Origin: Rotaria socialis
Lineage: Eukaryota
NCBI GenBank assembly: GCA_905331485.1
Contig: CAJNYT010000051.1
Coordinates: 407,310 to 471,309 of the forward strand
Reading direction: 5' to 3'
Length of the DNA stretch: 64,000 nucleotides
Part shown: in pieces, positions 1 to 64,000 of the stretch
Layout of the letters: the number at the start of each line of letters is the position of its first letter
Position numbering within the stretch: position 1 is the stretch's first letter
Program-made: the position numbers and the translations under genes
The notes under the pieces: generated by a model
What the model was told of the DNA's origin: nothing
Seen by the model: only the letters and a program-made list of their open reading frames with translations
Database searches by the model: none

Positions 1-721
1 CCGTATTATGAACACTATCGGGATCGTTCACTTTATGGAGGTACTCAACTATTTTTTGAAACGCGATCTAAAGGGAGTCTGGGTGGTGATAGGGTAGAAA
101 AACATCTTGATTTCGTTATAATTGTAACAGCACTTTTTCTTGCAAAGTGCGCTTGTGTCGTGATATCATCACTCTTTACTTCACACGTGCAGTACTAGAA
201 TCATACAGTAAATATATTCACTCTCCGTTTCTAAGCAAAAAACGACAGAGAATAGCAAGAAGGCAAAATTAGCTTTTGTGAGGTACGAGAATAATGCCTT
301 ATAAAAAATGTGTCAAAACTTTTGAGATATCTCTAAGGTTACCATATTCCCACGATTTGGATTTTTGTTTGTTCCTAACTACATTAGTTTATATAAAATA
401 TGATTCGATATTCATTTTTTCAACATACAAGAAAAACACTAGACTACCATTAAACAGACGAATATTAACTTTTTTCAATTCACTTATGTTTATCATTTCC
501 TTTTTCTCTCTCTCTCCTTCTGTTTTTAGATGCATTTGAGCAGCACTTTAATTATATTAGTTAACAATACCATTTTCTTTTACACTTTCTTTTTTTTCTA
601 AATTTTGTCTAGTTTCCAAAGAAACACAAAAACCTGTTTCCTAACCAATGACAAACATGTTGATATGTAGGAACTTTTATTCTTATTCTTTTTCATTATT
701 ACAAGCGTATACATCAGAAAC

Positions 722-1084
722 ATGCATGCTGTTCAATATATGCCAAAGTCAACAATTGAAATCAGTAAAATCGATGAGAATGATGAACATCAACTTGAAT
801 CTCGACCAAGTTTATCAGAACCATGGCATCCAATTCATAGTGATCGACTTCCAAGTAGTTTTGATGATCGTGCATCGCCAGTAAAAATCTATAACGACGA
901 AGAACGATCACAAGAATCGAAATCTGTCGAAGAACCAGTACAAGAAGTAAAGCCTGTGGAAAAACTCAAACAAATAACTCGCATATCGAAACCTAAAGAT
1001 TCAAAAAAATTATCATCATCTACGGCTAGTACAGAGGATGAATCAGCATTACTCAAATTGAATTCACTAAGAAAACCATGTTAG
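722..1084 (+). CDS. Unassigned acidic, Ser/Lys-rich ORF (120 aa). It may be an upstream exon of the DCX-WD40 gene or an independent small gene
   Basis: Uninterrupted 363-nt ORF in AT-rich DNA. No recognisable domain. Confidence 0.2.
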   Translation: MHAVQYMPKSTIEISKIDENDEHQLESRPSLSEPWHPIHSDRLPSSFDDRASPVKIYNDEERSQESKSVEEPVQEVKPVEKLKQITRISKPKDSKKLSSSTASTEDESALLKLNSLRKPC

Positions 1085-1846
1085 TATAGAAATTTTATTT
1101 AAATTTCGAGTGAGGCGTACTTAGAAACTATAGCATGTAATTGTCCTCAATGATTACATATAACTTAAAATATTCGATCTCTAAGTGGATTCTATTCGAT
1201 AAAAACAAGTCCGCGACTCGCAGAAAAAAATAATTGTTCTATTTATAAGTCCGCATAGTTGTTTATTCATTCTGTATTTTAGTATAATTACCATATTGCC
1301 ATTATTGAAAGGATGCGTTGTCTTCAACAATTAAGAAATAAACGTAAAATATAAATTATTTATAGAAAAATAGGAGAACATCTTATAATCGTCGTAATAC
1401 TATCAAGTTTCAATTGTGCGATCTTAACCGAAACGTAGAGAAGTGAAATTCAATTCGGATGGACAATAATTATTATTCAATAGATTTCAGTACGAAAAAG
1501 AATATTATGTATCGAAATTTTCTATCAGAGACTCTGGTTCAGATAGAATATCTTTCTAGTCCTAATGTAAGACTGCTCATAAATCTGTACTTTTCTTCGA
1601 TACGATTTCGTTGCTAATGATAGAGCATAGCTATATGCATATATTTATATTTTTAATTAACATCAGAAATTTTTTCCTATAAAAATAGATATGTAGAACA
1701 GAAAAATAAGATACTTTTTGAATGTGTTAGAAAATGCAATCATTGTCTGCGCAATCATCACGAATGTATCACACCGTTACTAATAAAGACTTCAGCTATG
1801 CTAAAAATGATGTGTAGTATGAAATCTTCCCTTTGTTTTTGAATAG

Positions 1847-2451
1847 CTCAAGCCATATCAACTATTCCTTCGATTGATCGTCGTGGAGTTAAAGGTATTT
1901 TACTTCGATTTTTTCGTAATGGTGATGACTATCATCCGGGCACTGTCATAGCAATAAATGAATTAGAAATAAAATCTTGGGAAGCATTTCTAAATTTTCT
2001 TAATCAACATCCAAAACTTATTTTATCATCTGGAGCTATTCAGTATGTTTATACTCTTGATGGGCAGCAAATTCGTTCGATGAATAAACTGGAAAATCGT
2101 CAATCATATGTTGTTGCAGCAGGACCGTTCACTAGAACAAATTATCGTTCAATCAATGACGCATTCAATGATGATTCAAATGGACGTACAAATAAAAGGA
2201 ATCCAGTTCCAAATTCAACTAAACGATCGTCAGTTGTGACAGAGCGACGTTCATCAACTATCACTGGCGATCAATTCTATATATTTCCATATTCTTGTTT
2301 AGATATGTATGAAATTATGATTTTAAATCGAAATTCAGCTGCTAAATTTGATTCATGGTTAAATAAAGAAGTAACAAGTTTACTTTATCATTATATCGAT
2401 GATGATATTATCACACATTTATTTGCAATAACAAAATCTACGTTTATTGAA
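1847..2451 (+). CDS. DCX (doublecortin) domain exon of the DCX-WD40 gene
   Basis: Acceptor gaatag at 1841-1846. The translation matches the doublecortin domain consensus (RxxRNGD...G....A.....S...L...L.........V..LYT.DG..I.S...L..G.SYV). Candidate donor gtaaag near 2452. Confidence 0.6.
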
Positions 2452-5400
2452 GTAAAGATAATTCATAATAAAATATTTTCTTTATTTTAATATGAATTTC
2501 GTTCTATAGATAAAAAGTTTTTCACAATTGTTTAATACATTGAAAATAACCGATCGATTTATTGGTTGTTCAGAAGCAGAATTTCAGCATTCACAACAAA
2601 ATTTACCAGCAATCGTAGCTGGTGGTTTCTTTAATAGCACGATATCGCCAAAGAATCCGCTGAGTGAATTTCAAAGATCAACTCTGAAACAAGGTATTTA
2701 CTTTTGAAATATTTTCTAAAATTATCTTTGATTAAATTGTTTTAGATGCAAAATTATCTATCAGTTGGATGTAAGTTAGACATACGTTTTTTCCTAGAAA
2801 AATTTTACTTTTTATCTTTTCATTTTTAGTTATGGTTATGATGGCGCCAAAGAACAAACAAAAACACTTTATAATTTATCGGACAATGAAATACTCTATG
2901 TAATCAATGCTGTATGCATTTTATATGAAATTGATTTAAAACAACAACGATTTTATACTAAACACAATAATACAATAAATTGGCAAGTGACTGATGCTCG
3001 CTGTTTGTATCTGTTCGCGTTGAAATAAATTTTTACCCTTGCTGATATTTTGTAAATGAAGCTGTGTAGGAGCAAGAAATTTGTTTTAGTTCAAAGTCTA
3101 CCCAGACAATTTATTATCTAACGGTCTTCCCACTCAAGTAGTAATCGTTTTCTGGGGTTCATCAACCTTGAATTGTGTATATAAGAAGTAATTTCCATAA
3201 AACATTGGAACATCTAACTTTTCTTTATTATTTTTCCTTGTGTAAATGAATAATTATTAATAAAAATTTCATTTTTCTCTTAATCTAGTCTTACTACTCA
3301 TCAATATCATCCGTTAGTTGCCTCAAGTGAAACAATATCATCAAACGATCGTCTTTATGTTTTAATCCACATTTGGGATCATGTGAAACTTGAAACAATA
3401 ACTAAATTATGTAAAGAACAATTTGGCTCTGAAATATTTCTTCTATCATTTTCAACTAAATCAGATGATAATTTCATTCTTATTGTTTCGCGTGATAAAC
3501 CAGAAATTATTTTGGTTACTGATTGGAAGCATAATGAAATAATCTATAGTATTACTGTAACTATCATCTTTGTCTTTTCGTTAAAACAGTAGATATCGTT
3601 TTCTTTGCCTGCTATTTAGAGTAAATCTGATAAAATACTTTCGACTTATTTTGCTTTTAATACAAACCAATGGATAACATGTATAAGTCAACAATATTTA
3701 ACATTTTATCGTATCGATTGGAATTCAAAGCCCCTGAAAATTGCAGAAGAACAAGAATCAAACGTTCAAGTAAGAGTAGCTATATTTGAAAATGACTATG
3801 ATCAATTTTCTTATGATTTTCGTATATTAGAATATTTATACGGGTGCAATTGCATTTTTTAATGCCAGTAAAAGCCTGATTGTCGGTGATAAAGTTGGAA
3901 GTGCACATATCTGGTGTTTAACCGATAATAAACCGAGATTATCAGCTGTGAAAAAAAGTATTATAGAGGTAAATATTATTCATAAACAGAATATATTCAG
4001 ACAAAAACAACATACACAATTTTTATTTCGTTAATAGAACGATGTGACGATGATTGTATCTATCAATGAAGAATCTTTTCTTCTTGCCAATGGACAAAAC
4101 CAAATGAAACTTTGGCATGTCAGGTCAAATGCTATTGCAGATATATCAGTAAAGATTCAATGCAGGAAAATACGAACATATTTTCTTTCTTGTTATTAGT
4201 TGGATGATATTTATGGTTCAATTCAATCGATATGTTCGATTCATCAAGGATTAGTCATTGGAACAAAATCAAATTATATTCTTTTAAAAGAATTCAATCG
4301 AAACTTTATTGATATTTTAATGCAAGTATGTATTTTAAATGAAAATTAAATTTCAAACAAAAAAAAAACAATTATTTCATATAGGGGCATACAGGTCCAT
4401 CGGCATATATCTGTTCGAATAAAAATACTGATTCTTTCTTTTTTACAAGTTCTGATCGATATCTATATAAATGGAATACTCGAACAAAGTTAGTTGAATG
4501 GTCAATTAGGTCTCCGGTAGGAAACACAGAAAAAAAAATATTATTCATAGAAATTCATTTTTTCTATTTCAGCAATTAATTTCATGCGTGGCTTTACATC
4601 CTCAAAGAAACATAATTATTCTTGGTACTGAAGCAAGCAAACTACTTATCTATGATACTTTATCATCATGCTATATAACAACAATTCTGTTAAGGATTAA
4701 TACCGGAGTGAAAGCAGTGCGATTTTCACCAGGTTTTATTCTATGACAAGATTCGATAAGATCATATGTTTGTTAAATTTAGATGGTGGAGATTTAGCAG
4801 TTGGATTAAAAAATGGAATGATATGTTTATTTGAAGTATTAGGCAATGGAGAGTTTAATCTGCGAACTAACGGAAATTTTCAGGTATAGAATGAATACAT
4901 ATTTCAATTTTTTTTCCTGACGATACACGATTCTTACAGAATAATAATCTACCAGTCATTGATATGATATGGTCAGTTGACTCAAGTTATCTTCTTGCAA
5001 TTTATAATGGTGACAATTATAACGTTTGTACGTAATGAATAAATTTGATTTGAGAGAAACGTTTTATAATTATGATTATAGGGTCAATGCCATCGTTTGA
5101 TGTTGTACGTGAACAAAATATTAAAAATATCTCATGGCATCAAATGACAAATCCAATGGTGTGTAATCTAATTGGTATGATAGAAATTTTCAAGTCACTG
5201 AGAAATAAATTTTCGTAGTGTTGAATCCACAAACCTATTGAATGAGATAAAAACTTGTGTATATTGTACTATAATCAACCATCATAGAATACCTATCAAC
5301 TGAGTGGCCGTGCATTTTAAAAAGAATAAAAACATTGCAGCACTTCATGATTTACATTTGATGAAAAGAATTGAAAACAAGAAAAACGACTACGCTGTGA

Positions 5401-6296
5401 AGCTCTAAAACAACTACAAGAAGAAAGACATTACTAGCTAAGTAAAAACATGTGCAAAAGCTACATCATGCAGATGAAATGTCAACTACTTTCATATTCA
5501 AAACATAACTTATGCATTTTAGTGTTGTTTTTCACAACAAAATATACTATTAATTATGAAGGACTTATAAAGATTTGGTTGGCTTAAGTAATCGAAACTT
5601 TCAAAAGGCAGCACTTCAGAAGAAGAAAAAATAAACAAGTTGTTATTCATATACTCAATTTCAAAAAACAATCTAGAAAACGCCTTATTCCCACTTTTGT
5701 GTCTCATTCATTTGAAAGAATTAATCATTTCTCAATGAAAGGGTGATTAACGTTCATATTTAGAATATAGAAAAATTAAAATGTAAAGCACTAGCTGACG
5801 GGGAAAAAATTCTTTTGAACGTTATTGTTCTTTTATATTTTTGGTGTCGCTTCTAGAATTTTTTGCTTTTAACTCTATGAAATGCAATGCTTTCTTCGTG
5901 ATGGAAAAAAAGTTGCCAGCTCGAACCTGAAAAAAGAGACGGAAATAATCCGTCGGCGATTGCGTCCGAACTATCGATTATTATTTTCTTGTTTAGACAA
6001 ATCAATAGTGGAAATGTGTACATCGGCAATCGTTTTATCATCTAATCTCGTCATTTGTGCCGGTAAAGATGGTCAAATTCGTTTATTTCAAAGTTCTAAT
6101 AAAGTAAGAAAAAATGAAGATTCTTATACAAGATTAGTTTTATTTGATTTTCATTTCATAGCGTAACATTCGAACATTACAAGTTGGCCTTGGTTCAATT
6201 CAATCTATGATACCATCGACCGGCAGTAACAGTTATCTCTTGTCAATCAATAATAATCCGGCTATTGTTGAAATTCAAGTCAATATTGAATCGTAA
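1847..6296 (+). CDS. Multi-exon gene encoding a doublecortin-domain + WD40-repeat protein (DCX-EMAP-like microtubule-associated protein); span only, at least 12 exons
   Basis: Exon 1847-2451 encodes a DCX-type ubiquitin-like fold (RFFRNGDDYHPGTVIAI...IQYVYTLDGQQIRSMNKLENRQSYVVAAG). The downstream exons lie at about 2573-2692, 2830-2983, 3383-3560, 3840-3960, 4045-4140, 4200-4320, 4385-4500, 4575-4735, 4780-4880, 4940-5030, 5070-5160 and 5920-6103. They encode WD40 blades (GDKVGSAHIWCL, MKLWHVRSNA, LVICAGKDGQIRLFQ, etc.). The terminal exon 6162-6296 ends NIES-stop. GT/AG introns visible. Confidence 0.65.
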
Positions 6297-6974
6297 TGAC
6301 TAGTTGCAAATTCACTACCGCTTATTTTCTCGCCTATTACTCAATTAAAGACTTTTTATTGATGAGCTTTGTCAAAATAAAATGAATGGGAAACTGCATC
6401 AGAAAATAAAAACACTCAAAAAAAATATGTGTTCATATGGAACAAAAGGTGTGAAAAAGGCAATCGTAGATAAAGTAATATTATTCTCTTTTGATTAATT
6501 ATAAGTTGAGCTTGGTTCCATAACTATTTTTTGATTATGCGAAATCACCGAGACTGGAAGATGATAAATCAGAACAAACCGGCAAACCGCGTGTTGTATC
6601 ACCGAACGTTTGTCCAACACGATATTTACGTTCTTGAAATTACATCAAAAGAAATTATATATAATAAACCTCTTTTTTCTTTTGTTTTTCTATTAGAAAA
6701 CTTACGAGGTAAATAACCCGTATATTTCGGAACCATTCCGGTTGGATTATAGATTTTAAAAGATGAACTTGATTTTGGACGCGTTTGTGTAAAATCAATT
6801 AAACTTCTTGTATAGCTAAAATTAGAATAAATGTTAGATATGCTTCGAATGCTTTAAAGAAAACGAGCAAAGAAAAGTTTTGTTTTCTATCCGAAAAGCA
6901 AAGCATTACTAGGCGTAAATAACCTGTCTAGAATGAGAGGAATACTGTATGAATGAAAAGCGTTAGTAAATGAT

Positions 6975-7757
6975 TTACTCTGGCCGAGCAGCATAATTTG
7001 GTGATAATGATTGATTATCAACAGTTGTAGGAAAATTTGTCGTCGAATTTGTTGTTTCAACTGCAAAACGATGCAAAGATTTTTTTGTTGCCTCATGATA
7101 ACGTGAGCCAAGACCGACTCCTATTGGAACCATACGAGGAACATAACCATGATAGCCAGGCATAGGTGGTTCGACAAAGGGTCGACGATCCTCTATAATT
7201 ATATTCAAAAATTGTCTTAATTGAAAAAACTCTCTTTACAGACCTTGTTGAGAAATTTCATTTGGATGATATGCTCGATGATAATCAAGAAAATGTTTCA
7301 CAACTGTACCACTGTTTAAACTGCGTGTTTTTGGATAAGCATTCACAGTACGTTGTAATTCTTGAATTTGTTGTCTTCCTCTTGCATATGCAGCTTGTGT
7401 TCCGGTTACACATGCATCGGTTTCAATACGATATCGATTACCGTGTTGATATTTTCGTTGAGGTACATAACCTAATTTTCGATCCATATTTAACTATAGA
7501 CAAAAATGAGGTTTTCTTCTTTTTTTTCCATTACCTGTATAACCTGGAATTAATCCATCAGGAAAGTCTCGTGTTACATATGGATCAGGTTGATCATATT
7601 TAACAATAGCATCTGATTTTGAACGTTTAATTAAATGAGGAAATTCTTTGGATAAAATATGTGTTTCTTCTCCGTATGTATGGCCTTGACGAAATCGTAA
7701 TTGATGAATGTGACCTGTATATCTATATGATAAATAAATAAAATAGCTTTTCAATAC
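6975..7757 (-). CDS. PGY-repeat protein of the CIMIP2/FAM166 (DUF2475, sperm-tail PG-rich) type; at least 3 exons, junctions unresolved
   Basis: Minus-strand ORFs contain repeated P-G-Y-x-G-x-(I/V)-P motifs (GLIPGYTGNG, RYTGHIHQLRFRQGHTYG, PMPGYHGYVPRM, PIGVGLGSRYH). The candidate gtaatg donor after PGYTG lies at about 7535. Confidence 0.4.
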
Positions 7758-8752
7758 ATGATTTTATTTTTATAGCTTTTAAAATATTCTTTTCAGTCAT
7801 TTGTCTGTCTTCTCCCTGTTGTTTCAATCATTAGCATGAAGCATTACAAGTTTAACAAAAAAAAAATAGAATTATTTCATTCGATTTCATCTTAAGCTGG
7901 TCAAATATGAATGAATTAAAGAAATCATACAAAAACAATAAAGAGCAAATCGTTTAAATTTTTGTTAATAAAAATACAAAATTCCACCAGAAAATTTAGC
8001 TTTTCGATCAATTAATATAGACAAAAACTTAGTTAATCTCGGATCGATAATTCTCATTATTAGCAACCATGTAATACTTTAGAAACTTCATCTCTGCTTC
8101 GTGGAGATAGAGCAACTCATTGTTGTCTCATAAACGATGATCGCTTACACTTCATGTTCATATCGTAGTTTTCAAACGTGAAAAATGATTACTTTGGAAT
8201 TTCCGAGCCATCTTTGAGATTAGCGAATTGCTGGCAAGCTTCAAGGGTTGGTCCACCACCGAATTCGACTGTTGTCATTTCTCCTGTTTGAGAAGAAAAG
8301 AACGAGCAATTGCAGTAGTAACGAATTGTTTAATATGTCATTTACTTCATAAACTGTTCTCGATCACTTGACGACGACCTCTACAGTTTATACATTATAA
8401 GATGGATAAGCAAATATAATCTATTCTGAAAAATAAAATATATTGAGAAAATAAATATTTATTTCAAAAGCAATGAATTTATAATAATAATATCAATTCA
8501 TTATTTAAACAATAAAATGAAAGACTTACACGTGATTGGTTAACTATTAAATATGCTTTGTTTATTCAGCTCTTTTTCTTTTGACACTGAACAAACTTAG
8601 CATTATCCGCCTCAACGTATCCGAATGAGCACAGAAGTAGTCTCTACGTCAATATCTCCTGTTAAAGGTATACCTGTACTAATTTTTGAACTGGCTAAGA
8701 TTATCTTACACATCATTTATTATATCTAGAACATACTGAAACGGTTACTAAA

Positions 8753-8959
8753 ATGGATACATCAATAAATGATGTCGAACCACCAAATCACGAAGAAACA
8801 GCAATAAATGGTGGCGAAGAAGAGGCACCAACAGAAACAAAAACAGGCAAACGAAAACGTTCAACCAAAAAGTCTGCTGAAACGGATGAAAGTTCTACAC
8901 CAAATTCTCGTCCAAGACGTACACTACCAAAACGTAAATCAGATTTCCTTAACTCGTAA
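8753..8959 (+). CDS. Possible 5' exon or uORF of the PWWP gene (basic/acidic KRKR-rich, 68 aa). It is in the same frame as the 8963 ATG and separated from it by a single TAA
   Basis: ATG at 8753. The ORF ends TAA 8957-8959, immediately upstream of ATG 8963 in the same frame. Splicing out an 18-nt gtaaaatatgcatgttag segment (8956-8973) would fuse the two frames, but an intron that small is implausible. Confidence 0.25.
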   Translation: MDTSINDVEPPNHEETAINGGEEEAPTETKTGKRKRSTKKSAETDESSTPNSRPRRTLPKRKSDFLNS

Positions 8960-8962
8960 AAT

Positions 8963-10893
8963 ATGCATGTTAGATATTTAGGTGAAGAACCAACGACTAC
9001 GAATGTGAATGGTAGTGCTAAAGCAATTAAAACTAAAGTACAACGTAGTTCAGCAGAGCAAGCAGCTGCTGATGCAGATGATGAACAAGAACGTGATAAA
9101 AATATTCCCATACTTCACGATGTTGCTGATGTTGTTTGGGTTAAAATTGGTGGGCATCCATGGTAATTGTATATATTCTTTCGCGCTGAATAAGATGTCA
9201 TTTTTCAAAATTCAGGTGGCCAAGTCTTATCATTCGCGATCCAAATGATGCAACGCGATGCTTTACTAAAGTATCCGGTGAGTGATAATAAAAGCGAAAT
9301 TGAATATAAAAAATAATTAAGAATAATTTATATCATAGGTAGTGCACGTGCAAAACGAATGTATTTCGTTGTTTTCTATGGTTCAACAGCTGATTTTGCA
9401 TGGGTTCCTGATGCAGCTATAATACCTTATCAAGGCGTTGAAGCTTTTACTAAATATGCGCAAGAAATTGTTGATAAAGTAATTAAGAGGAAATGTTTGA
9501 AATCGTTTTTACATCAATGTTTAATAGGCTCAAACAAAATCTCAAAAAGAACAATTAACAGAACGATTTCAATTGAAAGTTACTATTGGCCGTCGTGAAG
9601 ATTGGGAAATGGCTGTACGCGAAGCTGATGAAACAATTAAACAAACAAGTGAAACACGTCTAGAAGGAATTGAACCAAAACTTCAATTTTATACATCAAA
9701 AATCAGTATGAATCATTTATCGCAAGAGAACTTTTGTAGAACATGTGTTTTTGTTTAGCTACATCAAAAACTCAACCTGGTCGCAAACCAAAAGGATCAA
9801 TGGCAAAATCAGATGATGCTTCTGAATCATCAAATGCACCGACATCATCGATCGATGTTACTGATCGGTCATTACTTGCGGAAAAAACTTTCGAATTCAA
9901 ATCTGAGGATGAATCATCAAGTGATACAACACCTGTCCGTAAGACACCATCAGTTAAAATAAAACTTAAAAAGCAAACATCCCATGATGCTGATTTTACA
10001 ACAACACCGCCAGCTAAACGTCGCAATGCACGCAATTCAAATGCACCAAAAGATAGTGCAGCTAATGGCTCATCGATTTCATATCAACAACGAACACCGA
10101 CCAATACTACTGAAGCAGCGCCCACCAATGGAAATAGTACAGGAAAGAAACGAGGACGACCACGTCTTAGTAAACCATCGGTTATAACAAATGGTGATGC
10201 TGAAAAAACCGAATCAAATGCGGATACTACACCGATTCCAACCAAATCGACGACAGCAAAACCATCTATTACAAAACCACAGGCATTTCGTAATACGGTA
10301 AAGCAAAATTGACGAAATTTGTGCTTTCGAAGAGCAAATATCCTCTGATAAATATATATATATATGTTTACTTTTTGTAGTCGAACCCCGTATCATCATT
10401 AAATACTATTCTTGTTGGGCAACATCATCGTTTTGATACACGTATTGGTTTTCTTTCACCTTATGAAGAACAAGAAATATTCGATACAATCGATCGTATA
10501 CGTTCAATAAAAACATTCGAAGAAGCTGAACAAATAGCTAAACAACGTTTTGAACATATATTATGTTTGAATCTCAATAAAACACATGTTGATATTCCAC
10601 AAGAATGTAAGTTGTCAGAAAACAATTCATATCCTTCTTAACTATTTTCGGTCGAATTTTTAGGGTTTTACTCATTTTTGTTCGCTCATCCAATCTTAAT
10701 TGTTAAAAATCCACATTGGTTCGATGATAAGAAAACATCAGATTCATTGATTGACAATGACTTATTGAATGATGTCAATCGTACTCAATCGTCGAGCAGT
10801 CTACAAGTATTAAAACATCAACTACTGATCTTATCAAAATTATATCACAATGAATTACAAGTTCGTCAACCGGGCGTTCATGCAAATAAATAA
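8963..10893 (+). CDS. PWWP-domain chromatin reader of the HDGF/PSIP1(LEDGF)-like type, with an AT-hook and a C-terminal helical (IBD/TFIIS-N-like) module; 7 coding exons
   Basis: Exons: 8963-9162, 9216-9277, 9343-9478, 9528-9705, 9759-10297, 10381-10606, 10664-10890 (stop 10891-10893). The spliced translation reads ...VVWVKIGGHPWWPSLIIRDPNDATRCFTKVSGARAKRMYFVVFYGSTADFAWVPDAAIIPYQ..., a canonical PWWP fold. AT-hook GKKRGRPRLSK in exon 5. Exon 6 (FDTIDRIRSIKTFEEAEQIAKQRFEHILCL) resembles the LEDGF/HDGF-related helical domain. Donors gtaatt, gtgagt, gtaatt, gtatga, gtaaag, gtaagt. Acceptors ttcag, ggtag, aatag, tttag, tgtag, tttag. Confidence 0.75.
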
Positions 10894-12541
10894 AATTCTA
10901 TTCGAAATAGAATTTTAAAATCAAACTTATTGAATTGTATATTTTTCCCTTGTTTTTTTCACCTGCGTACATTGTAGGAGACAAAAAAGCCTATATTGAG
11001 TTTAACTCAATACCCTAGTTGCAATAATATTAAAAAAAGAAAAAGATTTTTTTTTGTTTATGTGGCTGAGAAAAAAAATTATATGTGTATGTGTAGATGT
11101 TTGTTTCTTGTATTATTGTTGTTGTACTTGATGTTTTCGTTCGGCTTTTTCCTTCTGAAATAAAATAATTTTTTTTCGTAGAGTCGAAAAAATCGATGAA
11201 ATATAGAAATTTAATTTTGTTATTATTTGATGTCGTGGATACCGATTGAAACCATTTTATCATTGAAATTGTTGTGAATAGCGGAAAATTTCGATCTTTC
11301 ACGAAACAATTATTTTGCTGAAATGTAGTCTGACTTATGAACTTACTCATTATCAGCCAGATTTTTGGCATGTAGATACTATCGTTTTAAAGCGTATTAC
11401 TTTTCTGAAGACTAAATTTCATTAAAACAAAAACTTAGAAATTTCGACGTATTCAAGTGGTTGTACTTCTTTTTTAACTGGACTGTGCAGTAAATCAATA
11501 TAAATAATGATTATTTCAAATGAAAATTCTATGAAACAACAAGAAAAGTGTGACTTTTCGGATCTGATTTGTAGACTAGGTCATCACTTCCGATAGACTT
11601 GCATTGTTGTTGATCATACGAAAGTGATTTATCAGTGTTAAACGATTGAAATACATCTCGATCTCTATATTTACGAATCAAAATATGTCATTGATGAAGA
11701 TAGTTTTATTTCTAATCATAGATTCATTTGAAATATCATTGATAGCCGCACAATTAATAGGTGATATGATCTATTTAGTTTTGGTACTTCGTGGAAGACG
11801 AATTGATTATCTTGTAATCTCCATTGCAACACAGTGAGAACTGAGAAGAATAAAATGCTTTCCAATAAAATTAAAAACAGATTACACACGTATAAATACG
11901 ATGAAAACATTAATGAATGGTGGCTGACATGCTTCAATGCACTTTATTTTACTTCCGTATAAGTTTTATTTCATACTGTTAGAGCTCATCGATATATGAT
12001 TTGTTTTTCGTTCCTTTGGTGAACTATTACATAAGCTTGGTTATCGATACGACTTGAATGATAAAATAATTAGATCAATGCATACTATGCATTGCATAGT
12101 ATGATCGACAATATGGACAGAATTATATGTGCAGTTCGTTGTGTACATTCGACGCATACAAATACACTTCTAAATGCGTATAAAAGGTTTAACCTGCTAT
12201 TTGACTGATATCAAACGAGACAACGTATATAGAAAGCTATGGTCATATAAAATCCTAACGTGAACATTTTACTTTTTTTTATTATTCCTTTGCGTGTTTT
12301 ATGTCAACACTACGAAAAATGTACCGGAGGACCTATATAGATTAGTGATAGAAAAATTATGATTCACACGAACTTTCTTGAAAAATATAGTCATTTTAAC
12401 TGAATCTCGAAATCTTTCTGGTTGCTTTCTCTCTTGCATGTAAGTTGAAACGAGAGGAACCTGACTTTTTCCGATAAACTTTCTATGCTTGTTGTTCTAT
12501 ACTGAGATATGAAAAAATTTCTTTTTATAGACATTCAATAG

Positions 12542-12543
<2 letters not shown>

Positions 12544-12576
<33 letters not shown>
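12544..12576. repeat. Compound microsatellite (AT)n(AG)n
   Basis: atatatatatatagagagagagagagagagag. Confidence 0.9.
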
Positions 12577-12579
<3 letters not shown>

Positions 12580-12910
12580 CAGTATTCTACGTTAAAGTCT
12601 TCATCGCTCTTCGTACTTTCATGAAAAACAAAATAATTTGAAATAATGATAAATATTGATATTTTCTGGTGAGCCATACTATCGCTTTCATAGTATTTTT
12701 TCCAGTTTTGAAAGCAAATCCGGCACTTCTCTTGTATTTTACTTTTTGTTCCTCACTCAAGCATTCTATTGGCATCAGGTAAGCACCAGTTTCACTTAAC
12801 TGTTCGGTCAAGTTATTTTCCGATGAAAAAACAATGGATACTTCCAGGTCATGTCTCTTTAGCTTTTTTCTTGCTATTTTCAAGATTTAAAAACTTTCCA
12901 TTATAAACGA

Positions 12911-14250
12911 ATGCAGTTTAATAAGAGTACTGACAATACTATCCCAAATGCTATTGTCCAACCGTCACCATCGGCTGATCAAATTGAAATCAAACGAATT
13001 CGAAAAATTCTTTTGGTCTTGGTTGGCTTTTTCTTCGTGAGTTTATTTAACGATTACTGAAAGTTAGAGGAAAACACACTCAAATATTGGATAAACTTTA
13101 ACTTAACGGATCAGCGTCTTTACTTCACTCTTAACGAACAAATTCAGATTGAAACTTTTATTATCGTCAATGTATTTTAATTAAACAAATCATATGACTA
13201 TGTAAATATTCGTTTTGTAGGTAATATCTGTGTTGAATATGTTAAAAAGGAGCTTGCCGATTAAGAATCAAAGTGATTCAACAGCCAATATGAACGTTTT
13301 TATAGTTGGAATATCATTTCTGCCGATTCTATTTGATACCTTTGGAATCTTCGTCATTCGTGGATACCATCGAAAGGGCGTGTCTGTGGTATGTTAAGTG
13401 TTTTTCGCTTCCTATTTTCTGACGAAAATAGAGATTTATATGCATCGGATAAAGTGCTTAGGCACGGAAAAGATATTTGCCTGGCAACTAGAATCAGGAT
13501 AAAAGTTATTTTTTAATTCAGAATTATACATTTCATAGTTACTTAATATTTGCTCGAATGTACCAATTTATGCGTTATATATTTCAACTAGATATGAAGT
13601 AGATCAGTATCAAACAGCAATTGTAATTGTTTTCAAGTGATTTGGAAACGCTTCTTTCTTTAACGAAATCAGCTAATCTGGTTGAAACGTAATATACTCT
13701 AACGAAAACTAGGAAAACCATAATTAATCATTGATTTGATAACATTCCTTTTAAAAAACTAGCTAAAGCAGTATATTGAATGTGATACGCTTCAGGTGCG
13801 TATTGATTCATCCGAAAAATGTTTCGAAATCTTTTTCATAGTACGTGTGTGTTCTTTAGGAGAAATTTTTTAAAATTAATATTATGTGAAATGACGTGAT
13901 CAAATAAATTTCTTTTTTTAAATATTATCAATCACTAGTTTGCATGGCTCAAGACGATCGAAATGATATTCATTGGCTTTTTTCTGGCGTTTATCATTTA
14001 TGTCATTGGTCATTTATTATTTACTACGGGCCAAACTGATCGTTCTAATCGCTACTCGAATATTCCCACTGTACTCCTTATCGTGATTTTTGCGTTGTTT
14101 GCAGTTTGTGTTGCTTTAAAAGTAAGTAGTGTTTCGTTTTCATTTTGCGGATATACTTTAACTATTTTCAGGTGATCGTCATAAAATATACTTTCAAATT
14201 GGCACGACTACTTAAAAGTGAGGAACAGTTCAACAATCTCACAGTCTAAT
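12911..14250 (+). CDS. Small multi-pass (about 4 TM) membrane protein of unknown family; 184 aa, 4 exons (paralog A)
   Basis: Exons 12911-13036 (gtgagt donor), 13221-13388 (gtatgt), 13939-14121 (gtaagt), 14173-14250 (stop TAA 14248-14250). The translation is MQFNKSTDNTIPNAIVQPSPSADQIEIKRIRKILLVLVGFFF|VISVLNML...FIVGISFLPILFDTFGIFVIRGYHRKGVSV|FAWLKTIEMIFIGFFLAFIIYVIGHLLF...IVIFALFAVCVALK|VIVIKYTFKLARLLKSEEQFNNLTV. Confidence 0.65.
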
Positions 14251-17200
14251 TTTTCTCGTATACTGTATTATAATATATGTTGTTTCGTCTATGTAGTATA
14301 CAATTTTTTTCTATATTACTATCTAGAATACTTCTTGCATTCAATAAACTAAAATAACTGTAGTATAATAATAACAGAATCATATATTACTGCAAGAGGA
14401 GCAAAATCTGAAAAACAGAACAATCAAAATATCGAACAACTCTGATGGCATCCAGACTCGTCTTCTTATAATGATCTGATATAGTTTATCTTGAGAGTAT
14501 TTACCTTATATAAGATTGAAGTTTCTACAAGAAAAATTCAACGAACAGGAGCAGGAGATCTTTCAAAAACACGGGAGAATATTTTTTATCATCTGTGTTG
14601 AAAATTTCTGGGAATGATCAATCCTTATGTGCATTTTACATGTGTTTGTTCTTGTATCCTCTGAATATTGTTTGCGAATGATAAAGAAATACAATCGGGA
14701 TTTCAGCTGAATTATTTATAGCAAAGGCTTGATGAATAATGTCGAGTTTGATGAGAACTAGATGTATCTTATTTGAAAAATCCAATGTTAAACTATAAAC
14801 ACATGAACGACATTGTTGTGAAAAAAAGACGAAAACAGAAAAGTTATTATTTCATCTGAGATAATGTTTTCAGATGATTTTTCTAGTAAGTATTACAAAA
14901 AATAACAACGCAATCGGGAAGAATTACAATTAATAATCTATAGCACAACATAGATGCTGGTGGTAAGAATTTAGTAAACATATTAGCTCGACCGAATATA
15001 CTGAAATTCTGTCGAATTATTCATTTACTGAATAAATTGCTTTGAGATTTGCATTTTCAGAAAGGAACGTGCTGTTTTTCCCGCTAGAACCACATTTCAC
15101 AATGGTTTCGATTTCTAAGGAATGGGAGACTACTTTAACGTTCAGTATATATGGAGAGATTTCGTTTCAAGTATAGTTGTATCCTGATATAACAGAAGTT
15201 GTGGAAAAAACGCAAAGATAGTTAAGAGAAGTAAGATTGAGTTTGAGTGAGTTCTCTGTGGCTAGACACATTGGTGATTTCGCAACGATTCGACATCTAC
15301 TTCCGTCTTGGTCGCTCGATATTCTTTTCGAAGTTCGACAAACTAGAACTAACGCATCTCTCAATGAGTATTTAGAAGTCGTTCGATTTCTCTTGGGAAA
15401 AAGTGTGCTTAAACAGATGCAATGAAAGATCTCTTCAATCGATCGATCAATAGTTGCAACAACGAAACTCCTAAAGCAGAATGTTTCACAGGACGTATGT
15501 ATTCTGCCTTTACAGCTTCCGGTAGTTTGGATGAGCGTAACATGACTGGCGATGATCTCTGGTCGAACAAAGTTGGCGAGTTCATCACCGATAAAGCATT
15601 TATGTTCACGTCAAAGTAATGTGGCAGCAGAGATGCAAAAGATCTTGTTTGTTCACTGTATCTACCACGACACGAGTAAGCTCTGAATATCTGAATAAAG
15701 CAGAACTGTCCATTCCTCTCGACATTCCATTGACAGTAATCAAAATAAACCTTGGATAACCGATGATGATAATACTTACTCGTTGATAATTATTTCAATT
15801 CGCGAACGAATTTGATAGAAGCACTCTATATTCGAATAATAAGAAAAATCAGTTCTGTTATAGAAAACCAAGTAGAATGCATATACAAACTCAAGAAAAA
15901 TGATTTAGAGAACTATAATGAATGCGCGCTTCAGAATGTGGCGTATGCACTGTGCGGAGAAAACTATCTGGAAACTGAAATCCACTCTTTATCTAACGTA
16001 AATTAGGTGATACTAATAACTTTCAATAGTATGAAATTATTTCACTTTAAGACAATTGATAAAATATTCAAAGAGATTCACATTTATTTTCAGTTTTTTA
16101 TTACTTTTCTGGAGGTCGTTCGTCGTTGATAATAAAACTTTTAGAAATCAACAAGGAGATATAAAGAGTGACTGAAATTTAACCGTACCTGAAGGATCAA
16201 GAAGAAACTTCTCGTAGTTTTTTTTTCAACTGGATTCTTCAATAAATCAATATAATTTGTTAGTCTATTGTAATCCTATTTATTCATTTCAGTTTCAGAT
16301 AAACAATAAAATACGTTTTGAATATCAACAGTCAATGGAATATTTATTTCAAATAAACTAATAAAAAATATGTTGCTATGTCATGAAATGTAACCAGCAA
16401 TAGACAAAAAAATCGATTGGTGAGATAAATGTTCATTTCAAGCGGGAAAATACCGTTCAGGTCAAAAATGAATTCTTTTCCCATTCTGTCTATAACAGAA
16501 GACAAACTATATAAGTGTAAGTCAGCGTGTGTATACTAAATTTATATTGAGTACTTTTGTCGTCACTGTTCAGAAAAGAGATTCGTGCATATTCAACATA
16601 TTCCATGCTCCACAGAACTTTACAAACACCAAATATGAGTACTTTTCATTCTTCACATTCGTTCTTTCCCAACGATTCATTGAAACCAAATTTCTTATCA
16701 GCTCTGTGACATTTGTCATGCATCACCACAAAACTATGAAAGCTTTCCCTGATATCGTAAATGATTTTCGGCATCCCATCTTCTTGCAAATTTCCCCATC
16801 ATTGTTTTAACCAAAGTCAACCAAAATCTAACCGACTGTAAATTTTCCCAAGTACTGTGCAAACTCCTTTTTCTCTTATCGCGAATACCTGTACGTTCAT
16901 TTCGATTACATACGAACGCATTTTTCTTCTATGGGAAAAATGATTTTTCATTTATGCAAACTATTTTTCTCATTGAGTTTTACAGTGGTTTGACGTTATT
17001 GGGGGAACGGGATATTTTCGTTACTGTTTTTTTTTTGTTTACTGTGTGTACCGTAAGTTTAGTTTTTAAGCATTTTTGACATGTACGTCATTTTTCCGCT
17101 TGAAACGAGCATTTATGTCACCGATCAAATATTTGTCTAATCCTCAATGTAACTGGTGAACTACGATAGAACAGTTTATTTGAGAGATAGAAAAGTTTAT

Positions 17201-17883
17201 CTAAGATATTTTGTAATAGTCTATAGAATCTTTTCATTTTTCGTAAGTAAGAGACCACGAGCTAACGAGAAGAGAATACAAAAAAAAGAGTAAACAATGG
17301 ATTTGAAAAGAATGTTAACTTTATCGATTATCGCGCTTTACTTCTACTCTCTTCTTTTGTTATTCTTAAATTCCATTTCATACTGCTGATCTTATCAATA
17401 CGTGATTCTTTTTCTCTTATAAAATCTGAGCTGATGCGAACGTAGAGATACGGCGGTTGGGCTGATATTAAACAGTTCAACAAATATCATGATTGACTAG
17501 AACAATACTCATTCATACATGTTGAAGATACACTTCTCAACACGCTTAAAAGATATAGTAACTTTCTATATGCCTGATACTAGACGTACCGTAACACATA
17601 TGGACTGAAGTTACCGTCGAATGACATGCTAATGCAAACATTTTGTATTTTTCATTTTTCTTCTGCGTGACTTCTGTTAAAACTACGGTGAACTATGATA
17701 AGAAATTCATTTATCTTTATTTAGCTGAATCGATAATAAGCTAAATTTCTTTTCGTGTTCCATTTACTTTTTTTTTATTGATGAGAGAAATTTACAAAAA
17801 AGCATTTATCGTTTCTTCTGCATTTATTTCGAAGATTCAATTAGCTTTTGCTTATTATTCAAACACAATACACCAAAGAAAGT

Positions 17884-19659
17884 ATGATGATAACCGTGCA
17901 GAGCGATATCCCGAATATTAATGTTGAATCATCACCATTGGCTGATCAACTTCAACTGAAACGAACTCGAAAAATTCTTCTCATCGCAGTTGGTGCTTTT
18001 TGGGTGAGTTTCTTTTTCTAATCGTTGCTCAAAGATAATTAGATAAGTATAGTGACTTTTTTGGTTAAAACAGATTCAAATATTAGAACGAATTTAACTG
18101 ATTATAGTGCCTTTTTGTTTTATTTTGAACAGCAAAATTCAGATTAAACCTTTCATTGCATTCTATGTATTTGAATTTGAACGTAAAATAACATATTTCA
18201 GTATAAATATCCATTTCACAGGTACTCTCTTTGTTCAATATGATTAGTACTGGTCTCGAGTTGCCAAGAGTACCTGATTCAGAACGAAAAATAAAAAATT
18301 TAATAGTTGGACAAGCTGTTTTATCGGTTGTATTGAACACTTTTGGACTATTTGCCATTTTTGGTTACCGTCGAACAGGCCTACTTGTGGTATGTTGAAT
18401 ATTTCTTTCCATTCATACATTTTTTTTAGAAGATAGCGAACAACGTGTTTAAATGTGAACAACAAATAGTTTCGTCACGGCTGGAACCAAAATTTGAAGT
18501 TTTTCATTTCTAATAATATAGTTCACGGTTACGTCAACACGTTGACGCATGAGCTCTTAATAGATATGTGTCACAGAGCGAGGCAAAATTAAATTAAAAC
18601 TAAAACGACTGGTCAAAGTAATGTGTATTTATTGATGAATCTATATGGTTAACAAAGACTTAAAAGAAACGTTAGAAAAAGTGGTCAACGTATCCTGACA
18701 TTCGAATAATCATTTGAAAAACTCGATCAGTGATTAAATACAATGAATTGAGCTACTGAATAGTTTAATCATAAGATTTTCTTCTAAATAACAGCGATGA
18801 TTGATTAACTAGTCCTTCTAATCTTTTAACAAACGTATGCTGTATAATAGCTGTACCTATGTTTAGGTAGATAGTGTTCATACTTATATAGCTGTATATA
18901 TATATATATATATTACTGTGCGAAGGATCGAAATTAAAATAAAAAATCTCTCTCACTCTAAATTCAACCATTCGTTATCTTTCAATTAACTCTGGTGATG
19001 AGAAATTGATTCAGTTTCTACAATAACTGTAATCGACCATTTAGTAAACGTTATTATTAGTCATATTTCATTTAGAGACACAGCTAGCTAAAGCAGCAAT
19101 TATGTTTGTTTCGATTCATTAGGAAAAATTACTTGATCTGGTTGAGATGCGATTTACTTTAAAAAAAAGACTAAAATCATCGTTAGATTCAATGATGTCG
19201 CTTAAGTACTGAAAGAAAGTAATAATCAACTAAAGTACTTTTTCTCTCGTTGCTTGTTTTTCTACAGAATTCTATTCAAAATAATATTGTGAGAAAGAAC
19301 ATTAATTAAAAAGGGCTTTTCTTTTTAAATTTTCAATCATTAGTTCGCATGGCTTAACATCGTCGAGTTGATATTTATTAGCATTGTGATTGCATTTGTT
19401 TTATTTGCTGTTGGTGAAGTGATATTTGTAGCAAGTCAAAACAGTGTTCACAACGCTCACATTATGGGTCCGGGAATAATTATTGCCATAGATGCCATAT
19501 TACTGCTTTCTTATTTCGCTGTAAAAGTAAGTCTTATTTCTGTTTCAATTTTTTAATATAATTATTTTAAAACAATTTCAGACGTTTATCGTCAAATATA
19601 GTTTCAAATTGGCACGAATCATTAAAGCTAATAAACAGTTCATCACTCAAAAAGTCTAA
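17884..19659 (+). CDS. Paralog B of the small 4-TM membrane protein; 182 aa, 4 exons
   Basis: Exons 17884-18003 (gtgagt), 18222-18389 (gtatgt), 19344-19526 (gtaagt), 19582-19659 (stop TAA 19657-19659). Exons 2-4 have exactly the same lengths (168, 183, 78 nt) and phases as paralog A. The protein is about 45% identical (FAWL(N/K)..E(L/M)IFI, KY(S/T)FKLAR(I/L)(I/L)K). Confidence 0.65.
18890..18915. repeat. (AT)n microsatellite
   Basis: Run of ATATAT in the intergenic region. Confidence 0.8.
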
Positions 19660-20671
19660 TTTATCTTCTTTACTAAATTGAAAAAATATGTTTTATTTGA
19701 TCTACGTAGTATTCAATTTTATTCTGTAATATTAGCTAGAATACTTTTTTTCTCTCAACAAATTGAAATAAATGTAGTATTATAATAATGAAATTATATG
19801 TCGCGAAAAGAGGCGTATACTCTTAATGAAAGAAATATTAAAACCATCGATCAAATCTAACGGCATTAATGAATTAGACTTATCTTCTTATAATAAAAAA
19901 ATGCATTATATCTGTTGAGAGTACTTGCCGTACATACAATTGCAATTTCTACAAGAAGGATGTGGGTGTGAGTTATACGAATACTCAGGTGTCTAAACCC
20001 ACAGCCACCGTCACGCCCAACTTTGTACTATTTGGAAACCTTTCTGAAAAGGTGCCTAGACCAAGCTCGTATATAAAAAAGTTTCAAGGGAAAAAATTGC
20101 GATACAACTGTGCATTTAATTCAAAAAACATTTTCTTTAGAAGCGAATCGTTTTATTTTTTGCTTCTCCATCATGCCGACAAGTCAAAGCTTGCATTAAC
20201 CAATGCATCACCCCACCTATTAAAAAAGAGACAACTAGTAATAAAAGGTAACAGTAGACATCCATGCTACGACTCATAACCTGTATGGTTCGACTGAAAA
20301 AAGTGAATTACTCACCTACAGCGAATGATGATGCATTAATATCGACATTGGTCTAAATAAAAAAAAAAAACACTAGACTCATAAAAGATCAGGCGTGATA
20401 CTTACTGTTGGTGCTTCTTTACCATTATTTAATTCATTCAACGATTATTGCTATAACGAGAATAATAAGAAAAGATATTTTTATTCGAAATGGAAGAAAT
20501 GCTTCTTACGGAAATCGTGAGAATACTACGAGCTAAATGATTGCTATCGGGTTGCGCCGACAACTCTTTGGATAGCTAAAAAGGATGAAAATTAATATGG
20601 ATTGAAGAAAATATTGAATACTTGAAATACCTCAGCTCTCTGTTGTATGAACACGTTCTCATGTAATAAAA

Positions 20672-21135
20672 ACCGCATGAAAATCGGCGGTTAACCGCGG
20701 TTTTGCCGGTCCGGTTACCGGCTCTCATTACCGCATAACGGATAAATACCGCGGTTTACCACAAAAAATGAACTGGCATTTACCGCGGGAAACCGCCGGT
20801 TTTGATTAATACCGAGGTTACCGCTAAAAAAAGCGGTTAACCAGTTCATCTATAATTTTTCACAGAAAAAGTCTTCCAAATCATCAATTAATCTATTTTA
20901 AAGATCTTTTTTTTTAACTTTTACATGTGATAAACATGCGCAAAAAAACGCCGGTTTACCGCGGTTTTACCGGTCCGGTTACCGGCTCCCATTACCGCAG
21001 AACGAATAAATACCGCGGTTTACCGCAAAAATTGATCAGGTATTCGCAACATGGGTTACGCAGAACGAATAAATACCGCGGTTTACCGCAAAAATTGATC
21101 CGGTATTCGCAACATGGGTTACGACGTTCATCAAT
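20672..21135 (+). repeat. CCGCGG-rich dispersed repeat element, copy 1. Two sub-units are separated by an AT spacer. The 3' 48-bp motif is tandemly duplicated
   Basis: Dense accgcgg / ccggttaccgg motifs in an otherwise AT-rich context. Its reverse complement recurs at 51530-51910. Confidence 0.8.
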
Positions 21136-21235
21136 ATATTCATTGGTATGGTCCATCAAGAAGAAATACTAAAGATAAATAGATTAAAAACCGTAATCTA
21201 ATATAGCACCTAATTAAATACCAAGTGTTTTCTCT

Positions 21236-21500
21236 CCCAGGTCGAACAGTCCGGTCTGGAAACGGCAGGTTCCGTGTAGTTCCGTTAATTTTGTGGAAGC
21301 AGTATTCCGGTTGGAAAATTTTCGCATTTTTCTGGTGATTTCTGATTAATTCCTGCCGGAAAGCACCGGAACTTGCCAGGAGTTCGCCGGAAAAGTTCGG
21401 TCGTATTTTTCACCAGAATACAGCTTCCATGTTCCAGCAATTTCCCGCATATTTCCTGCAGTATCCTACGAGATCCGGCGGCCGGAATGTTTGACCCTGG
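21236..21500 (+). mobile_element. MITE-like foldback element (about 265 bp), copy 1. TIR CCCAGGTCGAACA...TGTTTGACCCTGGG
   Basis: Terminal inverted repeats plus an internal palindrome (ggaagcagtattccgg / ccagaatacagcttcc). 85-90% identical to 48821-49117. Confidence 0.75.
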
Positions 21501-22199
21501 GCTGAATTGAAAAAACTTTAGTTTTGTTAAATGATCTAAATTAAGAAAAAAATTAAGAATTTAGGATAATGCAAAAAGGGGAGTTTTATTTGCTGTATCA
21601 ATAATTTGTTTTGTATCTTTAGATTATGGTAAATAATGCAATATTTTTAATACGTATAAACAGGAGGATGAACAAATATACAACAAGTACGTTATATATA
21701 TATAAATTATTTTTGATATCTATTTTACAAGACTTTTAATTGAAGTTTGTGGTATCATCTATAATATGAAATTTAATAAAAAATAATAAGAAGTAAGAGT
21801 AAAATACAAGATTTGAGATAGACATATCTGGTCTACATACTAGAATAAAATGGAAAAGAATAAATAAATAAATAAACAATCGAATAGATAAGCGTTCAGT
21901 GTTGGACAAACTTTTAAACGAAATAGAAAAAATAGAAATCCATCCTTCAAAACGTAATGCATTAGTATCTTGATGAGAGAAAACGAACAAAATATCTATT
22001 AAAATTTACAATTTTTACCATAAAATTTTCTGTAATCACTGAATTTTAGAAATCTACCACAATATGAAATATATTTACAACAAACTTATTCTTCATAAGA
22101 TGTCACATACGTACAAAGTCTGGTGCGAGAAGCTCTCTTTGAGCAGGACTAGAGTTGTGACAGTTCACACCCACGGAAAAACAAATTCTTCAAAAACGC

Positions 22200-22460
22200 G
22201 CTTAACCTCGGTTTTCTCACTTCCGCTTCGGTTTTCATTTAGCGGACCGCGGTACTACTCGCGGTTAATCGCGGTGTGATCCACAGCAACTAAAATAAAC
22301 CGCAGTTCATTAGCGAAAAGCTGCGGTCTCAGAGATTACTTAACGCCGCAATTTTAAAAAAGCTCGCTTCAATTGAATGAAACCGCAGCGTTACTTTTTA
22401 CAAGATATACGGTTATTAAGAACGCGCTTATGTGCAAGTTTACCGCGGCATTAGAGACTG
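22200..22460. repeat. Diverged member of the CCGCGG/ACGG-rich repeat family
   Basis: cggaccgcggtactactcgcggttaatcgcgg..., related to 48480-48670 (ttttacggaccgtttttccgctag). Confidence 0.5.
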
Positions 22461-24041
22461 CAATTTTTCATGATTGGAAGAGTTGCGATAATCGTTGTGG
22501 TCATTGAAGAAGATAAATATAAAAACCTGTAGAAAAATTCGCAAATGATAGTGTTAATTTCCTTCAAGTCTTGGTATATGTTTACCATACTTTTTTCTGA
22601 TGATATTCAGACTAATTTTGTATCATAGAGCGAAGTGTCTAAGTGATTTCTCTCGATAATTAAGTATTGGATTATTCGAAGGAACAATAAAAAAAAGAAG
22701 TCTACGCCATGAATTCAAGTTTTCAATGATGATTTCACCTGCTCCAAGTTTAACGTAACTAAAAAGATTTTCATGTTTTCTTTTTGTGAGAAAGTGATAC
22801 TTTCATGGTAGTTTGTTAAATTATTGATAGAACGATATATGCTGCTTACAGAAATAAAACGTATTAAAAGTGAGCGGATCTTAGATATGTTTTTCTTAAA
22901 TATAGTGCAGAAACAAATATTTCATTTATTATGTAGTAAAACAAAGTTATCAAATAAAGAAAAATAAGAGAACAAACATAAAATACAGAAATTCATCACG
23001 ATTCATATAAGTTAGGAAAACGAGCAAGGTAACATACTCTGTCGTTTTCATAAAAACAACATTTCTCAATGACATTCCAAGCATCTATAAAATCAAATAC
23101 GTCATGTGAAATATTTCCATATATTGATCGAGATCAGCATTCTCTCGAATAATCAATAGTCGAGAAATAGTTTAGAAAAAAATTTATTTGAAAATTATGT
23201 TTTGTATGTTCAATCATGTTACTTATATTCAGTTTTGTATGCATAAAAAAACCGGTGAATGGCTATAGTTCATTTTTATGCTGCCCGTATTGATTTAATT
23301 GAAGGGCAATTAATTATTTGTATGGAAGTTCTTGATAGATTTTATCCAATTCTTCATTCATGTTTTAAACCAACTAATATGGTGTTAGATTTATTTATAC
23401 AAAGATTAGCAAAACATGTTTGTTCTGTTTTTATTTTATTGACAACGAATTCGTTTAGATTATTTTAGCACTTGATTATCTTTAATTAAAAAAAATTTAA
23501 TTCATCGAGATATAAAAACACAAAATATTTTAGTTGGACGCCACGCCAATCAATATTTAAATTATGTGATTTTAGAATATGTGGAACTTTGAAAGATTCA
23601 CTTTCATCAACTCATCGTTGATCATTACCAGGGTTGCATCTCTTCCGCTTTTTCGAATAAAACCTGTTGCATATCAAACATACGTACGGAATAATATTTG
23701 ATATTATTGAGTCAATTCTTATTGTTTACAAATACCGTGAGTCGTGATTCTTTTATGTTTGAAACTTTGATGAAATAAAAAGAAATCCAATAAACATGAA
23801 ACAATGCCTAATATTCTCAGAAGCATTACAAATCTGCAACAATATAAGCTTCAGCTTTTTAAGATCAGTTTTCCGCTTTTTAGACTTCATCAGGTGGCAA
23901 CCCTGACCCTAATAACAACACTTAGCTAGTTTTTGAGTATAATAACGGCGCATCATTACGAAAATAATATCAGAGAATTTATTCACAAATAGCATATCTA
24001 TTTATAATCGTTGTATAGGAATGATAACAAACTCGGTGACT

Positions 24042-24088
24042 GGACAATTCGTCGCGAGACAATTCGTCGCATGGACAATTCGTCGCAA
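24042..24088. repeat. Tandem array of 3 copies of a 14-bp unit GGACAATTCGTCGC (left arm)
   Basis: ggacaattcgtcgcgagacaattcgtcgcatggacaattcgtcgc. Confidence 0.85.
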
Positions 24089-24367
24089 TGTTAATTAATG
24101 AAAGAGAATATGAAATATCGCTCGACATAATTAAATCAAGTCGAATGCGTTGAACTTAATGAGTAAACCCACTATATTTTGAAAGATATTATCAATCTCG
24201 TGGAAAAGCTAATAGCTTGATGGGAAATTGAAAAAAAATCATTAAAAACAAATCATTAAAAACATTTTCATTTATCTTCCAATAAAAATAAAATGCTATA
24301 TTTTATCACAATTATTCTTTTCTCTCTTTGCTCTCTCTCTCTAGATTAAATTATGTTTACTGTATAT

Positions 24368-24503
24368 GCGACGAATTGTCCGTGCGACATATTTTTCTTG
24401 CGACGAATAGTCTGCGACGAATTGACTATGCGACGAACTGTCCATGCGACGAATTGTCCGCCACAAATTGTCCGCGACGAATTGTCTCGCGACGAATTGT
24501 CCT
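24368..24503. repeat. Tandem array of about 9 copies of GCGACGAATTGTCC, the reverse complement of the left-arm unit (right arm)
   Basis: gcgacgaattgtccgtgcgac...gcgacgaattgtcc repeated with 0-7-bp spacers. Confidence 0.85.
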
Positions 24504-25199
24504 AGTGCCAACAAACTCAACTAGTTGAGTGTTGTTATTAGGGTCAAAAAATAGCTTGACATCAAGATAAAAGTAAAAAGCCAGTTGTGTTGTTATTGGG
24601 GTCAACAAAAAAGCTGGCTGTTGTTATTAGGAACAAAATTTCTTTTTCGATTTTAGACCTTCTCGTTTGAAAAAATTTATTCCACCCAAACTAACATCGA
24701 GTTTTCATGAACCTTTGGTCAATAAGAGAGTTCGACACGTTCTACAAAACTGCTACAGACATCTCTCCTGTGTCTCTTATAGGAAATGTGAAAAAAACGT
24801 TTTATTTCTTGAAAAAGATCAATTTGCTTGAATTTTGTTAGTGTTGTTATTAGGGTAACTTACTCTACCGGTTACTACACTGTAAAAAATCATCATCCTA
24901 TCGACTATACAAACATGTAGCTGTCACACATTAAACATAGCGCGTGTACATTTCTGGAAACAAACTGAGCTATACGTAGGTATATCCACACTCCTAGGTT
25001 CAATTTTTCTTTAAAAACAAGTTCGTCATAATTAGTAAGCGTGAGTGCGTGTTTGTTTCATTAACCACCATTTAGAATTCGATTCTTTTTATCGAAGAAT
25101 ACAAAATATTCAAGCATTTCATGATTAAAATAAAATAAGTTTTAGATGAAAGTCATTCGGAAATAATTGAAGTCGTTCAGAATCAGTTCTCTCAGGGAT

Positions 25200-26940
25200 T
25201 GGTACGATCAATACCGACGAGTAAATGTTGAATAAACGGATGCCATGATGAATCTTTCAATTCTAATTGTCTGCAATAAATACCATTACGTTGGCCCGTT
25301 TGCTGATAGAATTCGATCGCCTGTTTTATTTTTCCATGCATGCTAGCCGGTAAATAGTTGTAAAGATTGATCTTAATGATAGAAGAGAAATTTGAATGAA
25401 GAATGACGATATCAAAAAACGAAATTGACTCACTTCGATTTGTTCAATACTAGTTAACATTTCAAACATATTCTGTTGTAATGATTGTGTTTTAAGAACG
25501 AGCCATAGAAGAATGACACCCGTACCAATCAAACGAAGAAGTTCGTTGCGTACATTCAAAGCTAATAAAATAAAATTCGTTTTTCTATACATCAGTATGA
25601 AAATCATCGAATATTACCGAGTGAATTAAAACCTTGTTCGCGCAAATAATGTTCAAGGCCATTAAAAATTTCAAAATCTATATGAAATACATCAGCTAAC
25701 TCTTTATTCAATATAAAGGAACCATCCTATATTTGAATTCAACAGAAAACAATAAATAAATGCCGTAAATGATAATCGATACTACCTCGAATTGAAGTTG
25801 CATAACTTCTTCAATCATAGTCTTTGTAGATTGAACATCTTTGAGCTTACCAAGAAGCGTGTCATCAATTGTTTTACCTAAATTCACGAATTATCAGTTT
25901 CTTTGGAGAATACTAACAAGACATTGACGAACCTAACGTAGTAGCAAGTTCACCCGAAAAATTATGTATTACAGTTTCGGTTTGGCCGTCAAGCTAACAA
26001 AATTAACAACAACAGAACAATTGAATTACAACAAAATGATATACTACGCACCGTGTACAATGGATCCTCAGGCTTGCGATCATAAACTAGAAAATAGAAA
26101 GAATTAAATATCATTTGTTTTTTTGAAACACTGACCAGATTTAGCTCGGAAGTTTGCATCACTCTCGACATAAGTAATATGTTGTTCAATGTCATCTACT
26201 GACGATCCTAGAAAAGTTTAAAATATATTTAAAGATCAAATGAAAACAAATCGAATAAATATCGTACTTGCGAGATCACCAGGATTGATAGTAATGGATG
26301 CTTTGGCACCGGAACGTGCTTCCTCGGCGTCAACACGAATTATACCATTCGCATCGATCTCCATTCGAATAGCTATTTCGAGCGTCTGAGCAGCAAAGTT
26401 ACGTGTTAGACCGCTAAGACACAATTCTCCCAATAGTAGCTAAAATAGAAAAAAAAGACTATAGAATGAAGTTTATCCATTTAGCTCACGACATACATTG
26501 TATTTCGTCAGATTATGTTCGCCTTCAAATATGCGAATAGAAGCTGTCGTTTGATAGGCATAAGCATTGGTGAATATTGAATAAAATTGAGTTCGCGTTG
26601 GAATCGTTGTATTACGACGAATAAGTGTGTGCATGTGACCGTGAGTATCTTCTACACCCAAGCCCAGTGCGCATACATCGAGGAGTAATAGGTTGTGGAT
26701 GGATCCCTGTGATGGCACATTATCTTTGGGTGTCCTATGAGAGATCAGTTTTTATTTTTATTATCATTTAAAATAATTTCACGAATAACGAATAACGGTT
26801 AACATTTAACCGTTGCACATATCTGTGAAATCGTACAGTACTTACATTTTTCGTTTTGCTTTCTTTATACATAACAGCGAATGTGAGACTGTACTTTCTA
26901 ATTCGATGTTTTGCATATCGCTATCATCGAAGCGCCTCTA
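25200..26940 (-). CDS. Hsp70-family gene portion encoding the substrate-binding domain (SBD-beta plus lid); no nucleotide-binding domain found upstream
   Basis: Exon about 26473-26735: TPKDNVPSQGSIHNLLLLDVCALGLGVEDTHGHMHTLIRRNTTIPTRTQFYSIFTNAYAYQTTASIRIFEGEHNLTKYN (compare the Hsc70 linker and SBD-beta LLLLDV...LIKRNTTIPTKQTQ...YEGER). Exon about 26239-26433: EIDANGIIRVDAEEARSGAKASITINPGDL (compare FDIDANGIL..ITITNDKG). Further C-terminal exons about 26110-26215, 25990-26090, 25640-25900 and 25200-25610. The upstream exon 26849-26940 (RRFDDSDMQNIELESTVSHSLLCIKKAKRK) joins in frame via the donor aat|gtaagt, but it is not NBD-like. Confidence 0.55.
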
Positions 26941-27099
26941 GAAGCGAGTGAAAATGTTGCAAAAATATTGCATACTCATTTACGTACTTCCGCCAATTTG
27001 AACAAGTGGTGCATTGGCTTATTCATTCTTTTGCATGAGGTATCAGATAAGGTACACATGCGGACTTTCGGTTGTGGTACCTGAGCTGTCTGCATGTAG

Positions 27100-30000
27100 C
27101 AGCTACCCCCACTACTACCACCAGCACGAGGTGCTACGGATGGTTGCTGTGATGACGATGATGAAAACGAAGAAGAAAAAGGTGTTTTAAAATAATCTAG
27201 GCCAGATGACGATATTGGTGAGATACCTAGAATATATAAATTTATGCAACTATCAATCGATCCACATGAATAATATGCTGAACTATGATAAATTATATTA
27301 CTATCATAGATAAAGTAATGAAGTATGATGATCTTTTAGATTTGCGTCATCATATTACTATCATATCCCTACTGAATGAAGATAAAGCTAAGATGATTGT
27401 ATATCACTTGGAGACAATGTTTCTTTAGAAAATATTATCTACCTGGCTTTGTTATTGATCGAAGTAAATTACACAAACTACAGTCTACTATTATGAAAAA
27501 TAGATATAGAATTTTCTTTTACTATAATTTTTTGAATTTGTCTTAGGAAACTACAATATTTACAACGGTATTGAACATCTATTTAGAAACAACAGGTCTA
27601 ATAGTAAATTACTGCAAACTATCCACCGCATATTCATTATACGCATAGCTTGAATTTATGAAATACAACATTATTTACATTTTGTATTCCGAGCTATGCT
27701 TTGTATTTCAATAAGACAATCAATAAGAACAATCGTAAGGAAAGCTAACTGTATACTGCGAAATGTACCATAGAATTCTAATGGACGCAACCGATTCAAA
27801 TATATTATGGCTACAGTGAAACTTCAGGAGTAACATGAATTGAGGAAATGATACTGATTGCGAAAGAGAAGTAGTAGAAGTAGCGGCTTTTCCCACCTCT
27901 AGATATTGTAAGTCTATCGATGATAGAAAATGGCAATGCCGAGTACAGAAATTAGTATTATTCTATTTGCGACTCACCAACTGCTGATTGATAATTCATT
28001 TGTGGTGCCATATTCGGAAAAGTTGCGTTGTTATTATTGGTGTTGTTTATTATTTGATCTTCTGCTTCGTTCATTAGATTTGATGCACTAGCATACATAA
28101 ACATACTCTGAGGTTGTTCACTAGTACCAGGGACTGCCATATCAGAATAGGGCTTTGATGTATCCATTGAGGATTTCCGAAAAGAGAAAAAGTTTGACAT
28201 TCCACCTCTATCTCTCGATGAAGATCTCCCTATGGTTAATTGTTGTTGTTGTTGTTGCTGCTGCCGCTGCGGTGGTGACATTGACATTGACATTGGCATT
28301 GGTGGTGCCGCTGGTGGTGACATTCTCATTGACATTGGTATTTGTAGTGGTGGTGGTGGCATTCTCATTGATATTGACATTGGTGGCGGTGGTGGTGGTG
28401 GAGGTAGTGGTGACATTGACATTGGCATTGGCGGTGGTGGCGGTGGTGGTGGCTGAGATGATTGCCAAGATACACTTGATGATGGAAGTAGTGGAACTAT
28501 TAATAAGAATTAAGGGAAATGCTTTTATATCTCGAATAGAAATAATGGGTTCTAGTAAAATGTATTCGGATAAATTAAGAACGATTTGGTAGCGTAGCTC
28601 CTTCATGTCTACCATTTGAAACTCATATATATATATTATTTTGCTTCCCTAAGCTAATGCAAACTATATATAAAGCAAAAACTCTTTCGTAGTGTTTAAC
28701 AAAAGATCTGCATACATCTAAGGCATCTACTTCCCGTTAGAAATGAAGACACAATGTTATAGGCCTAACTTAAAATATCACCTGTAGTTGTTTTACGGCT
28801 ACCGCCAAAATAATGCGCTGCTGAAGCAGTAGATTTTGATGAGCTTTGACATCGTTCCAATGATTTTGAAGCTAGAGAGAAACTAGACAGTGGCATGCAA
28901 GCAGGAATGGATGGAAAAAGGAAGAAAGGAAAAATGTCGAAAGGGAAAAATATCGAAAATAAAAATGTCGAAAACAAAAATATGAGGTGAAAATGACCAT
29001 GCAAGATTGAATTGAGGTTGAGGGGGACTTGTACTTCAAAATACTCTCGTTTTCAGCATTTTTATCCATCTACATTTGTATTAATTTTGTTTTCGATATT
29101 TTTATTTTCGACATTTTTCCCTTTCGATATTTTTCCTTTCTTCCTTTTTCCATCATACCGCAAGCAGTAACTTCACGTAGTCGTGGAGGTATTATGGGTG
29201 GCGCAGGAACTGACATTGTAAAGAGTATAAAGAAATAAGCTTGAAACTAAGAACAATTTCACTCATACTTCGTATTTTCTTCTCTTGTTTCGCTTCTTTT
29301 TTAGGCATTTCCTTTAACTTTGGCTGGGATCCTGATTTCGAAAGTAATTAAAATAAAATAAAATAGATTTCATAAATAGGTATCTGTACATTACTTTCAT
29401 TGATCTTTGTGGTAGGCATAAGATGACTCGTTGGAGAAGACATCCGCGTGTCCATGAATCGAACAGATCCAAAATCGCCGCCGCCACTACCACCGCCGCT
29501 ACCGGCAGCGCCTATAGTCGCCTTGCCACTCATTGAATCACCCTTTTTATGTTTCACTGATGACTCTAGTTTCAAATCACTGGATTTCTTCGATGATTTT
29601 ATCATTTCTAGGTTCTTTGCTAAAAATACAATCAAACATGAACTTCATGATATTGCTACTTATCGAAATATGAAATAGTCTATTCATTACTGATAGAAAA
29701 GTGGTAGTATTCAATGACGCAAGCTTCGTCTTTCTTTGTGAAATATAGTTGCTTTGCACTGCCAAGTACAGATTGAGACAAATAGTATAGTGCTGGGTTC
29801 GATATAATAATAATCCATATATATATATATATATATATATATATCGCCATTGAATGAATAAACTGGCATATTCTTGCAATAATCAAAAAGTTGACGAGTA
29901 CTTATGTATTCTTCTGGGAATCAATGCGTATAGAGATTTTGTAATTTACTCATTAAAGGGAACTTTACTTTCAAAGACTATCTAATAATTATCTGAATGG

Positions 30001-33000
30001 CTACTAATGTTCCAAAGCTATCGATAGGAAAACGGTTATGCCATATATCTGTCTATTGTGATTTCCTTTTCATTTTTGTCAATCAGATAAATATATTCAC
30101 TTTTTGAATGTTTTGATGACTAGTGCCTAGTTGAGGATGTGGACTAAGTCTACCGAACTATAATTCTTTATGGTACATTTAACATTTGTAATTCACTACA
30201 AATAGATAAATCAGTTGGTTTGAGCGACTTTATTGACTCCGAAAAAAAAAGTCTAGTAGTCCCTAAAATAACAGTGACAAACATATTAAATTAATGATAA
30301 TATCATCAAAATTTTTACTTCTCATCGTTTGTGCTAAGTGACCTCATTAAAAAAGAATGGAAGCAAACGCTATTTCACGAAAGTATTATTATGGTGTCCT
30401 TTGATGATTATAAAAATTGTATTACTTACTAAAATCGATATAGGAAGACTCATCCATAGTATCTAAACAGCTGAAATCGATATCGGAGTATGGATCAACG
30501 TCTGATTCTTTCGACTGTAACTGTGGCGATCCTGATGGCGCTTCAACTGAAGGAATATTCACTAAAAAAAATACAATACATTCAACCGCGAGTAGAAGTA
30601 CATAATCTAAGTGCTTTTTGAAAAGCAAACATTATCAAAAAAATTATTTTTCTCTACTATTATATTCAAAGCCTTGTATTTCTAAATGAAACATAAAAGA
30701 AAATATTTAGTACTACATAGTTATATTTTCCTAGATAAAATCAGTAGTATATTTTGGTTCTTTAATTGGTATTCAAGTTGCGTAGTTATTACACTGTAAA
30801 TTGACTTGTTTTTGGACATCATTCTTATACTCAAGCAGTATTTTATTCATTCTATTTTGGTTTTTTTTAGTACTCCAGAAATGCAACAAGGATGTAATTA
30901 ATATATTATAACTTAGAGTTATTCATATACAATGCACAATATAGCTGATAAAGTTCATGGAATACAAATGTGTCTAAATTTCTACTCTACATGTTCTAAG
31001 CCTGCTGTTAGATCATGTTGCACAGATGTTGAATAACTTACCACATCTAGAATAGGATGTGCCATCGTCGAACAAACCGAACCCCATATCATCGCCTTCA
31101 TCGTCTGACTCAATTGGCATTAACCGACGTTTCGATGAGCTCGTTTTTGAAACCATAGGTTTGGATGCTAAAATTAAAAACAGAAAATTTTAACGAACAA
31201 TAGAAATAAATCATGTATAACGTTTTGTAAAATTCAGTATCAGAATATTTTACTCTCTCCTGCGACATTCAAAAGTCTCTTCTGTCTGAAGGAAATATTT
31301 AGTATTGTACTCATCAATTTCTGAATGAAATAAATATATTTCGATTCAAGCATCGATTTTAAATATTTGACAATGAATTACAATATATATATATCAATTG
31401 ATATACGATCTGTAGTAAATCTGACAAAAACCGTGGGTTTCACGCGTGTTTAAAGTTCTACCGTATATACGTCAACCCTATTTTGACACGATATTTCTCA
31501 AAATTTGCATAACTCACCAGATACAGGAAAAGAGACGTTGCAGAGCAGGCGGCAGTGCAGATCCCCCTCGTCTTCATCATCTAATTCAGCCGATTTTGGT
31601 GATAATGCGACAGAATTTGGTACCAACTCATGCTTCTCTGCTAAAATTGAATACAGAAAGTTTCAAACAAAAGTAGCTACAAATAACTGATGTAATTTTA
31701 GAAAAGCAAAAGACTATAAAAACAATTTATTGCCGTTATGATTGTTGAACTATTTTTTTTCCGCAAAGCCGACATGGCTAGATAGATCTGGGCGATCTGG
31801 TTTGAAATGTTAACATGGAAGCTACTTGGTAGAGACCTTTTAGAAAAAAACAGTAGTTCCTGCTTTTTATATAAATAATGATAGAAAAACTCATTGTACT
31901 TATTGGTTTTTCATATGCAGATTCAGGCAGAATTTTCTACATCAGAATGAAAAAAATGAAATCTACACAATGATCTTTTTTTCGTAGTATTGATATATAA
32001 ATTTGTTGAAAACTGTTTCAGCCAAGAAAAAGAAAAGCTGTTATCATAATATGAGTACGGTGAAATTGTGAAATACGATGGAACTTCTAATATGGTAGAA
32101 GAGAAGATCCATCATGTTTCATCTTACGAATTTTAATCTCATATTAACGTTTGACAGGATTCAAATTCATTCGCTCACACTGCTATAGAAAATCTTTCAC
32201 GAAAAATGCACCACTTGCCTGATGAAGAAGCCCCGCCATCATCAAATAAGTCCCAGCACATTTCATCATCTGCATCCTCTGATTCTTCTGATGTTGACGC
32301 AGTTGACAATCCTTGTCTGCAAGATATAAGCATTCCTAAAAGTAAAGGCAGACTATTTCGATGAGAAATACAATTGCTGGATAGTTATAACTCAGCTTGC
32401 TGTTCATCGAATAATTTGTTGCTCAATCTTTCGTTTAAAAAATTCTCGTTTTACTTTGGATTTGGGTAAAAATGAGAAGGTCTATTTGTAAGTGTCCTGT
32501 TACAATTTTTATTATTTTATTATTTGAATCAATCAAAACAAGAACTGAGATGTTTCCTACCGACATATTTATTAAATCTACTTAAGTTTCAGCTGAAATC
32601 AATAAGGATGTAGAAAATGATTTTCATGTCACTCTCACCCTTCAACACACTATCTTTCAACATAAAAGTCTAATATGTGTATAATGTATTAATTACCTAT
32701 ATCACGACGTAGCTTTTTCTCCTTTTGTGATGATGAAAGTTCGATACGATCTATGCATTGGCTTTGTTCGGCTATCTGAACAAGAAATATTCATTTTTGT
32801 AGGAGTCCGAAAATCAGAAATGATTTTTTTAAATTACCGAATCGGACATGTTTTTTGCCAGCTGTTTTAATCCAGCTAGTGATTGAGTATGTTCCAATAG
32901 ATTAAGATCTAGTAAAACAAGATAAAAAATATTACTTGGAAGAAAAAAATTGTTTTTTTTCCACACTCTACATTGCGACATTTAACAAAATTCATACAAA

Positions 33001-33690
33001 ATGAGTAACGATCTTCATTACTATGAATGTTTACCATTTCGATTTCATTTAATCTCAATATCAAACATAAACTTTACTAATATCCATTGTTCATCTAGAG
33101 GTCGTACATTCTGATTAGAGCAAAATTGAATATTAATATAGTATTACTATCTCTCGCATGTTTTCCAGATTGTTATACTACTCTAAACTCTTTCTATCCA
33201 TTTAACAGCATTGTCAAAGAACAACCGATTGATCGAGTGAGCGACAACTAACTAGTGTAATGAATCGTTTTTAAAATTATCTATGACATTCAGAATGTCT
33301 AAGCATTATTTTATTGTTATTTTTTTCCTTCACGAATACGATCGAGTTCTTAGATTTATTGTTATCACTCAGTTTTTTCGGTAATAGTTTTAGAGCAGAG
33401 TTGGTACCGTAAAGAGCATACATACTATATATGAAAATAGAATCACTTAGATGCTATATGATGTACTTAGACTATAAAAATCAAACTCTTCTGTCTTTTT
33501 CTCTCGATTGTAAATTAAAAACTTTTCTTACCATCACCTTCGGGGAGTTCTTCAATTCTAGAGAAAGAAAGACAAATTTTGTTTTCGAATACAATCTTTC
33601 TGTTTTGTTACATACTCTACGTTCATTGTGATCCTTAAATTGTTTGCTGCACATCGTTGTTCTAATGCTTGTCGTTCTTCAGTTGTCGCG
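27100..33690 (-). CDS. Putative long multi-exon gene for a low-complexity protein; it may continue into the Hsp70-SBD exons
   Basis: Same-strand exon candidates: 33610-33690 (MLSATTEERQALEQRCAANNLRITMNVE, gtatgt donor), 32847-32915, 32690-32775, 32230-32335 (..SEDADDEMCWDLFDDGGASS), 31520-31640, 31025-31160 (..SDDEGDDMGFGLFDDGTSYS), 30430-30560 (DVDPYSDIDFSCLD..SSYIDF), 29350-29640 (Gly/Ser-rich), 27958-28500 (PPMSMS repeats, polyQ), 27100-27230. Linkage into one transcript is inferred, not shown. Confidence 0.3.
28232..28456 (-). repeat. Coding minisatellite: degenerate CAATGTCA/CCACCACCG repeats giving (P)n-MSMSM-(P)n protein repeats, plus an adjacent (CAA/CAG)n polyQ
   Basis: ggtgacattgacattgacattggcattggtggtg... 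repeated. The minus-strand translation is MPMSMSPLPPPPPPPPMSISMRMPPPP...QQQQQQQQ. Confidence 0.8.
28909..29152. repeat. About 70-bp near-perfect inverted repeat (arms 28909-28983 and 29085-29152) with an about 100-bp spacer; predicted long hairpin or cruciform
   Basis: The left arm ggatggaaaaaggaagaaaggaaaaatgtcgaaagggaaaaatatcgaaaataaaaatgtcgaaaacaaaa equals the reverse complement of the right arm, apart from 3 atgtcg/atatcg swaps. Confidence 0.85.
29817..29844. repeat. (AT)14 microsatellite
   Basis: atatatatatatatatatatatatatat. Confidence 0.9.
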
Positions 33691-33751
33691 CTGAGCATCT
33701 CATTCTTTATATCTATTTTATAATTTTTTGAAATAACAAATTTTTCAATAT

Positions 33752-36700
33752 CTATTCTAATCTAATCAACATACCGTTTCGCATTTTATCTTCAAGTTCA
33801 TTTGCTTTATCATGTTCATTTAATGAATGACGATATGTACGTATAATAGACATCATCATGTCGAATTTAGCATCACCACCTGCTCGATAGGAGATTTTCT
33901 CACAAAGTTTTTCAATATCAACAACCGACTCTTTTTTGCTAAGAATCGATGCACTTTCGAGTGAAACACGACCATCGATTAGTTTCTGTTTAATCAAAGC
34001 CAAACTTGATTTATCACCATCCCATTCTATGTATGGTAATATATCGACATCTCGATCAAGCATAACATCGATGAGACGAACGCCTAACATTGAACAAAAA
34101 AATCTAGTTATCATAGAATATGAGTTTTCTACAAACCTGGTTGAAGAGTTGACTGATCTGTTTTGGCATCACGTTCTTCAATGGCAACAAAACTGGTATA
34201 TGGACTGACAACAGAATAATTAATACTCAAATCTATGAGATCTTGTTTACATTGAATTTTAATCAATTCGTTTTCGCTTTCGTCTTTATGTAATACTCCG
34301 TTTTCATAATCGTCAATTATCGCTCGTGCAGTTAGACAATGTAGAATACGTCCTCTAGTTGTTGTCATTGGACTACTGAATACAGTAGTAACAAATTCTT
34401 GCCCATCGATAGTCGCCGTTAATGTTGCTTTGTGACAATTGTGTATAAATCGATAGACGCTGAGTCGCATTCCATCGAACAAAGATCGGATCATTTTTGG
34501 CGCTTGCATATTGAATTTTTGTCCTTCGTCCAAACCACCATGCCAATCAATCGATATACTTGTAACACATGGTTGTCGGGTATGTTCGAGGATCTCCAAT
34601 ACTTTTGTTTTCCACTTCGATCGATAGTTCGAATCGAATATTGTTACTAGACCACCTCCTCGTATCCCACGAGTTAACTGTTTCAAGCCATGCTTGTTAG
34701 CAACATTCCCAATTGAACATGCAAATAAACGATCACAACGCATAGTTGGTCGATGTTCAAGTAGAGCAATAATCGAATTAACATCATGGATATGTCCGTC
34801 AGATAAAAGAATAAATTGGCGACCCGATTTCGACGACGATAAAGATGGTAGTAATGAATAACGATGAAGAACAGCTAATAAATCTGTATTACCACGATGA
34901 ATAAGTGAATGCTAGAATATACAAATTTTATTAGAAAAACAAAATCATCTCAAACAAAAACTACCGACCAAAACAAAATGTTTGGCTTTATCTAGGTTCT
35001 CTTTTGTAGTTGGTGTTGAAATTGGAAAACATTCATCATTATCTAAATAGTTCAATTTTCAATAGTAGGCAAAATAATATGGTTGAGTATCGTCGTATTA
35101 CCTGACCCAAAAGTAACTACATTGAAATATGTATTTTTATTATCAACTTTCAAATTAGTAAGAAATAAATGAGCTAGCTGTTTAGCTTGTTGAACATGAC
35201 TACCATCCATTGAGTTCGATACATCGACAATGAAAATAATTTCGACTGTTTCGTTCGACATCGATAATGTTTCGAATCTTGGATAGAAAGTAAGTAAACA
35301 TGCTTCAGAATCGCGATTCTTCGATGTTGTTGTTCCATTGTTATCATCTAATGCCCATGTTTCATTTGATATTCGAGGCAAATTAGCACTTTTAAGTGTT
35401 ACCGAAAGAACAAAATCTCGATCGAGTAAAACATTATCGACAAGTTCGACCATGGCCATACAGTCGGTCAGTTTTCGACGAAGACGATGTGTCGGCGAAA
35501 ACAATTTGGTTATTTCATAGGGCATAAGAATAGATGTTTTGAAACTGAATTCGACTTTTTCGTCGACAATATCAATAGATCGTACAGTCGATTGATCTTT
35601 TGCTTCAATGGCTTGTTTCGATTGCCATGAAGCCATTTTTGCTGGAAGTCGAAAGATAATATCGCCATTTTCGATTTCTAATTCGGCAACATAGGTTATT
35701 TTGATAATGACTTCATTGTTGGCTGGTAAGTTACCAACAGCTACGCTGAATACTTGAGCCTGCTCCTGATGCATCAAATAGGCACCGTGGCCTTTTTCGA
35801 TTGCTTCTCGGTATTCTTGTTTGGCTTGTTCTTTCTCTTTGACTACACCTTTAATAATTTTATTATTGATATGTGCTTCAAAACCACATACAGTTGAATT
35901 TTCATCAAGTGGAAACACATATTTAGCTTCGATAGGTGTCGAACTCGTATTATGATAGACTTGATAGAGAACAACCTTATCGATGAAAACAAAACAGGAT
36001 GTATTAGTCGATCAAAACAACAGCTATAATTACTTCAACTGTAGCATCAACGATTTGAGCTCGAATATGAAATGATTTCAGTGGTACAAGTTTTCCCGAT
36101 GATGGACATACTAAACCATAGTCTTGTTCGGCTACTTCAATAATTTCATCATCAATTGTCAAGGGAACTTCGACTAGAACGTAGCAGATAACCTAGCTGA
36201 ATTTTATTGGAAGATAAAGAATCATTATTACCATGTTCACTGAGTTTTAATGCATGTTGCTCATGATGGACAACGGGTAAACGTTCTAGTGCAATATTGA
36301 TACTATCATTTGGTATCCATGAAACTTCCACAATGTAGAGTAAACGTTGTTGATCGAGTTGGTAAATTGCATATTCATTGTCCTATTCCAATAGAAATCA
36401 TATTTATTATTGCAACATTTAGCATGTCGGTATAAGTGACGCTGCTCCAACAATTTCGTATCTAGTTTTATTGAAAACAATGAATACAAAGATATAGAAC
36501 ACAATGTCAAATATTGATCTCTCGTTTTTCTTATTGTATTGCCACGCCATTCATGGCTGCCTGTTCACAACTATTCTCTTCATATTTTTATCGAATATGT
36601 GTTGAAACTCTGGCAATGATACACACGATAAAAATGCTTTCCACAAGCATTCGCGAGTGTAATATTATCAGAAACAATACAAGCAAGCTACTTACGCTAA

Positions 36701-38810
36701 ACATGGAACGATTTTCTTCCGTTCGTTTGACACCATGCGTGCTATGAAAACCATCAGGAGGTTTGGTGATTGTCGGTGAAAATGAATAATAATTCGCTGA
36801 TTCACCTAGGGCGACTTGACAAACACATAATAGTCGTCGACCTGGTCGCGTTGTGCTAGCTGTCGTATATTTTAGCGACGTAGAAACAGAGTCAGAAAAG
36901 TAAACTCCATAACCAAGACAACCAATATCAGTACGGACAACACCTAATTCTTCTACTACCATTTTTGGCATGGCCAAACCACTGAATGTATACATTCACA
37001 CAATAAATATTGTCTCGAGAGAAAGATGAATAGTTTACCGTGAAAGAATTCCAAGAAAATTGGCATATTTTGATCCATGAAATAGTTGCTGTTGATTAGA
37101 TAATGACGTTCGAAAGTTGAGTGCATCTGTTTGCTTGGCTACGCTGAATATTTGATGAATAACGATTTTTTCACCACTAACGAACCGAGAAGCCGATACA
37201 TGTGAAATCAAAATTCAATTCAACTCACTTATCTGTTGACGATTGAATATGTTCGGCAACATTCATAAATTCAGGTGTTGAACTATCGACCATTTCAATA
37301 TGACAGTTCAATGCTCGATATTTTGCTTCGATTGGAGCTTTAATATTCCAATTGGTTAGTTCATTGACTGTGAGCATATCTCGGAGTAACTAAACGAGCA
37401 AAACGTCCAATGAAATTATTAAAATAAATCGACATACCTGACATAAGTCAATTTTTTCAGTTAACGCTCGACGATTTTTTACGAGATCAACCTTATACTC
37501 CGCACGATGCGGAATAAGTGTATAGAAACGAAGCGCAGCAGCAGGATCATTCGTTGATTTGAGTTCAAGTAGTGCAGCCTCAGCTTCAATGATCTGTTCG
37601 GTAGTTTGAAATAAAACTTAATTGGAATACATAAAAGAAAATGAATATATGCGTACAGTTTTGAGAGTAATCGATTCAGGTAATATGCTCAATATTTTAT
37701 TCAAATCACCGATCGATTCTAACCAAACCGATTCAATCAATTGGCATACGTTATCATCGAGTATTTGTGTATCAATGCGATTAGCAAATAAAGACTAAAG
37801 ATATTTTATTTAGTATTGAAAATAAAACTTCTTAATTAATATCATTGACTTACGCGTAGTAATAGTTTTGATCCTAACTTATCTGGTAACATTTCACGAA
37901 TTCGTGTTACACGTGGCATTTTAGCTATTCGATAATAGTATGATGCAAATAATTGTTGTTGTTCGTTGGGTTCATCATCGAATGCATATTGTATCAATAC
38001 TTTATTATCTTGCTTTTGTCCTTGACTAACAATAGTCTGCTTTTCGTATCGAAACCGTAGTCGATAATCTGTCATTGCTCGATCAAAATATTGTTCAGGA
38101 ATAACTTGAAGTTCAAGAACAAAAAATACATCTGAATTGTCATTAGTTTCCTATGAAAAACAATTACAATAGAAGCGAACTAAAGTGATGAAAGAATATT
38201 AATCCTACTTTAAAAATGGCCCATTTGGCTATTTCGCAATGTGTCAATTCATCAAAACGAGGCAAATCAGCATCGTCTGCATTCCATAGTTTTACTTTAT
38301 TCAAATCAAAACGATTAGCTTTAATGCTAGTTGCCTGGGATCCTAACAAGTAGCTATGTAAGACATCAATCAAAACACAAGAACAACGATATGATACCTG
38401 CAATGGGAATAGTGCCTGTTTTTGTAAAATTCTCCTGATCTTCAACTGATTTGACAATAAATTTGCTAATGTCAATTGGCGTTTGACCCGACTGTAAACG
38501 TCGACATTCATATACATATTCAACATTGACCAATGGTAAGCCAAGTTGTTTTGCACGACGGACTTTGTAGCTATCGAAATTATTCGTAACAAATATGTAG
38601 TCAGTCTAGAATAAGTTCTAGTAAAACAGCATATATATATAGTATAGAAGAGCAACATACACTAGCAGTAAGTATGTATGAAATACGTGCTTGCTGTTCT
38701 CGTAAATAGTTGATCAACTCTTGCTTAGCCTTGAATCCTATTTCACGACCGAGCTCGAGTACAATTGTTTTACCATTGAATGGCGATAAAAATGTGGCAG
38801 ATACACTCAT
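33752..38810 (-). CDS. PARP4: Vault poly(ADP-ribose) polymerase (PARP4/VPARP)-like gene: BRCT-like N-terminus, PARP catalytic domain, VIT domain, VWA domain; multi-exon
   Basis: Exon blocks: 38601-38810 (N-terminus MSVSATFLSPFNGKTIVLELGREIGFKAKQELINYLREQQARISYILTA), 38164-38658 (helical/regulatory), 36588-36995 (PARP catalytic: LGYGVYFSDSVSTSLKYT...RRLLCVCQVALGESANYY, compare GKGIYFAD...LLLGEVALG), 35052-35918 (VIT: CGFEAHINNKIIKGVVKEKEQAKQEYREAIEKGHGAYLM...VFSVAVGNLPANNEVIIKITYVAEL; VWA MIDAS motif IFIVDVSNSMDG), 34129-34743 (VWA continuation), 33752-34114 (C-terminus, stop TAG at 33752-33754). The domain order matches PARP4. Confidence 0.75.
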
Positions 38811-40162
38811 TTTTTGTATCTAAAAATTTAGCAAGTTTTTATCTTGTTTTCAAGTCGAATAGAAGACTAAAATGTCTACTGTAGTCTGACTATATATTCA
38901 TCATTTATAAATGCGAGCATTTTATTCCTGATGACTAATGCGGTTACTTATTATTTTAGCAAAAGAAAAACAAAAAATAGGTAGTAGACTTCAGATTTTG
39001 CTATTTTTCTTTATGATTCTACACACTCCGCACGTGGTGTGTCATTGCACAAACTGTCGCAACACGGATATTATAGGAATTTATATATGTTATGTATCAA
39101 CATCTGGCTAAACAATTCTCGATAGATGCCATTGCCAAGCTTAAATGTCGGTTGATTAAATATTTACCAATCTCACAGTGAAATACATTTTCAGCAAGTA
39201 AAACGTCAAAAACTATGTAATTTAGACTATGAGTATGATTAGAAAAATCAATAGAATTCACCAATGAACTATCTTCAGCAAGATGTGAAGTATTTAATAT
39301 ATAAATTAAGTTCGTATATTCTCGATAACGTAAATAAGCATATTATTATGTACATATCTCAATATTGTTTCCTAATAGATGTTCAATCAAAAAAGAAATT
39401 GTTTCATATCATTTTAGTAGTGAGATGTCGCTTGAGACTTCCAGAAAATATTTACTTTGTATTTACTAAACTGTTTTTTTCCTGAATATTTATTTGGTTC
39501 ACTGAAAATTTTTTGATTGATTTATTTTTCTATAATCGGCCAATCTTATCTGCTGTATATCTACGGCATGCGATCATCTTAAAAAGACATTTGCACATTT
39601 TTTTAAATAGTATTGCCAACAATCTCACGTTTTGATTGTGTTATTAACAGGCAGTTCGATGAAAACAAAACGATTAAAAATTTAGATCGAAGGGTTGAAA
39701 TTATTGTTTTTATTTTTATACCTATAAAAACACGGTTCAACAAAGGTATGACTTGTAAATCGTTTATTGAGAAGAAAAAATAATAAAACCATTAAGCAAC
39801 AAATGAACATATGTGAATTATACAAATTTATTCGATAAGAATAGAAGTTGGTTGAAATTTTTTTCTCGATAAATTTCATATGACAAAGAATGATTCTTAA
39901 ATTCCCAGAATAATTTCCGTCATTTGATATTGAACAATTTTTTAAATTATTGTCAAAATATTCAATAATGCATACAATGGAAATAAAAATAACTGAAAAT
40001 ACCGCTAATAAATGTGTGTATAATAAACATTGGGTATATTCGAAATGAAAATTTCTTCGTGTATAAATATAATGGCAATAGTGAATATATTTGATAACAT
40101 GAGTAATTATGTTGGCTATTTAAAAGTCCATGCGATTGAAATCCTATTGGCCAAATAAAGCA

Positions 40163-40234
40163 GGGCGTGGGTGTGAGTGTACCAGTGCGATTATGGACAA
40201 ATGGCCATCCTCGTTGCCCACGCACACACATACA
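40163..40234. repeat. TG/CA-rich palindrome (gggcgtgggtgtgagtgt ... cccacgcacacacataca), a member of a recurring motif family in this window
   Basis: Inverted GT-rich and CA-rich blocks separated by about 36 bp. The same architecture is seen at 50109-50188 and 51309-51361. Confidence 0.6.
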
Positions 40235-40369
40235 ACGTCTTTTGCGCACATCATTCACGATGAACACGAATATCTTCAATTGAGAAATCAAATGTTAGCA
40301 AAAGTAACACTGGGCAAACATGCAAGAACATCTCAAATTGCTAATCAAATCGATCAGAACCAGAGACCT

Positions 40370-40515
40370 GCACAGGAAAAGATTTTTCGTCCTGTCCTAA
40401 CCTGTCCTGCTGGCTACTTTGGTCCTGGCGGGCGTCAGGGCAAGACAAAAATCGAAATCTCATCCTGTCCTCCAGGACAGGGCAGGACAGGACACCAGGA
40501 CAGCAGGACCGCCCT
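40370..40515. other. GC-rich island with at least 9 copies of the heptamer CCTGTCC / GGACAGG in both orientations (nested palindromes)
   Basis: tcgtcctgtcctaacctgtcctgctgg...tcctgtcctccaggacagggcaggacaggacaccaggacagcaggaccgccctgccctg. The overlapping ORFs on both strands are artefacts of the GC content. Confidence 0.7.
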
Positions 40516-41920
40516 GCCCTGTGCACGTCTCTGATCAGAACAGACCATCAACAACCACAGACTCTTTGGTGAAATTAGAATTATGGAATAACCAGCAATA
40601 CACGAATGGCCAATATCGCATGATCACCCATTAAACCTATGAAAGCTGGTTCGCACAACATAAATCGATTATACACAAAATACGGTGCGACTCCTTTGGC
40701 AAAATAAAGATCGTTATAAAGAAGTTCATAGGCGGAACACGAAATAATCGTAACTTGTGCATGAGAAAATTTGGAAATTTTATTCTTTCCTATTGTAAAA
40801 TTTTTCTGATACCAATAAATCTTTCAAATTCAGCTAGCCTACGAAGATAACTGAGAAAACAAAACAAAATAAAATAATTTTCATCTTGCCCAGATAGCAA
40901 AACCTACAGATTTCTGACATTAGATCATAGTATACTTGATTCACACTCAAGAATCAGAATAATTGCCATATAGCTATGACAGATTAAATATTTATTAAGA
41001 AATAAAAATAGCTGTATGTTTCATTAAAAACAAGTATCTCTTTTGGATAAAATATGTTTTATTTTCTTTGTAATAGCAGATTCTAAAGATACCCGATGAT
41101 AACTAAGTTAACCTGTAGTCAAAACGTGTCGCATTTGCCTTTGAATCTGCCAGAAATTGAGTACATAACTCACCCTCCCCCTCAATCCTCATTGTAGTTA
41201 TATATACTCTTCTCTATCATTTAACTGTTTTATTTACCCCCTGATAAGAAGAGTATAAAACATTTTCATCATATTGACTTTGTTAAAGAAAGCTTCGCTT
41301 TGTGCGCGTGATTTGAATAAATGTAAGTGACATTAATGTCTCAACGATTTTATATCATTCAGAAAATGAACGATATAATTATATGTGCCGTGTTTCCACA
41401 GTTGAACGGTTAGAGACACGATTCAGGTAACCAGTTATAATATCATAGGTTCGTTTCGTTCATTTTCCGCATGATATTTAATCGTCGAACGTCAAAGGAA
41501 GTAAAAAGCATTATTGTATAGAAACGATACTTGTATTTATCAAGAACAACAATCTCTTTATTTATCTAAATAGATAAATACTAAGAATCGTTGCGCCCAG
41601 AGGAGGATCTCTATATCTTTTTTTCACACCACTACCCCTATATGGCAACTCCAATTGCTATTTGTTTTCGTATCGTCGCTTTTTCAATTGATGCGTGGAA
41701 AGGCTTTAAAAAGCACCCGATTCAACAGCATTAGCTTTCGCTGATACTTGCCGGGCAGCACATCGTTGAAATGAATGTCTTTTGTGGGTACAAACAGACA
41801 CGGAAAAAACTGGGGACCACTTTTCTTAACAATTTTATGAGTATCGTTTTTGTGAGTCCTCTTGTTTAGAAATACAGCAAGGATAGAAAACTTCTTTTTT
41901 GACCAATCGATAACTTAAGG

Positions 41921-41990
41921 TGTTCTCTAGACAATATGTAAGTAGTCATTTGCAGTGATGAGATCGGTTCGACAAAGCACGAACCGGATC
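41921..41990. other. Strong hairpin: 20-bp stem (cagtgatgagatcggttcg / cgaaccggatcccatcactg) with an 8-nt loop, nested in a longer imperfect palindrome (tcatttgcag...ctgcaaatga)
   Basis: Perfect inverted repeat read directly from the sequence. Confidence 0.7.
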
Positions 41991-42584
41991 CCATCACTGG
42001 TCATTTGATATCATGTGTTCTTCGTTTTCTGCAATGTTTCTGCAAATGACAGTGTCAATATCCAATGAGAGATAAAGGGTCATATTAAAATATGTGTAAA
42101 TAATAAAATAAGTATAATTTCATTAACTGCTTATAAAGAATTTTCATTTCACAATGAATTTGGAATGTTAAGCAGCATGAGTTATTAAAAGCATGTAGGG
42201 TGCAGGAAATGCCAATTTTAAGCAACATTCTTTTGTCTTACTTCTTTATATGACGCGATAATGTTCTTGGAATTACTTATGAAAGGAATGCTCAATATAT
42301 TTGAACAGTCTTCTTGTTGTAAAACTTAGAAAAACTCGAATGAGACTTGATGTTTTCAGCGATCTCGTGTTTTCATTCACTTTTCTAATGTTACTAGTTT
42401 CAAAGATCATTCCATGAACACTATCAAGCCATATCGAAAAATTGCCAAAAAGAGCTGCTTAATTATTGCATTTTCAACACACTAAACGAGATCTAAAGTG
42501 TTATCATAATTTGTACAGAACGATGATTTCTTCTTTAAAATATGAAGTTATCAAGGAGAACCAATGCAGACTTCTCTTCTGATT

Positions 42585-42965
42585 TTTCTTTGTCACAGCC
42601 TCCTTTCTCATTACAGCCGCTATGGCTGGATGGTTAAGATGCTCGGCACATATCCACAAGATAGTGTGTTCAAACCTCGGCGCCATCATCCATAGAATAA
42701 CCTTGGATAAGTTACTAACGGCTGCTTTGTCTCGGATCACCCATCCGATAGCACGCTGATTACATGTGACATACATAAAAATATCCTCGTGGATAGTATG
42801 TGGTTAGTCAGTATGCATGGGAAGCTTAAGTAATTAAGCGGAAGGAACTCTGAGTCAGGCCGGCCTTCTGTCCAGAGCTGCAGCTAGTAATAGTTGTAGG
42901 AAAAATATCGGGCTCTTGAAACTGTCTCCGGACAGCTACCCTATACTGAAAGGTAGCCGCAAGGC
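42585..42965. other. GC-richer, highly structured segment; candidate ncRNA or SINE-like element, unclassified
   Basis: Local stem-loops (gctaccctatactgaaaggtagc; ggccggcc; gagctgcagctag), a GC content well above the flanks, and a (TTTC)n microsatellite immediately downstream. No tRNA cloverleaf or known snRNA box recognised. Confidence 0.25.
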
Positions 42966-42973
42966 AAGGGTAT

Positions 42974-43001
42974 TCTTTCTTTCTTTCTTTCTTTCTTTCT
43001 C
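42974..43001. repeat. (TTTC)7 microsatellite
   Basis: tctttctttctttctttctttctttctc. Confidence 0.9.
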
Positions 43002-43894
43002 ATTACATTCGTATTCTACAGTTGCGACTGTGTTTTGAAACATAATTGAAATCTAAGATTGAATAAGTAGAAGATGATTTAATACTGATATCAACAGCAA
43101 TCAGGACTCTTTGCTCGGACATTGACAATCTTTTCTCTCAAAATGTAACTATTGAGATCTTTATGATGATATTAAAATCTAAAACATTGAAAGAAGCTAT
43201 TACAGTTTATATAAGAAGTGTTTTAGAAATTCGAAGTATTCTTTTTTTTGTGAATTTAAGTTTGAAAACTTTCACGGTTTCACAAAATAAACAACATCTT
43301 TTGTTTACCTAATTTCATTTTTACCTCATTATGACATATTCGTTCATTCATTTATTGTAGATTTATTATTATATTATAAACATCTATATACCACTAGCTT
43401 TTTAAACAACCTCAACGCTTGAGCTGATCTACGAGCAACTCATTCTAGAAATGATTGCATTTCCATAGGATTAATGTACATATATTAAGAAAATAATTTT
43501 GACACAATAATTTCATTTTTTCTTCAGCGTTTTTTTCTTTAAATTTAACTTAATATGCCATTGAAAAATATTTCAAACCTTATAGAACTTTCTTTAAAAC
43601 ATGTTAACTCAAAAAACAAATGGAGAACAGATATTGATAGCTTGTAGATTAGCTGAAGCGTATAGGAAAGATAGGTCGATATAAGACGTAGCTCTCATTA
43701 ATACAGTTCATCAGATCAAAAGGAAGTAAGACTATCGGGTATCTAAAATTGGTCATCCGTTGACAGTTGAAACGTGTAAGTTAGCGACTAATTCACCATC
43801 TCGAATCAGGTCAAACTGTCATGTCTATACACTATATATCTTCCTTTTAGAGTGTATCTATCCAATCTTTTATCCTTGCTCGTCGCATTTAGCA

Positions 43895-45076
43895 ATGAAA
43901 TGGCTCTATTTTATCCTATTATTAATGGTGGCTATGCTTGTTTGTTTTGCGAAAAATGAACAGCAAACAGTGATATCTGAAATATATTCACTTGATGGCG
44001 ACTTCGACAAGATTCGGGCATCTGAACACATACAATTCGAATTGACTCACGTCAATAGTGAACCGAGTGTCATCATCGAAACGGAACAATGGTTGCATAC
44101 AGGCCAATATATAACTGTCACAACAAGACCGAATGATTGTTTGTATCCATGATTTGAAGAATACTGTCAGCTTTTACTCATAGCGTCCCATTTCCTTTAT
44201 GAATGTTAAGAAGAAGCACTTGATCTATTCAAACATGAAACGGGTTTTTTGAATATATTTCTATATGAAGAAAAAGATAGTTGAGCAAAGAGAAATATTG
44301 ATTTAATAGATTTCTTGAGCAGATTTGTTAGTTCAGTCTCATCGCAATGTGTTGCAAGTAAAGAAAAACTTTTATTTTTACCTTTTATTCTGAAGACACT
44401 TTATTGAAAAAAAAAAGAATTATTTCAAATTTGTTTGGCAGATCTTGATATCAAATTGGCGAGCGGCACTAATTATCCAGCAATCAAAGTGTATGTTAAT
44501 TACCGCAAAGCTCTCCTTAGTTTGGAAATAGATGGAATGTCGTCAATGAGATCAAGAAACGTCATTTTTAGTAATCCTTCATCGCTTTTGAATATTGCAC
44601 ATTCTGGAGCTGGCAGCGCAATACTCAAACTACAACACGGTTCTAATATTAATGTTGCCATATCTGGTACAGGCCAACTCTCTTTGTCCGGTCGAGTTCA
44701 AGGGAATGGACGATTGAGCGTCTCAGGTACTGCGCACTTGGATGCAATCGAGTGTCCAATGAATATTGCGACTGCTGAAGTGGCTGGATCTGGATCAGCT
44801 TCTGTTTATGGTGTAAAAGGAGTTCATGCCACCGTGAGTGGAGTTGGTAACATTTGCTATCGAGGACCTTTGCTTAGTCAAGTGATAAGTGGTCTTGGCT
44901 CGATCAAAGAGTGTATTGTTGAAGGGACACCTGCAGAACCTCAACAAACAGCTACAGAACCTCAACAAACATCTACAGAACCCCAAAATTCATCATCGCA
45001 AAGCGACAAAATCATGGATAGAAATCAACGATTATTAGTGATTCTTGCTACTACAGTTTTCTTTCTCTTCTTCTAA
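43895..45076 (+). CDS. Secreted, GPI-anchor-like protein with a Gly/Ser-rich beta-solenoid region resembling the bacterial DUF2807 (putative adhesin head, GIN) fold; 2 exons
   Basis: Exon 1 about 43895-44138: signal peptide MKWLYFILLLMVAMLVCFA, then NEQQTVISEIYSLDGDFDKIRASEH.... Candidate donor gtttgt at 44139 and acceptor tttggcag at 44441. Exon 2 44442-45076: ...AHSGAGSAILKLQHGSNINVAISGTGQLSLSGRVQGNGRLSVSGTAHLDAIE...VAGSGSASVYGVKGVHATVSGVGNICYRGPL..., followed by Pro/Thr/Gln repeats (TPAEPQQTATEPQQTSTEPQ) and a hydrophobic C-terminal tail (LLVILATTVFFLFF), stop TAA 45074-45076. Confidence 0.55.
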
Positions 45077-48000
45077 TTAATCATTAATTGACACTGTTGC
45101 TTTTCTTTTCAATTCATAATCGATGATCCTATAAAGTATGCCTTTCCCTCAAGAAAATCTTCTTACGCCGATTTCGATAACATAATATTCGTTTCTTAGA
45201 CAACAACAACAGCATGAGATATAAGAATAAGACTTGTTTTAATAGTATCATAGAGTTATACGGCTAGATGATGGATAGGTGAAACGAGCACACTCGCATC
45301 CTTTTTTCTATCAGATTTGCCAACATAACTACAACCTGGAAAAGAAAGCTTGCCCAAGTGACATCATAACCAAATGATAACGGTTCTTCTCAAAAAGATA
45401 ATCAGATAGATCTCTCTTATATTCAACTATATAAATAGAGGAAATATCTATTTCATAAACATTTAAGAACTATTCATTTTGTCCACGCCAATAAATACAA
45501 GGTAAGATATCATTTGATTGTTGAAAACCGAGTCACTTAGGCATACATATATTTCTTCAATTTAATAATGAAACAGCAAAGGCAGGCAACCTGCACACTG
45601 GATTTTTGTTTTTACATTTAATATCTTCTTTTTCACCTTATGGATTTTTTCATCTAAGAACGATAGGGTTGAATGTAAATCACATCTTCAACAATAATTG
45701 TTTTCAAAAGCAACCGTTGTTAGGGAGCAAAAGTTATCGTAAAATGAAATGAGTGTGTGAATTCATTAGTAAATTGATAGTGAACTGCTGCATAGGTTTA
45801 TCGTACTATTTTTAATCCCAAGTCTAGAATATGATCGGCATATGTGAAACCAATGATCTTTTCACTTTGATTGGATTTTATGACCTTTTAATGATATTGG
45901 AGCTGAATTAATTTTTTCATGCCAAGATAAATAAAGTCCAATATCATTATGAAAATCTAAATGACGACGTGATAAATTATTTTTCGTATTATTAATTTCT
46001 GTTGATGACCATCTGTCAAGACCAACAACCCACTCAGGTCTATGAGCAAAACAGGAAGAATATTTCAATGAACTATTTGATGATTCAATTAAACGTGTTG
46101 TTAATGATCGATCAATTGATAGACAACAATAATGAGATGAATATGAACATTCTTCAAATTTCGACAAATCCATCTTTTCAATTTTTTTAGTTTTATTAAC
46201 AACAAAAAAACATTTCTTTTCTTTTTGATTGAACTTTTTAATAGAACTATTGGAGTAATGCTTTTCACCATAATAAGAGCAAAGATGTATTCACACTAAC
46301 AATATGAGTTTTATGCATCACAACATTTTTTTTAATAAGAATAAACATTAATCAAAGTGATCTCTTAAAAATATTTCACAATAATAAGAAAAGAAAGATT
46401 ATTTAGAATTAGGTAAATTGTAAACAGAACAACGTTCAATTAAATTGTTCATTAACACAATTGGCAATAAACAACATTTATGAATTCTTTTTAAAAAAAA
46501 ACCATCATCGATTCACATTCAATGTCAAAACCATTAGAACTATTTGTTTATTTATTTAATTTATTCAAGTGTAAGTGGCCTTGTAGGGCTTTAAATTTAA
46601 ACATTTAACATGTCAACTGTATGTGGAACAACAATAGATTGATTTCGTTAGAAAATTTATTCTTCTAAAACAGATTTGTTTACAATATTAATTTATAATT
46701 AAGTTTAAAGAAAACAAAATGTAGAATTTTGTTTTTTTTTGTTCGACAGAATTAATAGAAATCTTTCAAAATTATTTTCGATCATTTTAAAACTGATTAA
46801 GAATTTTTTTTGAAAAGAATTCATAAGATTTTATTCTAAATAATTTCAATTTTATTTTTTTTTTAGTTTCATATTTTAATAAAATAACAGTTTGTTTTTT
46901 GTGTAAAGGTTACTATTTATTTTTTATTTATAAGCGTTCGACGATTTTCTTTACTACTATCGTTGTTCAATTCTGCATCAGTTGTTTCAGTTGTTGATAG
47001 ATCTCCTAAAATGATATTAAAACAATGAATGTTATTTATTTCGATGCGAAAATGTTTTTATCGCTTTTTTAGATTTTAAAATTTCAATTCATTTTTCAAT
47101 TAGAGAAAATCTCAATATATTGTTTAACAAGACTTAATGTTATTATTTAATAAAACACAATGAATAATAGTGCTAAAGATTCTGAATTCAAAACAAAATG
47201 AGTTAACAGAAATTGATTCTGGTTTAAACATATTTAAAGTGTAGAATTTTAAAGAGATATTAACGAATATTAATATTATGTAAAAAGTTGTAAGAAAATG
47301 GTTCATAACAATGGTCTATTTGATTTTATTAATGTAAAAACATCTGATTTCAAGATTTCAACCAGAGAAAAATCGCTTCAAGTAAATCTTTCTTTTCAAA
47401 TATTTATTTCTAAAAACTACTCAATAAAAGTTTTTCGATAACAGTGCATTATCTATATTGAAGAAAAGTTCTGCATGAACTACTATCCGTAACAGTTATA
47501 GGACTCTATTACAATGCTTTCGCTATTTCTAAGTGTTTGTTGAGCTCAAGTAGATTGCTACGCTGCAGTTTTGAATGAGACCAATATCTTATCTTTGACG
47601 CTTTAGTTCACTGATAATAAGTGATAACACTCGATACTTTTCTTTAATCCTTTCCGACCAGCTACTAGAAGACCGGTAGAAAACAAATATTTTCGGGCGA
47701 ATTCTTAGTTCCGTTATCGGGGAGATGCTAAAAGTGTGGTCGTTGGTACAAAAAAAGCTACACGTTACCGAACGGTCGAGTGTGGCCTACAAGCAAAATC
47801 CCAACATGTCAATTTTTTGAATTCACTGCCTAATCCATCTGAGTAACTCAATAGATCATACATCCATAGGAGAAAATTAATCGCTAATTGTTTCTTCGAT
47901 TGATAGTTAAGACACGAGAAAAACGCAGAATTTCTATTCCGACCCTTTTTGGGGGGATCCCAAACCGACCCCTCCCTGTATTCAGTGAAAGGTTATATTT

Positions 48001-48279
48001 TTCTTGTACGTTTATGGATTTACTCATAAATGTATTGGCGTAATTATCAATGTGCTAAAGAATTAAATATGATGAGTACAGATCAGCCCTGCACCAAATG
48101 TTAACTCAATATTGCCAAATGGCTACATCCGGCTGGAAAGGGTTAAGATGAACTCAATCAAAGCTGTCCCTTCTAAAATAGTATAATTGTTTTATCAATT
48201 CAATATGTACTAATCGAACATCCATTTTTTTCTGTAGTAAATCGTCAAGATCCTAGATTTCCTACTCCTTAAAATTGCC

Positions 48280-48519
48280 TTATCGAAAACCTTGTGATAA
48301 CATACCTGATCGTTTGTTACGAGCAGCGGCGAATTCTTTTTCCAATATTTTAATCATAGTTATTGTGCTTGCTTTTAATCCTTTTCGTGAATCCTGATTG
48401 TCAGCATCAACAACGTAAAATTTAATACCGCCCAGGACGATCATTCCGACCGCCGGAACGATCATCTTAACAGGACTGAAGCGTCTATAAAAATGGTATA
48501 ATAAGGCGTTAATTTGCAC
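48280..48519 (-). CDS. Candidate terminal coding exon of an unidentified gene
   Basis: 79-aa ORF (..GIKFYVVDADNQDSRKGLKASTITMIKILEKEFAAARNKRS) with an upstream tttcag-type acceptor context. No domain assigned. Confidence 0.2.
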   Translation of the reverse strand: MQINALLYHFYRRFSPVKMIVPAVGMIVLGGIKFYVVDADNQDSRKGLKASTITMIKILEKEFAAARNKRSGMLSQGFR

Positions 48520-48670
48520 CTCGTTTCGCCGTAATCCGTCAGCTCGTTTTACGGACCGTTTTTCCGCTAGAAAACGGCCATCGTTTTTAACAAAATATTC
48601 GTCGTTTTCTGAGCTGACGGAAAACGGTGTCGTTTTTCAACGTTTTTTACGTCTTTTACGGCCATTTATG
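48480..48670. repeat. ACGG/CGTTTT-rich repeat related to 22200-22460
   Basis: cgttttacggaccgtttttccgctagaaaacggccatcgtttttaac...gacggaaaacggtgtcgtttttcaacg. Confidence 0.5.
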
Positions 48671-48820
48671 CACCGTTTTCTTGGACCTGGGTGGTTTCTC
48701 GTACACTTGGAAAAATAGTGCTGCTCATTTCAACTATTTCTCCTAATGACATATTCATCAATACACGTTGATTCACAATAGCCAAATCATCACATAAAAA
48801 TGTTGCAAACTCCTTGGTAT

Positions 48821-49117
48821 CCCAGGTCGAACAATCCGGCCTGGAAACGGCCGCTTCCGGGTAGTTTCGTTGATTTTGTGGAAGCAGTATTCCGGTTGGA
48901 AATTTGTCGCATTTTTTCCGGTGGTTTACGATTAATTCCTGCCGGAAAGCACCGGAACTTGGCAGGAATTCGTCGGAAAAGTCCGGCCGTATTTTTGACC
49001 GGAATACTGCTTCCATGTTCCAGCAATTTTCTGTGTTTTCCTGCAGGGTATGGTGCCTTTTCCGCATATTCCCTGGAGTATCTTACGGGATCCGGTGGCC
49101 GGAATGTTCGACCTGGG
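48821..49117 (+). mobile_element. MITE-like foldback element, copy 2 (about 297 bp), with a perfect 13-bp TIR CCCAGGTCGAACA / TGTTCGACCTGGG
   Basis: Direct-orientation homolog of 21236-21500. Internal palindrome gtggaagcagtattccggttgg / accggaatactgcttccatg. The overlapping ORFs on both strands (48666-49192) are artefacts. Confidence 0.8.
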
Positions 49118-50108
49118 ATACTCCTTTTCTGCATATGCAAAGAATTGTTGCGGATTCATAATAGCTATAAGTTAAAAATCGAAGCAAAATAAATAATGAT
49201 CACAAGCAGAAAAAAAACATACTGAAGAATATTTGACCGAACGACAAAATGAACAATGTAATTATGATATTGACACAATAAAGAACACAAGTTTTCGATT
49301 TAGTAATTGATTTCAGTGGACAATTTGCTCACACTCGCAAATATATGTGTAATGTGTGTACACATATACCTATTTCCATATGACCGGTCGTATTTTGTCC
49401 TTTCTTTTCTTTTCGTTCAGTAAGAAAAAGAGACCAAGTATGGCGCCATAGTACGATGGCTATACATTTCTAACATGATATTGGCAAGATAAAAGTGAAA
49501 CGATATCGAATGAGAGATTTTCTTCAATTCCTCAATGGTAAAATTACCTTTTAAACAAAAATGTGTTTATTCAATAGACATTTTTCAATAATAAAACTAG
49601 GGGATGAGAAGTTATTGTTAATTAGTAACAATAATAATAATTTTCTCGAAGAATCCGGCTCGCAGCTTTTCTTGATTATACAAGGTGTATCATAATGATA
49701 AGACCCTCTATTGACTTTTGAGAAAAATAAAAATTTCATTAACTAAAGAACGTTTCATTTCCAATTCAATGGCATATCTATCAGTGTCTAGTAGTAGTCT
49801 ATCATGTATCATATTTGCTTCAATTTGACCAATTAACGTCCATGAAGAAATTGAAAAATTTGAGTTTGAATTGCCTGATAATTATAAGACCGGCCTTTAT
49901 CACAATATGTGAATGCTAAATTCACCCTATCTTTACCAGCTCAAATGACCCTTTGAACTTTCTATTCGGAAGAGGAAATAGTTAGCTACACGTTGAAAAT
50001 ACGCTAGATGGAAAAAGCTAAGTTCAACTTTTCTATCGTTTAAGAAATTAAATTCAATGTCAAAACTACCACTATGTAATTCGAGAAAAGTAAATTTTCT
50101 GTTCCTTA

Positions 50109-50188
50109 GTGTGGGGTGTGGGTGTAGGGTGTAGGTGTGGGTAGCGGTGCACAGACACAATATCAGCATTCACATCCCACACCCGTAG
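50109..50188. repeat. TG/CA-rich palindrome (gtgtggggtgtgggtgtagggtgtaggtgtgggtag ... cacatcccacaccc), overlapping the apparent 5' end of the GTPase fragment ORF
   Basis: TG1-3-like tract followed about 25 bp later by its CA-rich complement. Confidence 0.7.
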
Positions 50189-50877
50189 TTTCTCTGAATA
50201 GTATTATGAAGAATGTCAATAATGTTCTACAATACGGAAAACAAATGCAACATGGTACTAGCATACCTGTCATATGTGTACTCAGTAAAATCGATGAGTA
50301 TTTCCAAGGCCAAGCGCCTAATTGTGAAGACGATGTCAAACAACTGGAAGAATATACTGAAAGAGCTTTAACGTTGGTAAATAAGTACTTGATTGATCCA
50401 GCTGTCCAATGTATTCCCATATCAACAAGATGCAATTATGGTGTTGACCAACTTCGGCTGAGTATCAATGCTCAATCACCACTGAATGCTCAAATCATTG
50501 ACAAAAATCTTGATTACATTAGCCGATGTCGACTATCAATAGCCAATAAAATTATAGGGGCTTTTTCTACAGCTTCTGCAGCAGCATCGTTTCTACCTCT
50601 TGCGAACATCGTCATTGTAACTTTCTTAAAAGAATGGATGTATCGAATGTTGGCTTGTTTTTCAATCGACCCAAATCGAACCTCGGATACGTTCAAAGCG
50701 GTGCATCGTATGCAACAAACTGCTAGTGTAGCTATTCGTGTTGGTGCACTCTTCATTGGAGGTGTACTTCAATTAAGCATTGTGGGCTACTTTATTGGCA
50801 CGAGTATATGTGTAGTTACAGCCGCAACATCAACAGCTGCTCTCGGTTGGGCATCCTATTTTTACTTTGTTGACTAG
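50137..50877 (+). pseudogene. 3' portion (or terminal exon) of a TRAFAC-class GTPase gene (GTPase C): G4-like LSKID, C-terminal transmembrane anchor. No G1/G3 motifs are present in the ORF
   Basis: Translation ...IPVICVLSKIDEYFQ...CIPISTRCNYGVDQLRLSI... ends with hydrophobic TM segments (LPLANIVIVTFL; GALFIGGVLQLSIVGYFIGTSICVVTAATSTAALGW), stop at 50875-50877. The upstream region is a TG-rich repeat rather than a P-loop exon. It could be a genuine last exon whose 5' exons lie outside a recognisable range. Confidence 0.45.
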
Positions 50878-51250
50878 ATAGAAGTTTGTCGTTTCTACGC
50901 AAACACCATTACCAGAAGGCATTCTATGAAACTGAATAAATCTAGAGAGAATGAGTATTGAAAACAGGATTTTTTCGTTCTTTCAACAGTTTATTTTGCT
51001 CTCTTAACTGTAACGCGTTGTTTTTTGAATGTTCTAAATAAAGACTTCATTTCGATTCAATGAATATTAAATTTGCTACTTTTCAATCATAATTTTTCCT
51101 GAAGTACCTGCCTGATTCCTTTTTAGTAAATAATCGTTACATGAATGGCAACAAATATCTGGATGTATAGATCGAGTGAGCGTTTATCAGTCTATTCATA
51201 ATTATCATTTTTAACGGAATTTTTTTTCTAGAAAAAAAAGCATTTCTATG
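50761..51250 (+). repeat. Direct repeat copy 1 (490 bp): last about 40 codons plus the 3' UTR of GTPase C
   Basis: About 93% identical to 56999-57466. Both end at ...aaaagcatttctatg. Confidence 0.9.
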
Positions 51251-51361
51251 TGGGTGGGTGTGGGTGTGTCATAGATGTCATAATACCGTTACACTGAGTA
51301 TTGTGATGAGTGTGGGTGTGTGGGGGTATATAAGCAAGACACACACCCACACCCTCACCCT
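51251..51361. repeat. TG-rich block (tgggtgggtgtgggtgtg), then a TG/CA palindrome (gagtgtgggtgtgtggggg tatataagcaagaca cacacccacaccctcaccctc), immediately 3' of direct-repeat copy 1
   Basis: Read directly. It marks the left boundary of the putative inserted cassette. Confidence 0.8.
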
Positions 51362-51529
51362 CAAGAAAAAAAAGTTTTCCTATTTTTCTATTCTAACAGG
51401 AAAGTGCATATGACAATTATAATTCGAATTCGAAAAAAACCTTTTTCCTAGTTTTCCTATTTTCCTGTTGTCGAATGGGAGTGCTAGTTGAATTTTTATT
51501 TATTTTCGAAGTAACTTGATGCACTCCCA

Positions 51530-51910
51530 TGTTGCGAATACCGGATCAATTTTTGCGGTAAACCGCGGTATTTATCCGTTCTGCGGTAATGGGAGCCGGT
51601 AGCCGGACCGGTAAAACCGCGGCAAACCGGCGGTTTTTTGCGCATGTTTATCACATGTAAAAGTAAAAACAAAGGATCTTTAAAATAGTTTAATTGATGA
51701 TTTGGAAGACTTTTTCTGTCAAAATTTATAGATGAACCGGTTAACCGCCTTTTTTAGCGGTAACCGCGGTATTAATCAAAACCGGCGATTTACCGCGGTA
51801 AATGCCAGCTCATTTTTTGTGGTAAACCGCGGTATTTATCCGTTCTGCGGTAATGAGAGCCGGTAACCGGACCGGTAAAACCGCGGTTAACCGCCGATTT
51901 TCATGCGGTT
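51530..51910 (-). repeat. CCGCGG-rich dispersed repeat, copy 2 (reverse complement of 20672-21110)
   Basis: ccgcggtatttatccgttctgcggtaatgagagccggtaaccggaccggtaaaaccgcggttaaccgccgattttcatgcggt is the reverse complement of 20672-20755. The AT spacer is also conserved. Confidence 0.85.
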
Positions 51911-51997
51911 TTTATTACATGGGCTTGAAGCTTCATTTATATTCGAATTCGAATTAGGTATATCATGGCTTTGATACAGATATTAGCCTCATCTAAG

Positions 51998-52020
51998 CGC
52001 ACACACCCGAACCCACATCG
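51998..52020. repeat. Solo CA-rich block (cgcacacacccgaacccacatcg)
   Basis: Same motif class as 51341-51361. Confidence 0.5.
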
Positions 52021-52553
52021 ACACTCTTGTTTTTAAATCTTAGCTGTCTACAAGTTAAATATGAATATATTTGCTTAATTTGGTCAAACAATCGAATGAA
52101 GAACATCAATAGTGGCAAGAATTGATTTATGTAAAGGATTATCTCTGTTTTTCATGAGTGCCTTTTCTATATAAGAATATTCTATACTTGATATCAAGCT
52201 TGTCTTTTAAACTTGATCGTTTTTAACTTGTGGAAAAAGGTTTGCCTTTTCGAAGAAAAATAATTTCACAGAAAGAATTTTTCAGATTTCATTTTTATCT
52301 CCTACATATAATTATTCACTGTCAAGTAACATATATGCAGATTTGCCGGAAAATCTGATAGAATTCCAGTACATATTATACCAATATAATTCTAAAGCTC
52401 TATCAAGATAAAGTCATCTTAAACTGGATTTTTTTTAGAACGGTACGAGCTACCATTTTCATGAACGTAGGTATAATGAGAAGAATTAAACATTTACAAC
52501 CGCAAATTACTTTAATAACAAGACAAAAATCAATTTGTATTCGAAAAATATAT

Positions 52554-54464
52554 TCATGTATTGTTTCCGTATAAGTAACTCACGACTTGGTTCTGGCCTC
52601 GTTTATTTGAAAGGATCTTCACAGTAGCATCGTAATAGCGTTTCATATCTATGTTTTCGTCCATTACACTAATAGTTTTATTGAATTTTGTGAGTAAATC
52701 TTGAGTTCGACCAATAATGTCATAGTTTTTTTTTATTGAAAGTAATGCAGTGACTTTTGCTTTTAATTGTGTTAACGATGAGTTTATTTCTGTTTCCAAC
52801 TTTTGCTGTCTGGCAATCAAGTGTTGTGCTTTAGTTTTTAACATAAATTCTTGTTGTTCAGCATAAGTATAATGTGATCGAGTCTCATTATCTGGTAATG
52901 TTACTCGGACTTTTGCTGTTTGTTGTCGATACATAGGATTATGGGGATTATACCCATCATCATGATCATAATGAGCCTTACTGTATTTCTGATCATGTGG
53001 TCGTTCTCTTGAATATGTGTCATGTCTCTCATCACGATCATGTGATGCTGAAATCTTATGATCTTTACCACAGGTTTCAGCAGTCGCTGATGATGAAGGA
53101 TATCCAGCAGTTCGAGCAGAATATGGTCTTGTAGTTGAATGTGTGCTGTTGTGAGAAGAATCATGATGAAATGAAGTATCGGTATTCTGTTTTAATGATG
53201 ATGAACACGTAGAAGAACGGCTTTCTTGAGGATCATGGTGATGATGATGATTGGATGAAGGATTTTTATACTCTGGTGGCTTGCAATGCTGACCAGTGTC
53301 ATTATCAGTATGCGCCGAAGGATTATTTTTATGCATGTAGTCATCATTCGTTGAATATGAACCGTGTGGATCTCGATTAACAACAAAAGATCTCGAGGTG
53401 TCTTTTTCACAACTCCTTCCTGACGAAGAGGCGCTTTGTGCTGATGCTGGTCGACGATTTTCAATAAATTTCGATGGATTTTCTGATTTTGCGGGTAGTA
53501 GTGATCGTGATTGATGTTGTGGTGATTGATCCCAACGCATAACTGTGATTTCTTGATCTTTTTCCCATTTTTCATTACATTGCATTGTATGGTGCGCATT
53601 GCTAATGCCATCTTCTGTTGCAGTTTGGTCTTTATATATATTAATTAGACTGATAATTTTGTTGATAGCCTCAATAATACAATTTTCAATTAAAGCTATT
53701 TTAATACCACCAATTTCGAATACTTGTGTTGAAACGCTATTAAATTGTAACAATTTTCGCACTAAAGTTTCAGTTATGTCCAGAGTGTCTTCAAAATCTT
53801 GTTCAAACCGACGTATTGCTTTTGATGATTGATTTTTGGGGTTCCATCGAAATAAGCTATTTTGCAAGTGAAATACCCTGCTATCATCTATTTTAAAATG
53901 ATCATGTAATATTGCTGGATCTAAATTAACACTAAGTTTATCACAATTTGTCAAAACTGCAACACAATTGTTTAATAAATCATTTGGCCATATTTGATAC
54001 AATGAATGTAAAACGTTTTTGAATGACACACCGAGACGTGGAAGAGCACCGTTTATAACAATAATAATTCCATTTAGGAAAGGTAATTGTTTTAGAGTCT
54101 TTTCAATGCAGTCCAAATTTCTTTCATCGACATCGAAGCCGTTTGTGTCATTGAATCCTGGTGTATCAATTAGTTCGAGATAAAAATCTGCTGTTCGAAA
54201 TGAATACGTCATGCATTTCTGCGTCTGACTTTGTATTTGATCATTAATATCACGTTCACTGTGCTTATTTCGGTATTTCTTATCAAGACAGTCCAACCAA
54301 TTTGCACATGGTATAGATAATTTAACTTGTGGACTAGTACAAAAAATATTTTTTGGATCTTTTGTACCATAACTCATATTATACAAAAAGTTAATTAATG
54401 AAGATTTTCCGACACCAGCATCGCCAAGTAAAATAAAACGTTTCGGCTCGCGCGCTGAGGTCAT
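52554..54464 (-). CDS. Intronless TRAFAC-class P-loop GTPase A (636 aa): N-terminal G-domain, then a His/Ser/Thr-rich disordered region and a C-terminal coiled coil; GIMAP/AIG1-Toc34-septin-like
   Basis: Full-length ORF with G1 LLGDAGVGKSSLINFL, G3 LIDTPGFNDTNG, hydrophobic IIIVINGAL and G4-like VLTNCDKL. HHHHHDPQ and S/T/H-rich low complexity in the middle. Heptad-like C-terminus (LIARQQKLETEINSSLTQLKAKVTALLSIKKNYD). Coordinates taken from the ORF track. Confidence 0.8.
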   Translation of the reverse strand: MTSAREPKRFILLGDAGVGKSSLINFLYNMSYGTKDPKNIFCTSPQVKLSIPCANWLDCLDKKYRNKHSERDINDQIQSQTQKCMTYSFRTADFYLELIDTPGFNDTNGFDVDERNLDCIEKTLKQLPFLNGIIIVINGALPRLGVSFKNVLHSLYQIWPNDLLNNCVAVLTNCDKLSVNLDPAILHDHFKIDDSRVFHLQNSLFRWNPKNQSSKAIRRFEQDFEDTLDITETLVRKLLQFNSVSTQVFEIGGIKIALIENCIIEAINKIISLINIYKDQTATEDGISNAHHTMQCNEKWEKDQEITVMRWDQSPQHQSRSLLPAKSENPSKFIENRRPASAQSASSSGRSCEKDTSRSFVVNRDPHGSYSTNDDYMHKNNPSAHTDNDTGQHCKPPEYKNPSSNHHHHHDPQESRSSTCSSSLKQNTDTSFHHDSSHNSTHSTTRPYSARTAGYPSSSATAETCGKDHKISASHDRDERHDTYSRERPHDQKYSKAHYDHDDGYNPHNPMYRQQTAKVRVTLPDNETRSHYTYAEQQEFMLKTKAQHLIARQQKLETEINSSLTQLKAKVTALLSIKKNYDIIGRTQDLLTKFNKTISVMDENIDMKRYYDATVKILSNKRGQNQVVSYLYGNNT

Positions 54465-54922
54465 GTTTCTTATTTTTTAAGCAGAATGTAATATGAAATG
54501 AGTTGTCTATACTATTGCAAAGTATCGAGCTTATATATTCAGAATGCAGTTGACTTTTTCCTACTCGTTGATGTATCTTATCAAGACTCTTGAGAATATT
54601 TACTAAGAAGAACAAAGTTTATTGCTCTTGGAATATATTGATGCAAATTTTCAGCATATAACATACAGAAGCAAGGAAGTACATGCCTATCTCAACCGTT
54701 CGAGAGACTTCAATGGTCTATGTTGGAACAAATAAGAAGATATGGCAATAAAGATTACAAGCGAATTTTTGTCATTGCAGTAAGTCAAATCAAACAAATT
54801 TACATTTTTTTTCCAAGTTTTTGCTTTGTTCGAAATTACATGTCTACATGTATATATAAATTACTTCAAAAAAAATACATCATTATACATCAAAAATTAA
54901 AAATTAAAAGCCAAAAGCGAAG
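54465..54922. promoter_or_regulatory. About 458-bp divergent intergenic region between GTPase A (-) and GTPase B (+); presumed bidirectional promoter
   Basis: Head-to-head gene arrangement. No element verified. Confidence 0.4.
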
Positions 54923-56416
54923 ATGTCTTTTTCCAGTATTACCGTGTTCTCCTGCTCTACCGTCCGAAAGGAGTCGAATCCAAATATTATCATTCTATTC
55001 ATTGGTGAATCAGGCTCAGGCAAATCAACTTGTATAAATTATTTTGCCAATTATTTTACCAATTCTTCATTTGATGAAGAAGATCATTATTCAAATATGA
55101 AAATTGTTATACCAAACAGTCTATTTCCTGAGCCGAATTTTCCTGAGGGACACCATCGACATTGTGAGCGTAATGTACATGATACTAGTATGAGTCAAAC
55201 GCAAGAATGTACTGCTTATGATTTTCGATGGAATGGGCAATGTATCAAAATTATAGATACACCTGGTTTTAATGATACAGATTCCCATAAAGATGATCAA
55301 AATATTCAGAAAATCTTGACACAAGCTTCACAAGTTCCATTCATTAATGCTATTGTAATCACGATCAATGGCACAAATGTTCGTTTATCAACATCCATCA
55401 AAACAACATTGAGTCAACTGCGTAGTTCATTACCAGATAAAATTTTTAAAAATTTATTTTTTATCTTCACAAATTGTACTGAAGAAACTAGAAACTTTGA
55501 TTTATCCCTGATTTCTGAATTCAAACCATCAGAAGAACGAACATTTCATATGCAAAATGCATTGTTTTCCATCAAAGATAAGTCGTTACTTCAAAACACA
55601 AAATCAGTACGAAAAATGGCACAAACATGGAAGGAGTCGGTAGAAACAATGGGCGAAATAATGCAGGAAATAAATCAAACATCGGCTACATCGGTACAAG
55701 TATTTAATGATATGAGAATTCGACGAGAACAACTGATTGTACACAAGGAGAATTTGATTGAAAAACAAAAGTCTTTGCTAAATATCATGAATACATTGCA
55801 AATTGAAAAAGAGCGTTTGAAAAATGCCTCTGAAGATCAACAAGCAAACAAAAATTTCACGGAATCAAAACGTATCAGCGTTATTGATATAGAAAAAAAA
55901 TCATATTATAGTACAATTTGTCTGAGACATGGTAAAGTACAAGTATGCCATGAGAACTGTTCGTTATCATATGAGCCCAAGTTGAATTTGCATCATTTTC
56001 AACAATGTGCTGCTGCAAATGGATCAAATTGCCGACATTGTGCGTGTGGAATGAATGACCATTTACATTCTTACGAAATTCCAGTATCACGACTAAAAAC
56101 GGTTGAAGAAATCATTCAAAGTAAAAAGGCTGCTTTTGAACAAGCCAATAGAAATATAAAAAGTAGTAGCGATAGAGTTGTTCTCTTAGAGCGTGTTCGA
56201 GATGCTTGTCAGAATGAGGTTAATGATATTAAAGATGGCTTGTTGACGACAATAAAGGAGTTGAAACAAATTTGTTCACACTTCAATTTTCACGATGAAA
56301 TGAATGGTACAATACAAAAGTTAAGAAAAGAAGCTAAAATTGCAACAGACTTTAAAGCAAAGCAAGAATTCACTCGAACAGCCAATGCCATTGAACATTT
56401 TATCAATCGAATTTAA
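54923..56416 (+). CDS. Intronless TRAFAC-class P-loop GTPase B (497 aa), a paralog of A: G-domain, Cys/His-rich segment, C-terminal coiled coil
   Basis: G1 LFIGESGSGKSTCINYF, G3 IIDTPGFNDTDS, VITINGTNVRL and G4-like FIFTNCTEE. Shared blocks with A (SQTQ(K/E)C(M/T)(T/A)Y.FR, ERTFHMQNALF / SRVFHLQNSLF). CxxC/His cluster CHENCS...CRHCACG. Coiled-coil tail. Coordinates taken from the ORF track. Confidence 0.8.
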   Translation: MSFSSITVFSCSTVRKESNPNIIILFIGESGSGKSTCINYFANYFTNSSFDEEDHYSNMKIVIPNSLFPEPNFPEGHHRHCERNVHDTSMSQTQECTAYDFRWNGQCIKIIDTPGFNDTDSHKDDQNIQKILTQASQVPFINAIVITINGTNVRLSTSIKTTLSQLRSSLPDKIFKNLFFIFTNCTEETRNFDLSLISEFKPSEERTFHMQNALFSIKDKSLLQNTKSVRKMAQTWKESVETMGEIMQEINQTSATSVQVFNDMRIRREQLIVHKENLIEKQKSLLNIMNTLQIEKERLKNASEDQQANKNFTESKRISVIDIEKKSYYSTICLRHGKVQVCHENCSLSYEPKLNLHHFQQCAAANGSNCRHCACGMNDHLHSYEIPVSRLKTVEEIIQSKKAAFEQANRNIKSSSDRVVLLERVRDACQNEVNDIKDGLLTTIKELKQICSHFNFHDEMNGTIQKLRKEAKIATDFKAKQEFTRTANAIEHFINRI

Positions 56417-56959
56417 TAAGCAATTACAGTGACGACCATTTATTCTAGAACTGTGACATTTCGTACCAGAATCTAGCAACTAGTACGAACAGTGATAAAG
56501 CTGTATAGGGATTGTATGCGCTTTAAAAATTGTTTAAAATATATATACTTCATTCTTACTCTTAATAGTTTTAATTAATTTTAATTTAGCCTATTTACGT
56601 ATATCAACAAGGTTATTGAAAGTCAAATAACATGAAGATGTGAGCCAATACAGGTTGGTGCTTGTACTGGCGTCACATTATGGGCAGAAAAAAGGAACTA
56701 GGAGTAATTCTTTCAATGACTGCAGCTAATATTTTAATTTTTGCTTTGTTACAAATAGCTGACACATCATACTGATTGTCTGTATTTACTCAGCTCCTCC
56801 TAATTGGCAGGTTGCTAGAAAATCAACTTTCCGACTTTTGAAAACTATGCATTTGACACAACACAATATGGTTGTATCATTATGATGTTTTTCAGTCAAA
56901 TGAGACAAGAATTTCTATCATGCAGTTAGAATACTACGCGGATTTAACTTGAGGATGTG

Positions 56960-57113
56960 AGTATCGAGTTTTCTCCTATGTGCGCCCACACTCATCCAGG
57001 TGCACTTCAATTAAGCATTGTGGGCTACTTTATTGGCGCTGGTATATGTGTAGCTACAGCCGCAACATCAACAGCTGCTCTCGGTTGGGCATCCTATTTT
57101 TACTTTATTGACT
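56960..57113 (+). pseudogene. Orphan 3' remnant of a GTPase-C-like gene (TM-anchor tail only), within direct-repeat copy 2
   Basis: The translation ..HPGALQLSIVGYFIGAGICVATAATSTAALGWASYFYFID-stop is about 90% identical to the C-terminus of 50137-50877. It is preceded by a CA-rich block (gtgcgcccacactcatcc) and no upstream exons. Confidence 0.6.
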
Positions 57114-57466
57114 AGATAGAAGTATGCTGTTTCTACGCAAATACCATTACTAGAAGACATTCTATGAAACTGAATAAATCTAGAGAGAATGAGTATTGAA
57201 AACAGGATTTTTTTGTTCTCTTAACTCTAACGCGTTATTTTTTCAATGTTCTAAATAAAGACTTTTCATTTCGATTCAATGAATATTAAATTTGTTATTT
57301 TTCAATCATAATTTTTCCTGAAGTTCCTGCCTGATTCCTTTTTAGTAAATAATCGTTACATAAATGCCAACAAATATCTGAATGTATAGATCGAGCGAGC
57401 GTTTATCAGTCTATTCATTATCATCATTTTTAACGGTTTTTTTTTCTAGAAAAAAGCATTTCTATG
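56999..57466 (+). repeat. Direct repeat copy 2 (468 bp) of 50761-51250
   Basis: Collinear alignment throughout. It is followed by unrelated sequence (ttaacaag), whereas copy 1 is followed by a TG-rich block. Confidence 0.9.
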
Positions 57467-58280
57467 TTAACAAGTTTTAAAAACCAATAAACATCTTCAT
57501 CCCTATATAAGTACTGGAACATAAATAGTATTCATACATGATTCTGACCCTCAAAAGAATTTATTTATTCATTCTATTTCAGTCAGTTCGAAAAAAAAAG
57601 ATTTAATGCAAAACTGTACGATCATGTTTATGTCTTGCTAATGAAGATAAGACAAGTCATGATTCTGACAACGATAATATATTCCTTAAATGTCATTCGC
57701 TGTACAATTCATTCCTAATAATAGTTAAGTTGATGATTGCAATCGACTGAAGTCAAGTTTAAGTAGAAGAACAAATTAATTATGTATATCAAAAAGAAAC
57801 TCTTTCATCTTCTAGCAACATGCAACACTAACAATAGTAGGATAAATCCTCATGGAATTCAAGTTCATGAACACATATAATTAGTTTTTCCATAGAAGAA
57901 AAAACAAAAAAAAATTAATATGAATCTTTCTTTTTCTCGACATACATTTATTTATAATAAATTTAAGGTAAAAAAATATTAGCCACCCGATGTTTTCTAA
58001 TTGTATGTGACACAACTTGCATCACAAATATATGATTATATCATATTTAATTATACGTCCGACGGCCAACGTCTGTTTTCTAAAAAAATCAAAACAATTC
58101 CTCTGTTGATCAAATTTGACTTGGCAATCATTTTGTTTTCTTTCTTTTCCGATGCTACTGATGAATAAAAGATCTTCTCAACATATTTCATTTGTCATGC
58201 AATAAACAATGCGTGCTACAGTACGATAATAATTGTCCTAGAGTATGTTGCCTTTTTTTCTTCTTTAGACAATCATTATC

Positions 58281-58616
58281 ATGAATAATCACACAAAGTC
58301 ACTGCCACCTTTCGGATTATTTGTTGCGATGGGCTATTTACCGTCAATATTTAGTCTTCTACTTATATTAATTCTTATACTTATTACGTTATTTATACTG
58401 TTTATGAAACACAAAACTAGTCGTGCATTTGACGAAAATGAAATACGAAGTGATGACAGTGCAAGTGCCAATGAACTGAAATCACTGGAATTTCACCGAT
58501 CAAAACAATATTCGTCAACGTCAAATAATCAACAACAAACATCGATGACTTCATTTCAAACCGATATTGATGAACAAACTACCCGTTCAACGATTGATTT
58601 ACTTTCTGCCAAATAA
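58281..58616 (+). CDS. Possible small single-pass membrane protein ORF (111 aa)
   Basis: ATG-initiated ORF with a strongly hydrophobic segment (LPSIFSLLLILILILITLFILFM) and a Ser/Thr/Gln-rich tail. No homology recognised. Confidence 0.25.
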   Translation: MNNHTKSLPPFGLFVAMGYLPSIFSLLLILILILITLFILFMKHKTSRAFDENEIRSDDSASANELKSLEFHRSKQYSSTSNNQQQTSMTSFQTDIDEQTTRSTIDLLSAK

Positions 58617-60152
58617 TTGAGCTGCTTTATTGTTTGTCTTGTGTTAATTCTGTTCGAGTTTAAAAAATTAGTTTCAATCATAGGTAGCATTTACTAACCA
58701 TATCAGCGCTTTAAATCTTCTTTTTATTTTCATCTCGGAAAGATATGCTTAATTGAAATCCTTGTATAAATTCATATGAAACCTTTTGTTTTTATAAAAT
58801 GTAAATGAACTCCATAGTTGATCAACATTGTTTTTTCGTATTTTTAGGAACAAATGGATTTTTCAACTTTATTTTTCTTTAAATTATTTGGCTATTATGA
58901 TTAAAATGATCCATCTGTTTCTCTTTTGTGCGTCAGTAAAATTACCAGATTTTTCACAATTCAATGTGAATTATCGATATTAAAATAATATTGTTGATCA
59001 ATCATTACTATTGACCAACGAATAGATCATCCGATTATTTACATTATGAACTAAATGTTTTCGATAGTTAGTTGATTCGATTCTACATTTCTAGAAATCA
59101 ATACATCGGATTAGATTTAAGTGATAATAGAAGATAGACTCAAACTAATCGAAAAAAAGTTTTTGGCCAACACTATCTATTCAATGGAGACAAACGAGAG
59201 TTATTCATCGAAATAATCAAAGGAATATTCTTTTTGTTTTTGTCTATTTTTTTTATTCTAGCTAATAAAAAAGCAACTCATCTGTGATCCTTTTCATGAA
59301 ATCTTTAGGTACATCGTCATTTCAACCATATAAAAAAACAACGGAAAAAAAGATGAACTGCATCCTGATCGCAGAGACTTTGTTTTTGACAAGTAAGACA
59401 ATATGTCTGCAAAGAGCAGCATAAGAAGACGAACACGAGAAAAATAATCATAGAATAGAAACATCAACACACGATTTACTTATATGAAGAAGAAAGAAAC
59501 TCATTCATGCAGTCTATTAAGCCTATGTGAGATTTTTTAGGTTCATCTTGATGATGATTCTCATTGTTAACATGCAGTAGAAAAAAAGAAGACAAAACAA
59601 TCTACTTTGAATGTGTTTGGAAGAAATTATTTTCATGTGCTAGTATCGCTGCTCAACTCGAATCATCGTTGATTCTTCTGACTAGTAGATACACTCTTCA
59701 ATGAATGTTGTGCAATATTTATTTTTTTTTGTATCAAGAGGAAATGTCCGCAATCCAAAAGATATGATGCTATTAGTAATATTACCTTAGATTTATCTAT
59801 GAGAATGCGAGACATGTTGGAGTAGTGAAAATCAAGATCTTGAAGTCTAGGAAATAACTGTATCACCTATTTGATGGTACGCTGATTTTTATTGTAAATC
59901 TTGAAAAAATAATTTTGTCCGATGATCATGAGGTGACTATACTACTCGACAAAAATAAACTTTCTAACGATGATCCTGGCTAATTTTTTTAGACACAGTA
60001 CATCATCAAATATCTTAGTTAAATTTTAATTATTTTTGGTTTTTCTCTTTATTCATTCAAGATTAAACTTTGCACAAAATCCATGACTTGAGTTTACTGG
60101 TGTCTCTACGAGTTCATCATCGGTATCAACTGAATCCATTCTTGCCATACGG

Positions 60153-60682
60153 CTACTCTAAATTCGATTGTTGTTGTTGTTGTTTGATTAGATTTGTAGC
60201 AGCAGAAAAGTGAACAGCCGAATTAGGTATTGATTGCTCATTGTTGTGTTCGCCCTCGTCCTCGTACTTCCATAAGGATCCACAATCGATTAATTGAGCG
60301 TTATTAAATTTTTTATAATCGAAAGCTTCAAGTGTGGAATCGCACGATGAAAACTGAAAACCCCACAAAATTTCACTCGGTAAATACGACGTACGAAAAT
60401 GACACGCGAATCCAGTGTAATCAAACGCTCCTTCAATAATTGCAATGATTTCAAAATGTTCTTTTGCTAATGTCGATTTTTGAATACCATAGAGCGGACT
60501 ACGACTATTAATTACATGTTCAACAACGGTTGGCCGTGGAAAAAATAGTTGACCATTACGAAGATGTGTTATTTCCATATCAAAGATTTGATGAGGTACT
60601 ATTTCGCCTTCAAGTGTTCGTCGTTCACGAATCATTAATAAACGAACAGTAGCAGATATTAATTGAGAAGCTGATAAATTTC
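60153..60682 (-). CDS. Kir channel, terminal exon: cytoplasmic Ig-like C-terminal domain
   Basis: Acceptor ttttctatag. ...SPLYGIQKSTLAKEHFEIIAIIEGAFDYTGFACHFRTSYLPSEILWGFQFSS... (compare Kir2 SPLYDLS...[35 protein letters not shown]), polyQ tail, stop TAG at 60153-60155. Confidence 0.8.
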
Positions 60683-60772
60683 CTATAGAAAAAAAAACAA
60701 AATAATATTTCTATTCAGAACCATAACATGTTTCAAATATACCTATGCGAAATGTTAATGTCAACAGATTAC

Positions 60773-60823
60773 CTCGTGAAAGAATTAGAGCTTTCTCACT
60801 GAAGACAACAAATTGAGATTTTT
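60773..60823 (-). CDS. Kir channel, 51-nt microexon (…EKSQFVVFSEKALILSR…)
   Basis: Acceptor ctatttttag, donor cacgag|gtaatc. Phase 1 is maintained into exon 3. It aligns to the Kir segment ETLVFSHNAVIAMRDG. Confidence 0.55.
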
Positions 60824-61339
60824 CTAAAAATAGAAATTTATAAGTTTCAAAGATTATCTTTTTTTCAAATGATGAATAACTTTGTCCAATCAATTTTTTG
60901 TCTAAGTACAACTCATGGAAATTCAATACTTCATATCGCAGGCAAATCATAACTTCTACTCATATATTCGTAAGTCTATCAGCTTCCTACTAATAAACAA
61001 TTTTTTCAAACATTTAGAATTCGCTGTTCAAAGTTGCCGGGCTTCATGCAGACTACATAACATGATGTTGTTTCTTTCCAATCAACTTGTTGTGCATTCA
61101 CGTTTTCGTAAGCTTCGACTTCAATAAGATTCTTAAAGCAACAGTAGAAACTGAAATTTTCAGTCGCGTAATACAATCTTCGTTTGATTTAGATACGCGA
61201 TATCAAACGGACAAAAGACGACAAAGTAACATACTTTTAAACCTGGGAATTTCTCTCGTCAGATTGAAAATTAAACTTGTAGATTGGCTCACTTTCCGAG
61301 TTTACAAACTTTCGAATCGATAGCAACTAGAGTTTTCAC

Positions 61340-62006
61340 CTGTTGGCCTTGATAATTTTGTAAAAACAATTTGTGTTACTATCACTTGCAATAAATATCC
61401 CAATGATGATTGAAGTGTTAATACAAGAATTCCACCGATACATTCTGTTGTTATATATCGTGAACCATATCCAATTGTATGTTGAGTTTCAATAGAAAAC
61501 AGAAGTGCACTTAGAAAATTATGCACATCTTTAACACAGGTTTCTTTGTCGGCATACGTATTTCCATGAGTAAGATTTGTTTGATTAGCTAATAAATTAT
61601 TATTGTCATCTGTTAAAACAAAATCCCCATGTTCAATTGATATAAGAAAATAAAGAAATGCAAATGCAAACCAACTGAACAAAAACCCACATAGAACCAA
61701 TGTTAATACAAGCCACCATTTAGCTTGCATGATAAATAAAATCAAATTCGAATGAATATGTTTAATACGCCCAATCGATAAATAACTAACATTAATATGA
61801 CCATCTTTATCAACAAAACGAAAGGCATCCGTTGATGATAAATCATTTATATTATCATTTGCATTAACAGTTCGATATTGTCCTTTGTTGTCATTAGTTT
61901 TATTCATTCTTCGTTGTGAGATTGATAGTGTAAATCGTAGAAGAAATATTTTCCTTGTAACGTCACAAGAACGAACGAGACGTCTAGCTGTATAGAATAA
62001 TAACAA
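61340..62006 (-). CDS. Inward-rectifier K+ channel (Kir/KCNJ family), exon 1: N-terminus, M1, pore helix with TIGYG filter, M2
   Basis: AFRFVDKDGHINVSYLSIG...KWWLVLTLVLCGFLFSWFAFAFLYFLI...FLSALLFSIETQHTIGYGSRYITTECIGGILVLTLQSSLGYLLQVIVTQIVFTKLSRPT; donor AG|gtgaaa. The true start may be the internal Met (MNKTNDNK..) or further upstream. Confidence 0.8.
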
Positions 62007-64000
62007 ATAACTTTAGAATCTTTCATATCTGTATACATATATCTATCCGTGACAATTATTTTTGCACACATATTCTACTTGCCTACTGATAAACATGTGC
62101 ATTTTTTTCTTCTTTTGTGCCCTATAAAGTTTCATTCATAAGGTACCTAGTGATATTTTGATAGTTATTTGTCGTTGTTAATGCCTGAATGATCACATTC
62201 TTTCATAAACATTCAATATATGTACCGTGATCGATTGGTACGTACACATGATCAAATTTGTCGTCGTCCTCGTATGTAACTTTTGAATAAACAAAACACA
62301 AATACAGGAAATAGTTTAGACAACTAGACAATATTATAGTCAAACTCAAACATGCAGCATGTACTTTCGTTGAAACTTCTAACGGAAATATACCTAAAAT
62401 GTAAAAAAATCACCTGTCAATCAGTGTCGGACGTAGTTTCGCGAAATAGATAATTTATTTTCTAATATACTGTGAAATTCAAGATTATTCATGCTCTCGA
62501 AAAGAAAAAAAACAAATAAATATTCAAATATATTTTTTTCGGTCTGGGTAATTTTACGTTTTAGTAATATATGCTCCTATTCTTCAACATTGAAATTGTT
62601 TATGACAAGAAGAATGCAATTCTAAATTGAGTTTATGTGCGCAGACCATCAAAGAGATACAATACATATTATTCAAATATCGGTTGCACAAGCCGACAAC
62701 AATTTTTTGAACCATTCTCAATGGTTGGATCCCTCGGGACGCAGAAGAATTACATTATTTTTTGTTTCAGTGTATGTACAATGTTGAGAAGCACTCCATG
62801 CAATACTATACGATGCATACATCTAGTAGCAGATGAAATAAATTATGCAGTATTTATCCCATTAAGTGTTCTAACATAAAAAGACATTTACCTGTCTATC
62901 GTCGAAGTGTGAAAACAAAAGAGATTGATTTAAGATATGTCTATACTCCAAGCATACTCTTGTTCTCATCTACACTCTGAATAATGCACTCAAGATGGGC
63001 TGCAAAAATCACAATCAAATACAACAGTTGACGACAAGAATACCTCATGAATAGGTTTAAATGATCAAATTAAGAAACGATATATTGTAAGGTATGCTTT
63101 CACAGGTCGATATAAATAGTCCGAATATTGACTTATGTCATAGTATATGGGAACTGTCGTTTCTTTCAGGCAAATAGTTTTATAATTTTTGAATTCTAAT
63201 TCTAATGCATAACTATGAATTACTTTCAAATGGATCTATTTCTTCAGACAATAGAAACATGTTGTGTTCGATTTCAGCTATTATGTTTAGTCTTAGATTA
63301 CACATTTTTCCGAAACATGATCCACTAGTAATGTTCAACTGTAGATTTGTGCTTTCTCTTTCTAGCATTAACACAAACTAGAGGTTAATAAAACACTATT
63401 TCAATGATTAGTTACGGTGGTTACATCGTATTTCTTAGTTCGGTTTTTTCTTCTTCATTCCTAACTAAATCAACACTATTAAAAATCACAGCTTTCCCAG
63501 CAGAGAGTCATATATTTTTATTCACCGACAACGCAACACATTTCTTATCTCATCTTCGTTTCTTTTAATCTGAATATAAATCAACAATTACTCAAGTTGT
63601 CAATTGTTTGCCACTAGAAATTCTTTTCATCTATCTGCCACTTTCATGTACGAATGTGTCATAAAATAAAGCACACAAGGACTATACACGAAAAGTCATA
63701 TTCGTTCATAAACATACTGACATCTGTAATCACGTAAAACCTGTGGTCTAGCAATGTCAACCAATAGATAAGAAATAAATAAAAACTTTCGAACGAACGA
63801 CACGACGAATGGTTCATACTCTTCTTGTCTTCGTTCTTTTCAATTCAAGACATTCACTCGAATCCTCCAATGAAAAAATATTGATCAGTACAAAAATGAG
63901 GGGTATATAAAAACTACAAGAACTTCACAATGGTATTAATATTTATTCTATAATTTAACGAAATAAACAAATCGATTAATAATCAAATCATATCATGTCA

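Follow-up and report, generated by a model that had tools for sequence, protein, structure and literature searches.

A predicted bdelloid PARP4 gene with an internal Hsp70 substrate-binding module in Rotaria socialis

PARP4, or vault PARP, corresponds to clade 5 of the Citarelli classification (PMC2964712). The MINT domain fixes the C-terminus of the human protein to the inside of the MVP barrel wall, and MINT fusions are in use for engineered vault cargo (PMC12280208). Neither the way in which vaults select cargo nor the task of PARP4 within them is settled (PMC12280208). Human and vertebrate PARP4 proteins (9bw6, 9bw7, 8sx1) consist of a BRCT domain, a PARP domain with an H-Y-E triad, VIT and VWA domains, a disordered region and MINT, and the same order is found in the gene described here. 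Bdelloids are noted for tolerance of desiccation and radiation. No description of a PARP4-Hsp70 fusion was found in literature searches.

The distribution of domains and the open reading frame across the locus indicate a single long gene. The window, 64,000 nucleotides of R. socialis DNA, had been thought from a sequence-only reading to hold an Hsp70 substrate-binding domain (SBD) without a nucleotide-binding domain (NBD), either as a domain-shuffled, SBD-only chaperone-like gene or as a decayed Hsp70 copy. The SBD exons are predicted to be part of one minus-strand bdelloid PARP4 orthologue (38810-25192, about 13.6 kb). The homology-guided gene model, model A, has 34 exons and encodes 2115 amino acids, with the ATG at 38810 and a TGA stop at 25194-25192. 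Each junction was refined to GT-AG, and the reading frame is open throughout. The public R. socialis protein CAF3318428.1 (2121 aa) maps collinearly onto the window and is 96.3% identical to model A. Pfam finds BRCT, PARP_reg, PARP, VIT, VWA and HSP70 on this single model, and the full domain order is BRCT, PARP, VIT, VWA, linker, Hsp70 SBD and MINT. The features are as follows.

25192..38810, minus strand: whole gene, predicted bdelloid PARP4 (vault PARP) orthologue (model A, homology-guided)
38504..38786, minus strand: BRCT domain, aa 9-84 (Pfam PF00533, E=6.5e-6)
36374..37539, minus strand: PARP regulatory and catalytic domains, aa 318-549 (Pfam PF00644, E=1.2e-25)
35691..36081, minus strand: VIT domain, aa 628-738 (Pfam PF08487, E=3.3e-37)
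34657..35243, minus strand: VWA domain, aa 888-1044 (Pfam PF13768 and PF00092)
26704..34136, minus strand: linker, aa ~1218-1764 of model A (open reading frames and junctions)
31064..31093, minus strand: acidic-aromatic motif DDMGFGLFDD in exon 20, 31167-31042 (sequence)
26846..26937, minus strand: exon 25 (RRFDDSDMQNIELESTVSHSLLCIKKAKRK), with in-frame junctions on either side
26497..26734, minus strand: exon 26, linker remnant NLLLLDV (26694-26674) and first half of SBD-beta (Pfam HSP70, DnaK/HSPA8 alignment)
26268..26439, minus strand: exon 27, second half of SBD-beta, LLLGE...IDANGIIRVDAEE...ITINPGD (Pfam, alignment, modelled strands at pLDDT 85-92)
26136..26207, minus strand: exon 28, helix A equivalent and sole lid remnant (SSVDDIEQHITYVESD), aligning to HSPA8 LSKEDIERMVQEAEKY
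25933..26086, minus strand: exons 29-30, spacer of about 35 aa between SBD and MINT, predicted to be disordered
25192..25877, minus strand: exons 31-34, MINT / MVP-ID domain, aa ~1947-2115, to the stop codon

The BRCT, PARP, VIT and VWA exons lie 8-12 kb upstream of the SBD on the same strand. The PF00644 match covers aa 391-549 of 2115, and the H-Y-E triad is intact (LFHGS at 37085-37071, GVYFSD at 36908-36891, DNEYAIY at 36382-36362), with H, Y and E aligned to those of the human PARP4 catalytic domain 8swy (E=6e-37). Exon 25 is joined in frame to the exon upstream across a 50-nt intron (GAA|gtacgt...tctag|AGG) and to the SBD exons across a 111-nt intron (AAT|gtaagt...atag|G). The sequence-only reading had placed this exon at 26849-26940 and called it unrelated to Hsp70, and the exon at 26937-26846 is indeed unrelated. 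The predicted protein ends in ...GIDRTNP. A splice path that maximises coding length was rejected as over-calling junk exons in the linker, and the model guided by the public protein was preferred to it. A coding model trained on long ORFs was dropped, its training set being full of shadow ORFs.

The Hsp70-derived module consists only of the interdomain linker LLLLDV, the SBD beta-sandwich and lid helix A. The two SBD exons carry the motifs NLLLLDV, RRNTTIPT, IFEGEH and IDANGI in that order, and they match the Pfam HSP70 profile at positions 380-566 of 599 only (E=5.2e-25), which bears out the earlier recognition of an Hsp70 linker and SBD-beta in 26734-26497 and 26439-26268. With HSPA8 and DnaK queries, the sole region matched by tblastn was 26703-26287 (E=2e-13). 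These searches (E<=10, word size 2) found no NBD in the whole 64 kb and no NBD exons spliced to the acceptor at 26735, extending to the full window the earlier remark that none is visible upstream. All the bdelloid homologues likewise have no NBD. Of the "lid exons" in the sequence-only reading, the one encoding helix A (26207-26136) is Hsp70-like, while the remaining 3' exons (25877-25192) belong to the PARP4 MINT domain. Lid helices B-E and an EEVD/HDEL tail were not found, and the alignment with HSPA8 and DnaK stops after helix A.

The predicted fold agrees with the sequence matches. An AF2 model of an R. socialis protein (97% identical) matches solved SBDs of Hsp70, BiP and DnaK in Foldseek, the best match being 5e85 (E=2e-12, rmsd 2.5 A over 141 columns), and the SBD is modelled at pLDDT 85-92. 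The sandwich is followed by one helix (352-364), a disordered stretch (381-409) and the MINT helical bundle, which has a pLDDT of 80-94. The positions equivalent to F426, A429, Q433, I438 and I401, the pocket residues of DnaK, are either unchanged or replaced conservatively. At the arch, M404 (DnaK numbering) has given way to T, and loop L1,2 differs as well. The LLLLDV linker is kept in most orthologues and reads VLLADV in P0019. One paralogue, of the calmodulin type, keeps the SBD but no longer has the LLLL linker or the whole of RNTTIPT.

The SBD is under strong purifying selection. Its dN/dS relative to the R. magnacalcarata orthologue is 0.09, from 13 synonymous and 4 non-synonymous changes in 124 codons. 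The family-specific motifs FTNAYAYQTTA and FEGEH.LTKYN are invariant and common to Rotaria, Adineta and Didymodactylos. Against reference sequences, the SBD of the window scores 98.6 bits with the BiP type and 92 with the HSPA8 type, the corresponding scores for D. carnosus are 113 and 119, and in both organisms the two types score above the DnaK and mitochondrial types. By these scores the module is nearer to eukaryotic cytosolic/ER-type Hsp70 than to bacterial or mitochondrial types, so horizontal transfer from bacteria is unlikely. Seven metagenome loci (L020-L026) considered as full-length donors of the SBD were rejected as ordinary fungal BiP genes. They have a GC content of 46-53% and are chance matches to a degenerate pattern, and both of those read to their 3' ends (L020 and L021) terminate in HDEL.

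The 3' exons resemble the vault-docking domain of human PARP4. In phmmer against PDB they match residues 1575-1703 of the human protein (PDB 9bw6, 9bw7, 11jf; E=1.6e-6), and Pfam PF26156, "PARP4 MVP-ID", is precomputed on homologues. An exhaustive phmmer search of 1.84 billion representatives gave vertebrate PARP4 C-termini as the sole matches outside the bdelloids. Two of the three human MINT residues that contact MVP are not conserved, K1618 being N and R1689 being Q with an R one position earlier, and the MVP residues that bind PARP4 are vertebrate-specific according to Lodwick et al. The case for vault docking in bdelloids is therefore one of homology.

The same architecture occurs in other bdelloids. 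It is found in single models or ORFs of Adineta ricciae, A. vaga (FUN_002086 and FUN_013713), A. steineri, Didymodactylos carnosus and an environmental bdelloid. The A. ricciae model combines PARP, VIT, VWA and HSP70 in 2063 aa and 7.75 kb, is about 80% coding and has short introns only; the same four domains are present in the single D. carnosus model. Searches with the VWA tail and with VIT-VWA returned short fragments only, and the full-length models came from cluster look-ups. In R. magnacalcarata, A. steineri and Rotaria sp. Silwood1 the annotation is split into a PARP-VIT-VWA gene and an SBD-MINT gene. The annotated boundary in A. steineri is a 10-N scaffold gap within one repeat ORF. 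In Silwood1 the upstream gene ends at a stop codon that is part of a GTAAGT donor, and the two parts connect in frame through two short introns. One ORF of an environmental locus (L018) contains the PARP4 post-VWA helix and a calmodulin EF-hand, and another contains the calmodulin C-terminal helix and the SBD. A paralogue (L004) has calmodulin, linker, SBD and MINT, and no PARP, VIT or VWA within 10 kb upstream. Thirteen further environmental loci carry this SBD family. Overall, every bdelloid genus sampled has the Hsp70 module, and the vertebrate PARP4s that were compared (alpaca and emu) lack it.

The linker is long, disordered and fast-evolving. It starts with the helical post-VWA segment (exons 34083-33775 and 33712-33616) and is low-complexity, acidic and rich in Pro, Gln and Ser beyond it. 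The Pro-rich and acidic upstream exons of the sequence-only reading are thus real and form the linker of the PARP4 gene. The part before the SBD is fast-evolving, with a dN/dS of 1.8 relative to the R. magnacalcarata orthologue, and conservation with other genera is limited to short islands. In paralogues a calmodulin domain or FG-like repeats occupy the same position, suggesting that the linker of bdelloid PARP4 is a site that takes up different interaction modules. The window locus itself has no calmodulin exon. The motif DDMGFGLFDD also occurs in CAF3318428.1, and nine of its residues are identical to the C-terminal tail of the ribosomal stalk P-proteins. Related motifs are present in other loci and proteins (DADIGFDLFVD in L003, GGIGWDVF in P0232, ADFGFLDCLDE in P0235). 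Exon usage in the linker is uncertain because its introns are 0.5-1.5 kb long, compared with 48-62 nt elsewhere in the gene, and this is the least certain part of model A. The following segments are candidates.

28261..28496, minus strand: candidate extension of exon 23 with Pro-rich PPPPMPMSMS repeats, inside the first coding exon of a separate protein model (P0002)
28780..28882, minus strand: candidate linker exon (SKSLERCQSSSKS...TTT), last exon of a 1688-aa R. magnacalcarata model
29160..29331, minus strand: candidate linker exons 29331-29263 and 29209-29160, KEAKQEKK...SVPAPPIIPP (homology, ORF path)
32179..32335, minus strand: candidate linker exon with a second acidic-aromatic motif (EDADDEMCWDLFDD), an ORF absent from model A

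The extension of exon 23 contains the start Met of P0002 and is skipped in CAF3318428.1. Its acceptor, aatag|TTCCAC, is kept in R. magnacalcarata and in the window shares its frame with the donor ACAG|GTGATA at 28779. The R. magnacalcarata locus has a 29-bp deletion in the Pro-rich exon that puts the junction of donor and acceptor out of phase with the SBD frame. The segment 28780..28882 has a +3 indel relative to that locus. The pair in 29160..29331 is homologous to the EEKKK...SVPAPPPMPP segment of two other proteins (P0003 and P0009) and is in frame in the coding-maximising splice path. The segment 32179..32335 has a frame-preserving 3-nt indel relative to R. magnacalcarata, yet many non-synonymous changes stand beside it, and for this reason it stays only a candidate exon. 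The junction that model A shares with CAF3318428.1 (donor GTTCGA at 29465) is a weak one, and R. magnacalcarata lacks the GT.

The domain content points to a peptide clamp inside the vault. If the bdelloid MINT acts like its human counterpart, it would place the SBD in the vault lumen, a few nanometres from the wall. With no NBD and little of the lid left, the SBD would be expected to act as an ATP-independent clamp that always accepts substrate and exchanges it fast. Its targets could be hydrophobic stretches exposed on cargo or on damaged proteins, or else one particular linear motif, and the captured proteins might be kept in the vault, near the catalytic domain of PARP4. An ATP-independent peptide-binding module tethered inside the vault would be the most likely function of the SBD. 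In published A. vaga tables the two PARP4-Hsp70 models have log2FC values of 4.5 and 1.8 after desiccation and X-rays, and MVP genes of this species are radiation-induced (PMC10809525). This joint induction fits a role in the stress response. A single bdelloid PARP4 gene with an internal Hsp70 module, together with a clamp in the vault lumen, is probably the best joint explanation of the locus. A wider proposal, which we consider rather unlikely, is that the bdelloid vault is a stress-induced, ATP-independent holding compartment. PARP4 clamps docked to its wall (and calmodulin or FG-like repeats in the paralogues) would capture unfolded or specific clients during desiccation or irradiation, which would be held and possibly ADP-ribosylated.

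A different division of the locus is suggested by the split annotations in three assemblies, namely two adjacent genes, with a PARP4 lacking a docking domain followed by a separate gene for low-complexity sequence, SBD and MINT that would encode a stand-alone vault-targeted SBD protein. This is quite unlikely. The A. steineri split is a scaffold gap within one ORF, and the Silwood1 split reads through a perfect donor. The out-of-frame junction of R. magnacalcarata, the paralogue L004 with nothing of PARP, VIT or VWA upstream and the ATG within exon 25 (MQNIELES...) would suit two genes, but R. socialis, A. ricciae, D. carnosus and A. vaga all have single models, and the mostly coding A. ricciae gene leaves no spacer. 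Furthermore, L018 joins parts of PARP4, calmodulin and the SBD within single ORFs, the window has an open, in-frame splice path through exon 25 and the exons before it, and MINT is defined as the C-terminal domain of PARP4. Two genes would be the arrangement nearest to the SBD-only chaperone-like gene of the sequence-only reading. That proposal was right in that the SBD has moved into a foreign protein without its NBD; the SBD is, however, an internal domain of PARP4 and does not stand alone.

Within a single gene, the SBD may have a ligand other than foreign clients. In Hsp70/BiP oligomers the SBD of one protomer is bound to the interdomain linker of its neighbour, and the bdelloid SBD could similarly bind the DLLLLDV of PARP4 itself or a different stretch of the disordered linker. 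Binding in cis would mean auto-inhibition or compaction, and binding in trans would build head-to-tail PARP4 chains in the vault. We consider such self-binding unlikely. The calmodulin-type paralogue lost LLLL and retains its SBD, and P0019 has VLLADV. On the other side, LLLL is kept in most orthologues though no NBD is left to dock, the pocket positions are retained, and crystals of lid-truncated BiP oligomers (7a4u, 7a4v) are among the best structural matches. Far less probable than any of these readings is a functionless, decaying Hsp70 fragment, or pseudo-exons swept into gene models. In its favour are the loss of the NBD, of the EEVD end and of most of the lid, and a dN/dS above 1 in the adjacent linker, but the dN/dS of 0.09 in the SBD itself already refutes decay at the level of sequence evolution. 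The invariant motifs conserved in three genera, the thirteen further loci, the confidently predicted fold (pLDDT 85-92) and the expression and radiation induction of the A. vaga genes also argue against it, and the earlier suggestion of a decayed Hsp70 copy is discarded with it. The preferred reading remains one PARP4 gene whose SBD would serve as a clamp in the vault.

A natural PARP4 with a chaperone-type peptide-binding domain beside its vault anchor suggests a testable mechanism of cargo capture. If the holding-compartment proposal were true, the vault would gain a specific molecular function, and its cargo selection a defined mechanism. The module is also a rare natural case of an Hsp70 SBD kept under strong selection without an ATPase, and it bears on what a solo SBD can do. 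In the A. vaga supplementary tables FUN_013713 is an "HSP / Hsp70 protein" in one and a BER PARP in another. This double tagging and the splitting of the gene in two in several assemblies affect the numbers of HSP and PARP genes counted in work on bdelloids.

Comparison with known systems places the gene among PARP4s and aligns its insert with Hsp70 SBDs. Residues 201-1182 of human PARP4 align to 218-1207 of model A with E=5.7e-177, far above PARP3 and compared with about 1e-21 for PARP1 and PARP2. The alpaca and emu PARP4s have no Hsp70 match, whereas the bdelloid protein inserts linker, SBD-beta and helix A about 70 residues before MINT; the human MVP contacts K1618 and R1689 are not conserved in it. 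With the canonical SBDs of HSPA8, BiP and DnaK the module shares the beta-sandwich (rmsd about 2.5 A, 36-45% identity), the motifs LLLLDV, RNTTIPT and IDANGI and the hydrophobic pocket residues. It differs in having no NBD, helices B-E or EEVD/HDEL end, in being embedded in a PARP, in a two-residue insertion before FTNAYAYQ and in its altered loop L1,2 and arch. Lid-truncated BiP/Hsp70 constructs and oligomers (7a4u, 7a4v, 5e85), which are among the top structural matches, have little or no lid, as does the bdelloid SBD. They represent complete ATPase chaperones, truncated in the laboratory or in a regulatory state, whereas the bdelloid truncation is natural and permanent. In engineered MINT cargo fusions a foreign module directly N-terminal to MINT is carried to the vault lumen, and the bdelloid layout is alike. 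The predicted bdelloid fusion differs from these constructs in being a natural part of PARP4 itself that is ancient within the group.

The Hsp70-derived segment consists of the interdomain linker and substrate-binding domain (SBD), and it lies near the 3' end of a gene on the minus strand. Window positions 26734-26268 (-) code for ...SIHNLLLLDVCALGLGVEDTHGHMHTLIRRNTTIPTRTQFYSIFTNAYAYQTTASIRIFEGEHNLTKYN followed by LLLGELCLSGLTRNFAAQTLEIAIRMEIDANGIIRVDAEEARSGAKASITINPGD, and the match of the product to Pfam HSP70 (E=5.2e-25) begins no earlier than position 380 of the 599-position profile, taking in the linker and SBD. This was the sole match within the 64-kb window to tblastn queries of HSPA8 and DnaK, and no sequence like the nucleotide-binding domain (NBD) was found in the window by tblastn even at E<=10. 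The sequence-only reading had claimed an Hsp70 linker and SBD lacking an NBD, and both points are borne out. The in-frame upstream exon that it described is also real; it is found at 26937-26846 (-), with splice sites AAT/gtaagt...atag/G, and is itself spliced in frame to exons further upstream. Between 26937 and the stop codon at 25192 lie ten exons with GT-AG borders throughout; the introns measure 49-111 nt, and a single frame stays open across the exons. The supposed lid exons turn out differently, as the last four exons (25877-25192) match the C-terminus of PARP4 instead of an Hsp70 lid.

The product of these four exons (-) aligns to residues 1575-1703 of human PARP4 in three cryo-EM entries for the vault (9bw6, 9bw7, and 11jf; E=1.6e-6), within the MVP-interaction domain (MINT), and homologues carry the precomputed Pfam domain PF26156, PARP4 MVP-ID C-terminal domain. 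When the MINT region was searched exhaustively by phmmer against 1.84 billion representatives, every match was either a bdelloid protein or the C-terminus of a vertebrate PARP4 (camel, emu, killifish, and mole rat). Upstream of the SBD on the same strand, Pfam identifies ORFs whose predicted domains form the PARP4 architecture.

PARP4 domains upstream of the SBD (Pfam on ORFs)
38.6 kb, minus strand, BRCT
37.2-36.6 kb, minus strand, PARP catalytic domain
36.0 kb, minus strand, VIT
35.2-34.1 kb, minus strand, VWA

A cluster look-up yielded a public R. socialis protein (CAF3318428.1, UniRef A0A817TLV5, 2121 aa) that combines the PARP4 domains with the SBD-MINT end and maps collinearly to window 38810-25195. 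The refined model has 34 exons with GT-AG at every junction, encodes 2115 aa with a single terminal stop, and is 96.3% identical to this protein; Pfam finds BRCT, PARP_reg, PARP, VIT, VWA, and HSP70 in it. Residues 1-1207 match human PARP4 with E=5.7e-177, compared to about 1e-21 for PARP1 and PARP2, and the catalytic H, Y, and E align with those of human PARP4. The gene agrees with PARP4 in every feature that sequence can address and departs from the Hsp70 family in lacking an NBD, a full lid, and the family's C-terminal tail. It should therefore be classed as a PARP4 that carries an Hsp70-derived domain, not as an Hsp70.

The SBD has a conserved fold and is under strong constraint. In the AF2 model of a 97%-identical R. 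socialis protein the beta-sandwich is confident (pLDDT 85-92), followed by one helix (352-364), disorder (381-409), and a confident helical bundle. Foldseek groups the sandwich with isolated SBDs of BiP, Hsp70, and DnaK (best match 5e85, E=2e-12, rmsd 2.5 A, 141 columns), and the alignment of the window protein to HSPA8 and DnaK stops past helix A. Among the DnaK pocket positions, F426, A429, and Q433 keep their residues, I438 and I401 have either I or V, and V436 has A. The arch partner M404 (DnaK numbering) gives way to T, I, or V, and the L1,2 loop is altered. The D. carnosus SBD lacks a two-residue insertion and keeps DKGRLT, a cytosolic Hsp70 signature. Because BiP and HSPA8 references score about equally and above mitochondrial Hsp70 and DnaK, the SBD appears to come from a eukaryotic Hsp70, and bacterial transfer is unlikely.

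dN/dS between the window and its R. magnacalcarata orthologue
SBD beta (124 codons; 13 synonymous, 4 non-synonymous changes), 0.09
MINT, 0.26
Helix A and spacer, 0.32
Pre-SBD linker, 1.8

The family-specific motifs FTNAYAYQTTA, FEGEH.LTKYN, and NF..QTLEI are invariant or nearly so in Rotaria, Adineta, and Didymodactylos. A decaying Hsp70 copy, one of two options offered from sequence alone, is ruled out by this conservation across three genera and the low SBD ratio.

Continuity from BRCT to MINT in one gene is well supported, although public annotations disagree. The loci of R. magnacalcarata, A. steineri, and Rotaria sp. Silwood1 are each annotated as two genes in the same orientation, PARP-VIT-VWA first and the SBD gene after it, while R. 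socialis, A. ricciae (2063 aa), and D. carnosus (2098 aa) have one model each. Inspection accounts for two of the three splits. The A. steineri boundary is a 10-N scaffold gap within one continuous ORF, with LFGxSTSxTTxSFGASP repeats on both sides. In Silwood1 the stop of the upstream gene sits within a consensus GTAAGT donor, and two short introns link that gene in frame with exon 1 of the SBD gene. In A. ricciae the gene fits 2063 codons into 7.75 kb, with short introns only and no spacer. A metagenome scan found 13 more SBD+MINT loci. Just two of them, L018 and L019, extend far upstream, and both have BRCT-PARP-VIT-VWA directly upstream. In L018 one ORF contains the PARP4 post-VWA helix and a calmodulin EF-hand, and another combines the last calmodulin helix and an acidic stretch with the first half of the SBD; this is physical linkage of PARP4, calmodulin, and SBD parts that needs no gene predictor. 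In addition, A. vaga FUN_002086 and FUN_013713 each have Pfam Hsp70, PARP, VIT, and VWA in one model (Moris et al. 2024 supplementary tables, PMC10809525).

The case for a separate SBD-MINT gene comes from the Rotaria lineage. In R. magnacalcarata a 29-bp deletion in a Pro-rich repeat exon puts the boundary junction out of phase, and the alternative junction of the R. socialis model uses a weak donor, GTTCGA at 29465, whose GT is absent from R. magnacalcarata. The window linker also has "introns" of 0.5-1.5 kb containing more plausible exons. The window junction at the R. magnacalcarata boundary is nevertheless in frame (donor ACAG/GTGATA at 28779, acceptor aatag/TTCCAC at 28497). Weighing the single-gene evidence against these junction problems, we favor continuity and treat the linker exons of the model as candidates. 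Even with two genes the SBD still shares a protein with a MINT domain derived from PARP4. The other early option, a domain-shuffled SBD-only gene, is right about the shuffling but is not the best reading.

Insertions are seen in this region. The R. magnacalcarata locus (L001) has a 1.26 kb insertion at 8572-9831, facing window 28561/28554, in a putative intron that separates the final exon of the "1688-aa gene" from the Pro-rich exon. The window has a foldback element at 29151-29089 and 28975-28913 (63-nt inverted arms with 3 mismatches, 15-nt repeats, and a loop of ~113 nt), inserted in what R. magnacalcarata has as a single exon and absent from L001; the frame is kept only if it is spliced out.

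The fusion is provisionally bdelloid-specific. Strong SBD+MINT matches are all from bdelloids or unlabelled AT-rich metagenome contigs, and none of the vertebrate PARP4s tested has an Hsp70 match. The label is provisional because the non-bdelloid comparison covers vertebrate PARP4s, and other invertebrate PARP4s exist: the A. vaga genes find their best matches in PARP4-like proteins from coral, starfish, and annelid species (PMC10809525), and Citarelli clade 5 spans animals and Amoebozoa (PMC2964712). The proteins are already in public databases under automatic names, and published supplementary tables show the domain combination; there FUN_013713 bears the label "HSP / Hsp70 protein" in one table and BER PARP in another, and is among the strongly induced A. 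vaga genes under radiation and desiccation, with log2FC about 4.5 (PMC10809525). The FUN_013713 model also has a mitochondrial-carrier domain, probably from a merged neighbour. Our literature search found no paper describing or discussing a PARP4-Hsp70 fusion. The fusion is clean, conserved, and unexpected, and it gives a testable idea about vault function; the function of the fusion itself is inferred.

It is established for Hsp70 that ATP cannot open an SBD whose NBD is missing, and that peptide exchange is fast when lid helices B-E are absent. Because both are missing here, the SBD would be expected to clamp extended hydrophobic segments independently of ATP and with rapid exchange, and it might serve as a holdase or cargo receptor beside the PARP active site. 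Human MINT (1562-1724) anchors the PARP4 C-terminus inside the MVP barrel, on the wall close to the waist, and the remainder of PARP4 reaches into the vault lumen (Lodwick et al. 2025, PMC12280208). Bdelloids possess MVP genes, several of them radiation-induced (PMC10809525). If bdelloid MINT docks as human MINT does, the SBD, about 70 residues upstream, would be held at the lumenal wall. Alternatively, the SBD may bind the LLLL linker of PARP4 itself, as in BiP oligomers, two of which (7a4u and 7a4v) are among its top structural matches; against such binding and the vault-lumen role alike, LLLL and part of RNTTIPT are lost in the calmodulin-type paralogue. The vault-lumen proposal is further qualified by the human MINT residues, of which S1614 is conserved and K1618 and R1689 are changed in the bdelloid protein, and by the MVP residues that bind PARP4, which are reported to be vertebrate-only (PMC12280208).

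Other features of the window include a divergent pair of single-exon ORFs of 640 and 502 aa at 52557-54476 (-) and 54908-56413 (+), with AIG1/GIMAP-like P-loop GTPase domains. A 222-aa ORF at 44408-45073 (+) matches Pfam DUF2807 ("putative auto-transporter adhesin head GIN domain", E=7e-18); since this domain is typical of bacteria, horizontal acquisition is possible. Just downstream of the PARP4 stop codon, tandem 16-nt repeats TGCGACGAATTGTCC occur at 24367-24503 and 24041-24087 (9 copies and 3 in inverse orientation). ORFs on both strands at 48669-49189 and 21288-21560 have similar peptides, GSSIPVKNTAGLFRRIPAKFRCF and GSCILVKNTTELFRRTPGKFRCF, suggesting that a repeated element, possibly a mobile one, is present twice.

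The PARP4 linker carries different modules in different paralogues. In the window it has short acidic-aromatic motifs at 31093-31064, 32335-32179, and 30496-30431 (-). One of them, DDMGFGLFD, has nine-residue identity with the C-terminal tail of ribosomal stalk P proteins, SDDDMGFGLFD; others are EDADDEMCWDLFDD and DIDFSCLDTMDESSYIDF, and variants in other bdelloid linkers are DADIGFDLFVD, GGIGWDVF, and ADFGFLDCLDE. A second paralogue type has a calmodulin-like EF-hand domain just ahead of the SBD (L018 9245-10240; proteins P0162 and P0007; 9929-10226 of L004, the R. magnacalcarata copy). A. vaga FUN_024910, with PARP, VIT, EF-hand, and VWA together, matches this type (PMC10809525), and L004 has no PARP, VIT, or VWA within 10 kb upstream. 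Because paralogues carry a calmodulin domain or FG-like repeats in the same linker, it fits a modular interaction slot. The repeats (LFGSSTSSTTISFGASPFG, APSFGS...SFGF) define a third type, found before the SBD in A. steineri and D. carnosus (A. steineri locus L002 9300-10050; proteins P0018, P0027, and P0232), and are reminiscent of the FG repeats of nucleoporins.

Follow-up and report, generated by a model that had tools for sequence, protein, structure and literature searches.

Short interstitial copies of the bdelloid telomere repeat at rearrangement breakpoints in Rotaria socialis: probable scars of capped DNA ends

INTRODUCTION

Human 2q13 is the relic of a head-to-head telomere fusion; it is unique, and its arrays span hundreds of base pairs. 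In primates and rodents, short interstitial telomeric sequences have been inserted during double-strand-break repair, and these inserts are unidirectional.

In bdelloids the telomeric repeat is (TGTGGG)n (PMC7943196, PMC8494291, PMC13564844), and it is a trait of the subtelomeres that transposons, tandem repeats, and foreign genes have short telomeric stretches beside them (PMC2861651, PMC6431247). In lines of A. vaga, fresh deletion breakpoints carried telomeric repeats and Athena fragments (PMC13564844), and transient neotelomeres that “leave only scars” were proposed for mutation-accumulation and irradiated lines of this species (PMC13564844, 2026).

Here we describe a 64,000-nucleotide stretch of the genome of Rotaria socialis (“the window”), for which the original prediction, made from the letters alone, had listed a recurring GGGTGTG/CACACCC palindrome family. 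The locus lies on a 631-kb contig.

RESULTS

Identity of the repeat

The bdelloid telomere repeat, in short interstitial copies, makes up the GGGTGTG/CACACCC tracts. The host is Rotaria socialis, two GTPase products of the window (636 and 497 amino acids) being identical to its proteins CAF3317238.1 and CAF3317247.1, and since (TGTGGG)n is the bdelloid repeat, the tracts are the host's own telomere sequence in interstitial position. Tracts were located by scanning the window with rotations of (TGTGGG)2, plus orientation meaning that the G strand reads on the plus strand. All six motif sites listed earlier are present at the coordinates given, and their reading as telomere-type repeats was correct, but the description “yeast-telomere-like TG1-3” was not: the unit is a regular hexamer, TGTGGG, with TGAGGG variants, rather than an irregular TG1-3. 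Exact (TGTGGG)2-type 12-mers lie at 50114–50125, 51254–51268, and 51342–51354, the other tracts having up to one or two mismatches, and Tandem Repeats Finder reports a period-6 array of GTGTGG (5.3 copies) at 50109–50142. The frequency within the window is well above dinucleotide expectation, a comparison that the original prediction had proposed: there are 18 matches to TGTGGGTGTGGG with ≤2 mismatches, where dinucleotide shuffles give an expectation of 0.49 (highest shuffle, 3). The orthologous PARP4 loci examined in other bdelloids, 60 kb in all, have no tract.

Arrangement of the tracts

The tracts of the window are as follows.
19957–19974, plus: G-strand tract GATGTGGGTGTGAGT, left arm of a head-to-head pair that the first reading had missed
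19995–20009, minus: C-strand tract CCCACAGCCACC, right arm of the 19957 pair, after a unique spacer of 20 nt
40162–40181, plus: G-strand tract GGGCGTGGGTGTGAGTGT, left arm of site 1
40217–40230, minus: C-strand tract CCCACGCACACACA, right arm of site 1, after a unique spacer of 35 nt
50109–50143, plus: G-strand tract GTGTGGGGTGTGGGTGTAGGGTGTAGGTGTGGGT of 5.3 units, left arm of site 2, missing from structure A (see below)
50176–50187, minus: C-strand tract CCCACACCC, right arm of site 2, capping the break in a GTPase gene
51249–51270, plus: G-strand tract TGTGGGTGGGTGTGGGTGTGT, closing the GTPase unit on its 3' side
51306–51327, plus: G-strand tract GTGTGGGTGTGTGGGGGT, 35 nt past the preceding tract, left arm of the tightest head-to-head pair
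51337–51363, minus: C-strand tract ACACACACCCACACCCTCACCCTC of ACACCC and TCACCC units, right arm of the tightest pair, followed by TCAAGA
52002–52024, minus: solitary C-strand tract CACACCCGAACCCACATCGACA, left border of a two-GTPase cassette, in all assemblies compared
56983–56994, minus: solitary C-strand tract GCCCACACTCAT, weak (12 nt, 2 mismatches), directly before a truncated gene copy

The pairing of TG tracts with CA complements, as first described, therefore stands in part: three of the six listed sites are G/C pairs, but 52002–52024 and 56983–56994 are solitary C-strand tracts. Orientation follows a rule. All four close opposite-orientation pairs read G strand and then C strand (head-to-head), with none in the order C and then G; all three tracts to the right of 51330 are C oriented and the two immediately to its left are G oriented; and at every breakpoint-associated tract the G-rich strand runs 5' to 3' away from the retained sequence. 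Arms are 12 to 34 nt long. The spacers between them are unrelated (mean column identity of 48%, driven by the arms), and we assume that those of 12 to 35 nt are filler DNA or decayed repeats. Site 1 is intergenic, between a PARP4-like gene (start at ∼38810, minus strand) and a DUF2807 gene (43895–45076), and its G tract is also present in another assembly (L001).

Tracts at the ends of duplications and of a gene cassette

Five of the 12 mapped breakpoints (homology or structural variant) lie ≤5 nt from a tract, a coincidence reached in none of 200,000 random placements, and the homology ends that adjoin tracts are 50183, 51251, 51255, 56998, and 19957. The proposed association with rearrangement boundaries thus held when checked on the window. 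The features concerned are the following.
56998–57467, plus: 470-bp copy, ∼90% identical, of the GTPase 3' end and 3' untranslated region (50760–51251), beginning within coding sequence
52025–56982, unstranded: cassette of two divergent AIG1-like GTPase genes between the same-orientation C tracts 52002–52024 and 56983–56994
52554–54464, minus: AIG1-like GTPase gene of the cassette (636 aa)
54923–56416, plus: AIG1-like GTPase gene of the cassette (497 aa)

The duplication (50760–51251 = 56998–57467) starts 4 nt past the C tract at 56983–56994 and ends at the G tract at 51249. In an older duplication (14113–14533/19518–19957), homology stops exactly at the 19957 tract and is not resumed past the pair. 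The placing of sites at the boundaries of the GTPase cassette and of the duplicated segment was accordingly borne out, the cassette being bracketed by tracts and the duplication ending at them.

A polymorphic gene truncation

Assemblies of R. socialis carry three structures at this locus. In structure A (L001 and L002) a GTPase gene of 406 aa is intact and the 50109–50188 pair is absent. In the window and in L003/L007 and L010 this gene is cut at the junction of CCCACACC and CGTAGTTTC (CGTAG onward), head-to-head with the G tract, and homology to the intact gene restarts at 50183, within the C tract of site 2. The intact allele has no site-2 tract; the tract thus came with the rearrangement. 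Read along the bottom strand, the sequence at the cut is ...GAAACTACG + GGTGTGGGATGTG..., as would be expected from addition onto a broken 3' end. Two features flank the cut.
50188–50877, plus: 3' remnant of the 406-aa GTPase gene, annotated in an assembly of the same type (L003) with a 210-aa product (50245–50877)
45874–50108, unstranded: 4.3-kb foreign segment, found only in window-type structures (B and C) and ending in the G tract of site 2

The 4.3-kb segment stands in place of 704 bp of structure A that comprise the GTPase promoter and 5' part. It contains a 305-bp MITE with 25-bp inverted ends (48817–49121), and the eight open reading frames of ≥60 aa tested from it gave no Pfam hit. 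No tract lies where the segment begins on its left (45873/45874), and site 2 is therefore not a simple two-ended break and rejoining. In structure C (L008 and L009), ...CTTGTTTT is joined directly to GGGGTGTGGGTGTGT, with a deletion of 594 bp (about 50662–51255) that terminates inside the G tract at 51249–51270. Divergence between structures is elevated, at ∼5.5% across 50183–51248, peaking at the variant, and its edges are not sharply set by the tracts.

The 51250–51360 complex

The complex at site 3 is adjoined on both sides by a 23-nt direct repeat.
51227–51249, plus: left copy, TCTAGAAAAAAAAGCATTTCTAT (family D4)

The right copy, at 51361–51383, is identical at 19 of 23 positions (p ∼0.001). 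Site 3 is the only site with a flanking duplication; none was found at sites 0, 1, 2, and 3b or in five metagenome modules. The repeat suggests insertion of the complex at a staggered cut rather than fusion of two ends. The C tract at 51337–51363 is followed by the recurrent hexamer TCAAGA (51361–51366), and a conserved TCTTGA hexamer precedes the tracts in eight unrelated bdelloid junctions, a feature that random breakage does not predict. A similar loop, TAAAGAG[C/A]A[G/C]A, occurs at three bdelloid metagenome loci.

DISCUSSION

Tracts as scars of capped ends

We consider it likely that telomeric repeats were added as caps at breaks or at former chromosome ends, that the capped ends were then joined to other DNA, and that the tracts are the scars left behind. 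The scars lie in an island that holds at least one bacterial-type gene. Each tract would mark a once-free DNA end, whether from a break in a chromosome or from an old terminus, onto whose 3' end a few telomeric units may have been added de novo, the capped end being joined to other DNA later. Where one capped end is joined to another, their G-rich additions come to lie on opposite strands, and the scar would therefore read (TGTGGG)n, short filler, (CCCACA)n, which may be the palindrome that was first noticed. Where DNA was instead added beyond a cap and the new end was capped again, successive tracts would share one orientation. The capping enzyme could be telomerase or an Athena-type reverse transcriptase; telomerase is an assumption, because one study did not find TERT in A. 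vaga (PMC5405514). The sequences themselves show which repeat and which host these are, the orientation rule, the coincidence with breakpoints, and the polymorphic gene truncation. The whole scenario is drawn from end states, no event having been seen to happen, and from these we infer in what order the events took place, which enzyme acted, and how the ends were joined.

Alternative explanations

The tracts might instead be remnants of Athena/Terminon elements, endonuclease-deficient Penelope-like retroelements, with the 40- to 57-kb island being an internalized subterminal chain. Such elements prime on exposed G-rich ends through their 3'-terminal (ACACCC)n/(TCACCC)n, are 5' truncated and capped again by telomeric repeats, and capture host genes between units. 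Three intervals have the same-orientation arrangement that this predicts: G...G at 51249/51306, with a unique gap of 35 nt, C...C at 51337/52002, and C...C at 52002/56983 around the cassette. In addition, 51339–51360 (ACACACACCCACACCCTCACCC) combines ACACCC and TCACCC units as reported for Terminon 3' ends, although no element body lies upstream, and the TCTTGA leader and the similar metagenome loop hint at a common RNA template. However, no reverse transcriptase was detected with Pfam in 16 open reading frames (eight large ones in 34129–62006 and eight of ≥60 aa in the 4.3-kb segment), and no hammerhead ribozyme was detected with Rfam, either at the gathering threshold in the whole window or at E ≤5 over 49500–52500. 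Terminal addition yields tracts of the same orientation and, alone, leaves the head-to-head pairs unaccounted for, and at site 2 and in structure C, where the ancestral sequence is known, the repeats were added straight onto host sequence. We regard Athena/Terminon activity as possible but not probable as the source of the tracts; it overlaps with the capping and joining of free ends and does not exclude it.

An ancient end-to-end joining of two chromosomes is unlikely to have left the 51306–51363 pair as its relic; it would make both flanks of this pair former subtelomeric DNA and the other pairs later, separate events. The G,G/C,C,C order around 51330 fits a fusion, as do the lineage-specific or bacterial-type genes and MITEs on both flanks (the DUF2807 gene, GTPase paralogues, and MITEs), which sit between ordinary metazoan genes (PARP4-like and IRK). 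A hot spot of horizontal gene transfer with interstitial telomeric repeats in A. vaga has been read as a possible ancient fusion (PMC8494291). The tracts are very short (18 to 27 nt), though, and the 23-nt direct repeat around the complex is not predicted by fusion. There are three or four other head-to-head pairs within 32 kb, one of them recent and inside a gene; therefore, whole-chromosome fusion is not needed to produce such pairs. Homology of the other bdelloid loci to the window is lost at ∼38.8 kb.

We are more doubtful still that the tracts are causes rather than consequences, with telomere-like DNA that forms hairpins or G-quadruplexes stalling replication and provoking breaks and recombination. 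The deletion in structure C ends within a preexisting tract (51249–51269), and an existing tract was therefore reused as a breakpoint. Hairpins of 8 to 16 bp are possible at the pairs, with z scores of −1.8 to −3.0 in four of five; the best is that of the 51306–51363 pair (16 bp, z = −3.0). These hairpins are weak, however, with site 1 no different from shuffles (z = −0.4), and solitary tracts cannot form them. G-quadruplex prediction likewise gave little encouragement to the original suggestion, as no canonical motif (four runs of ≥3 G, loops of 1 to 7 nt) occurs anywhere in the window and a single relaxed one (loops of ≤12 nt) lies at 50113–50141. The intact allele, moreover, is without the site-2 tract. 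Of the recombination hot spot first envisaged, then, the one case of reuse stands; for the most part the tracts resemble results of breakage.

A foldback or MITE-type DNA transposon family with telomere-mimicking terminal inverted repeats, the short pairs being termini or excision footprints, is highly improbable and was rejected: the pairs have a superficial inverted-repeat architecture and genuine MITEs are active in the neighborhood (insertion polymorphisms at 51524–51923 and 50003/4), but the pairs have no internal sequence in common, four of the five sites here and the five metagenome modules lack a target duplication, arms vary in length while keeping the hexamer register of the host telomere, two sites are one-armed only, and the flanks of site 2 are not a filled/empty pair.

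Comparison with known systems

We return to scars of capped ends as the preferred reading. Like human 2q13, the window has G-strand repeats followed directly by C-strand repeats; unlike 2q13, it has several tiny pairs within 32 kb, one of them polymorphic and inside a gene. It shares with the inserts of primates and rodents a few telomeric units at a repaired break without transposon features, but two opposed tracts are the rule here, and the joins come with deletion or foreign DNA. Athena/Terminon chains are similar in their ACACCC/TCACCC stretches, in same-orientation tracts around captured genes, and in subterminal chain growth; they differ in that neither reverse transcriptase nor hammerhead was found here and in that head-to-head tracts are not an expected product.

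The neotelomere signatures of A. vaga resemble the window in having telomeric repeats at the breakpoints of large deletions (PMC13564844). Those are laboratory events in another genus, seen in clipped reads, whereas here the repeats are fixed or polymorphic in assemblies of wild-derived R. socialis and, unlike those of A. vaga, stand on both ends of a join. The interstitial and subtelomeric stretches of bdelloids (Gladyshev and Arkhipova 2007, 2010; Simion et al. 2021) have the same hexamer and likewise occur among transposons, tandem repeats, and foreign-type genes; head-to-head pairing with spacers of 9 to 35 nt and a natural series of three alleles at a single locus are not described for them in the accessible literature. 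The locus adds a further case of a feature already known from bdelloids.

Identity of the repeat and its host

Each 12-mer of the window was compared with every rotation of (TGTGGG)2, the strand being that of the G-rich sequence (+, G tract; −, C tract). All six sites of the original prediction are present, one further pair was added, and together they resolve into eleven tracts.

Telomeric tracts of the window (12-mer scan)
19957-19974 (+) and 19995-20009 (−): pair, missed in the original prediction
40162-40181 (+) and 40217-40230 (−): pair (site 1)
50112-50143 (+) and 50176-50187 (−): pair (site 2)
51249-51270 (+): single G tract
51306-51327 (+) and 51337-51363 (−): pair
52002-52024 (−): single C tract
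56983-56994 (−): single C tract

The motif exceeds what composition predicts, with 18 matches to TGTGGGTGTGGG (≤2 mismatches) against 0.49 expected from dinucleotide shuffles (largest shuffle, 3), and TRF finds an array of period 6 at 50109-50142. The hexameric unit is regular apart from TGAGGG variants, and the yeast-type TG1-3 label given to it earlier does not apply.

With about 32% GC the window is AT-rich. Animal genes split by introns are represented by a VIT/VWA PARP4-like gene and one for an inward-rectifier K channel; the window also holds two ORFs for AIG1-like GTPases and one of bacterial type, for DUF2807. The GTPase products, of 636 and 497 aa, are identical to R. socialis CAF3317238.1 and CAF3317247.1, which lie on a 631,551-bp contig. 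The telomeric repeat of bdelloid rotifers is (TGTGGG)n, with interstitial copies near transposons and foreign genes (PMC7943196, PMC8494291, PMC13564844), and short telomeric stretches count as one hallmark of subtelomeric DNA in bdelloids (PMC2861651). Since the host is R. socialis and its group has this telomeric repeat, the tracts are the host's own interstitial telomeric repeats. The suggestion that they were telomere-like was thus right, as the hexamer match, the R. socialis proteins, and the published bdelloid repeat all indicate; the "palindrome family" consists of host telomere repeats and is no new mobile element, and the feature is a new, well-resolved case of an already known bdelloid phenomenon. 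A control scan of orthologous PARP4 loci (60 kb) of other bdelloids found no tract.

Other features of the window are recorded here. The DUF2807 gene (43895-45076, +; "putative auto-transporter adhesin head GIN domain," Pfam E = 7e-18) has a tract pair to either side and contains intron sequence, because its annotated product has 292 aa and its span 1182 nt; it is likely a horizontally acquired, domesticated bacterial gene. Two further repeats are unrelated to the telomeric tracts: at 24041-24503 a tandem array of a 16-nt unit (TGCGACGAATTGTCC; about 9 copies, inverted ones lying at 24041-24087), and at 28255-28452 a GGT/GAC-rich coding-type repeat of 42/54 nt.

Orientation, spacers, and flanks

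Opposite-orientation pairs less than 40 nt apart read G strand then C strand in four of four cases and C then G in none, and the order of tracts about 51330 is G, G, then C, C, C. Spacers between the arms are 9 to 35 nt long without common sequence, and hairpin potential is modest (arms of 8 to 16 bp, z of −0.4 to −3.0). The proposed role as G-quadruplex-prone motifs found little backing: G4 prediction gave no canonical motif in the window and one relaxed motif at 50113-50141. Rfam at gathering threshold gave no match in the window, and a permissive scan of 49500-52500 (E up to 5) gave no hammerhead ribozyme; sub-threshold miRNA and SymR matches were discarded as hairpin artefacts.

Both edges of the 111-bp complex at 51250-51360 (site 3) adjoin a 23-nt direct repeat resembling a long target duplication (51227-51249, TCTAGAAAAAAAAGCATTTCTAT; 51361-51383, TCAAGAAAAAAAAGTTTTCCTAT; 19/23 identical, p about 0.001). 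No flanking direct repeat was found at the remaining window sites or at five of the metagenome modules described below. A reading of the pairs as young introns, raised by GTGAGT inside G tracts, was ruled out, site 1 being intergenic with the PARP4-like gene starting at ∼38810. DNA homology to the orthologous loci of other bdelloids ends at about 38.8 kb, short of site 1.

Tracts at rearrangement boundaries

The predicted association with breakpoints held: 5 of 12 mapped breakpoints lie ≤5 nt from a tract, and none of 200,000 random placements matched this count. The duplication 50760-51251 = 56998-57467 stops exactly at the start of G tract 51249, and its second copy begins within coding sequence, 4 nt past C tract 56983-56994. 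An older duplication (14113-14533/19518-19957) stops at G tract 19957, with no homology resumed past the pair. The cassette 52025-56982, holding two divergent GTPase genes, has a C tract at either border.

The segments 12940-14533 and 17907-19957 form an old tandem duplication (64 to 70% identity) of a gene-like segment with small hydrophobic ORFs (13963-14175, 19368-19556), whose second copy is cut off at tract 19957.

Three allelic structures at the GTPase locus

Comparison with other R. socialis assemblies (L001-L003, L007-L010) gave three structures.

Allelic structures of the GTPase locus
Structure A (L001, L002): 406-aa GTPase gene intact; no tract at the site-2 position
Structure B (window, L003/L007, L010): promoter and 5′ 704 bp swapped for a 4.3-kb segment (45874-50108) ending in a G tract
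Structure C (L008, L009): like B, with about 50662-51255 also missing

In structure B, the G tract of the 4.3-kb segment faces a C tract joined to the gene at ...CCCACACC/CGTAGTTTC, and homology to A picks up again at 50183. Read along the bottom strand, this join is ...GAAACTACG + GGTGTGGGATGTG..., with microhomology of ≤1-2 nt, which indicates that a broken 3′ end received the repeats. In structure C, the flank ...CTTGTTTT runs straight into GGGGTGTGGGTGTGT, and the deletion therefore ends inside an older tract. Divergence between A and B is highest at the variant (about 5.5% over 50183-51248) and falls to about 0.4%, and these are therefore old haplotypes; the idea of a sharp, tract-bounded divergence block was dropped, as divergence decays outward from its peak at the variant. 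The 103-aa ORF of the 4.3-kb segment matches only the same contig by exact-protein lookup, and the ORFs scanned from this segment have no Pfam match.

Two MITE families are polymorphic at the GTPase locus, one at 51524-51923 and the other at 50003/4, where L008 and L010 have an insertion. The former is a ∼400-bp non-coding repeat that contains direct repeats of 120 bp (GGTAAACCGCGGTATTTATCCG...), also present at 20660-21118 (the two copies 95% identical); its absence from L001 and L008 identifies the 51524-51923 copy as a polymorphic MITE-like insertion. A ∼305-bp MITE with 25-bp terminal inverted repeats (GTATCCCAGGTCGAACAATCCGGCC) occurs at 48817-49121 and 21235-21461, and the related ∼300-bp element (ends CCCCAGGTC...GACCTGGGG) at 50003/4, absent from the window, lies ∼100 bp from the site-2 pair in L008 and L010. 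The promoter region common to the two divergent GTPase genes (54630-55497, mainly 54750-55000) is a local divergence patch, with 16 differences from L001 within 250 bp; over 54630-55497 the window is unalignable with the otherwise identical L003.

Head-to-head modules outside the window and the TCTTGA leader

A search of metagenome contigs for TGTGGGTGTGGG-N5-35-CCCACACCCACA matched 54 loci. Many were perfect hairpins of high-GC bacteria and were set aside, and long palindromic tracts at some contig ends, which may be assembly artefacts, were left out. AT-rich loci carry the same head-to-head modules beside eukaryotic or FG-GAP-repeat genes; one (L064) codes for a MAGUK fragment, and every named relative of this fragment is bdelloid (Adineta ricciae, 88%; R. 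socialis, 75%). An 11-nt loop between opposed tracts, TAAAGAG[C/A]A[G/C]A, is common to L028, L050, and L064.

At eight junctions, with flanks that otherwise have nothing in common, an invariant TCTTGA directly precedes the G tract (TCTTGA/GGGTG[T/A]GGG), and TGA alone ends three further junctions.

TCTTGA junctions (rc, reverse complement; L numbers, bdelloid metagenome loci)
Window: 51361-51366
L015: 934
L023: rc 1250
L028: 2111
L046: 2418 and 3241
L050: 1060
L064: rc 267

TCTTGA is absent from both junctions of known ancestral sequence (site 2 and structure C), and the flanks beside TCAAGA, its reverse complement, fail to align as an element body. A control scan of viral contigs for TCTTGAGGGTGWGGGTG gave 43 chance matches in phage genes, none continuing as a tract. 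Some tracts may, at low probability, be copies of a fixed RNA template ending ...(ACACCC)n(UCACCC)UCAAGA rather than free-running additions; the DNA form of such a putative end may be CCCACACCC(TCACCC)TCAAGA, and candidates for the RNA are a telomerase RNA and one of Athena type. TCTTGA could represent a favoured pairing site beside the template of a repeat-adding enzyme, a templated leader of an Athena-type RNA, or a nuclease preference. The leader is the sole element here that could open something new: if the hexamer is templated or a preferred pairing site, it offers a handle on the RNA that templates bdelloid telomere synthesis and break healing.

Probable capping and joining of free ends

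The best-supported account of the tracts is the capping of free ends followed by their joining. A free 3′ end, whether a break or a former terminus, would gain a few telomeric units; such short caps would not last, and the capped end would afterwards be joined to other DNA. Were the partner a second capped end, the two G-rich additions would lie on opposite strands, and the join would have to run from G tract through filler to C tract, just as the observed orientation rule has it. DNA might also be added distal to a cap and then re-capped, keeping tract orientation, and two same-orientation series fit this (51249/51306 and 51337/52002/56983). Direct observation covers which repeat and organism these are, the orientation rule, the coincidence with breakpoints, and the allelic series; from these we infer an enzyme, an order of events, and a joining pathway. 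One comparative study did not find TERT in Adineta vaga (PMC5405514), whereas other papers take telomerase as the maker of (TGTGGG)n; because of the former, we write of telomerase or an Athena-type reverse transcriptase.

Partly compatible with capping and joining is an origin of the tracts as remnants of Athena/Terminon elements (endonuclease-deficient Penelope-like retroelements), whose ACACCC/TCACCC units and same-orientation brackets are present, but whose defining parts are missing, with no reverse transcriptase among the ORFs scanned and no hammerhead. It is less likely that the tracts are fragile sites, the cause of breaks rather than their scars; the structure C deletion speaks for re-use of an existing tract, whereas the intact allele has none at site 2. 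Although the orientation pattern about 51330 fits an ancient end-to-end chromosome fusion at 51327/51337, and A. vaga provides a precedent (PMC8494291), the 23-nt repeat flanking the 51250-51360 complex speaks against it, and fusion is not needed to make pairs, because one arose within a gene. The foldback or MITE-type transposon originally proposed is rejected, since interiors are unshared, target duplications are lacking except at site 3, and the arms are variable and in telomere register.

Bdelloid rotifers withstand massive DNA breakage and hold many foreign genes, and the tracts bear on the stabilisation of broken ends and on how islands of new genes come together. The GTPase locus is a natural, allele-resolved case in which one gene is found intact, then cut and telomere capped, and then recut at an existing tract. 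It supports the view that neotelomere formation and subsequent rejoining shape bdelloid genomes in the wild, beyond irradiated laboratory lines, and such events could be counted across a genome by the G-then-C rule, a simple signature. Capping and joining agrees with two published systems: in A. vaga lines, telomeric repeats at deletion breakpoints were read as transient neotelomeres leaving scars (PMC13564844), and Athena/Terminon elements are described as growing subterminal chains, with gene capture and internalisation (PMC6431247).

Follow-up and report, generated by a model that had tools for sequence, protein, structure and literature searches.

How has the bdelloid rotifer Rotaria socialis come to carry a gene for a glycine- and serine-periodic beta-solenoid of bacterial appearance, and what might the product do in an animal? 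A preliminary description of the DNA had left two options for its origin, horizontal acquisition and convergence. We examined the gene within its window (the whole stretch of 64,000 nucleotides that was analysed, to which all positions refer). The gene model is as follows.

43895-45076, plus strand: gene with two exons, from the ATG to the last base of the stop codon
43895..44138, plus strand: exon 1 (residues 1-81 and base 1 of codon 82), holding the start codon, the predicted signal peptide and the DUF2807 domain up to its 46th residue
44139..44441, plus strand: spliceosomal intron of 303 nt, phase 1, GTTTGT...TTTGTTTGGCAG, 28.7% GC
44442..45076, plus strand: exon 2, with the remaining DUF2807 solenoid, the stalk, the hydrophobic tail and the stop codon (45074-45076)

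The outer limits proposed earlier for the gene, 43895 and 45076, turn out to be exactly the ATG and the end of the stop codon. Spliced translation gives a protein of 292 amino acids (P0001) that matches the 'unnamed protein product [Rotaria socialis]' along its full length (100%) with 100% identity. The intron had been part of the preliminary description as well, and two observations speak for it: the splice reproduces the annotated protein, and its donor, acceptor and phase recur in three orthologous loci (L003, L004 and L005, where exon 1 is also found with tblastn), even though the introns there measure 1097, 443 and 361 nt. The intron position is common to four Rotaria-type loci. Other in-frame splice pairs were considered and rejected, as only 44139/44441 yields the annotated protein and recurs as donor and acceptor in all three orthologous loci. 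The Pfam match to DUF2807 runs unbroken over the exon junction, and both the paralogue P0013 and the bacterial homologs continue through the intron position without interruption. A search for a further copy of the gene within the window found none.

The surroundings are those of an animal gene. Neighbours in the window include a PARP/VIT/VWA vault-PARP-like gene, AIG1 GTPases and a Kir channel, and the GC3 of the coding sequence (31.7%) compares with 23-31% in neighbouring ORFs. The region 33895-54629 recurs at 100% identity in R. socialis contig CAJOBR010000585.1, which belongs to a separate assembly record (GCA_905332275.1), and the protein is recorded on two contigs. With animal neighbours, host-like composition and a spliceosomal intron, the reading of the gene as eukaryotic holds: it is a resident, intact nuclear gene of R. 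socialis. Its protein is already present in NCBI and UniRef under the DUF2807 domain name, by automatic annotation.

The core of the protein is a bacterial-type DUF2807 single-chain beta-solenoid, laid out as below.

44000..44866, plus strand: DUF2807 (PF10988) domain, residues 36-223, split by the intron; Pfam E=3.2e-24
Residues 26-238 (to window position 44911), plus strand: modelled beta-solenoid, from the AlphaFold (AF2) model
44603..44899, plus strand: six solenoid rungs, with [S/A]-G-x-[G/A] turns at residues 136, 156, 176, 196, 214 and 231

The Pfam match to PF10988 (DUF2807, head GIN domain) scores 86.1 bits against a cut-off of 24.2 and covers profile positions 1-179 of 181. A likeness to DUF2807 had been proposed for 44560-44900; the match confirms it, but the domain is wider than that, its first residue being residue 36 of the protein, encoded in exon 1 (window 44000). 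Because homology starts there, the mature protein minus stalk and tail consists entirely of domain. The periodic motif described earlier for 44560-44900 corresponds to the rung motifs at 44603-44899, and every peptide quoted from it is found in the exon 2 reading frame. Motif spacing is 20, 20, 20, 18 and 17 residues, one solenoid rung each. Four glycines (G165, G177, G197 and G215) are invariant among 80 homologs, and another seven (G113, G157, G199, G217, G223, G232 and G234) are conserved in at least 90% of the 80 sequences.

The predicted structure gives the same picture. The AF2 model has a pLDDT of 89.7 overall and of 93-98 across the domain. At the sequence level the protein matches five solved DUF2807 structures (3jx8, 3lyc, 3ljy, 4opw and 3pet, best E=3e-9), and in Foldseek the top 15 chains all belong to these same five DUF2807-family entries (E about 1e-11 to 1e-9); superposition on 3pet gives a TM of 0.87 and an rmsd of 2.1 A. 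Profile and structure comparison, which had been named as the way to check the assignment, thus agree on DUF2807. An NCBIfam search with the protein returned no meaningful match. Because bdelloids withstand freezing, we also considered an ice-binding solenoid (DUF3494); this is ruled out, as such structures score E>0.9.

Outside the solenoid, the following features were recognised.

43895..43951, plus strand: predicted signal peptide, residues 1-19, MKWLYFILLLMVAMLVCFA, likely cut after Cys-Phe-Ala
44924..45004, plus strand: low-complexity stalk, residues 243-269, rich in Thr/Gln/Ser/Pro/Glu, from composition and pLDDT
44927-44986, plus strand: tandem repeat in the stalk, 21 bp in 2.9 copies, encoding TEPQQT(A/S) (TRF)
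44987..45073, plus strand: C-terminus resembling a GPI attachment signal, with N264-S-S-S267, the spacer QSDKIMDRNQR and the hydrophobic LLVILATTVFFLFF

All three elements that the preliminary description had placed around the solenoid, namely a signal peptide, a Pro/Thr/Gln-rich stalk and a GPI-like hydrophobic tail, are recovered here by sequence rules and composition. Residues 3-18 have a mean Kyte-Doolittle hydropathy of 2.7 and are followed by C-F-A, where the cleavage site was placed with the -3/-1 rule; in the AF2 model a helix (residues 2-18) lies outside the solenoid fold. The stalk has a pLDDT of about 50, which indicates disorder, and its length differs among species, since an extra 13-14 residues are missing from three orthologs. 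At the C-terminus the small residues N264-S-S-S267 form a candidate omega site, followed by an 11-residue polar spacer and by the last 14 residues of the protein, with a mean hydropathy of 2.84; a helix (residues 275-291) is modelled there. By rule of thumb, this order of small omega residues, polar spacer (expected to be about 6-12 residues) and hydrophobic end is that of a GPI signal, and the orthologs retain it. The hydrophobic tail is conserved in the Rotaria orthologs and in most Adineta-type paralogues. It is missing from three bdelloid paralogues (P0129 of A. ricciae, P0134 and P0142 of Didymodactylos carnosus), which means that not every bdelloid member of the family would be anchored in the membrane.

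Differences are pronounced when comparing these termini with those of bacterial relatives. A lipobox-like motif (defined as [LVI][ASTVI][GAS]C where the signal peptide ends) occurs in 124 of the 222 bacterial-type homologs and in neither P0001 nor any of the 24 bdelloid sequences checked. Conversely, a hydrophobic C-terminus was found in 0 of the 222 bacterial-type homologs, whereas most bdelloid members combine such a terminus with the lack of a lipobox. This fits an old bacterial acquisition that was re-tooled as a putative GPI-anchored surface protein.

Who are the relatives? Among the named matches, rotifers are represented by Rotaria spp., Adineta vaga, A. ricciae, A. steineri and D. carnosus only, so that all three of the bdelloid families that were sampled (those of Rotaria, Adineta and Didymodactylos) are represented. 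Outside bdelloids, every named match is bacterial, most of them from the Bacteroidota (entries under Bacteroidota, Puia and Fulvivirgaceae, with a few from Spirochaetales and Anaerolineales). No other animal appears among the named matches of the 113 listed, most of which are metagenome proteins; a second listing comprised 150 representatives, 20 of which were looked up for taxon. Genome relatives of the best bacterial match (P0130) are all Bacteroidota: Sediminibacterium, Flavisolibacter, Flavobacteriaceae and Lutibacter. Scanning metagenome contigs with P0001 gave no confirmed relative. Identity amounts to about 30-35% with the nearest bacterial proteins and about 20% with the solved structures.

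In a neighbour-joining tree of 236 sequences the bdelloid proteins form one clade, with a bootstrap of 53/100. Bacterial sequences are so distant (about 1.5 substitutions per site) that saturation is nearly reached, and the tail-less group of A. ricciae and D. carnosus lies at 1.5-1.6 from the Rotaria gene, comparable to bacterial sequences. Given the low bootstrap and the near-saturated distances, neither a single transfer nor the donor phylum, which is probably Bacteroidota, is firmly established. The Rotaria and Adineta groups do share the motifs IETEQW(L/V)H, CPM(N/K) and Y(R/Y)GPL, which do not occur in the bacteria aligned. Of the two options left by the preliminary description, horizontal acquisition is supported. 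Convergence is rejected because the match is one of collinear, full-length sequence homology, beyond mere likeness of fold. The DUF2807 gene of R. socialis is another instance of the well-known uptake of bacterial genes by bdelloids.

Four orthologs have intact ORFs, with dS values of 0.14-0.59 and dN/dS ratios of 0.31-0.58, below 1 in all six comparisons. A ratio of up to 0.58 shows moderate constraint only.

The closest known counterparts are the DUF2807 lipoproteins of Bacteroidota (BF0245, 3PET; PARMER_02777, 4OPW; P. distasonis, 3LJY/3LYC/3JX8; and PGN_1547). They share with the rotifer protein the full-length domain, the single-chain beta-solenoid with [S/A]-G-x-G turns every 17-20 residues, and a size of about 200 residues; for both, display at the surface by means of a lipid tether is predicted. 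The rotifer gene differs in residing in an animal genome and being interrupted by an intron, in having a predicted eukaryotic signal peptide in place of the N-terminal lipobox, and in its added stalk and GPI-like C-terminal signal. The Pfam name, autotransporter adhesin head, and the Gly-rich beta-rung motif also recall the head repeats of trimeric autotransporter adhesins. However, a Pfam scan of the protein at E<=1 found neither a YadA-like anchor nor a coiled-coil stalk family, and the C-terminus is modelled by AF2 as a disordered stalk with one hydrophobic helix. Moreover, the solenoid is single-chain (modelled here and solved in homologs), and the gene lies outside a Gram-negative outer-membrane setting. 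As the autotransporter anchor is absent, the Pfam label is not to be taken literally.

Horizontal acquisition in bdelloids has reportedly been the subject of earlier work by Gladyshev, Boschetti and Flot. The present gene resembles other foreign genes of these animals in being bacterial-type, located amid animal genes, ameliorated in composition, furnished with an acquired intron and shared between bdelloid families. About half of the bdelloid foreign genes predate the divergence of the families, and they are mainly enzymes of polysaccharide catabolism and stress response (Eyres et al. 2015, PMC4632278). Unlike the genes of that survey, the rotifer DUF2807 protein would be a non-enzymatic surface-display module; DUF2807 is absent from the text, and the supplements examined contain nothing on DUF2807, PF10988, adhesin or GIN. 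A full-text literature search for PF10988 or DUF2807 turned up no paper on rotifers. Sporadic cases of DUF2807 outside bacteria are known, and adoption of a bacterial surface or adhesion module by a eukaryote has parallels: the adhesive trail proteins of diatoms are bacterial adhesion proteins acquired by eukaryotes (bioRxiv 10.1101/2023.03.06.531300), and EHI_112850 of Entamoeba histolytica carries DUF2807 (PMC11560011). The domains of the diatom proteins differ from ours, however, and Entamoeba is an unrelated host.

Taken together, we consider it probable that a bacterial solenoid was acquired before the bdelloid families split, was domesticated and is now displayed through a GPI anchor as a binding or adhesion module. 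Gene structure, homology, fold, place in the genome, taxonomic spread and exchanged terminal signals are what the analysis demonstrates; the donor phylum, the GPI anchor, the glycosylation and the adhesive role are inferred. Judging from distribution and tree, the DUF2807 domain would have been taken up from a bacterium, most likely one of the Bacteroidota, before the sampled families diverged, and would then have given rise to a small gene family in bdelloids. In the course of its domestication the protein would have shed the lipoprotein signal that its bacterial forerunner had at the N-terminus, and would have acquired a eukaryotic signal peptide, a short stalk of variable length rich in Thr/Pro/Gln, and a hydrophobic signal at the C-terminus. 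In the Rotaria lineage a spliceosomal intron would have been inserted inside the domain. The present-day protein would enter the ER and lose its signal peptide after about Ala19, and its C-terminal 25 or so residues would be exchanged for a GPI anchor near Ser265-Ser267. The solenoid of 200 residues could then be held on the outside of the cell membrane by means of a flexible, probably O-glycosylated spacer.

There the solenoid may serve in binding or adhesion, by analogy with the P. gingivalis adhesin PGN_1547, the one DUF2807 protein that has been studied by experiment. Its deletion weakens both the formation of biofilm and the attachment to host cells (PMC10949514). The analogy has to bridge two kingdoms at a sequence identity of about 20%. 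In addition, depositors have labelled other DUF2807 structures 'pectinase' or 'lipid-binding', and the domain is also fused to LiaF-type membrane modules (PF22570, PF18917). Given these varied labels and fusions, the fold dictates no single function.

Several other explanations have to be weighed against this account. Bacterial contamination or mis-assembly might be suspected since the nearest non-rotifer relatives are all bacterial, but the probability is close to nil: the intron within the domain and its presence in orthologs of other Rotaria-type genomes, the animal genes flanking it on one contig, the identical sequence in a separately deposited assembly and the second contig bearing the protein, the host-like GC3, the predicted eukaryotic signal peptide and tail, and the distance to any bacterial protein (just 30-35% identity or so) all argue against it. 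Evolution has repeatedly produced beta-solenoids with Gly-rich turns, and a periodic Gly/Ser solenoid could in principle owe nothing to DUF2807. Such convergence is hardly credible in view of the collinear full-length profile match and the pairwise matches to solved DUF2807 proteins down to E=3e-9. Furthermore, the bacterial alignment includes the non-repetitive N-terminal half, and in Foldseek tapirins and hemagglutinin secretion domains fare no better than ice-binding DUF3494 structures, all with E>0.9. A decaying relic without function would agree with the fairly high upper dN/dS value, yet is very improbable, as four diverged loci have all retained an intact reading frame, splice sites, signal peptide and tail, all six dN/dS comparisons stay below 1 and the solenoid glycines are conserved.

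More weight is due to two other readings. We regard it as rather unlikely, though worth serious attention, that the protein is exported without a GPI anchor, being either secreted or held by a plain membrane anchor, and has a non-adhesive job such as innate-immune microbe receptor, gut polysaccharide binding or structural coat component. The paralogues that lack the tail entirely and the varied depositor labels (pectinase, lipid-binding, adhesin) are in its favour, and the relaxed dN/dS, the varying stalk length and the family expansion are typical of host-microbe interfaces. A transmembrane anchor, however, sits poorly with a hydrophobic stretch of just 14 residues that has no cytosolic residues after it, and the NSSS residues and polar spacer upstream have the classic layout of a GPI signal; the sole experimental datum for the DUF2807 family is, moreover, one of adhesion. 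Less probable still is an origin of the bdelloid genes in several separate transfers from bacteria, or in some older lineage of eukaryotes, instead of in one acquisition before the bdelloids diversified. The bootstrap of just 53% for bdelloid monophyly, the distance of the tail-less group and the presence of the domain in the unrelated Entamoeba speak for this reading. Against this, the point-estimate tree has one bdelloid clade with no intruder from the 222 bacterial-type sequences, and the motifs shared by the Rotaria and Adineta groups are derived and missing from the aligned bacteria.

Bdelloids are the textbook case of large-scale uptake of foreign genes by animals, and the examples described are mostly enzymes. 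The R. socialis gene is a clean and well-delimited example of another class, a bacterial surface or adhesin fold. Current views are not altered by it, because the domain is already known to automatic annotation and the phenomenon is well documented. Nonetheless, one small locus displays every step of domestication: intron gain, host-like composition, replacement of the signal and addition of a stalk and GPI-type tail, together with family expansion across Rotaria, Adineta and Didymodactylos. This makes it a handy teaching and test case for the routing of foreign proteins to the animal cell surface, and it may offer a handle on the surface biology of bdelloids. More tentatively, and with some doubt, we suggest that a solenoid lipid-tethered at its N-terminus in bacteria has become a GPI-tethered, fairly fast-evolving bdelloid family, now held by the C-terminus on a variable stalk, with a bdelloid-specific role in adhesion or microbe recognition. 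If true, a non-enzymatic foreign gene would have been integrated into the animal cell surface, where it might help the rotifer to attach, to feed or to ward off attacking fungi and bacteria.

The gene at 43895-45076 lies in an AT-rich window (about 33% GC) whose genes have a eukaryotic layout. Translation gives two reading frames on the forward strand, and listing all GT..AG pairs that link them yields the following structure:

43895 to 44152 (+), first reading frame, from the ATG at 43895 to a stop at 44152
44139 to 44441 (+), intron of 303 nt, phase 1, with donor at 44139 (GTTTGT) and acceptor at 44441 (TTTGTTTGGCAG)
about 44435 to 45076 (+), second reading frame, with its stop at 45074-45076

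The spliced product of 292 aa is identical over its full length (100%) to the deposited 'unnamed protein product [Rotaria socialis]'. The CDS limits are exactly those proposed in the preliminary description, and all peptides quoted there occur in this product. GC content is 28.7% in the intron and 40.6% in the CDS.

A Pfam scan places PF10988 (DUF2807) on a single stretch of the protein, residues 36-223, covering profile positions 1-179 of 181 (E=3.2e-24, 86.1 bits against a cut-off of 24.2). Because this homology begins in exon 1 and crosses the splice junction, it supports the intron independently. [S/A]-G-x-[G/A] turns recur at residues 136, 156, 176, 196, 214 and 231 (spacing 20, 20, 20, 18, 17), and five DUF2807 proteins with solved structures, all of Bacteroides or Parabacteroides, match in a PDB sequence search: 3jx8 (E=2.8e-9), 3lyc, 3ljy, 4opw and 3pet. 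An alignment of 80 sequences served to build an AlphaFold2 model, which reached a mean pLDDT of 89.7 (>93 across the DUF2807 domain) and contains:

residues 2-18, N-terminal helix
residues 26-238, continuous beta-solenoid
residues ~245-270, disordered segment
residues 275-291, terminal helix

The top 15 chains found with Foldseek in the PDB are all of the DUF2807 family (E ~2e-11; TM 0.87 and rmsd 2.1 A for 3pet), whereas other solenoids, among them ice-binding proteins, tapirins and hemagglutinin secretion domains, score E>0.9. Both HMM and structure matches were looked for, and Pfam, PDB and Foldseek agree on the DUF2807-like solenoid that had been read from the sequence. The name 'autotransporter adhesin head' given by Pfam would mislead if taken at face value: the Pfam scan detects neither a YadA-type anchor nor a coiled-coil stalk, and the solenoid is formed by a single chain.

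Three orthologous loci were compared: L003 in R. magnacalcarata, and L004 and L005 on two metagenome or assembly contigs of Rotaria-type genomes. In all three, exons 1 and 2 are arranged as in R. socialis, with the same GTTTGT...TTTG(A/G)CAG junction in equal phase. Compared with the 303 nt of R. socialis, the intron measures 361 and 443 nt in L004/L005 and 1097 nt in L003 (4042-5138), where an insertion, possibly of a mobile element, may account for the surplus of some 800 nt. For R. magnacalcarata the deposited model (P0002, 320 aa) uses an upstream ATG that puts 41 residues ahead of the conserved MKW start, and is probably mis-annotated there. Reading frames are intact in all four loci, with pairwise dN/dS of 0.31-0.58 at dS of 0.14-0.59; these comparisons indicate purifying selection, though of a rather relaxed kind.

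Could the gene be a bacterial contaminant? The segment 33895-54629 is present at 100% identity in R. socialis contig CAJOBR010000585.1 (assembly GCA_905332275.1), which places the window in a bdelloid rotifer, and animal genes share the contig (vault-PARP-like PARP/BRCT/VIT/VWA, AIG1-type GTPases, an inward-rectifier K+ channel). GC3 of the DUF2807 CDS (31.7%) is close to that of adjacent ORFs (23-31%). Contamination is ruled out by these animal neighbours, the near-host GC3, the intron kept in the orthologous loci and the intact frames. The surroundings comprise:

27958-28428 (-), ORF of 156 aa with an extreme Pro/Met-rich repeat at its start (MPMSMSPLPPPPPPPP...) and a polyglutamine run; no Pfam match
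33895-38810 and further left (-), large multi-exon gene with exon-sized ORFs at 34129-34743 and 35052-35918
50137-50877 (+), ORF of 246 aa with a hydrophobic C-terminal half; no Pfam match
52554-54464 (-), long, uninterrupted AIG1/GIMAP-type GTPase ORF of 636 aa with a long His/Ser/Asp-rich low-complexity middle
54923-56416 (+), long, uninterrupted AIG1/GIMAP-type GTPase ORF of 497 aa, divergent to the former
60153-60635 and 61302-62006 (-), two exons of an inward-rectifier potassium channel with IRK transmembrane and IRK_C domains

The potassium channel, being an ordinary animal gene, helps to confirm the metazoan context. The annotated 2336-aa product of the multi-exon gene matches BRCT, PARP, VIT, VWA and HSP70 families and resembles vault-PARP (PARP4), for which the HSP70 match is unusual. 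The immune-type GTPases are intronless and adjoin the foreign DUF2807 gene. The 3' part of the 246-aa ORF (50760-51251) has a counterpart of 90% identity immediately beyond the 3' end of the second AIG1 ORF (56998-57467), which suggests a gene unit duplicated in tandem. A repeat of about 400 bp has at least two copies, separated by 30 kb (51526-51921 and, inverted, 20660-21055; 95%), contains sub-repeats of 122 bp (51537-51657 and 51801-51921) and is probably a mobile element fragment; 48820-49046 and 21235-21461 share 88% identity.

The family was traced with two protein searches, one word-indexed and one exhaustive over 1.84 billion representatives, the latter giving 3655 matches at E<=1e-3. 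Among the matches listed, identity to the query falls sharply from 51-81% (Rotaria-type) to ~31-35% in a second eukaryote-like set and ~28-35% in bacteria. Cluster look-up assigned eukaryote-like sequences to Adineta vaga (UJR23179.1), A. ricciae, A. steineri and Didymodactylos carnosus, so that three bdelloid families, Rotaria included, carry DUF2807; no other animal occurs among the database matches with an organism name, which are the minority. The Adineta-type paralogue P0013 is a single uninterrupted ORF (on an 8.5-kb AT-rich contig), so the intron is confined to the Rotaria-type lineage. Since bacterial homologs are uninterrupted too, the simplest explanation is an intron gain after transfer. 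Most of the bacterial relatives that carry a name belong to Bacteroidota (Puia, Fulvivirgaceae/Splendidivirga, Bacteroidota MAGs), besides a few Spirochaetales and Anaerolineales, and every genome relative of the best bacterial match falls within Bacteroidota (Sediminibacterium, Flavisolibacter, Sphingobacteriia, Flavobacteriaceae, Lutibacter, Prolixibacteraceae). Neighbour joining on 228 columns, with 14 full-length bdelloid sequences and 222 of bacterial type, puts the bdelloid sequences in one clade, but at a bootstrap of 53/100 and with near-saturated distances. The best, though tentative, reading is one ancient uptake from Bacteroidota. One database protein of 627 aa (P0116) joins a Rotaria-type exon 2, lacking stalk and tail, to ~500 unrelated Leu/Asn-rich residues, and would be either an artefact of gene-model fusion or a genuine chimera among the paralogues.

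Although the domain aligns collinearly end to end with the closest bacterial proteins, the termini differ. These bacterial proteins start with a lipoprotein signal (...S/A-C) and end a few residues past the last rung. A lipobox-like motif lies within the first 40 residues of 124 of the 222 bacterial-type full-length homologs, and none of the 222 has a hydrophobic C-terminal 14-mer. The rotifer protein lacks a lipobox and instead has a predicted eukaryote-style signal peptide (MKWLYFILLLMVAMLVCFA, followed by KNEQQ). Its stalk is a 27-residue Thr/Gln/Ser/Pro/Glu-rich segment, partly encoded by a tandem repeat:

44927-44986, 21-bp tandem repeat, 2.9 copies, encoding TEPQQT(A/S)

The 13-14 repeat-encoded residues are absent from the three orthologs; other relatives have Pro/Thr-rich linkers of their own. 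The C-terminus reads N-S-S-S / QSDKIMDRNQR / LLVILATTVFFLFF, that is, small residues in a row, a polar spacer of 11 residues and then 14 hydrophobic residues that close the protein. Small residues, a polar spacer and a terminal hydrophobic stretch are, as an accepted rule of thumb, the layout of GPI-attachment signals, and by its sequence the rotifer C-terminus has this layout. It is kept in the orthologs and most Adineta-type paralogues and is missing in three paralogues (A. ricciae P0129, D. carnosus P0134 and P0142). The preliminary framing of the solenoid by signal peptide, stalk and GPI-like tail agrees with these sequence features. It appears that the bacterial lipid tether, at the N-terminus, gave way in the animal to a lipid tether at the opposite end.

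The uptake of foreign genes by bdelloids is well documented; according to Eyres et al. 2015 (PMC4632278), nearly half of these genes are older than the divergence of the families, and they are mainly enzymes. The R. socialis gene matches this pattern in age and is unusual only in that it would encode a non-enzymatic surface module. No mention of DUF2807 in rotifers was found in the supplements of that study or in the literature searched, while the UniRef entry for the rotifer protein already carries the domain label. Among other eukaryotes, at least Entamoeba histolytica has a protein with a DUF2807 annotation (EHI_112850; PMC11560011).

The protein would be imported into the ER, cleaved near Ala19, GPI-attached near Ser265-267 and O-glycosylated on its stalk, and the solenoid would be displayed outside the cell to serve in binding. 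Annotations within the family point to various functions: solved members were deposited under the labels 'pectinase' or 'lipid-binding', and LiaF-type membrane modules are fused to some homologs. Deletion of P. gingivalis PGN_1547 (DUF2807) reduced biofilm formation, THP-1 cell attachment and virulence (PMC10949514). As this is the sole functional experiment found for DUF2807, adhesion or ligand binding is, by analogy, the best-supported guess for the rotifer protein. A role in microbe recognition would also fit, being compatible with the relaxed constraint, the variable stalk and the diversity of paralogues.

What the first reader, a model, noticed from the sequence alone, without database searches (positions are those of the whole stretch)
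50100..57470. Cassette-like locus: two divergent intronless GTPase genes bounded by TG/CA-rich palindromes and a 470-490-bp direct duplication of the neighbouring GTPase gene's 3' end
In a genome whose genes are otherwise cut into many short exons, two paralogous P-loop GTPase genes (1911 and 1494 nt) are completely intronless. They sit head-to-head. The segment carrying them (about 51251-56998) begins with tgggtgggtgtgggtgtg and ends with the complementary gtgcgcccacactcatcc. It also contains an inverted copy of a dispersed CCGCGG-rich repeat. It is flanked by direct repeats (50761-51250 and 56999-57466) that duplicate the TM-anchor tail and 3' UTR of a third, apparently truncated GTPase gene. 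This looks like an insertion or gene-conversion product that moved a GTPase pair into, or duplicated it within, a GTPase gene array. The outcome is a rapidly evolving, possibly immune-type (GIMAP-like) GTPase cluster. Homologous segments elsewhere would show whether it is a mobile unit
Basis: partly seen in the sequence, partly recalled or inferred. Interest (0 to 1): 0.8.

Follow-up and report, generated by a model that had tools for sequence, protein, structure and literature searches.

The report
Telomere-repeat scars around a relocated GTPase pair
In the bdelloid rotifer Rotaria socialis, an ancient pair of GIMAP-like GTPase genes was spliced into the middle of another gene, and every splice junction carries a short tract of telomere repeats, so this looks like chromosome breakage, telomerase capping and rejoining rather than a transposon.

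Summary
The sequence features are real. There are two intronless head-to-head GTPase ORFs, a 470-490 bp direct repeat (93-94% identical), TG/CA blocks and a dispersed CCGCGG-rich repeat.

The window is Rotaria socialis. The TG/CA blocks are the bdelloid telomere repeat (TGTGGG)n. Each tract abuts unique sequence with the polarity expected if telomerase extended a broken 3' end.

In R. magnacalcarata, R. sordida and R. sp. Silwood-1 the third GTPase gene (C) is full-length. Where downstream sequence is available (not R. sordida), it lies directly beside the 111-aa gene, with no A/B pair. The R. socialis arrangement is therefore a derived insertion into gene C. The flanking repeat is duplicated target sequence and is absent from one R. 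socialis haplotype.

The A/B pair is ancient. It is intronless and divergent in Adineta, Didymodactylos and Rotaria, yet always has different neighbours. In A. steineri, and at an R. socialis paralogue, it is bracketed on both sides by head-to-head telomere tracts.

Across about 230 kb from six species I counted 21 G-then-C tract pairs against 1 C-then-G.

Best reading: breakage, neotelomere capping and end joining with fragment capture. It is not a transposon, a retrocopy or a tandem array. This is a new example of a known bdelloid phenomenon, with a possibly under-described polarity rule.

The parts
50106..50142 (+). T1-G: G-strand telomeric tract (TGTGGG-like), the cap on the right end of upstream segment 49783-50105
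   Evidence: Identical in L001 and L003.
50171..50186 (-). T1-C: C-strand telomeric tract that directly abuts the 5'-truncation point of gene C
   Evidence: Homology to R. magnacalcarata gene C starts at 50187.
50187..50877 (+). Gene C fragment: the 3' ~60% of an MMR_HSR1-type GTPase with a hydrophobic tail. The G1-G3 motifs are lost, so it is a probable pseudogene.
   Evidence: Matches L004 from 10531 onwards (the 50187-51068 HSP is 90% identical). It is 82% identical to P0073 over the last ~229 aa of 388.
50760..51251 (+). Left copy of the direct repeat (last 39 codons of C plus 3' flank). Absent from haplotypes L001/L002.
51247..51270 (+). T2-G1: G-strand tract that abuts the end of the left repeat copy (…CTATGT|GGGTGGGTGTGGG)
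51307..51329 (+). T2-G2: second G-strand tract, following a 36-nt unique mini-fragment
51335..51363 (-). T2-C: C-strand tract, head-to-head with T2-G2. It is the cap on the left end of segment S2.
51364..51989 (.). S2: ~230-bp filler fragment of unknown origin, carrying a later MITE insertion
51526..51921 (.). CCGCGG-rich ~396-bp MITE-like dispersed repeat. It is an insertion polymorphism, absent in L001/L002.
   Evidence: 95% identical inverted copy at 20660-21055. The empty site is visible in L001.
51990..52023 (-). T3: degenerate C-strand telomeric tract, the cap on the left end of the A/B fragment
52024..56977 (.). S3: 4.95-kb fragment carrying the GTPase pair. It is absent from this locus in R. 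magnacalcarata and R. sp. Silwood-1.
52554..54464 (-). GTPase A (636 aa): AIG1-like G domain, a variable low-complexity middle region, and a conserved C-terminal helical region
54465..54922 (.). Shared divergent intergenic region, presumed to be a bidirectional promoter
   Evidence: The head-to-head layout with a 0.2-0.5 kb spacer is conserved in all species examined. Promoter function is inferred.
54923..56416 (+). GTPase B (497 aa): GIMAP/AIG1-type G domain, coiled coils and a conserved Cys/His-rich module
56978..56997 (-). T4: short C-strand telomere-like tract (reverse complement GGATGAGTGTGGGCGCAC) that abuts the truncation point of the right C copy. It is the weakest of the tracts.
   Evidence: The GGAT/GAG variants recur in other tracts.
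56998..57467 (+). Right copy of the direct repeat. This is the in-place 3' end of ancestral gene C and continues into conserved downstream sequence.
   Evidence: Collinear with L004 from 11104 onward.
58281..58616 (+). 111-aa gene, the synteny anchor that directly follows full-length gene C in other Rotaria species
43647..45873 (+). Segment Y, containing a DUF2807 gene. It lies after X and next to C in R. magnacalcarata but before X in this window.
47504..49782 (+). Segment X. Its order relative to Y is swapped compared with R. magnacalcarata. Its right end is the same base in both species.
19958..20009 (.). Another head-to-head (G then C) telomeric tract pair elsewhere in the window
40163..40228 (.). 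Another head-to-head (G then C) telomeric tract pair elsewhere in the window

Best explanation
The locus is a compound chromosome-repair scar in the R. socialis lineage, not a mobile element.

Ancestral state (shown): one gene, C (an MMR_HSR1-type GTPase with a hydrophobic tail), lay directly upstream of the 111-aa and IRK genes.

Proposed sequence of events (inferred):
1. The region was broken.
2. Telomerase extended the exposed 3' ends with short (TGTGGG)n tracts, forming neotelomeres.
3. The capped ends were later joined to each other and to other capped fragments.

The joined fragments are a 1.06-kb piece of C, a 36-nt piece, a ~0.2-kb piece, and a 4.95-kb piece carrying an ancient, bdelloid-wide, intronless, divergently transcribed pair of GIMAP-like GTPase genes.

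The ~490-bp direct repeat is the overlap between two C-derived ends broken at different positions. These presumably came from two copies of the locus (sister chromatids or homologues). It is not a target-site duplication.

The 5' ~530 bp of C and its promoter were lost, so C is now a pseudogene fragment. The A/B pair stays intact and probably functional.

Shown directly: identity of the tracts, their polarity, the derived state, the absence of TE hallmarks, and conservation of the pair. Inferred: telomerase action, the order of events, and the two-chromatid origin of the overlap.
For: 1. Organism and repeat identity. B is 99% identical to an R. socialis protein. (TGTGGG)n is the bdelloid telomere repeat (PMC7943196, PMC8494291). 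An R. sordida contig ends in at least 84 nt of near-perfect (TGTGGG)n.

2. Enrichment. 18 matches against 0.49 expected.

3. Polarity. At every junction the tract directly abuts unique sequence, with its G strand running 5'->3' away from that sequence. Paired tracts are G-then-C 21 times and C-then-G once in ~230 kb from six species. An earlier count on a 156-kb subset gave 11:0, with 0.03 pairs expected.

4. Derived state. In R. magnacalcarata (L004) and R. sp. Silwood-1 (L010), full-length C is followed directly by the 111-aa gene, with no A/B. R. sordida (L013) also has full-length C. The window lacks L004 9823-10530.

5. Timing. The two repeat copies are sisters (5-7% apart) relative to R. 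magnacalcarata (11.5-14%).

6. An independent example. In R. magnacalcarata a G-then-C tract pair plus a small repeat replaces ~600 bp of the DUF2807 gene, which is intact in the window.

7. No hammerhead ribozyme or other Rfam hit in the window, no RT domain among the nine long ORFs scanned, no TIR/TSD pair and no second copy.

8. Precedent. Neotelomeres at deletion breakpoints, persistence of broken chromosomes and repair 'scars' have been reported experimentally in A. vaga (PMC13564844). Short telomeric stretches are a known feature of bdelloid subtelomeric DNA (PMC2861651, PMC6431247).
Against: - The donor site of the A/B fragment was not found. No A or B orthologue appears in the protein database for any other Rotaria species, so a move cannot be told apart from a copy followed by loss.
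- Every G-then-C pair has an 11-64 nt non-telomeric spacer. Simple telomere-telomere joining does not require one.
- T4 is only ~12-16 nt long and weak on its own.
- The junctions around X, Y, 45874-47503 and 49783-50105 carry no telomeric tracts, so at least some of the rearrangement used another route or a different event.
- Haplotype L001 (deletion of 50662-51255, ending exactly at the G tract) could be either ancestral or derived.
- Telomerase involvement is inferred from sequence alone.
Confidence: 0.6

Rival explanations
1. Former chromosome end. Gene C was terminally truncated and healed. DNA pieces (S3, S2, ...) were then added one after another to a shortening telomere, each addition being re-capped, as in the published model of bdelloid subtelomere growth. 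The end was later internalised by fusion with another capped end.
For: The same-polarity series of C tracts (T2-C, T3, T4) reads like successive caps on a leftward-growing end. Published descriptions of bdelloid subtelomeres include short telomeric stretches and host genes captured between elements. The R. socialis paralogue locus L021 lies within 5-26 kb of a contig end and has tracts in five consecutive intergenic regions.
Against: Both sides of the break are still linked. X/Y lie on the left and the 111-aa/IRK/WD40 genes on the right, as in R. magnacalcarata, and the locus is internal to an 83-225 kb contig. No Athena/Terminon reverse transcriptase or hammerhead motif was found. This rival differs from the main explanation only in order and timing.
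Confidence: 0.2
2. The G-then-C tract pairs are not repair scars. They are copies of a small palindromic element, or a functional intergenic structure built from telomere-like arms, that inserts between genes. The A/B segment merely lies among them.
For: The G-then-C order is strict, which is also expected for an element with G-rich terminal inverted repeats. A spacer is always present. Density is high in some regions, with five consecutive intergenic regions carrying tracts in L021. T2 folds better than shuffled controls (z = -3.4).
Against: The spacers are unrelated in sequence and vary from 11 to 64 nt. Arm lengths range from 12 to more than 100 nt, and no TSDs are evident. Three of the four tract pairs tested fold no better than shuffles. 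The tracts coincide with deletion and rearrangement junctions rather than clean insertions. Single unpaired tracts also cap truncated sequence (T3, T4).
Confidence: 0.1
3. A genuine mobile cassette. The A/B pair moves as a unit bounded by inverted TG/CA termini and generates a long target duplication.
For: The orthologous pair has entirely different neighbours in R. socialis, A. vaga, A. ricciae, A. steineri and D. carnosus. In A. steineri and at the R. socialis paralogue it is bracketed closely on both sides by telomeric tract pairs.
Against: The termini are ordinary telomere repeats, also found at unrelated sites. No transposase, reverse transcriptase or hammerhead motif was found. No locus holding this A/B pair other than the C locus was recovered from R. 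socialis. The 490-bp 'duplication' is missing from one haplotype. A. ricciae and D. carnosus copies lack flanking tracts.
Confidence: 0.07
4. An ancient conserved three-gene locus, or a tandem GTPase array with an ordinary deletion, or an assembly artefact.
For: All three genes are P-loop GTPases. One assembly (L003) shows an apparent 228-bp duplication within A that contains an N and a frameshift.
Against: C is not detectably related to A or B. Two other Rotaria species lack A/B at this locus. The same junctions occur in the window and in three independent R. socialis assemblies.
Confidence: 0.03

Closest known systems
Interstitial or 'short stretches of' telomeric repeats in bdelloid subtelomeric DNA (Gladyshev & Arkhipova 2007; Arkhipova et al. 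2017, as summarised in PMC6431247 and PMC2861651)
   Same: The same repeat, (TGTGGG)n, occurs as short tracts at the truncated ends of sequences and between captured host genes and TEs, in TE-rich and rearranged regions.
   Different: Here the tracts cap host-gene fragments, not Athena/Terminon copies. No reverse transcriptase or hammerhead motif is present. The locus is internal to large contigs. The tracts mostly occur as head-to-head pairs, whereas the head-to-tail telomeric retroelement arrays described in the literature would be expected to give same-polarity tracts (my inference).
De novo telomere addition (chromosome healing), and the neotelomeres and 'scars' proposed for A. vaga break repair (PMC13564844)
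   Same: Telomeric repeats sit exactly at breakpoints, with the G strand extending the broken 3' end. Broken pieces persist and are later rejoined.
   Different: That work saw the tracts in soft-clipped reads from laboratory lines. This locus would be a fixed, millions-of-years-old natural product. It has both ends capped, foreign-to-the-locus fragments captured, and a gene destroyed.
Head-to-head telomere fusion relics such as human 2q13 (TTAGGG)n-(CCCTAA)n (my own knowledge)
   Same: The same G-then-C inverted arrangement, indicating that two ends met.
   Different: The bdelloid examples are tiny (12-100 nt arms), numerous (about one per 10 kb in the loci examined), and join gene-sized fragments rather than whole chromosomes.
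Penelope pLTR-mediated mobilisation of host genes in A. vaga (PMC3846280)
   Same: A host gene is placed at a new site, framed by direct repeats, with an empty site visible in a comparison sequence.
   Different: That mechanism uses Penelope terminal repeats with hammerhead motifs and an 8-bp TSD. Here the direct repeat is target-gene sequence, no pLTR or hammerhead was found, and the junctions are telomeric.
GIMAP/AIG1 (IAN) and Toc34 paraseptin GTPases
   Same: B passes the Pfam AIG1 threshold. Its predicted G domain best matches GIMAP7/1/2/5 and Toc34. The G1 and G3 (DTPG) motifs are invariant.
   Different: The G4 motif is TNC[T/D] rather than the canonical form. There are long coiled-coil extensions and a Cys/His module. 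The family is organised as a conserved divergent A/B gene pair. Any immune role is untested.

Membership tests
Bdelloid telomeric repeat tracts | Tandem TGTGGG-type hexamers | tested here: met
   18 matches against 0.49 expected. Tract sequences are listed. The repeat is named in PMC7943196 and PMC8494291.
De novo telomere addition / healed break | The tract abuts truncated unique sequence, with the G strand running 5'->3' away from it | tested here: met
   Junctions at 50186/50187, 51250/51251, 51363/51364, 52023/52024 and 56997/56998. Tract pairs are 21 G-then-C against 1 C-then-G.
De novo telomere addition / healed break | The repeats were synthesised by telomerase at the break | not testable with these tools
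   Needs experimental break induction, with or without TERT, plus long-read sequencing.
DNA transposon / MITE-type cassette | Specific terminal inverted repeats plus a short target-site duplication, with multiple copies | tested here: not met
   The termini are generic telomere repeats. The 490-bp flank is target-gene sequence and is missing in L001/L002. No other copy was found in the window or in the fetched loci. Every R. socialis copy of the pair that was traced lies at the C locus.
Athena/Terminon or Penelope-mediated capture | A reverse transcriptase ORF and/or a hammerhead-ribozyme-bearing terminal repeat next to reverse-complement telomeric repeats | tested here: not met
   Rfam gave no hammerhead at the gathering threshold across the window, or at E<=1 in 49500-57600. 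No RT domain was found in the nine long ORFs scanned with Pfam.
Processed retrocopy | Introns lost relative to a parent gene, a poly(A) tail, a single transcription unit | tested here: not met
   Two divergent genes moved together with their intergenic region. Orthologues are intronless in every species where this could be read. No poly(A) tract is present at either end.
Tandem GTPase array / gene conversion among paralogues | The flanking gene C is homologous to A/B | tested here: not met
   C against B gives BLASTP E 0.17. A against B gives E 5e-40.
GIMAP/AIG1 GTPase family | AIG1-type G domain by profile | tested here: met
   This holds for B only: B scores 35.9 bits against a cutoff of 27. 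A scores 25.3 bits, just below the cutoff.
GIMAP/AIG1 GTPase family | GIMAP-like fold of the G domain | tested here: met
   The AlphaFold model has mean pLDDT 79. Top Foldseek PDB hits are GIMAP7, GIMAP1, GIMAP2, GIMAP5 and Toc34, with E from 4e-8 to 1e-5.
GIMAP/AIG1 GTPase family | Immune or stress-induced function | not tested
   No expression data were available. The infection RNA-seq paper PMC11258130 does not mention GTPases.

The most novel reading that the evidence does not exclude
Bdelloid rotifers routinely cap both ends of broken DNA with telomere repeats and later join the capped pieces end to end. This would leave abundant head-to-head (G-then-C) micro-scars that mark the boundaries of gene-sized fragments.

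The same route would repeatedly relocate intact units such as the A/B GTPase pair. That pair is bracketed by such scars in three independent loci and has different neighbours in five species. The route could also be how foreign DNA enters bdelloid chromosomes.

If so, scar maps would be a readable historical record of double-strand-break repair and of gene capture.
Probability: 0.3. Interest if true: 0.75.

Novelty: new member of a known kind. Interest (0 to 1): 0.5.

Why it matters
How bdelloid rotifers reassemble shattered genomes and take up extra DNA is a long-standing question. Laboratory work has only recently suggested that broken ends are temporarily stabilised by neotelomeres.

This locus is a natural, fixed example in which each step can be read from sequence:
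- an ancestral 'empty' state in sister species;
- a destroyed host gene;
- captured fragments, including a functional gene pair;
- telomere tracts of the correct polarity at every junction;
- haplotypes that differ at the scars.

The strict G-then-C rule gives a simple, countable genome-wide signature. It could be tested against structural-variant, synteny-break and horizontal-transfer boundaries.

For annotation, the result warns that 'palindromes plus flanking repeats plus intronless genes' in bdelloids need not mean a transposon.

Tried and rejected
- Transposon or cassette model. I looked for further copies, TIRs and TSDs and found none.
- Athena/Terminon/Penelope involvement. Rfam found no hammerhead and Pfam found no RT in the nine long ORFs scanned. 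The Penelope pLTR/TSD signature described in PMC3846280 is absent.
- Functional hairpin. DNA folding of four tract pairs gave z-scores of -0.4 to -3.4. Only T2 stood out.
- Common spacer motif. The spacers of 21 tract pairs were listed and are unrelated.
- Synteny of A/B neighbours. tblastx among five species found only the pair itself shared.
- Outgroup for the X/Y order. There was no detectable homology in R. sordida or Silwood-1, so the polarity of that swap is unknown.
- Donor locus of A/B. No A or B orthologue from another Rotaria species is in the protein database, and no eukaryote genome search tool was available.
- Exact-protein look-ups of the window's B and of P0124 returned nothing.
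- Silwood-1 assembly differences upstream of C turned out to be scaffold gaps of N.
- The 228-bp 'tandem duplication' in A of L003 contains an N and a frameshift, so it is probably an assembly artefact.
- Gladyshev & Arkhipova 2007 and Arkhipova et al. 2017 are not held in the library. I therefore could not check whether the head-to-head polarity has already been described.
- The sigma-70 promoter scan of the A/B intergenic region is not meaningful for a eukaryote.

Full report
**1. What is in the sequence**

The described features are all present.
- ORF A (52554-54464, minus strand, 636 aa) and ORF B (54923-56416, plus strand, 497 aa) are uninterrupted. They lie head-to-head, 458 bp apart.
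- They are paralogues, 30% identical over 307 aa with E 5e-40.
- The segments 50760-51251 and 56998-57467 are direct repeats at 93-94% identity, with a single 19-nt indel.
- The ORF at 50137-50877 contains the 3' part of a third GTPase gene (C).
- A ~396-bp CCGCGG-rich repeat at 51526-51921 has a 95% identical inverted copy at 20660-21055.

**2. Organism and the TG/CA blocks**

B is 99% identical to a Rotaria socialis protein, and all strong homologues come from bdelloid rotifers. The TG/CA 'palindromes' are the bdelloid telomere repeat (TGTGGG)n. This repeat is named in PMC7943196 and PMC8494291.

The window holds 18 matches to TGTGGGTGTGGG (up to 2 mismatches), against 0.49 expected. An R. 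sordida contig fetched later ends in at least 84 nt of near-perfect repeat.

In the region of interest the tracts are:
- T1: 50106-50142 (G strand) and 50171-50186 (C strand);
- T2: 51247-51270 (G), 51307-51329 (G) and 51335-51363 (C);
- T3: 51990-52023 (C);
- T4: 56978-56997 (C, short).

Each tract directly abuts unique sequence, with its G strand running 5'->3' away from that sequence. This is the polarity expected if telomerase extended a broken 3' end.

**3. Comparison with other species gives the 'empty site'**

In R. magnacalcarata (L004/L005), gene C is full-length at 388 aa as annotated, with one in-frame TGA hidden by an annotated mini-intron. It is followed directly by the 111-aa gene, the IRK channel gene and the TMEM127/WD40 gene. 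These are the same genes that follow the right repeat copy in the window.

Coordinates correspond as follows:
- window 50187-51251 matches L004 10531-11838;
- window 56998 onward matches L004 11104 onward;
- L004 9823-10530 (promoter and 5' ~530 bp of C, including G1-G3) has no counterpart in the window.

The more distant R. sp. Silwood-1 also has full-length C next to the 111-aa gene, and R. sordida has full-length C on a contig that ends soon after the gene. No R. socialis protein covers the 5' part of C.

The R. socialis state is therefore derived. About 5.75 kb was inserted into C, the last ~490 bp of C and its flank were duplicated, and the 5' part of C was lost.

The two repeat copies are each other's closest relatives. 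They are 5-7% apart, and 11.5-14% from R. magnacalcarata, so the event is old.

**4. Haplotypes**

Three other R. socialis assemblies carry the same junctions, so this is not a mis-assembly.
- L003 matches the window. Its apparent 228-bp duplication in A contains an N and a frameshift and is probably an artefact.
- L001/L002 lack 50662-51255, which is the whole left repeat copy. Their C fragment runs straight into the T2 G tract (…TTGTTTT|GGGGTGTGGG). They also lack the MITE at 51526-51921 and carry another ~298-bp MITE at window position 50004.

The 'flanking direct repeat' is therefore not a constant feature of the insertion.

**5. The A/B pair is an ancient two-gene module**

Orthologues of B (66-73% identical) and of A (42-49% identical where most of A aligns) sit head-to-head with a 0.2-0.5 kb spacer in A. 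vaga, A. steineri, A. ricciae and D. carnosus. Both genes are annotated as single exons in the last three. In A. vaga B is a single exon and the A-like gene model is not. Older paralogous pairs occur in R. socialis and A. vaga.

The G1 motif, the DTPG motif and a TNC[T/D] G4-like motif are conserved. B also has a conserved Cys/His module, and A has a hypervariable middle region.

B passes the Pfam AIG1 threshold. Its AlphaFold model (pLDDT 79) best matches GIMAP7/1/2/5 and Toc34. 'GIMAP-like' is therefore supported. An immune role is untested.

C belongs to a different family (MMR_HSR1 with a DUF697-like tail; E 0.17 against B). There is no GTPase array.

**6. The pair moves, and telomere tracts mark the moves**

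Within ±10 kb, nothing except the pair itself is shared among the five species, even within the genus Adineta.
- In A. steineri the pair is bracketed by large head-to-head tract structures: G 6561-6734 then C 6767-7005 on one side, and G 11673-12193 then C 12258-12431 on the other. These lie 90 and 143 bp from the two stop codons.
- An R. socialis paralogous pair (L021) is bracketed in the same way. Five consecutive intergenic regions there carry tracts, beside AIG1-RING and IIGP-type GTPase genes.
- The A. ricciae and D. carnosus copies have no flanking tracts.

**7. A general polarity rule**

Across about 230 kb of non-redundant sequence from six species, I counted adjacent opposite-type tracts. 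They were G-then-C 21 times and C-then-G once, and that single case had a 99-nt gap. An earlier count on a 156-kb subset gave 11 against 0, with 0.03 pairs expected under a Markov model.

Arms range from 12 to more than 100 nt. Spacers are 11-64 nt and unrelated in sequence.

One R. magnacalcarata tract pair, plus a small repeat, replaces ~600 bp of a DUF2807 gene that is intact in R. socialis. That is a deletion with a scar.

**8. Mechanism**

A two-ended break rejoined in this way gives left flank-(TGTGGG)n-filler-(CCCACA)n-right flank. It can never give the reverse order.

In this locus the overlap between the two C-derived ends (L004 11104-11838) cannot come from one broken molecule. It implies two copies of the locus broken at different points.

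The L001 deletion, which ends exactly at the G tract, fits a further break that was healed and then annealed to the existing tract. The alternative polarity, with L001 ancestral, cannot be excluded.

Precedent comes from experimental work in A. vaga, which reports telomeric repeats and Athena fragments at deletion breakpoints, persistence of broken chromosomes and 'scars' (PMC13564844). Short telomeric stretches and captured host genes are also known from bdelloid subtelomeres (PMC2861651, PMC6431247).

Telomerase action, the order of events and the two-chromatid origin are inferences.

**9. Rivals**

- A stepwise 'former chromosome end' history is a close variant and cannot be excluded.
- A palindromic mini-element is disfavoured by the heterogeneous arms and spacers, the lack of TSDs, and the association with deletions.
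- A true mobile cassette is disfavoured because there is no machinery, no additional copy, generic termini and an inconstant flank.
- An array with a deletion, an ancient three-gene locus, and an assembly artefact are all refuted.

**10. Verdict**

The locus is a clear new example of a known bdelloid phenomenon: telomere-repeat-marked rearrangement and capture. The head-to-head polarity rule and the repeated bracketing of one conserved gene pair deserve a genome-wide test. I could not check whether these have already been described, because the two key papers are not held in the library.

Noticed in passing
window 44435-45076 (segment Y, 43647-45873): The ORF has a DUF2807 'auto-transporter adhesin head GIN' domain (E 7e-18), a typically bacterial domain. 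It is a candidate horizontally acquired gene. It is intact in R. socialis, but in R. magnacalcarata it is interrupted by a telomeric tract pair plus a small 'gatctgatc' palindromic repeat (L004 8935-9192).
   Followed up: partly
window 48821-49113 and 21236-21496; L001 5782-6079: A second CCGG-rich MITE-like family of ~290 bp. The two window copies are 88% identical. A third copy, 70% identical and inverted, is inserted at window position 50004 in L001/L002/L003 but not in the window, so it is polymorphic. At 20660-21500 both MITE families lie side by side, ~650 bp from a telomeric tract pair.
   Followed up: partly
window 19958-20009 and 40163-40228: Two further head-to-head (G-then-C) telomeric tract pairs lie far from the GTPase locus. 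I could not check whether they coincide with synteny breaks.
   Followed up: no
window 43647-49782 vs L004 6486-9822: Segments X and Y are in the opposite order in R. socialis and R. magnacalcarata. X ends at the same base in both species. In R. magnacalcarata it is followed by a G-then-C tract pair (L004 7832-7910). To the left of these segments the two species share no homology, so there is a synteny break at window ~43647. The polarity of the swap is unknown.
   Followed up: partly
L021 (R. socialis contig CBCPMN020000305.1, 114842-136326): This paralogous A/B pair sits in a cluster with an AIG1+RING E3-type gene and an IIGP (IRG-like) GTPase gene. Telomeric tracts lie in five consecutive intergenic regions, some within a ~0.5-kb local repeat that starts with 'ttctaaa'.
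   Followed up: partly
L004 10574-10576 (R. magnacalcarata gene C): There is an in-frame TGA in the otherwise full-length C gene, and the annotation skips it with a 54-nt 'intron'. C may already be decaying in this clade.
   Followed up: no
window 50003-51523 vs 51925-64000: Haplotype divergence is uneven. It is 3-9% between R. socialis assemblies across the C fragment, T2 and S2, but only ~0.5% from the A/B fragment rightwards. This suggests loss of heterozygosity or gene conversion on one side of the scars.
   Followed up: no
L013 1-117, 5249-5301, 6196-6259 (R. sordida): Three tract pairs lie within 8 kb upstream of gene C. One has a G arm of at least 84 nt at the contig end, and another lies ~150 bp upstream of C. 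The region upstream of C appears to be a recurrent break site in several Rotaria lineages.
   Followed up: no
proteins P0047, P0048, P0052 (Aedes albopictus / A. aegypti): Outside bdelloids, the closest named full-length homologues of B (25-30% identity over ~95% of the query) are uncharacterised AIG1-type proteins of Aedes mosquitoes. This is an odd, patchy distribution.
   Followed up: no

What the first reader, a model, noticed from the sequence alone, without database searches (positions are those of the whole stretch)
50137..50877. Truncated or membrane-anchored third GTPase whose 5' end coincides with a TG-rich palindrome
The ORF carries a G4-like LSKID, a G5-like CIPIS and a C-terminal TM anchor (as in GIMAP1/5-type tail-anchored GTPases), but no P-loop. 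Its apparent 5' end lies inside a gtgtggggtgtgggtg tract (50109-50147). Either the upstream exons were displaced by a TG/CA-palindrome insertion, making it a pseudogene, or the P-loop exons lie farther upstream
Basis: seen in the sequence. Interest (0 to 1): 0.5.

Follow-up and report, generated by a model that had tools for sequence, protein, structure and literature searches.

The report
Truncated GTPase allele capped by telomere repeats
The ORF is the surviving 3' 57% of an intronless rotifer GTPase gene: in this Rotaria socialis haplotype the promoter and P-loop half were replaced by 4.3 kb of other DNA, joined through head-to-head telomere repeats, while an intact allele persists in other individuals, so it is a gene remnant with an informative chromosome-break scar.

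Summary
The ORF, the LSKID (G4) and CIPIS (G5) motifs, the missing P-loop and the TG tract are all at the stated coordinates.

The window is Rotaria socialis, a bdelloid rotifer. The ORF is codons 177-406 of an intronless 406-codon gene (MMR_HSR1-type G domain plus a DUF697-like membrane domain). It is not a GIMAP/AIG1 gene. Intact alleles exist at the same locus in other R. socialis assemblies and in R. magnacalcarata.

Against the intact allele, 704 bp (upstream DNA plus codons 1-175 and 1 nt of codon 176) is replaced by 4,309 bp (45874-50182). That insert ends in about 5 copies of TGTGGG, the bdelloid telomere repeat, facing CCCACACCC, which abuts the remnant with 2-3 nt of microhomology. 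No N-terminal exon exists anywhere in the window, so the "P-loop exons farther upstream" idea is refuted.

Sibling truncated haplotypes carry a stop codon and a 594-bp deletion, so this is most likely a pseudogene allele.

Telomere-like tracts in the orientation expected for 3'-end addition also mark the other rearrangement junctions here and in R. magnacalcarata. I infer healing of broken ends by telomerase followed by end fusion. The gene remnant is ordinary; the recurring scars are moderately interesting.

The parts
45874..50108 (.). Inserted DNA that replaces the gene's upstream region and codons 1-175 (the full replacement is 45874-50182, 4,309 bp). No domain-bearing ORFs. Part of it (47504-49782, 'X') is 94-96% identical to DNA lying about 2 kb upstream of the orthologous gene in one R. 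magnacalcarata haplotype. It contains a MITE-like foldback at about 48821-49113.
   Evidence: Absent from the intact R. socialis allele L009, where 704 bp (L009 9823-10526) lie instead. The left junction at 45873/45874 has no telomere tract. X homology. Pfam finds nothing significant in its ORFs. No Rfam family, so no hammerhead ribozyme, anywhere in the window.
50109..50147 (+). G-strand telomeric repeat tract, about 5 degenerate copies of TGTGGG, capping the right end of the inserted DNA.
   Evidence: TRF period 6, 5.3 copies. TGTGGG is the bdelloid telomere repeat (PMC7943196, PMC8494291). The tract is identical in all truncated haplotypes L004, L010 and L011.
50148..50170 (.). Spacer between the two telomeric arms, of unknown origin.
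   Evidence: Sequence read. It is unrelated to the spacers of the other TG->CA pairs.
50171..50184 (-). C-strand telomeric tract (CACATCCCACACCC; the G-strand is on the minus strand) abutting the gene remnant. This is the orientation expected if TGTGGG repeats were added to the 3' end of the broken right-hand fragment.
   Evidence: Homology to the intact allele starts at 50183, with ACC/CC microhomology, that is, GG on the extended strand.
50183..50877 (+). Gene remnant: 2 nt of codon 176, codons 177-406 and the stop codon of the 406-codon G-domain + DUF697-like gene. It retains the helix before strand beta5, beta5, G4 (SKID, 50284-50295), G5 (ISTR within 50410-50424) and the whole C-terminal hydrophobic helical domain (hydrophobic stretches at 50560-50634 and 50719-50847). 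It lacks G1 (P-loop), G2 and G3. GenBank annotates a 210-aa product from the Met at 50245.
   Evidence: 89% identical over 229 aa to the intact R. socialis P0022 and R. magnacalcarata P0020. Family alignment. Structure model of the intact protein. Hydropathy. The annotated product P0146 is identical to window 50245-50874.
50878..51251 (+). The gene's native 3' flank, ending at an older breakpoint.
   Evidence: Collinear with R. magnacalcarata L001 up to its position 11838. It ends at ...CTATGT, directly followed by GGGTGGGTGTGGG, whereas copy B and R. magnacalcarata continue with TAAC....
51249..51363 (.). Second telomere-repeat junction: a TG tract (51249-51270), 40 bp, a TG tract (51308-51328), 10 bp, then a CA tract (51339-51363). 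It forms the left boundary of a block of about 5.3 kb that is inserted relative to R. magnacalcarata.
   Evidence: It is also present in the intact R. socialis allele L009. Insertion relative to R. magnacalcarata.
52000..52025 (-). A further degenerate C-strand telomere-like tract (GCGCACACACCCGAACCCACATCGACA) inside the inserted block. The zone of elevated haplotype divergence ends about here.
52554..56416 (.). Two divergently transcribed AIG1-like GTPase genes (52554-54464 minus strand, 636 aa; 54923-56416 plus strand, 497 aa) carried by the inserted block. They are unrelated to the truncated gene beyond the P-loop.
   Evidence: Pfam AIG1 35.9 bits (above the cut-off) for the 497-aa protein and 25.3 bits (just below it) for the 636-aa protein. 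Homologues in Adineta and Didymodactylos are about 70% identical. Absent from the R. magnacalcarata locus.
56985..57467 (+). Second, shorter fragment of the same gene ('B'): a short C-strand-like tract (GCGCCCACACTCATCC, 56985-57000 by my reading) followed by codons 369-406, the stop codon (56998-57115) and the 3' flank. This copy sits at the ancestral syntenic position, followed by the 111-aa ORF and the IRK channel gene.
   Evidence: tblastn E 2e-11. Sequence. It is 93.8% identical to 50760-51251 and shares 46 derived sites with that copy against R. magnacalcarata. Synteny.

Best explanation
The ORF is a 5'-truncated, most likely non-functional allele of an intronless 406-codon bdelloid rotifer gene (N-terminal helices, an MMR_HSR1-type G domain, and a DUF697-like hydrophobic helical domain). 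Shown: in this R. socialis haplotype, 704 bp (178 bp upstream plus codons 1-175 and 1 nt of codon 176, which include G1-G3) are replaced by 4,309 bp of other DNA. The right junction of the replacement is a head-to-head pair of telomeric repeats, (TGTGGG)~5 facing CCCACACCC. Intact alleles exist at the same locus in other R. socialis individuals and in R. magnacalcarata. Inferred mechanism: a double-strand break inside the gene left a right-hand fragment whose 3' end (minus strand, ending ...ACGG) was extended by telomerase with TGTGGG repeats, that is, chromosome healing or a neotelomere. Another DNA end, also carrying G-strand repeats on its own 3' end, was then joined to it, so the two caps were fixed facing each other. 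An earlier event of the same kind, shared by all R. socialis haplotypes, placed a block of about 5.3 kb carrying two AIG1-like GTPase genes just downstream of the gene. That event duplicated 736 bp of the gene's 3' end (fragment B) and left telomere-like tracts at both of its boundaries. Without a promoter, a start codon or strands beta1-beta4 of the G domain, the remnant cannot bind GTP.
For: Identity: E 1e-111 to a 388-aa G-domain protein, and 89% identity over 229 aa to the intact 406-aa proteins P0022 and P0020. Full-length relatives pass Pfam MMR_HSR1. Six of 32 distant relatives match DUF697, best E 6e-9.

Intact alleles: L009, L015 and L014 in R. socialis and L008 in R. magnacalcarata, each an uninterrupted 1,221-bp ORF in the same gene neighbourhood.

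Breakpoints: window 36047-45873 matches L009 1-9822 at 99.6%, 45874-50182 is absent from L009, and 50183-51523 matches L009 10527-11856.

No N-terminal coding sequence occurs anywhere in the window.

The same junction occurs in at least 9 assemblies, so it is not an assembly artefact.

Decay: the sibling truncated haplotype L004 has an in-frame TGA and a 594-bp 3' deletion.

Telomere identity: TRF period 6; the repeat is TGTGGG in bdelloids; telomeric repeats have been detected at deletion breakpoints in A. vaga lines.

Orientation rule: the A-left, A-right and B-left boundaries, plus three boundaries in R. magnacalcarata L001, all carry the tract on the side and strand expected for 3'-end addition. 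All six close TG/CA pairs are ordered TG then CA.

Seeds: native ...ACGG|GTGTGGG at A-left and ...CTATGT|GGGTGGG at A-right.
Against: The 229-codon frame is still open in this haplotype, and GenBank annotates a 210-aa product. dN/dS is about 0.5 on both the truncated lineage (12 nonsynonymous: 8 synonymous changes) and the intact lineage (11: 8), so relaxed constraint specific to the remnant is not shown. No expression data could be consulted. Telomerase involvement is inferred from sequence only. The left junction of the 4.3-kb replacement has no telomeric tract. The B-left tract is short and degenerate. The source of the 4.3 kb is unknown. The R. magnacalcarata L001 comparison contains an assembly gap.
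Confidence: 0.85

Rival explanations
1. The remnant is a functional, N-terminally truncated gene that encodes a DUF697-like membrane protein of about 210-223 aa, started from Met 50206 or 50245 and driven by a promoter within the inserted DNA.
For: Open frame of 229 homologous codons with a conserved C-terminal domain. Annotated as a protein in GenBank. DUF697-only relatives of 160-230 aa exist. dN/dS of about 0.5 is no higher than in the intact allele.
Against: Other haplotypes with the same truncation have an in-frame stop and have lost the last ~70 codons, so the product is dispensable. With only about 20 lineage-specific substitutions, an open frame is expected by chance in a sizeable fraction of cases. 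The first ~95 residues would be an unfoldable fragment of a G domain. The native promoter is gone.
Confidence: 0.1
2. It is a split gene: the P-loop exons lie farther upstream and are spliced to an acceptor near 50188-50210.
For: The tract ends in ...CCCGTAG, which resembles a 3' splice site.
Against: Intact alleles are intronless across this point. No N-terminal homology appears in any frame of the 64-kb window. The missing 704 bp is replaced, not displaced.
Confidence: 0.02
3. The TG...CA unit is a small foldback or MITE-type transposable element, or the terminus of a telomere-associated retroelement such as Athena/Terminon, that inserted into the gene. On this view it is not a product of telomerase healing.
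For: Similar TG->CA units recur (19961, 40166, 51308; L001 7833, 8940). Two of them share a short AAGCAAGA-like spacer motif. Bdelloid Athena elements are associated with telomeric repeats. Real MITEs are polymorphic at this locus.
Against: The spacers are otherwise unrelated and vary in length. The arms are tandem 6-mers of the telomere unit with variable copy number. The units sit exactly where collinearity with unrearranged alleles ends and replace sequence rather than simply inserting. All are oriented TG->CA, whereas a palindromic TE need not follow the 3'-addition rule. There is no reverse-transcriptase ORF or hammerhead ribozyme.
Confidence: 0.1

Closest known systems
Neotelomere formation (chromosome healing) at breakpoints in the bdelloid Adineta vaga (PMC13564844), and short internal telomeric-repeat stretches in bdelloid subtelomeres (Gladyshev & Arkhipova 2007, as cited in PMC7943196; PMC2861651)
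   Same: The same repeat unit, TGTGGG, lies directly at break or deletion boundaries, and the organisms are from the same group.
   Different: Here the scars are fixed in natural haplotypes of obligately aquatic, nondesiccating Rotaria species. They lie in a gene-containing region, are arranged head to head (both ends capped and then joined), and have an intact 'before' allele available for comparison. No Athena sequence was detected.
Short interstitial telomeric sequences inserted at double-strand-break repair sites in primates and rodents (abstract of PMC8537989; also my own knowledge of Nergadze et al.)
   Same: Telomerase-type repeats sit at an internal repair junction, defined by comparison with an orthologous or allelic 'empty' site, with short microhomology at the start of the tract.
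   Different: Mammalian short interstitial tracts are unidirectional arrays inserted with little loss of sequence. Here two opposed arrays flank a spacer, and the event replaced 704 bp with 4.3 kb.
Head-to-head telomere fusion site at human 2q13 (my own knowledge, not checked with the tools)
   Same: G-strand repeats face C-strand repeats, the signature of two chromosome ends joined.
   Different: Scale and context differ: the arms here are tens of bases long and join kilobase-scale segments within a locus, not two whole chromosomes.
MMR_HSR1 (Era/EngB-like) G domain fused to DUF697 (PF05128; JGI labels relatives 'GTPase Era.../DUF697 family')
   Same: Full-length alleles have a G domain above the MMR_HSR1 cut-off and a C-terminal hydrophobic helical domain that links by profile search to DUF697-matching proteins. 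The best G-domain structural matches are EngB/YsxC and MnmE, with target-normalised TM-scores of 0.57-0.67.
   Different: The Rotaria proteins themselves do not reach the DUF697 Pfam cut-off (best 13 bits in P0015). The named members of the clade are all bdelloid rotifers; the unnamed metagenome and read-assembly members cannot be placed taxonomically. G4 is SKID rather than NKxD in R. socialis and R. magnacalcarata (and in one unnamed relative, P0018). Whole-protein matches to mitofusin, BDLP and IRG are weak, with TM-scores of 0.3-0.4.
GIMAP/AIG1 tail-anchored GTPases
   Same: Both are GTPases with hydrophobic C-termini, and the window gene sits next to two AIG1-like genes.
   Different: There is no AIG1 domain match for the ORF or for most relatives. 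The C-terminus has three hydrophobic stretches in a ~130-residue helical domain rather than one terminal anchor.

Membership tests
Bdelloid G-domain + DUF697-like gene family (P0020/P0022 clade) | Significant full-length sequence homology to family members | tested here: met
   E 1e-111 to P0001. 89% identity over all 229 residues to P0020 and P0022. Syntenic position.
Bdelloid G-domain + DUF697-like gene family (P0020/P0022 clade) | Complete G domain with G1 (GxxxxGKS), G3 (DxxG), G4 and G5; Pfam MMR_HSR1 above the cut-off | tested here: not met
   The window ORF has no MMR_HSR1 hit and no P-loop; only G4 (SKID) and G5 remain. Intact relatives score 29-50 bits against a cut-off of 21.9. The window copy is therefore a fragment of a member, not a complete member.
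DUF697 (PF05128) | Pfam PF05128 match at or above the gathering score (27.7 bits) | tested here: inconclusive
   The window ORF has no hit at E<=1, and P0015 scores 13.1 bits. However, a profile of the C-terminal half retrieves proteins of which 6 of 32 match DUF697, best E 6.3e-9; others score 17-21 bits. The link is transitive only.
GIMAP/AIG1 GTPases | AIG1-type G domain (PF04548) above the cut-off | tested here: not met
   No AIG1 hit for the ORF. Among full-length relatives only P0015 comes near the cut-off (25.7 against 27) and P0005 is far below it (14.8).
GIMAP/AIG1 GTPases | Single C-terminal transmembrane tail anchor (GIMAP1/5 type) | tested here: not met
   Hydrophobic stretches at ORF residues 142-166 and 195-237 (the second is double-length). 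Modelled as five helices at 275-405 of the intact protein.
Interstitial telomeric sequence / neotelomere scar at a break-repair junction | Tandem copies of the organism's own telomere repeat | tested here: met
   5.3 copies of a 6-nt unit at 50109-50142, with further arrays at 51254-51268 and 51342-51363. The unit TGTGGG is documented for bdelloids, including support in other rotifers.
Interstitial telomeric sequence / neotelomere scar at a break-repair junction | Position exactly at a rearrangement breakpoint defined against an unrearranged allele or orthologue | tested here: met
   Homology to intact L009 starts at 50183, immediately after CCCACACC. Copy A ends at 51251, immediately before GGGTGGGTGTGGG. 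By my arithmetic, tracts plus a 10-bp margin cover about 0.6% of the window, so 2 of 4 breakpoints falling on them has a chance probability of about 2e-4.
Interstitial telomeric sequence / neotelomere scar at a break-repair junction | Strand orientation consistent with addition to the 3' end of the retained fragment, with a short seed of microhomology | tested here: met
   A-left, A-right, B-left and L001 X-right, Y1-left and Y1-right all conform. Seeds are GG and TGT. The B-left tract is weak.
Interstitial telomeric sequence / neotelomere scar at a break-repair junction | Dependence on telomerase | not testable with these tools
   This would need experiments such as break induction with or without telomerase activity.
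Pseudogene (truncated allele) | Loss of promoter, start codon or essential domain | tested here: met
   704 bp including 178 bp upstream and codons 1-175 (G1-G3) is missing.
Pseudogene (truncated allele) | Relaxed selection or disabling mutations | tested here: inconclusive
   The window copy has no stop codon, and dN/dS of about 0.5 equals that of the intact allele lineage. Sibling haplotypes have a TGA stop plus a 594-bp deletion.
Pseudogene (truncated allele) | Absence of a functional transcript or protein | not testable with these tools
   No RNA-seq access.
Athena/Terminon telomere-associated retroelements | Reverse-transcriptase ORF and hammerhead-ribozyme motifs next to the telomeric repeats | tested here: not met
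   No Rfam family at gathering score in the whole window. No ORF of 110 aa or more in 45874-50108 other than the two overlapping ones at 48666-49192, which lie over the MITE-like foldback, and no significant domain in the three ORFs of the insertion that were scanned.

The most novel reading that the evidence does not exclude
At this locus, nearly every structural difference between haplotypes and between two Rotaria species is bounded by telomeric repeats in the orientation expected for 3'-end addition, often as opposed TG->CA pairs. One ~1-kb gene fragment in each species lies as CCCACA-fragment-TGTGGG, although for fragment A the two caps arose in two separate events. This would mean that capping of both broken ends by telomerase, followed by end-to-end joining and capture of other DNA, is a routine and heritable pathway of double-strand-break repair and gene relocation in bdelloid rotifers. 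It would operate even in species that never desiccate and in gene-bearing regions, not only at subtelomeres, and it would leave a readable scar that allows past breaks to be mapped genome-wide.
Probability: 0.4. Interest if true: 0.65.

Novelty: new member of a known kind. Interest (0 to 1): 0.4.

Why it matters
The ORF by itself is an ordinary gene remnant that current annotation mislabels as a 210-aa protein. Its value lies in the junction. The same species keeps the 'before' allele (intact gene) and several 'after' alleles, so the breakpoints can be read to the base. They carry the rotifer telomere repeat on both joined ends. This gives a natural, fixed example of the neotelomere intermediates that were recently proposed from irradiated and mutation-accumulation lines of Adineta vaga. 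The same signature bounds the relocation of two AIG1-like GTPase genes and the break-up of a neighbouring DUF2807 gene in the sister species. If this is general, head-to-head TGTGGG/CCCACA pairs could serve as a genome-wide marker of past chromosome breaks and of how bdelloids move or capture DNA.

Tried and rejected
1. Upstream P-loop exons. tblastn with five full-length relatives, and with residues 1-177 of the intact R. socialis protein (word size 2, E up to 100), plus a six-frame GxxxxGK[ST] scan, found only the two AIG1 genes' P-loops and two spurious hits.

2. GIMAP/AIG1 membership was rejected on Pfam and hydropathy.

3. I first treated R. magnacalcarata P0001 (388 aa) as the intact reference with one intron. 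That 54-nt 'intron' is a gene-model device that hides an in-frame TGA in that assembly. The truly intact forms are the 406-aa P0020, P0022 and P0148.

4. I first thought the AIG1 block had disrupted the gene. The intact allele L009 shows that the block lies downstream of a complete gene, so the truncation was a second, later event.

5. dN/dS as a pseudogene test was uninformative: about 0.5 on both lineages. My codon comparison for the IRK exons was spoiled by gaps and is not used.

6. Athena or Penelope-like involvement: no Rfam hit and no reverse-transcriptase ORF.

7. Hairpin significance of the palindrome is weak, z -1.95.

8. Fold search of the intact-protein model gave only weak whole-chain matches (mitofusin, BDLP, IRG; TM-scores 0.3-0.4), so I make no claim of dynamin-like membership.

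9. The Terminon paper (PMC5850863) is not held in the library.

10. I could not test whether the TG->CA pairs at 19961 and 40166 are also rearrangement junctions, because no R. magnacalcarata sequence was available for those sites.
Full report
**1. Observation**

The ORF at 50137-50877 (+) exists. Its 'start' is a mechanical GTG inside a TG-rich tract. LSKID (50281-50295) and CIPIS (50410-50424) are present, and there is no P-loop. Tandem Repeats Finder reports 5.3 copies of a 6-nt unit at 50109-50142. A complementary CCCACACCC lies at 50176-50184. Telomere-like 12-mers are strongly over-represented in the window, 18 against 0.49 expected. The C-terminus is not a single anchor: it holds three hydrophobic stretches spread over about 105 residues.

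**2. Organism and gene**

The window has about 32% G+C. It is 100% identical to a Rotaria socialis contig (GCA_905332275.1, locus L010).

The ORF's best relatives are bdelloid rotifer 'G domain-containing' proteins.
- Full-length members are 380-420 aa. They have a P-loop (GGTDVGKSSLIN), G3 (DSIGFG), G4 (NKID, or SKID in R. socialis and R. magnacalcarata), G5 (VSA/VST), and a conserved hydrophobic C-terminal domain.
- They pass Pfam MMR_HSR1.
- An exhaustive profile search with the C-terminal half finds only 41 cluster representatives. Six of the 32 scanned match DUF697, best E 6e-9, which is a transitive link only.
- An AlphaFold model of the intact R. socialis protein (pLDDT 75) shows N-terminal helices, a Ras-like G domain (strands at 83-89, 122-135, 164-169, 205-209 and 252-254) and five long C-terminal helices.
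- Foldseek gives good G-domain matches (EngB, MnmE) and only weak whole-chain matches to mitofusin, BDLP and IRG.
- The ORF has no AIG1 domain match. The two neighbouring genes (52554-54464 on the minus strand, 54923-56416 on the plus strand) are AIG1-like and belong to a different family.

**3. The missing half**

Homology to relatives begins at 50188 in tblastn and at 50183 at the DNA level. Residues 1-177 match nothing in any frame of the window.

Intact alleles were found at the same locus:
- R. magnacalcarata L008 (P0020, 406 aa).
- R. socialis L009 (P0148), L015 and L014.

Each is one uninterrupted 1,221-bp ORF, so there is no intron at the breakpoint.

The alignment with L009 is decisive:
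- Window 36047-45873 matches L009 1-9822 at 99.6%.
- Window 45874-50182 (4,309 bp) has no counterpart. L009 instead carries 704 bp: 178 bp upstream plus codons 1-175 and 1 nt of codon 176.
- Window 50183-51523 matches L009 10527-11856.
- After a polymorphic 400-bp MITE, window 51925-61282 matches at 99.2%.

**4. The junction**

The intact allele reads ...AAGAACCGTAGTTTCTCTG.... The window reads ...CACATCCCACACCCGTAGTTTCTCTG.... On the minus strand the native end ...AAACTACGG is followed by GTGTGGGATGTG, which is telomere repeats starting from a GG seed. Thirty-odd bases to the left, about five G-strand repeats on the plus strand cap the end of the inserted DNA.

TGTGGG is the bdelloid telomere repeat (PMC7943196, PMC8494291). 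Telomeric repeats at deletion breakpoints, interpreted as neotelomeres, were recently reported for A. vaga (PMC13564844).

The junction is base-for-base identical in the truncated haplotypes L004, L010 and L011, and truncated alleles occur in at least nine assemblies in all. It is therefore real and arose once. The left junction at 45873/45874 is plain.

**5. An older event of the same kind**

Relative to R. magnacalcarata, all R. socialis haplotypes carry about 5.3 kb inserted just downstream of the gene, with a 736-bp duplication of the gene's 3' end.
- Copy A ends at 51251 (...CTATGT) and runs straight into GGGTGGGTGTGGGTGTG. A second TG tract and a CA tract follow (51249-51363).
- Copy B (56998-57467) begins right after GCGCCCACACTCATCC and continues into the ancestral downstream synteny, the 111-aa ORF and the IRK gene.
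- A and B share 46 derived sites against R. magnacalcarata, so the duplication post-dates the species split.
- The inserted block carries the two AIG1-like genes, which have homologues about 70% identical in Adineta and Didymodactylos.

The 'GTPase cluster' is thus a by-product of rearrangement.

**6. The same signature in the sister species**

In R. magnacalcarata L001, a 1,021-bp fragment of the neighbouring DUF2807 gene is bounded by CCCACAGCCACACCCCACACCC on its left and GGGTGTGAGGTGTGAG on its right. These tracts sit exactly where collinearity with the window ends. The 'X' segment there ends in a TG tract at the position where the window continues with native sequence.

All six close pairs seen are TG then CA, and every testable boundary follows the 3'-addition rule. 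Caveat: L001 contains an assembly gap.

**7. Is the remnant functional?**

Arguments against function:
- The promoter, the start codon and G1-G3 are gone.
- The sibling truncated haplotype L004 (assembly of individual AK15; the same allele is in four further assemblies, L003 and L005-L007) has an in-frame TGA and lacks 594 bp, including the last ~70 codons.
- Haplotype L011 is a mosaic with an extra partial copy.

Arguments for function:
- The frame is open, and GenBank lists a 210-aa product.
- Lineage-specific substitutions are 12 nonsynonymous to 8 synonymous on the truncated lineage against 11 to 8 on the intact lineage, which is uninformative.

I rate a pseudogene allele at about 0.85 and a functional fragment at about 0.1.

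**8. Mechanism (inferred)**

A break occurs. Telomerase extends the exposed 3' ends from short G/T seeds. Two capped ends are then joined, with capture of other DNA, which leaves the caps fixed head to head.

The rival view, a foldback or MITE element or an Athena-type retroelement, is disfavoured for four reasons:
- The spacers are unrelated and the hexamer copy number varies.
- The units sit exactly at breakpoints.
- Their orientation is uniform.
- There are no reverse-transcriptase ORFs or ribozyme motifs.

**9. Unexplained**

The segment between the junctions (about 50183-52000) differs by 4-10% among R. socialis haplotypes whose flanks are 99-100% identical. In the coding part, the truncated allele, the intact allele and R. 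magnacalcarata are equidistant. Possible causes are ectopic conversion, error-prone repair synthesis, or old haplotypes with homogenised flanks. I could not decide among them.

**10. Verdict**

The ORF is an ordinary truncated allele of a known kind of gene, and it is mis-annotated as a protein. The telomere-repeat scars are a known class of feature in bdelloids. Here they are unusually well documented, with before-and-after alleles, base-level junctions, recurrence, and occurrence in nondesiccating species. Interest is 0.4.

Noticed in passing
window 56985-57467: A second, shorter fragment of the same gene (last 38 codons plus the 3' flank) lies 6.8 kb downstream at the ancestral syntenic position. 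It is preceded by a short CCCACAC-like tract and is 93.8% identical to 50760-51251.
   Followed up: yes
window 51252-56997 (L009 11594-16936): A block of about 5.3 kb carrying two divergent AIG1-like GTPase genes is inserted relative to R. magnacalcarata. It comes with a 736-bp target duplication and has telomere-like tracts at both boundaries. The block's origin is unknown.
   Followed up: partly
window 50183-52000: Divergence hot spot: 4-10% difference among R. socialis haplotypes whose flanks are 99-100% identical. It is bounded roughly by the telomere-like junctions.
   Followed up: partly
window 19961-20009 and 40166-40228: Two more TG->CA opposed telomere-like pairs with variant units (GGGTGTGAGT ... 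CCCACAGCCAC / CCCACGCACAC). The one at 40166 lies in a 5-kb gene-free stretch between the PARP4-like and DUF2807 genes, within the interval where the gene neighbourhood differs from that of R. magnacalcarata (upstream neighbour PARP4-like here, MBOAT there). I could not test whether they mark rearrangement junctions.
   Followed up: no
L001 7833-7907 and 8935-8990 (R. magnacalcarata): A 1,021-bp fragment of the DUF2807 gene is flanked by C-strand repeats on the left and G-strand repeats on the right, which is 'mini-chromosome' polarity. The adjacent segment X also ends in a TG tract. L001 has an N gap at 6167-6266.
   Followed up: partly
L001 10594-10596 (R. magnacalcarata GCA_905321285.1): This allele of the orthologous gene has an in-frame TGA (CGA in L008). 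The public gene model P0001 hides it inside a predicted 54-nt intron, which removes the beta5 strand that precedes G4 (the model's splice even recreates an NKID motif).
   Followed up: yes
window 51524-51924 and about 20660-21060 (minus strand): A 400-bp MITE with CCCATGT...ACATGGG termini and an internal 101-nt direct repeat. The insertion at 51524 is polymorphic: present in the window, L011 and L014, absent in L004 and L009.
   Followed up: partly
window about 48821-49113; L004 9440-9758: Foldback, MITE-like elements (GCCCCAGGTC...GACCTGGGGC termini in L004) are inserted polymorphically. They produce long spurious ORFs on both strands (48666-49192).
   Followed up: no
L011 11685-12044 (R. 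socialis AK11): This haplotype carries an extra 102-bp piece of the gene (equivalent to window 50560-50661) followed by a second copy of the TG/TG/CA block. It looks like an unequal-recombination product of the window-type and L004-type haplotypes, or an assembly chimera.
   Followed up: partly
window 43760-45076: The upstream neighbour encodes a DUF2807 domain (bacterial 'auto-transporter adhesin head GIN' domain; Pfam E 7e-18). It is a candidate horizontally acquired gene. It is intact in R. socialis and fragmented in R. magnacalcarata.
   Followed up: no
window 50284-50295: The G4 motif is SKID instead of the canonical NKxD. This holds in both intact and truncated alleles of R. socialis and R. 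magnacalcarata, whereas nearly all other family members keep NKID (one unnamed relative, P0018, also has SKID). The lineage's guanine specificity may already have been altered before the truncation.
   Followed up: no
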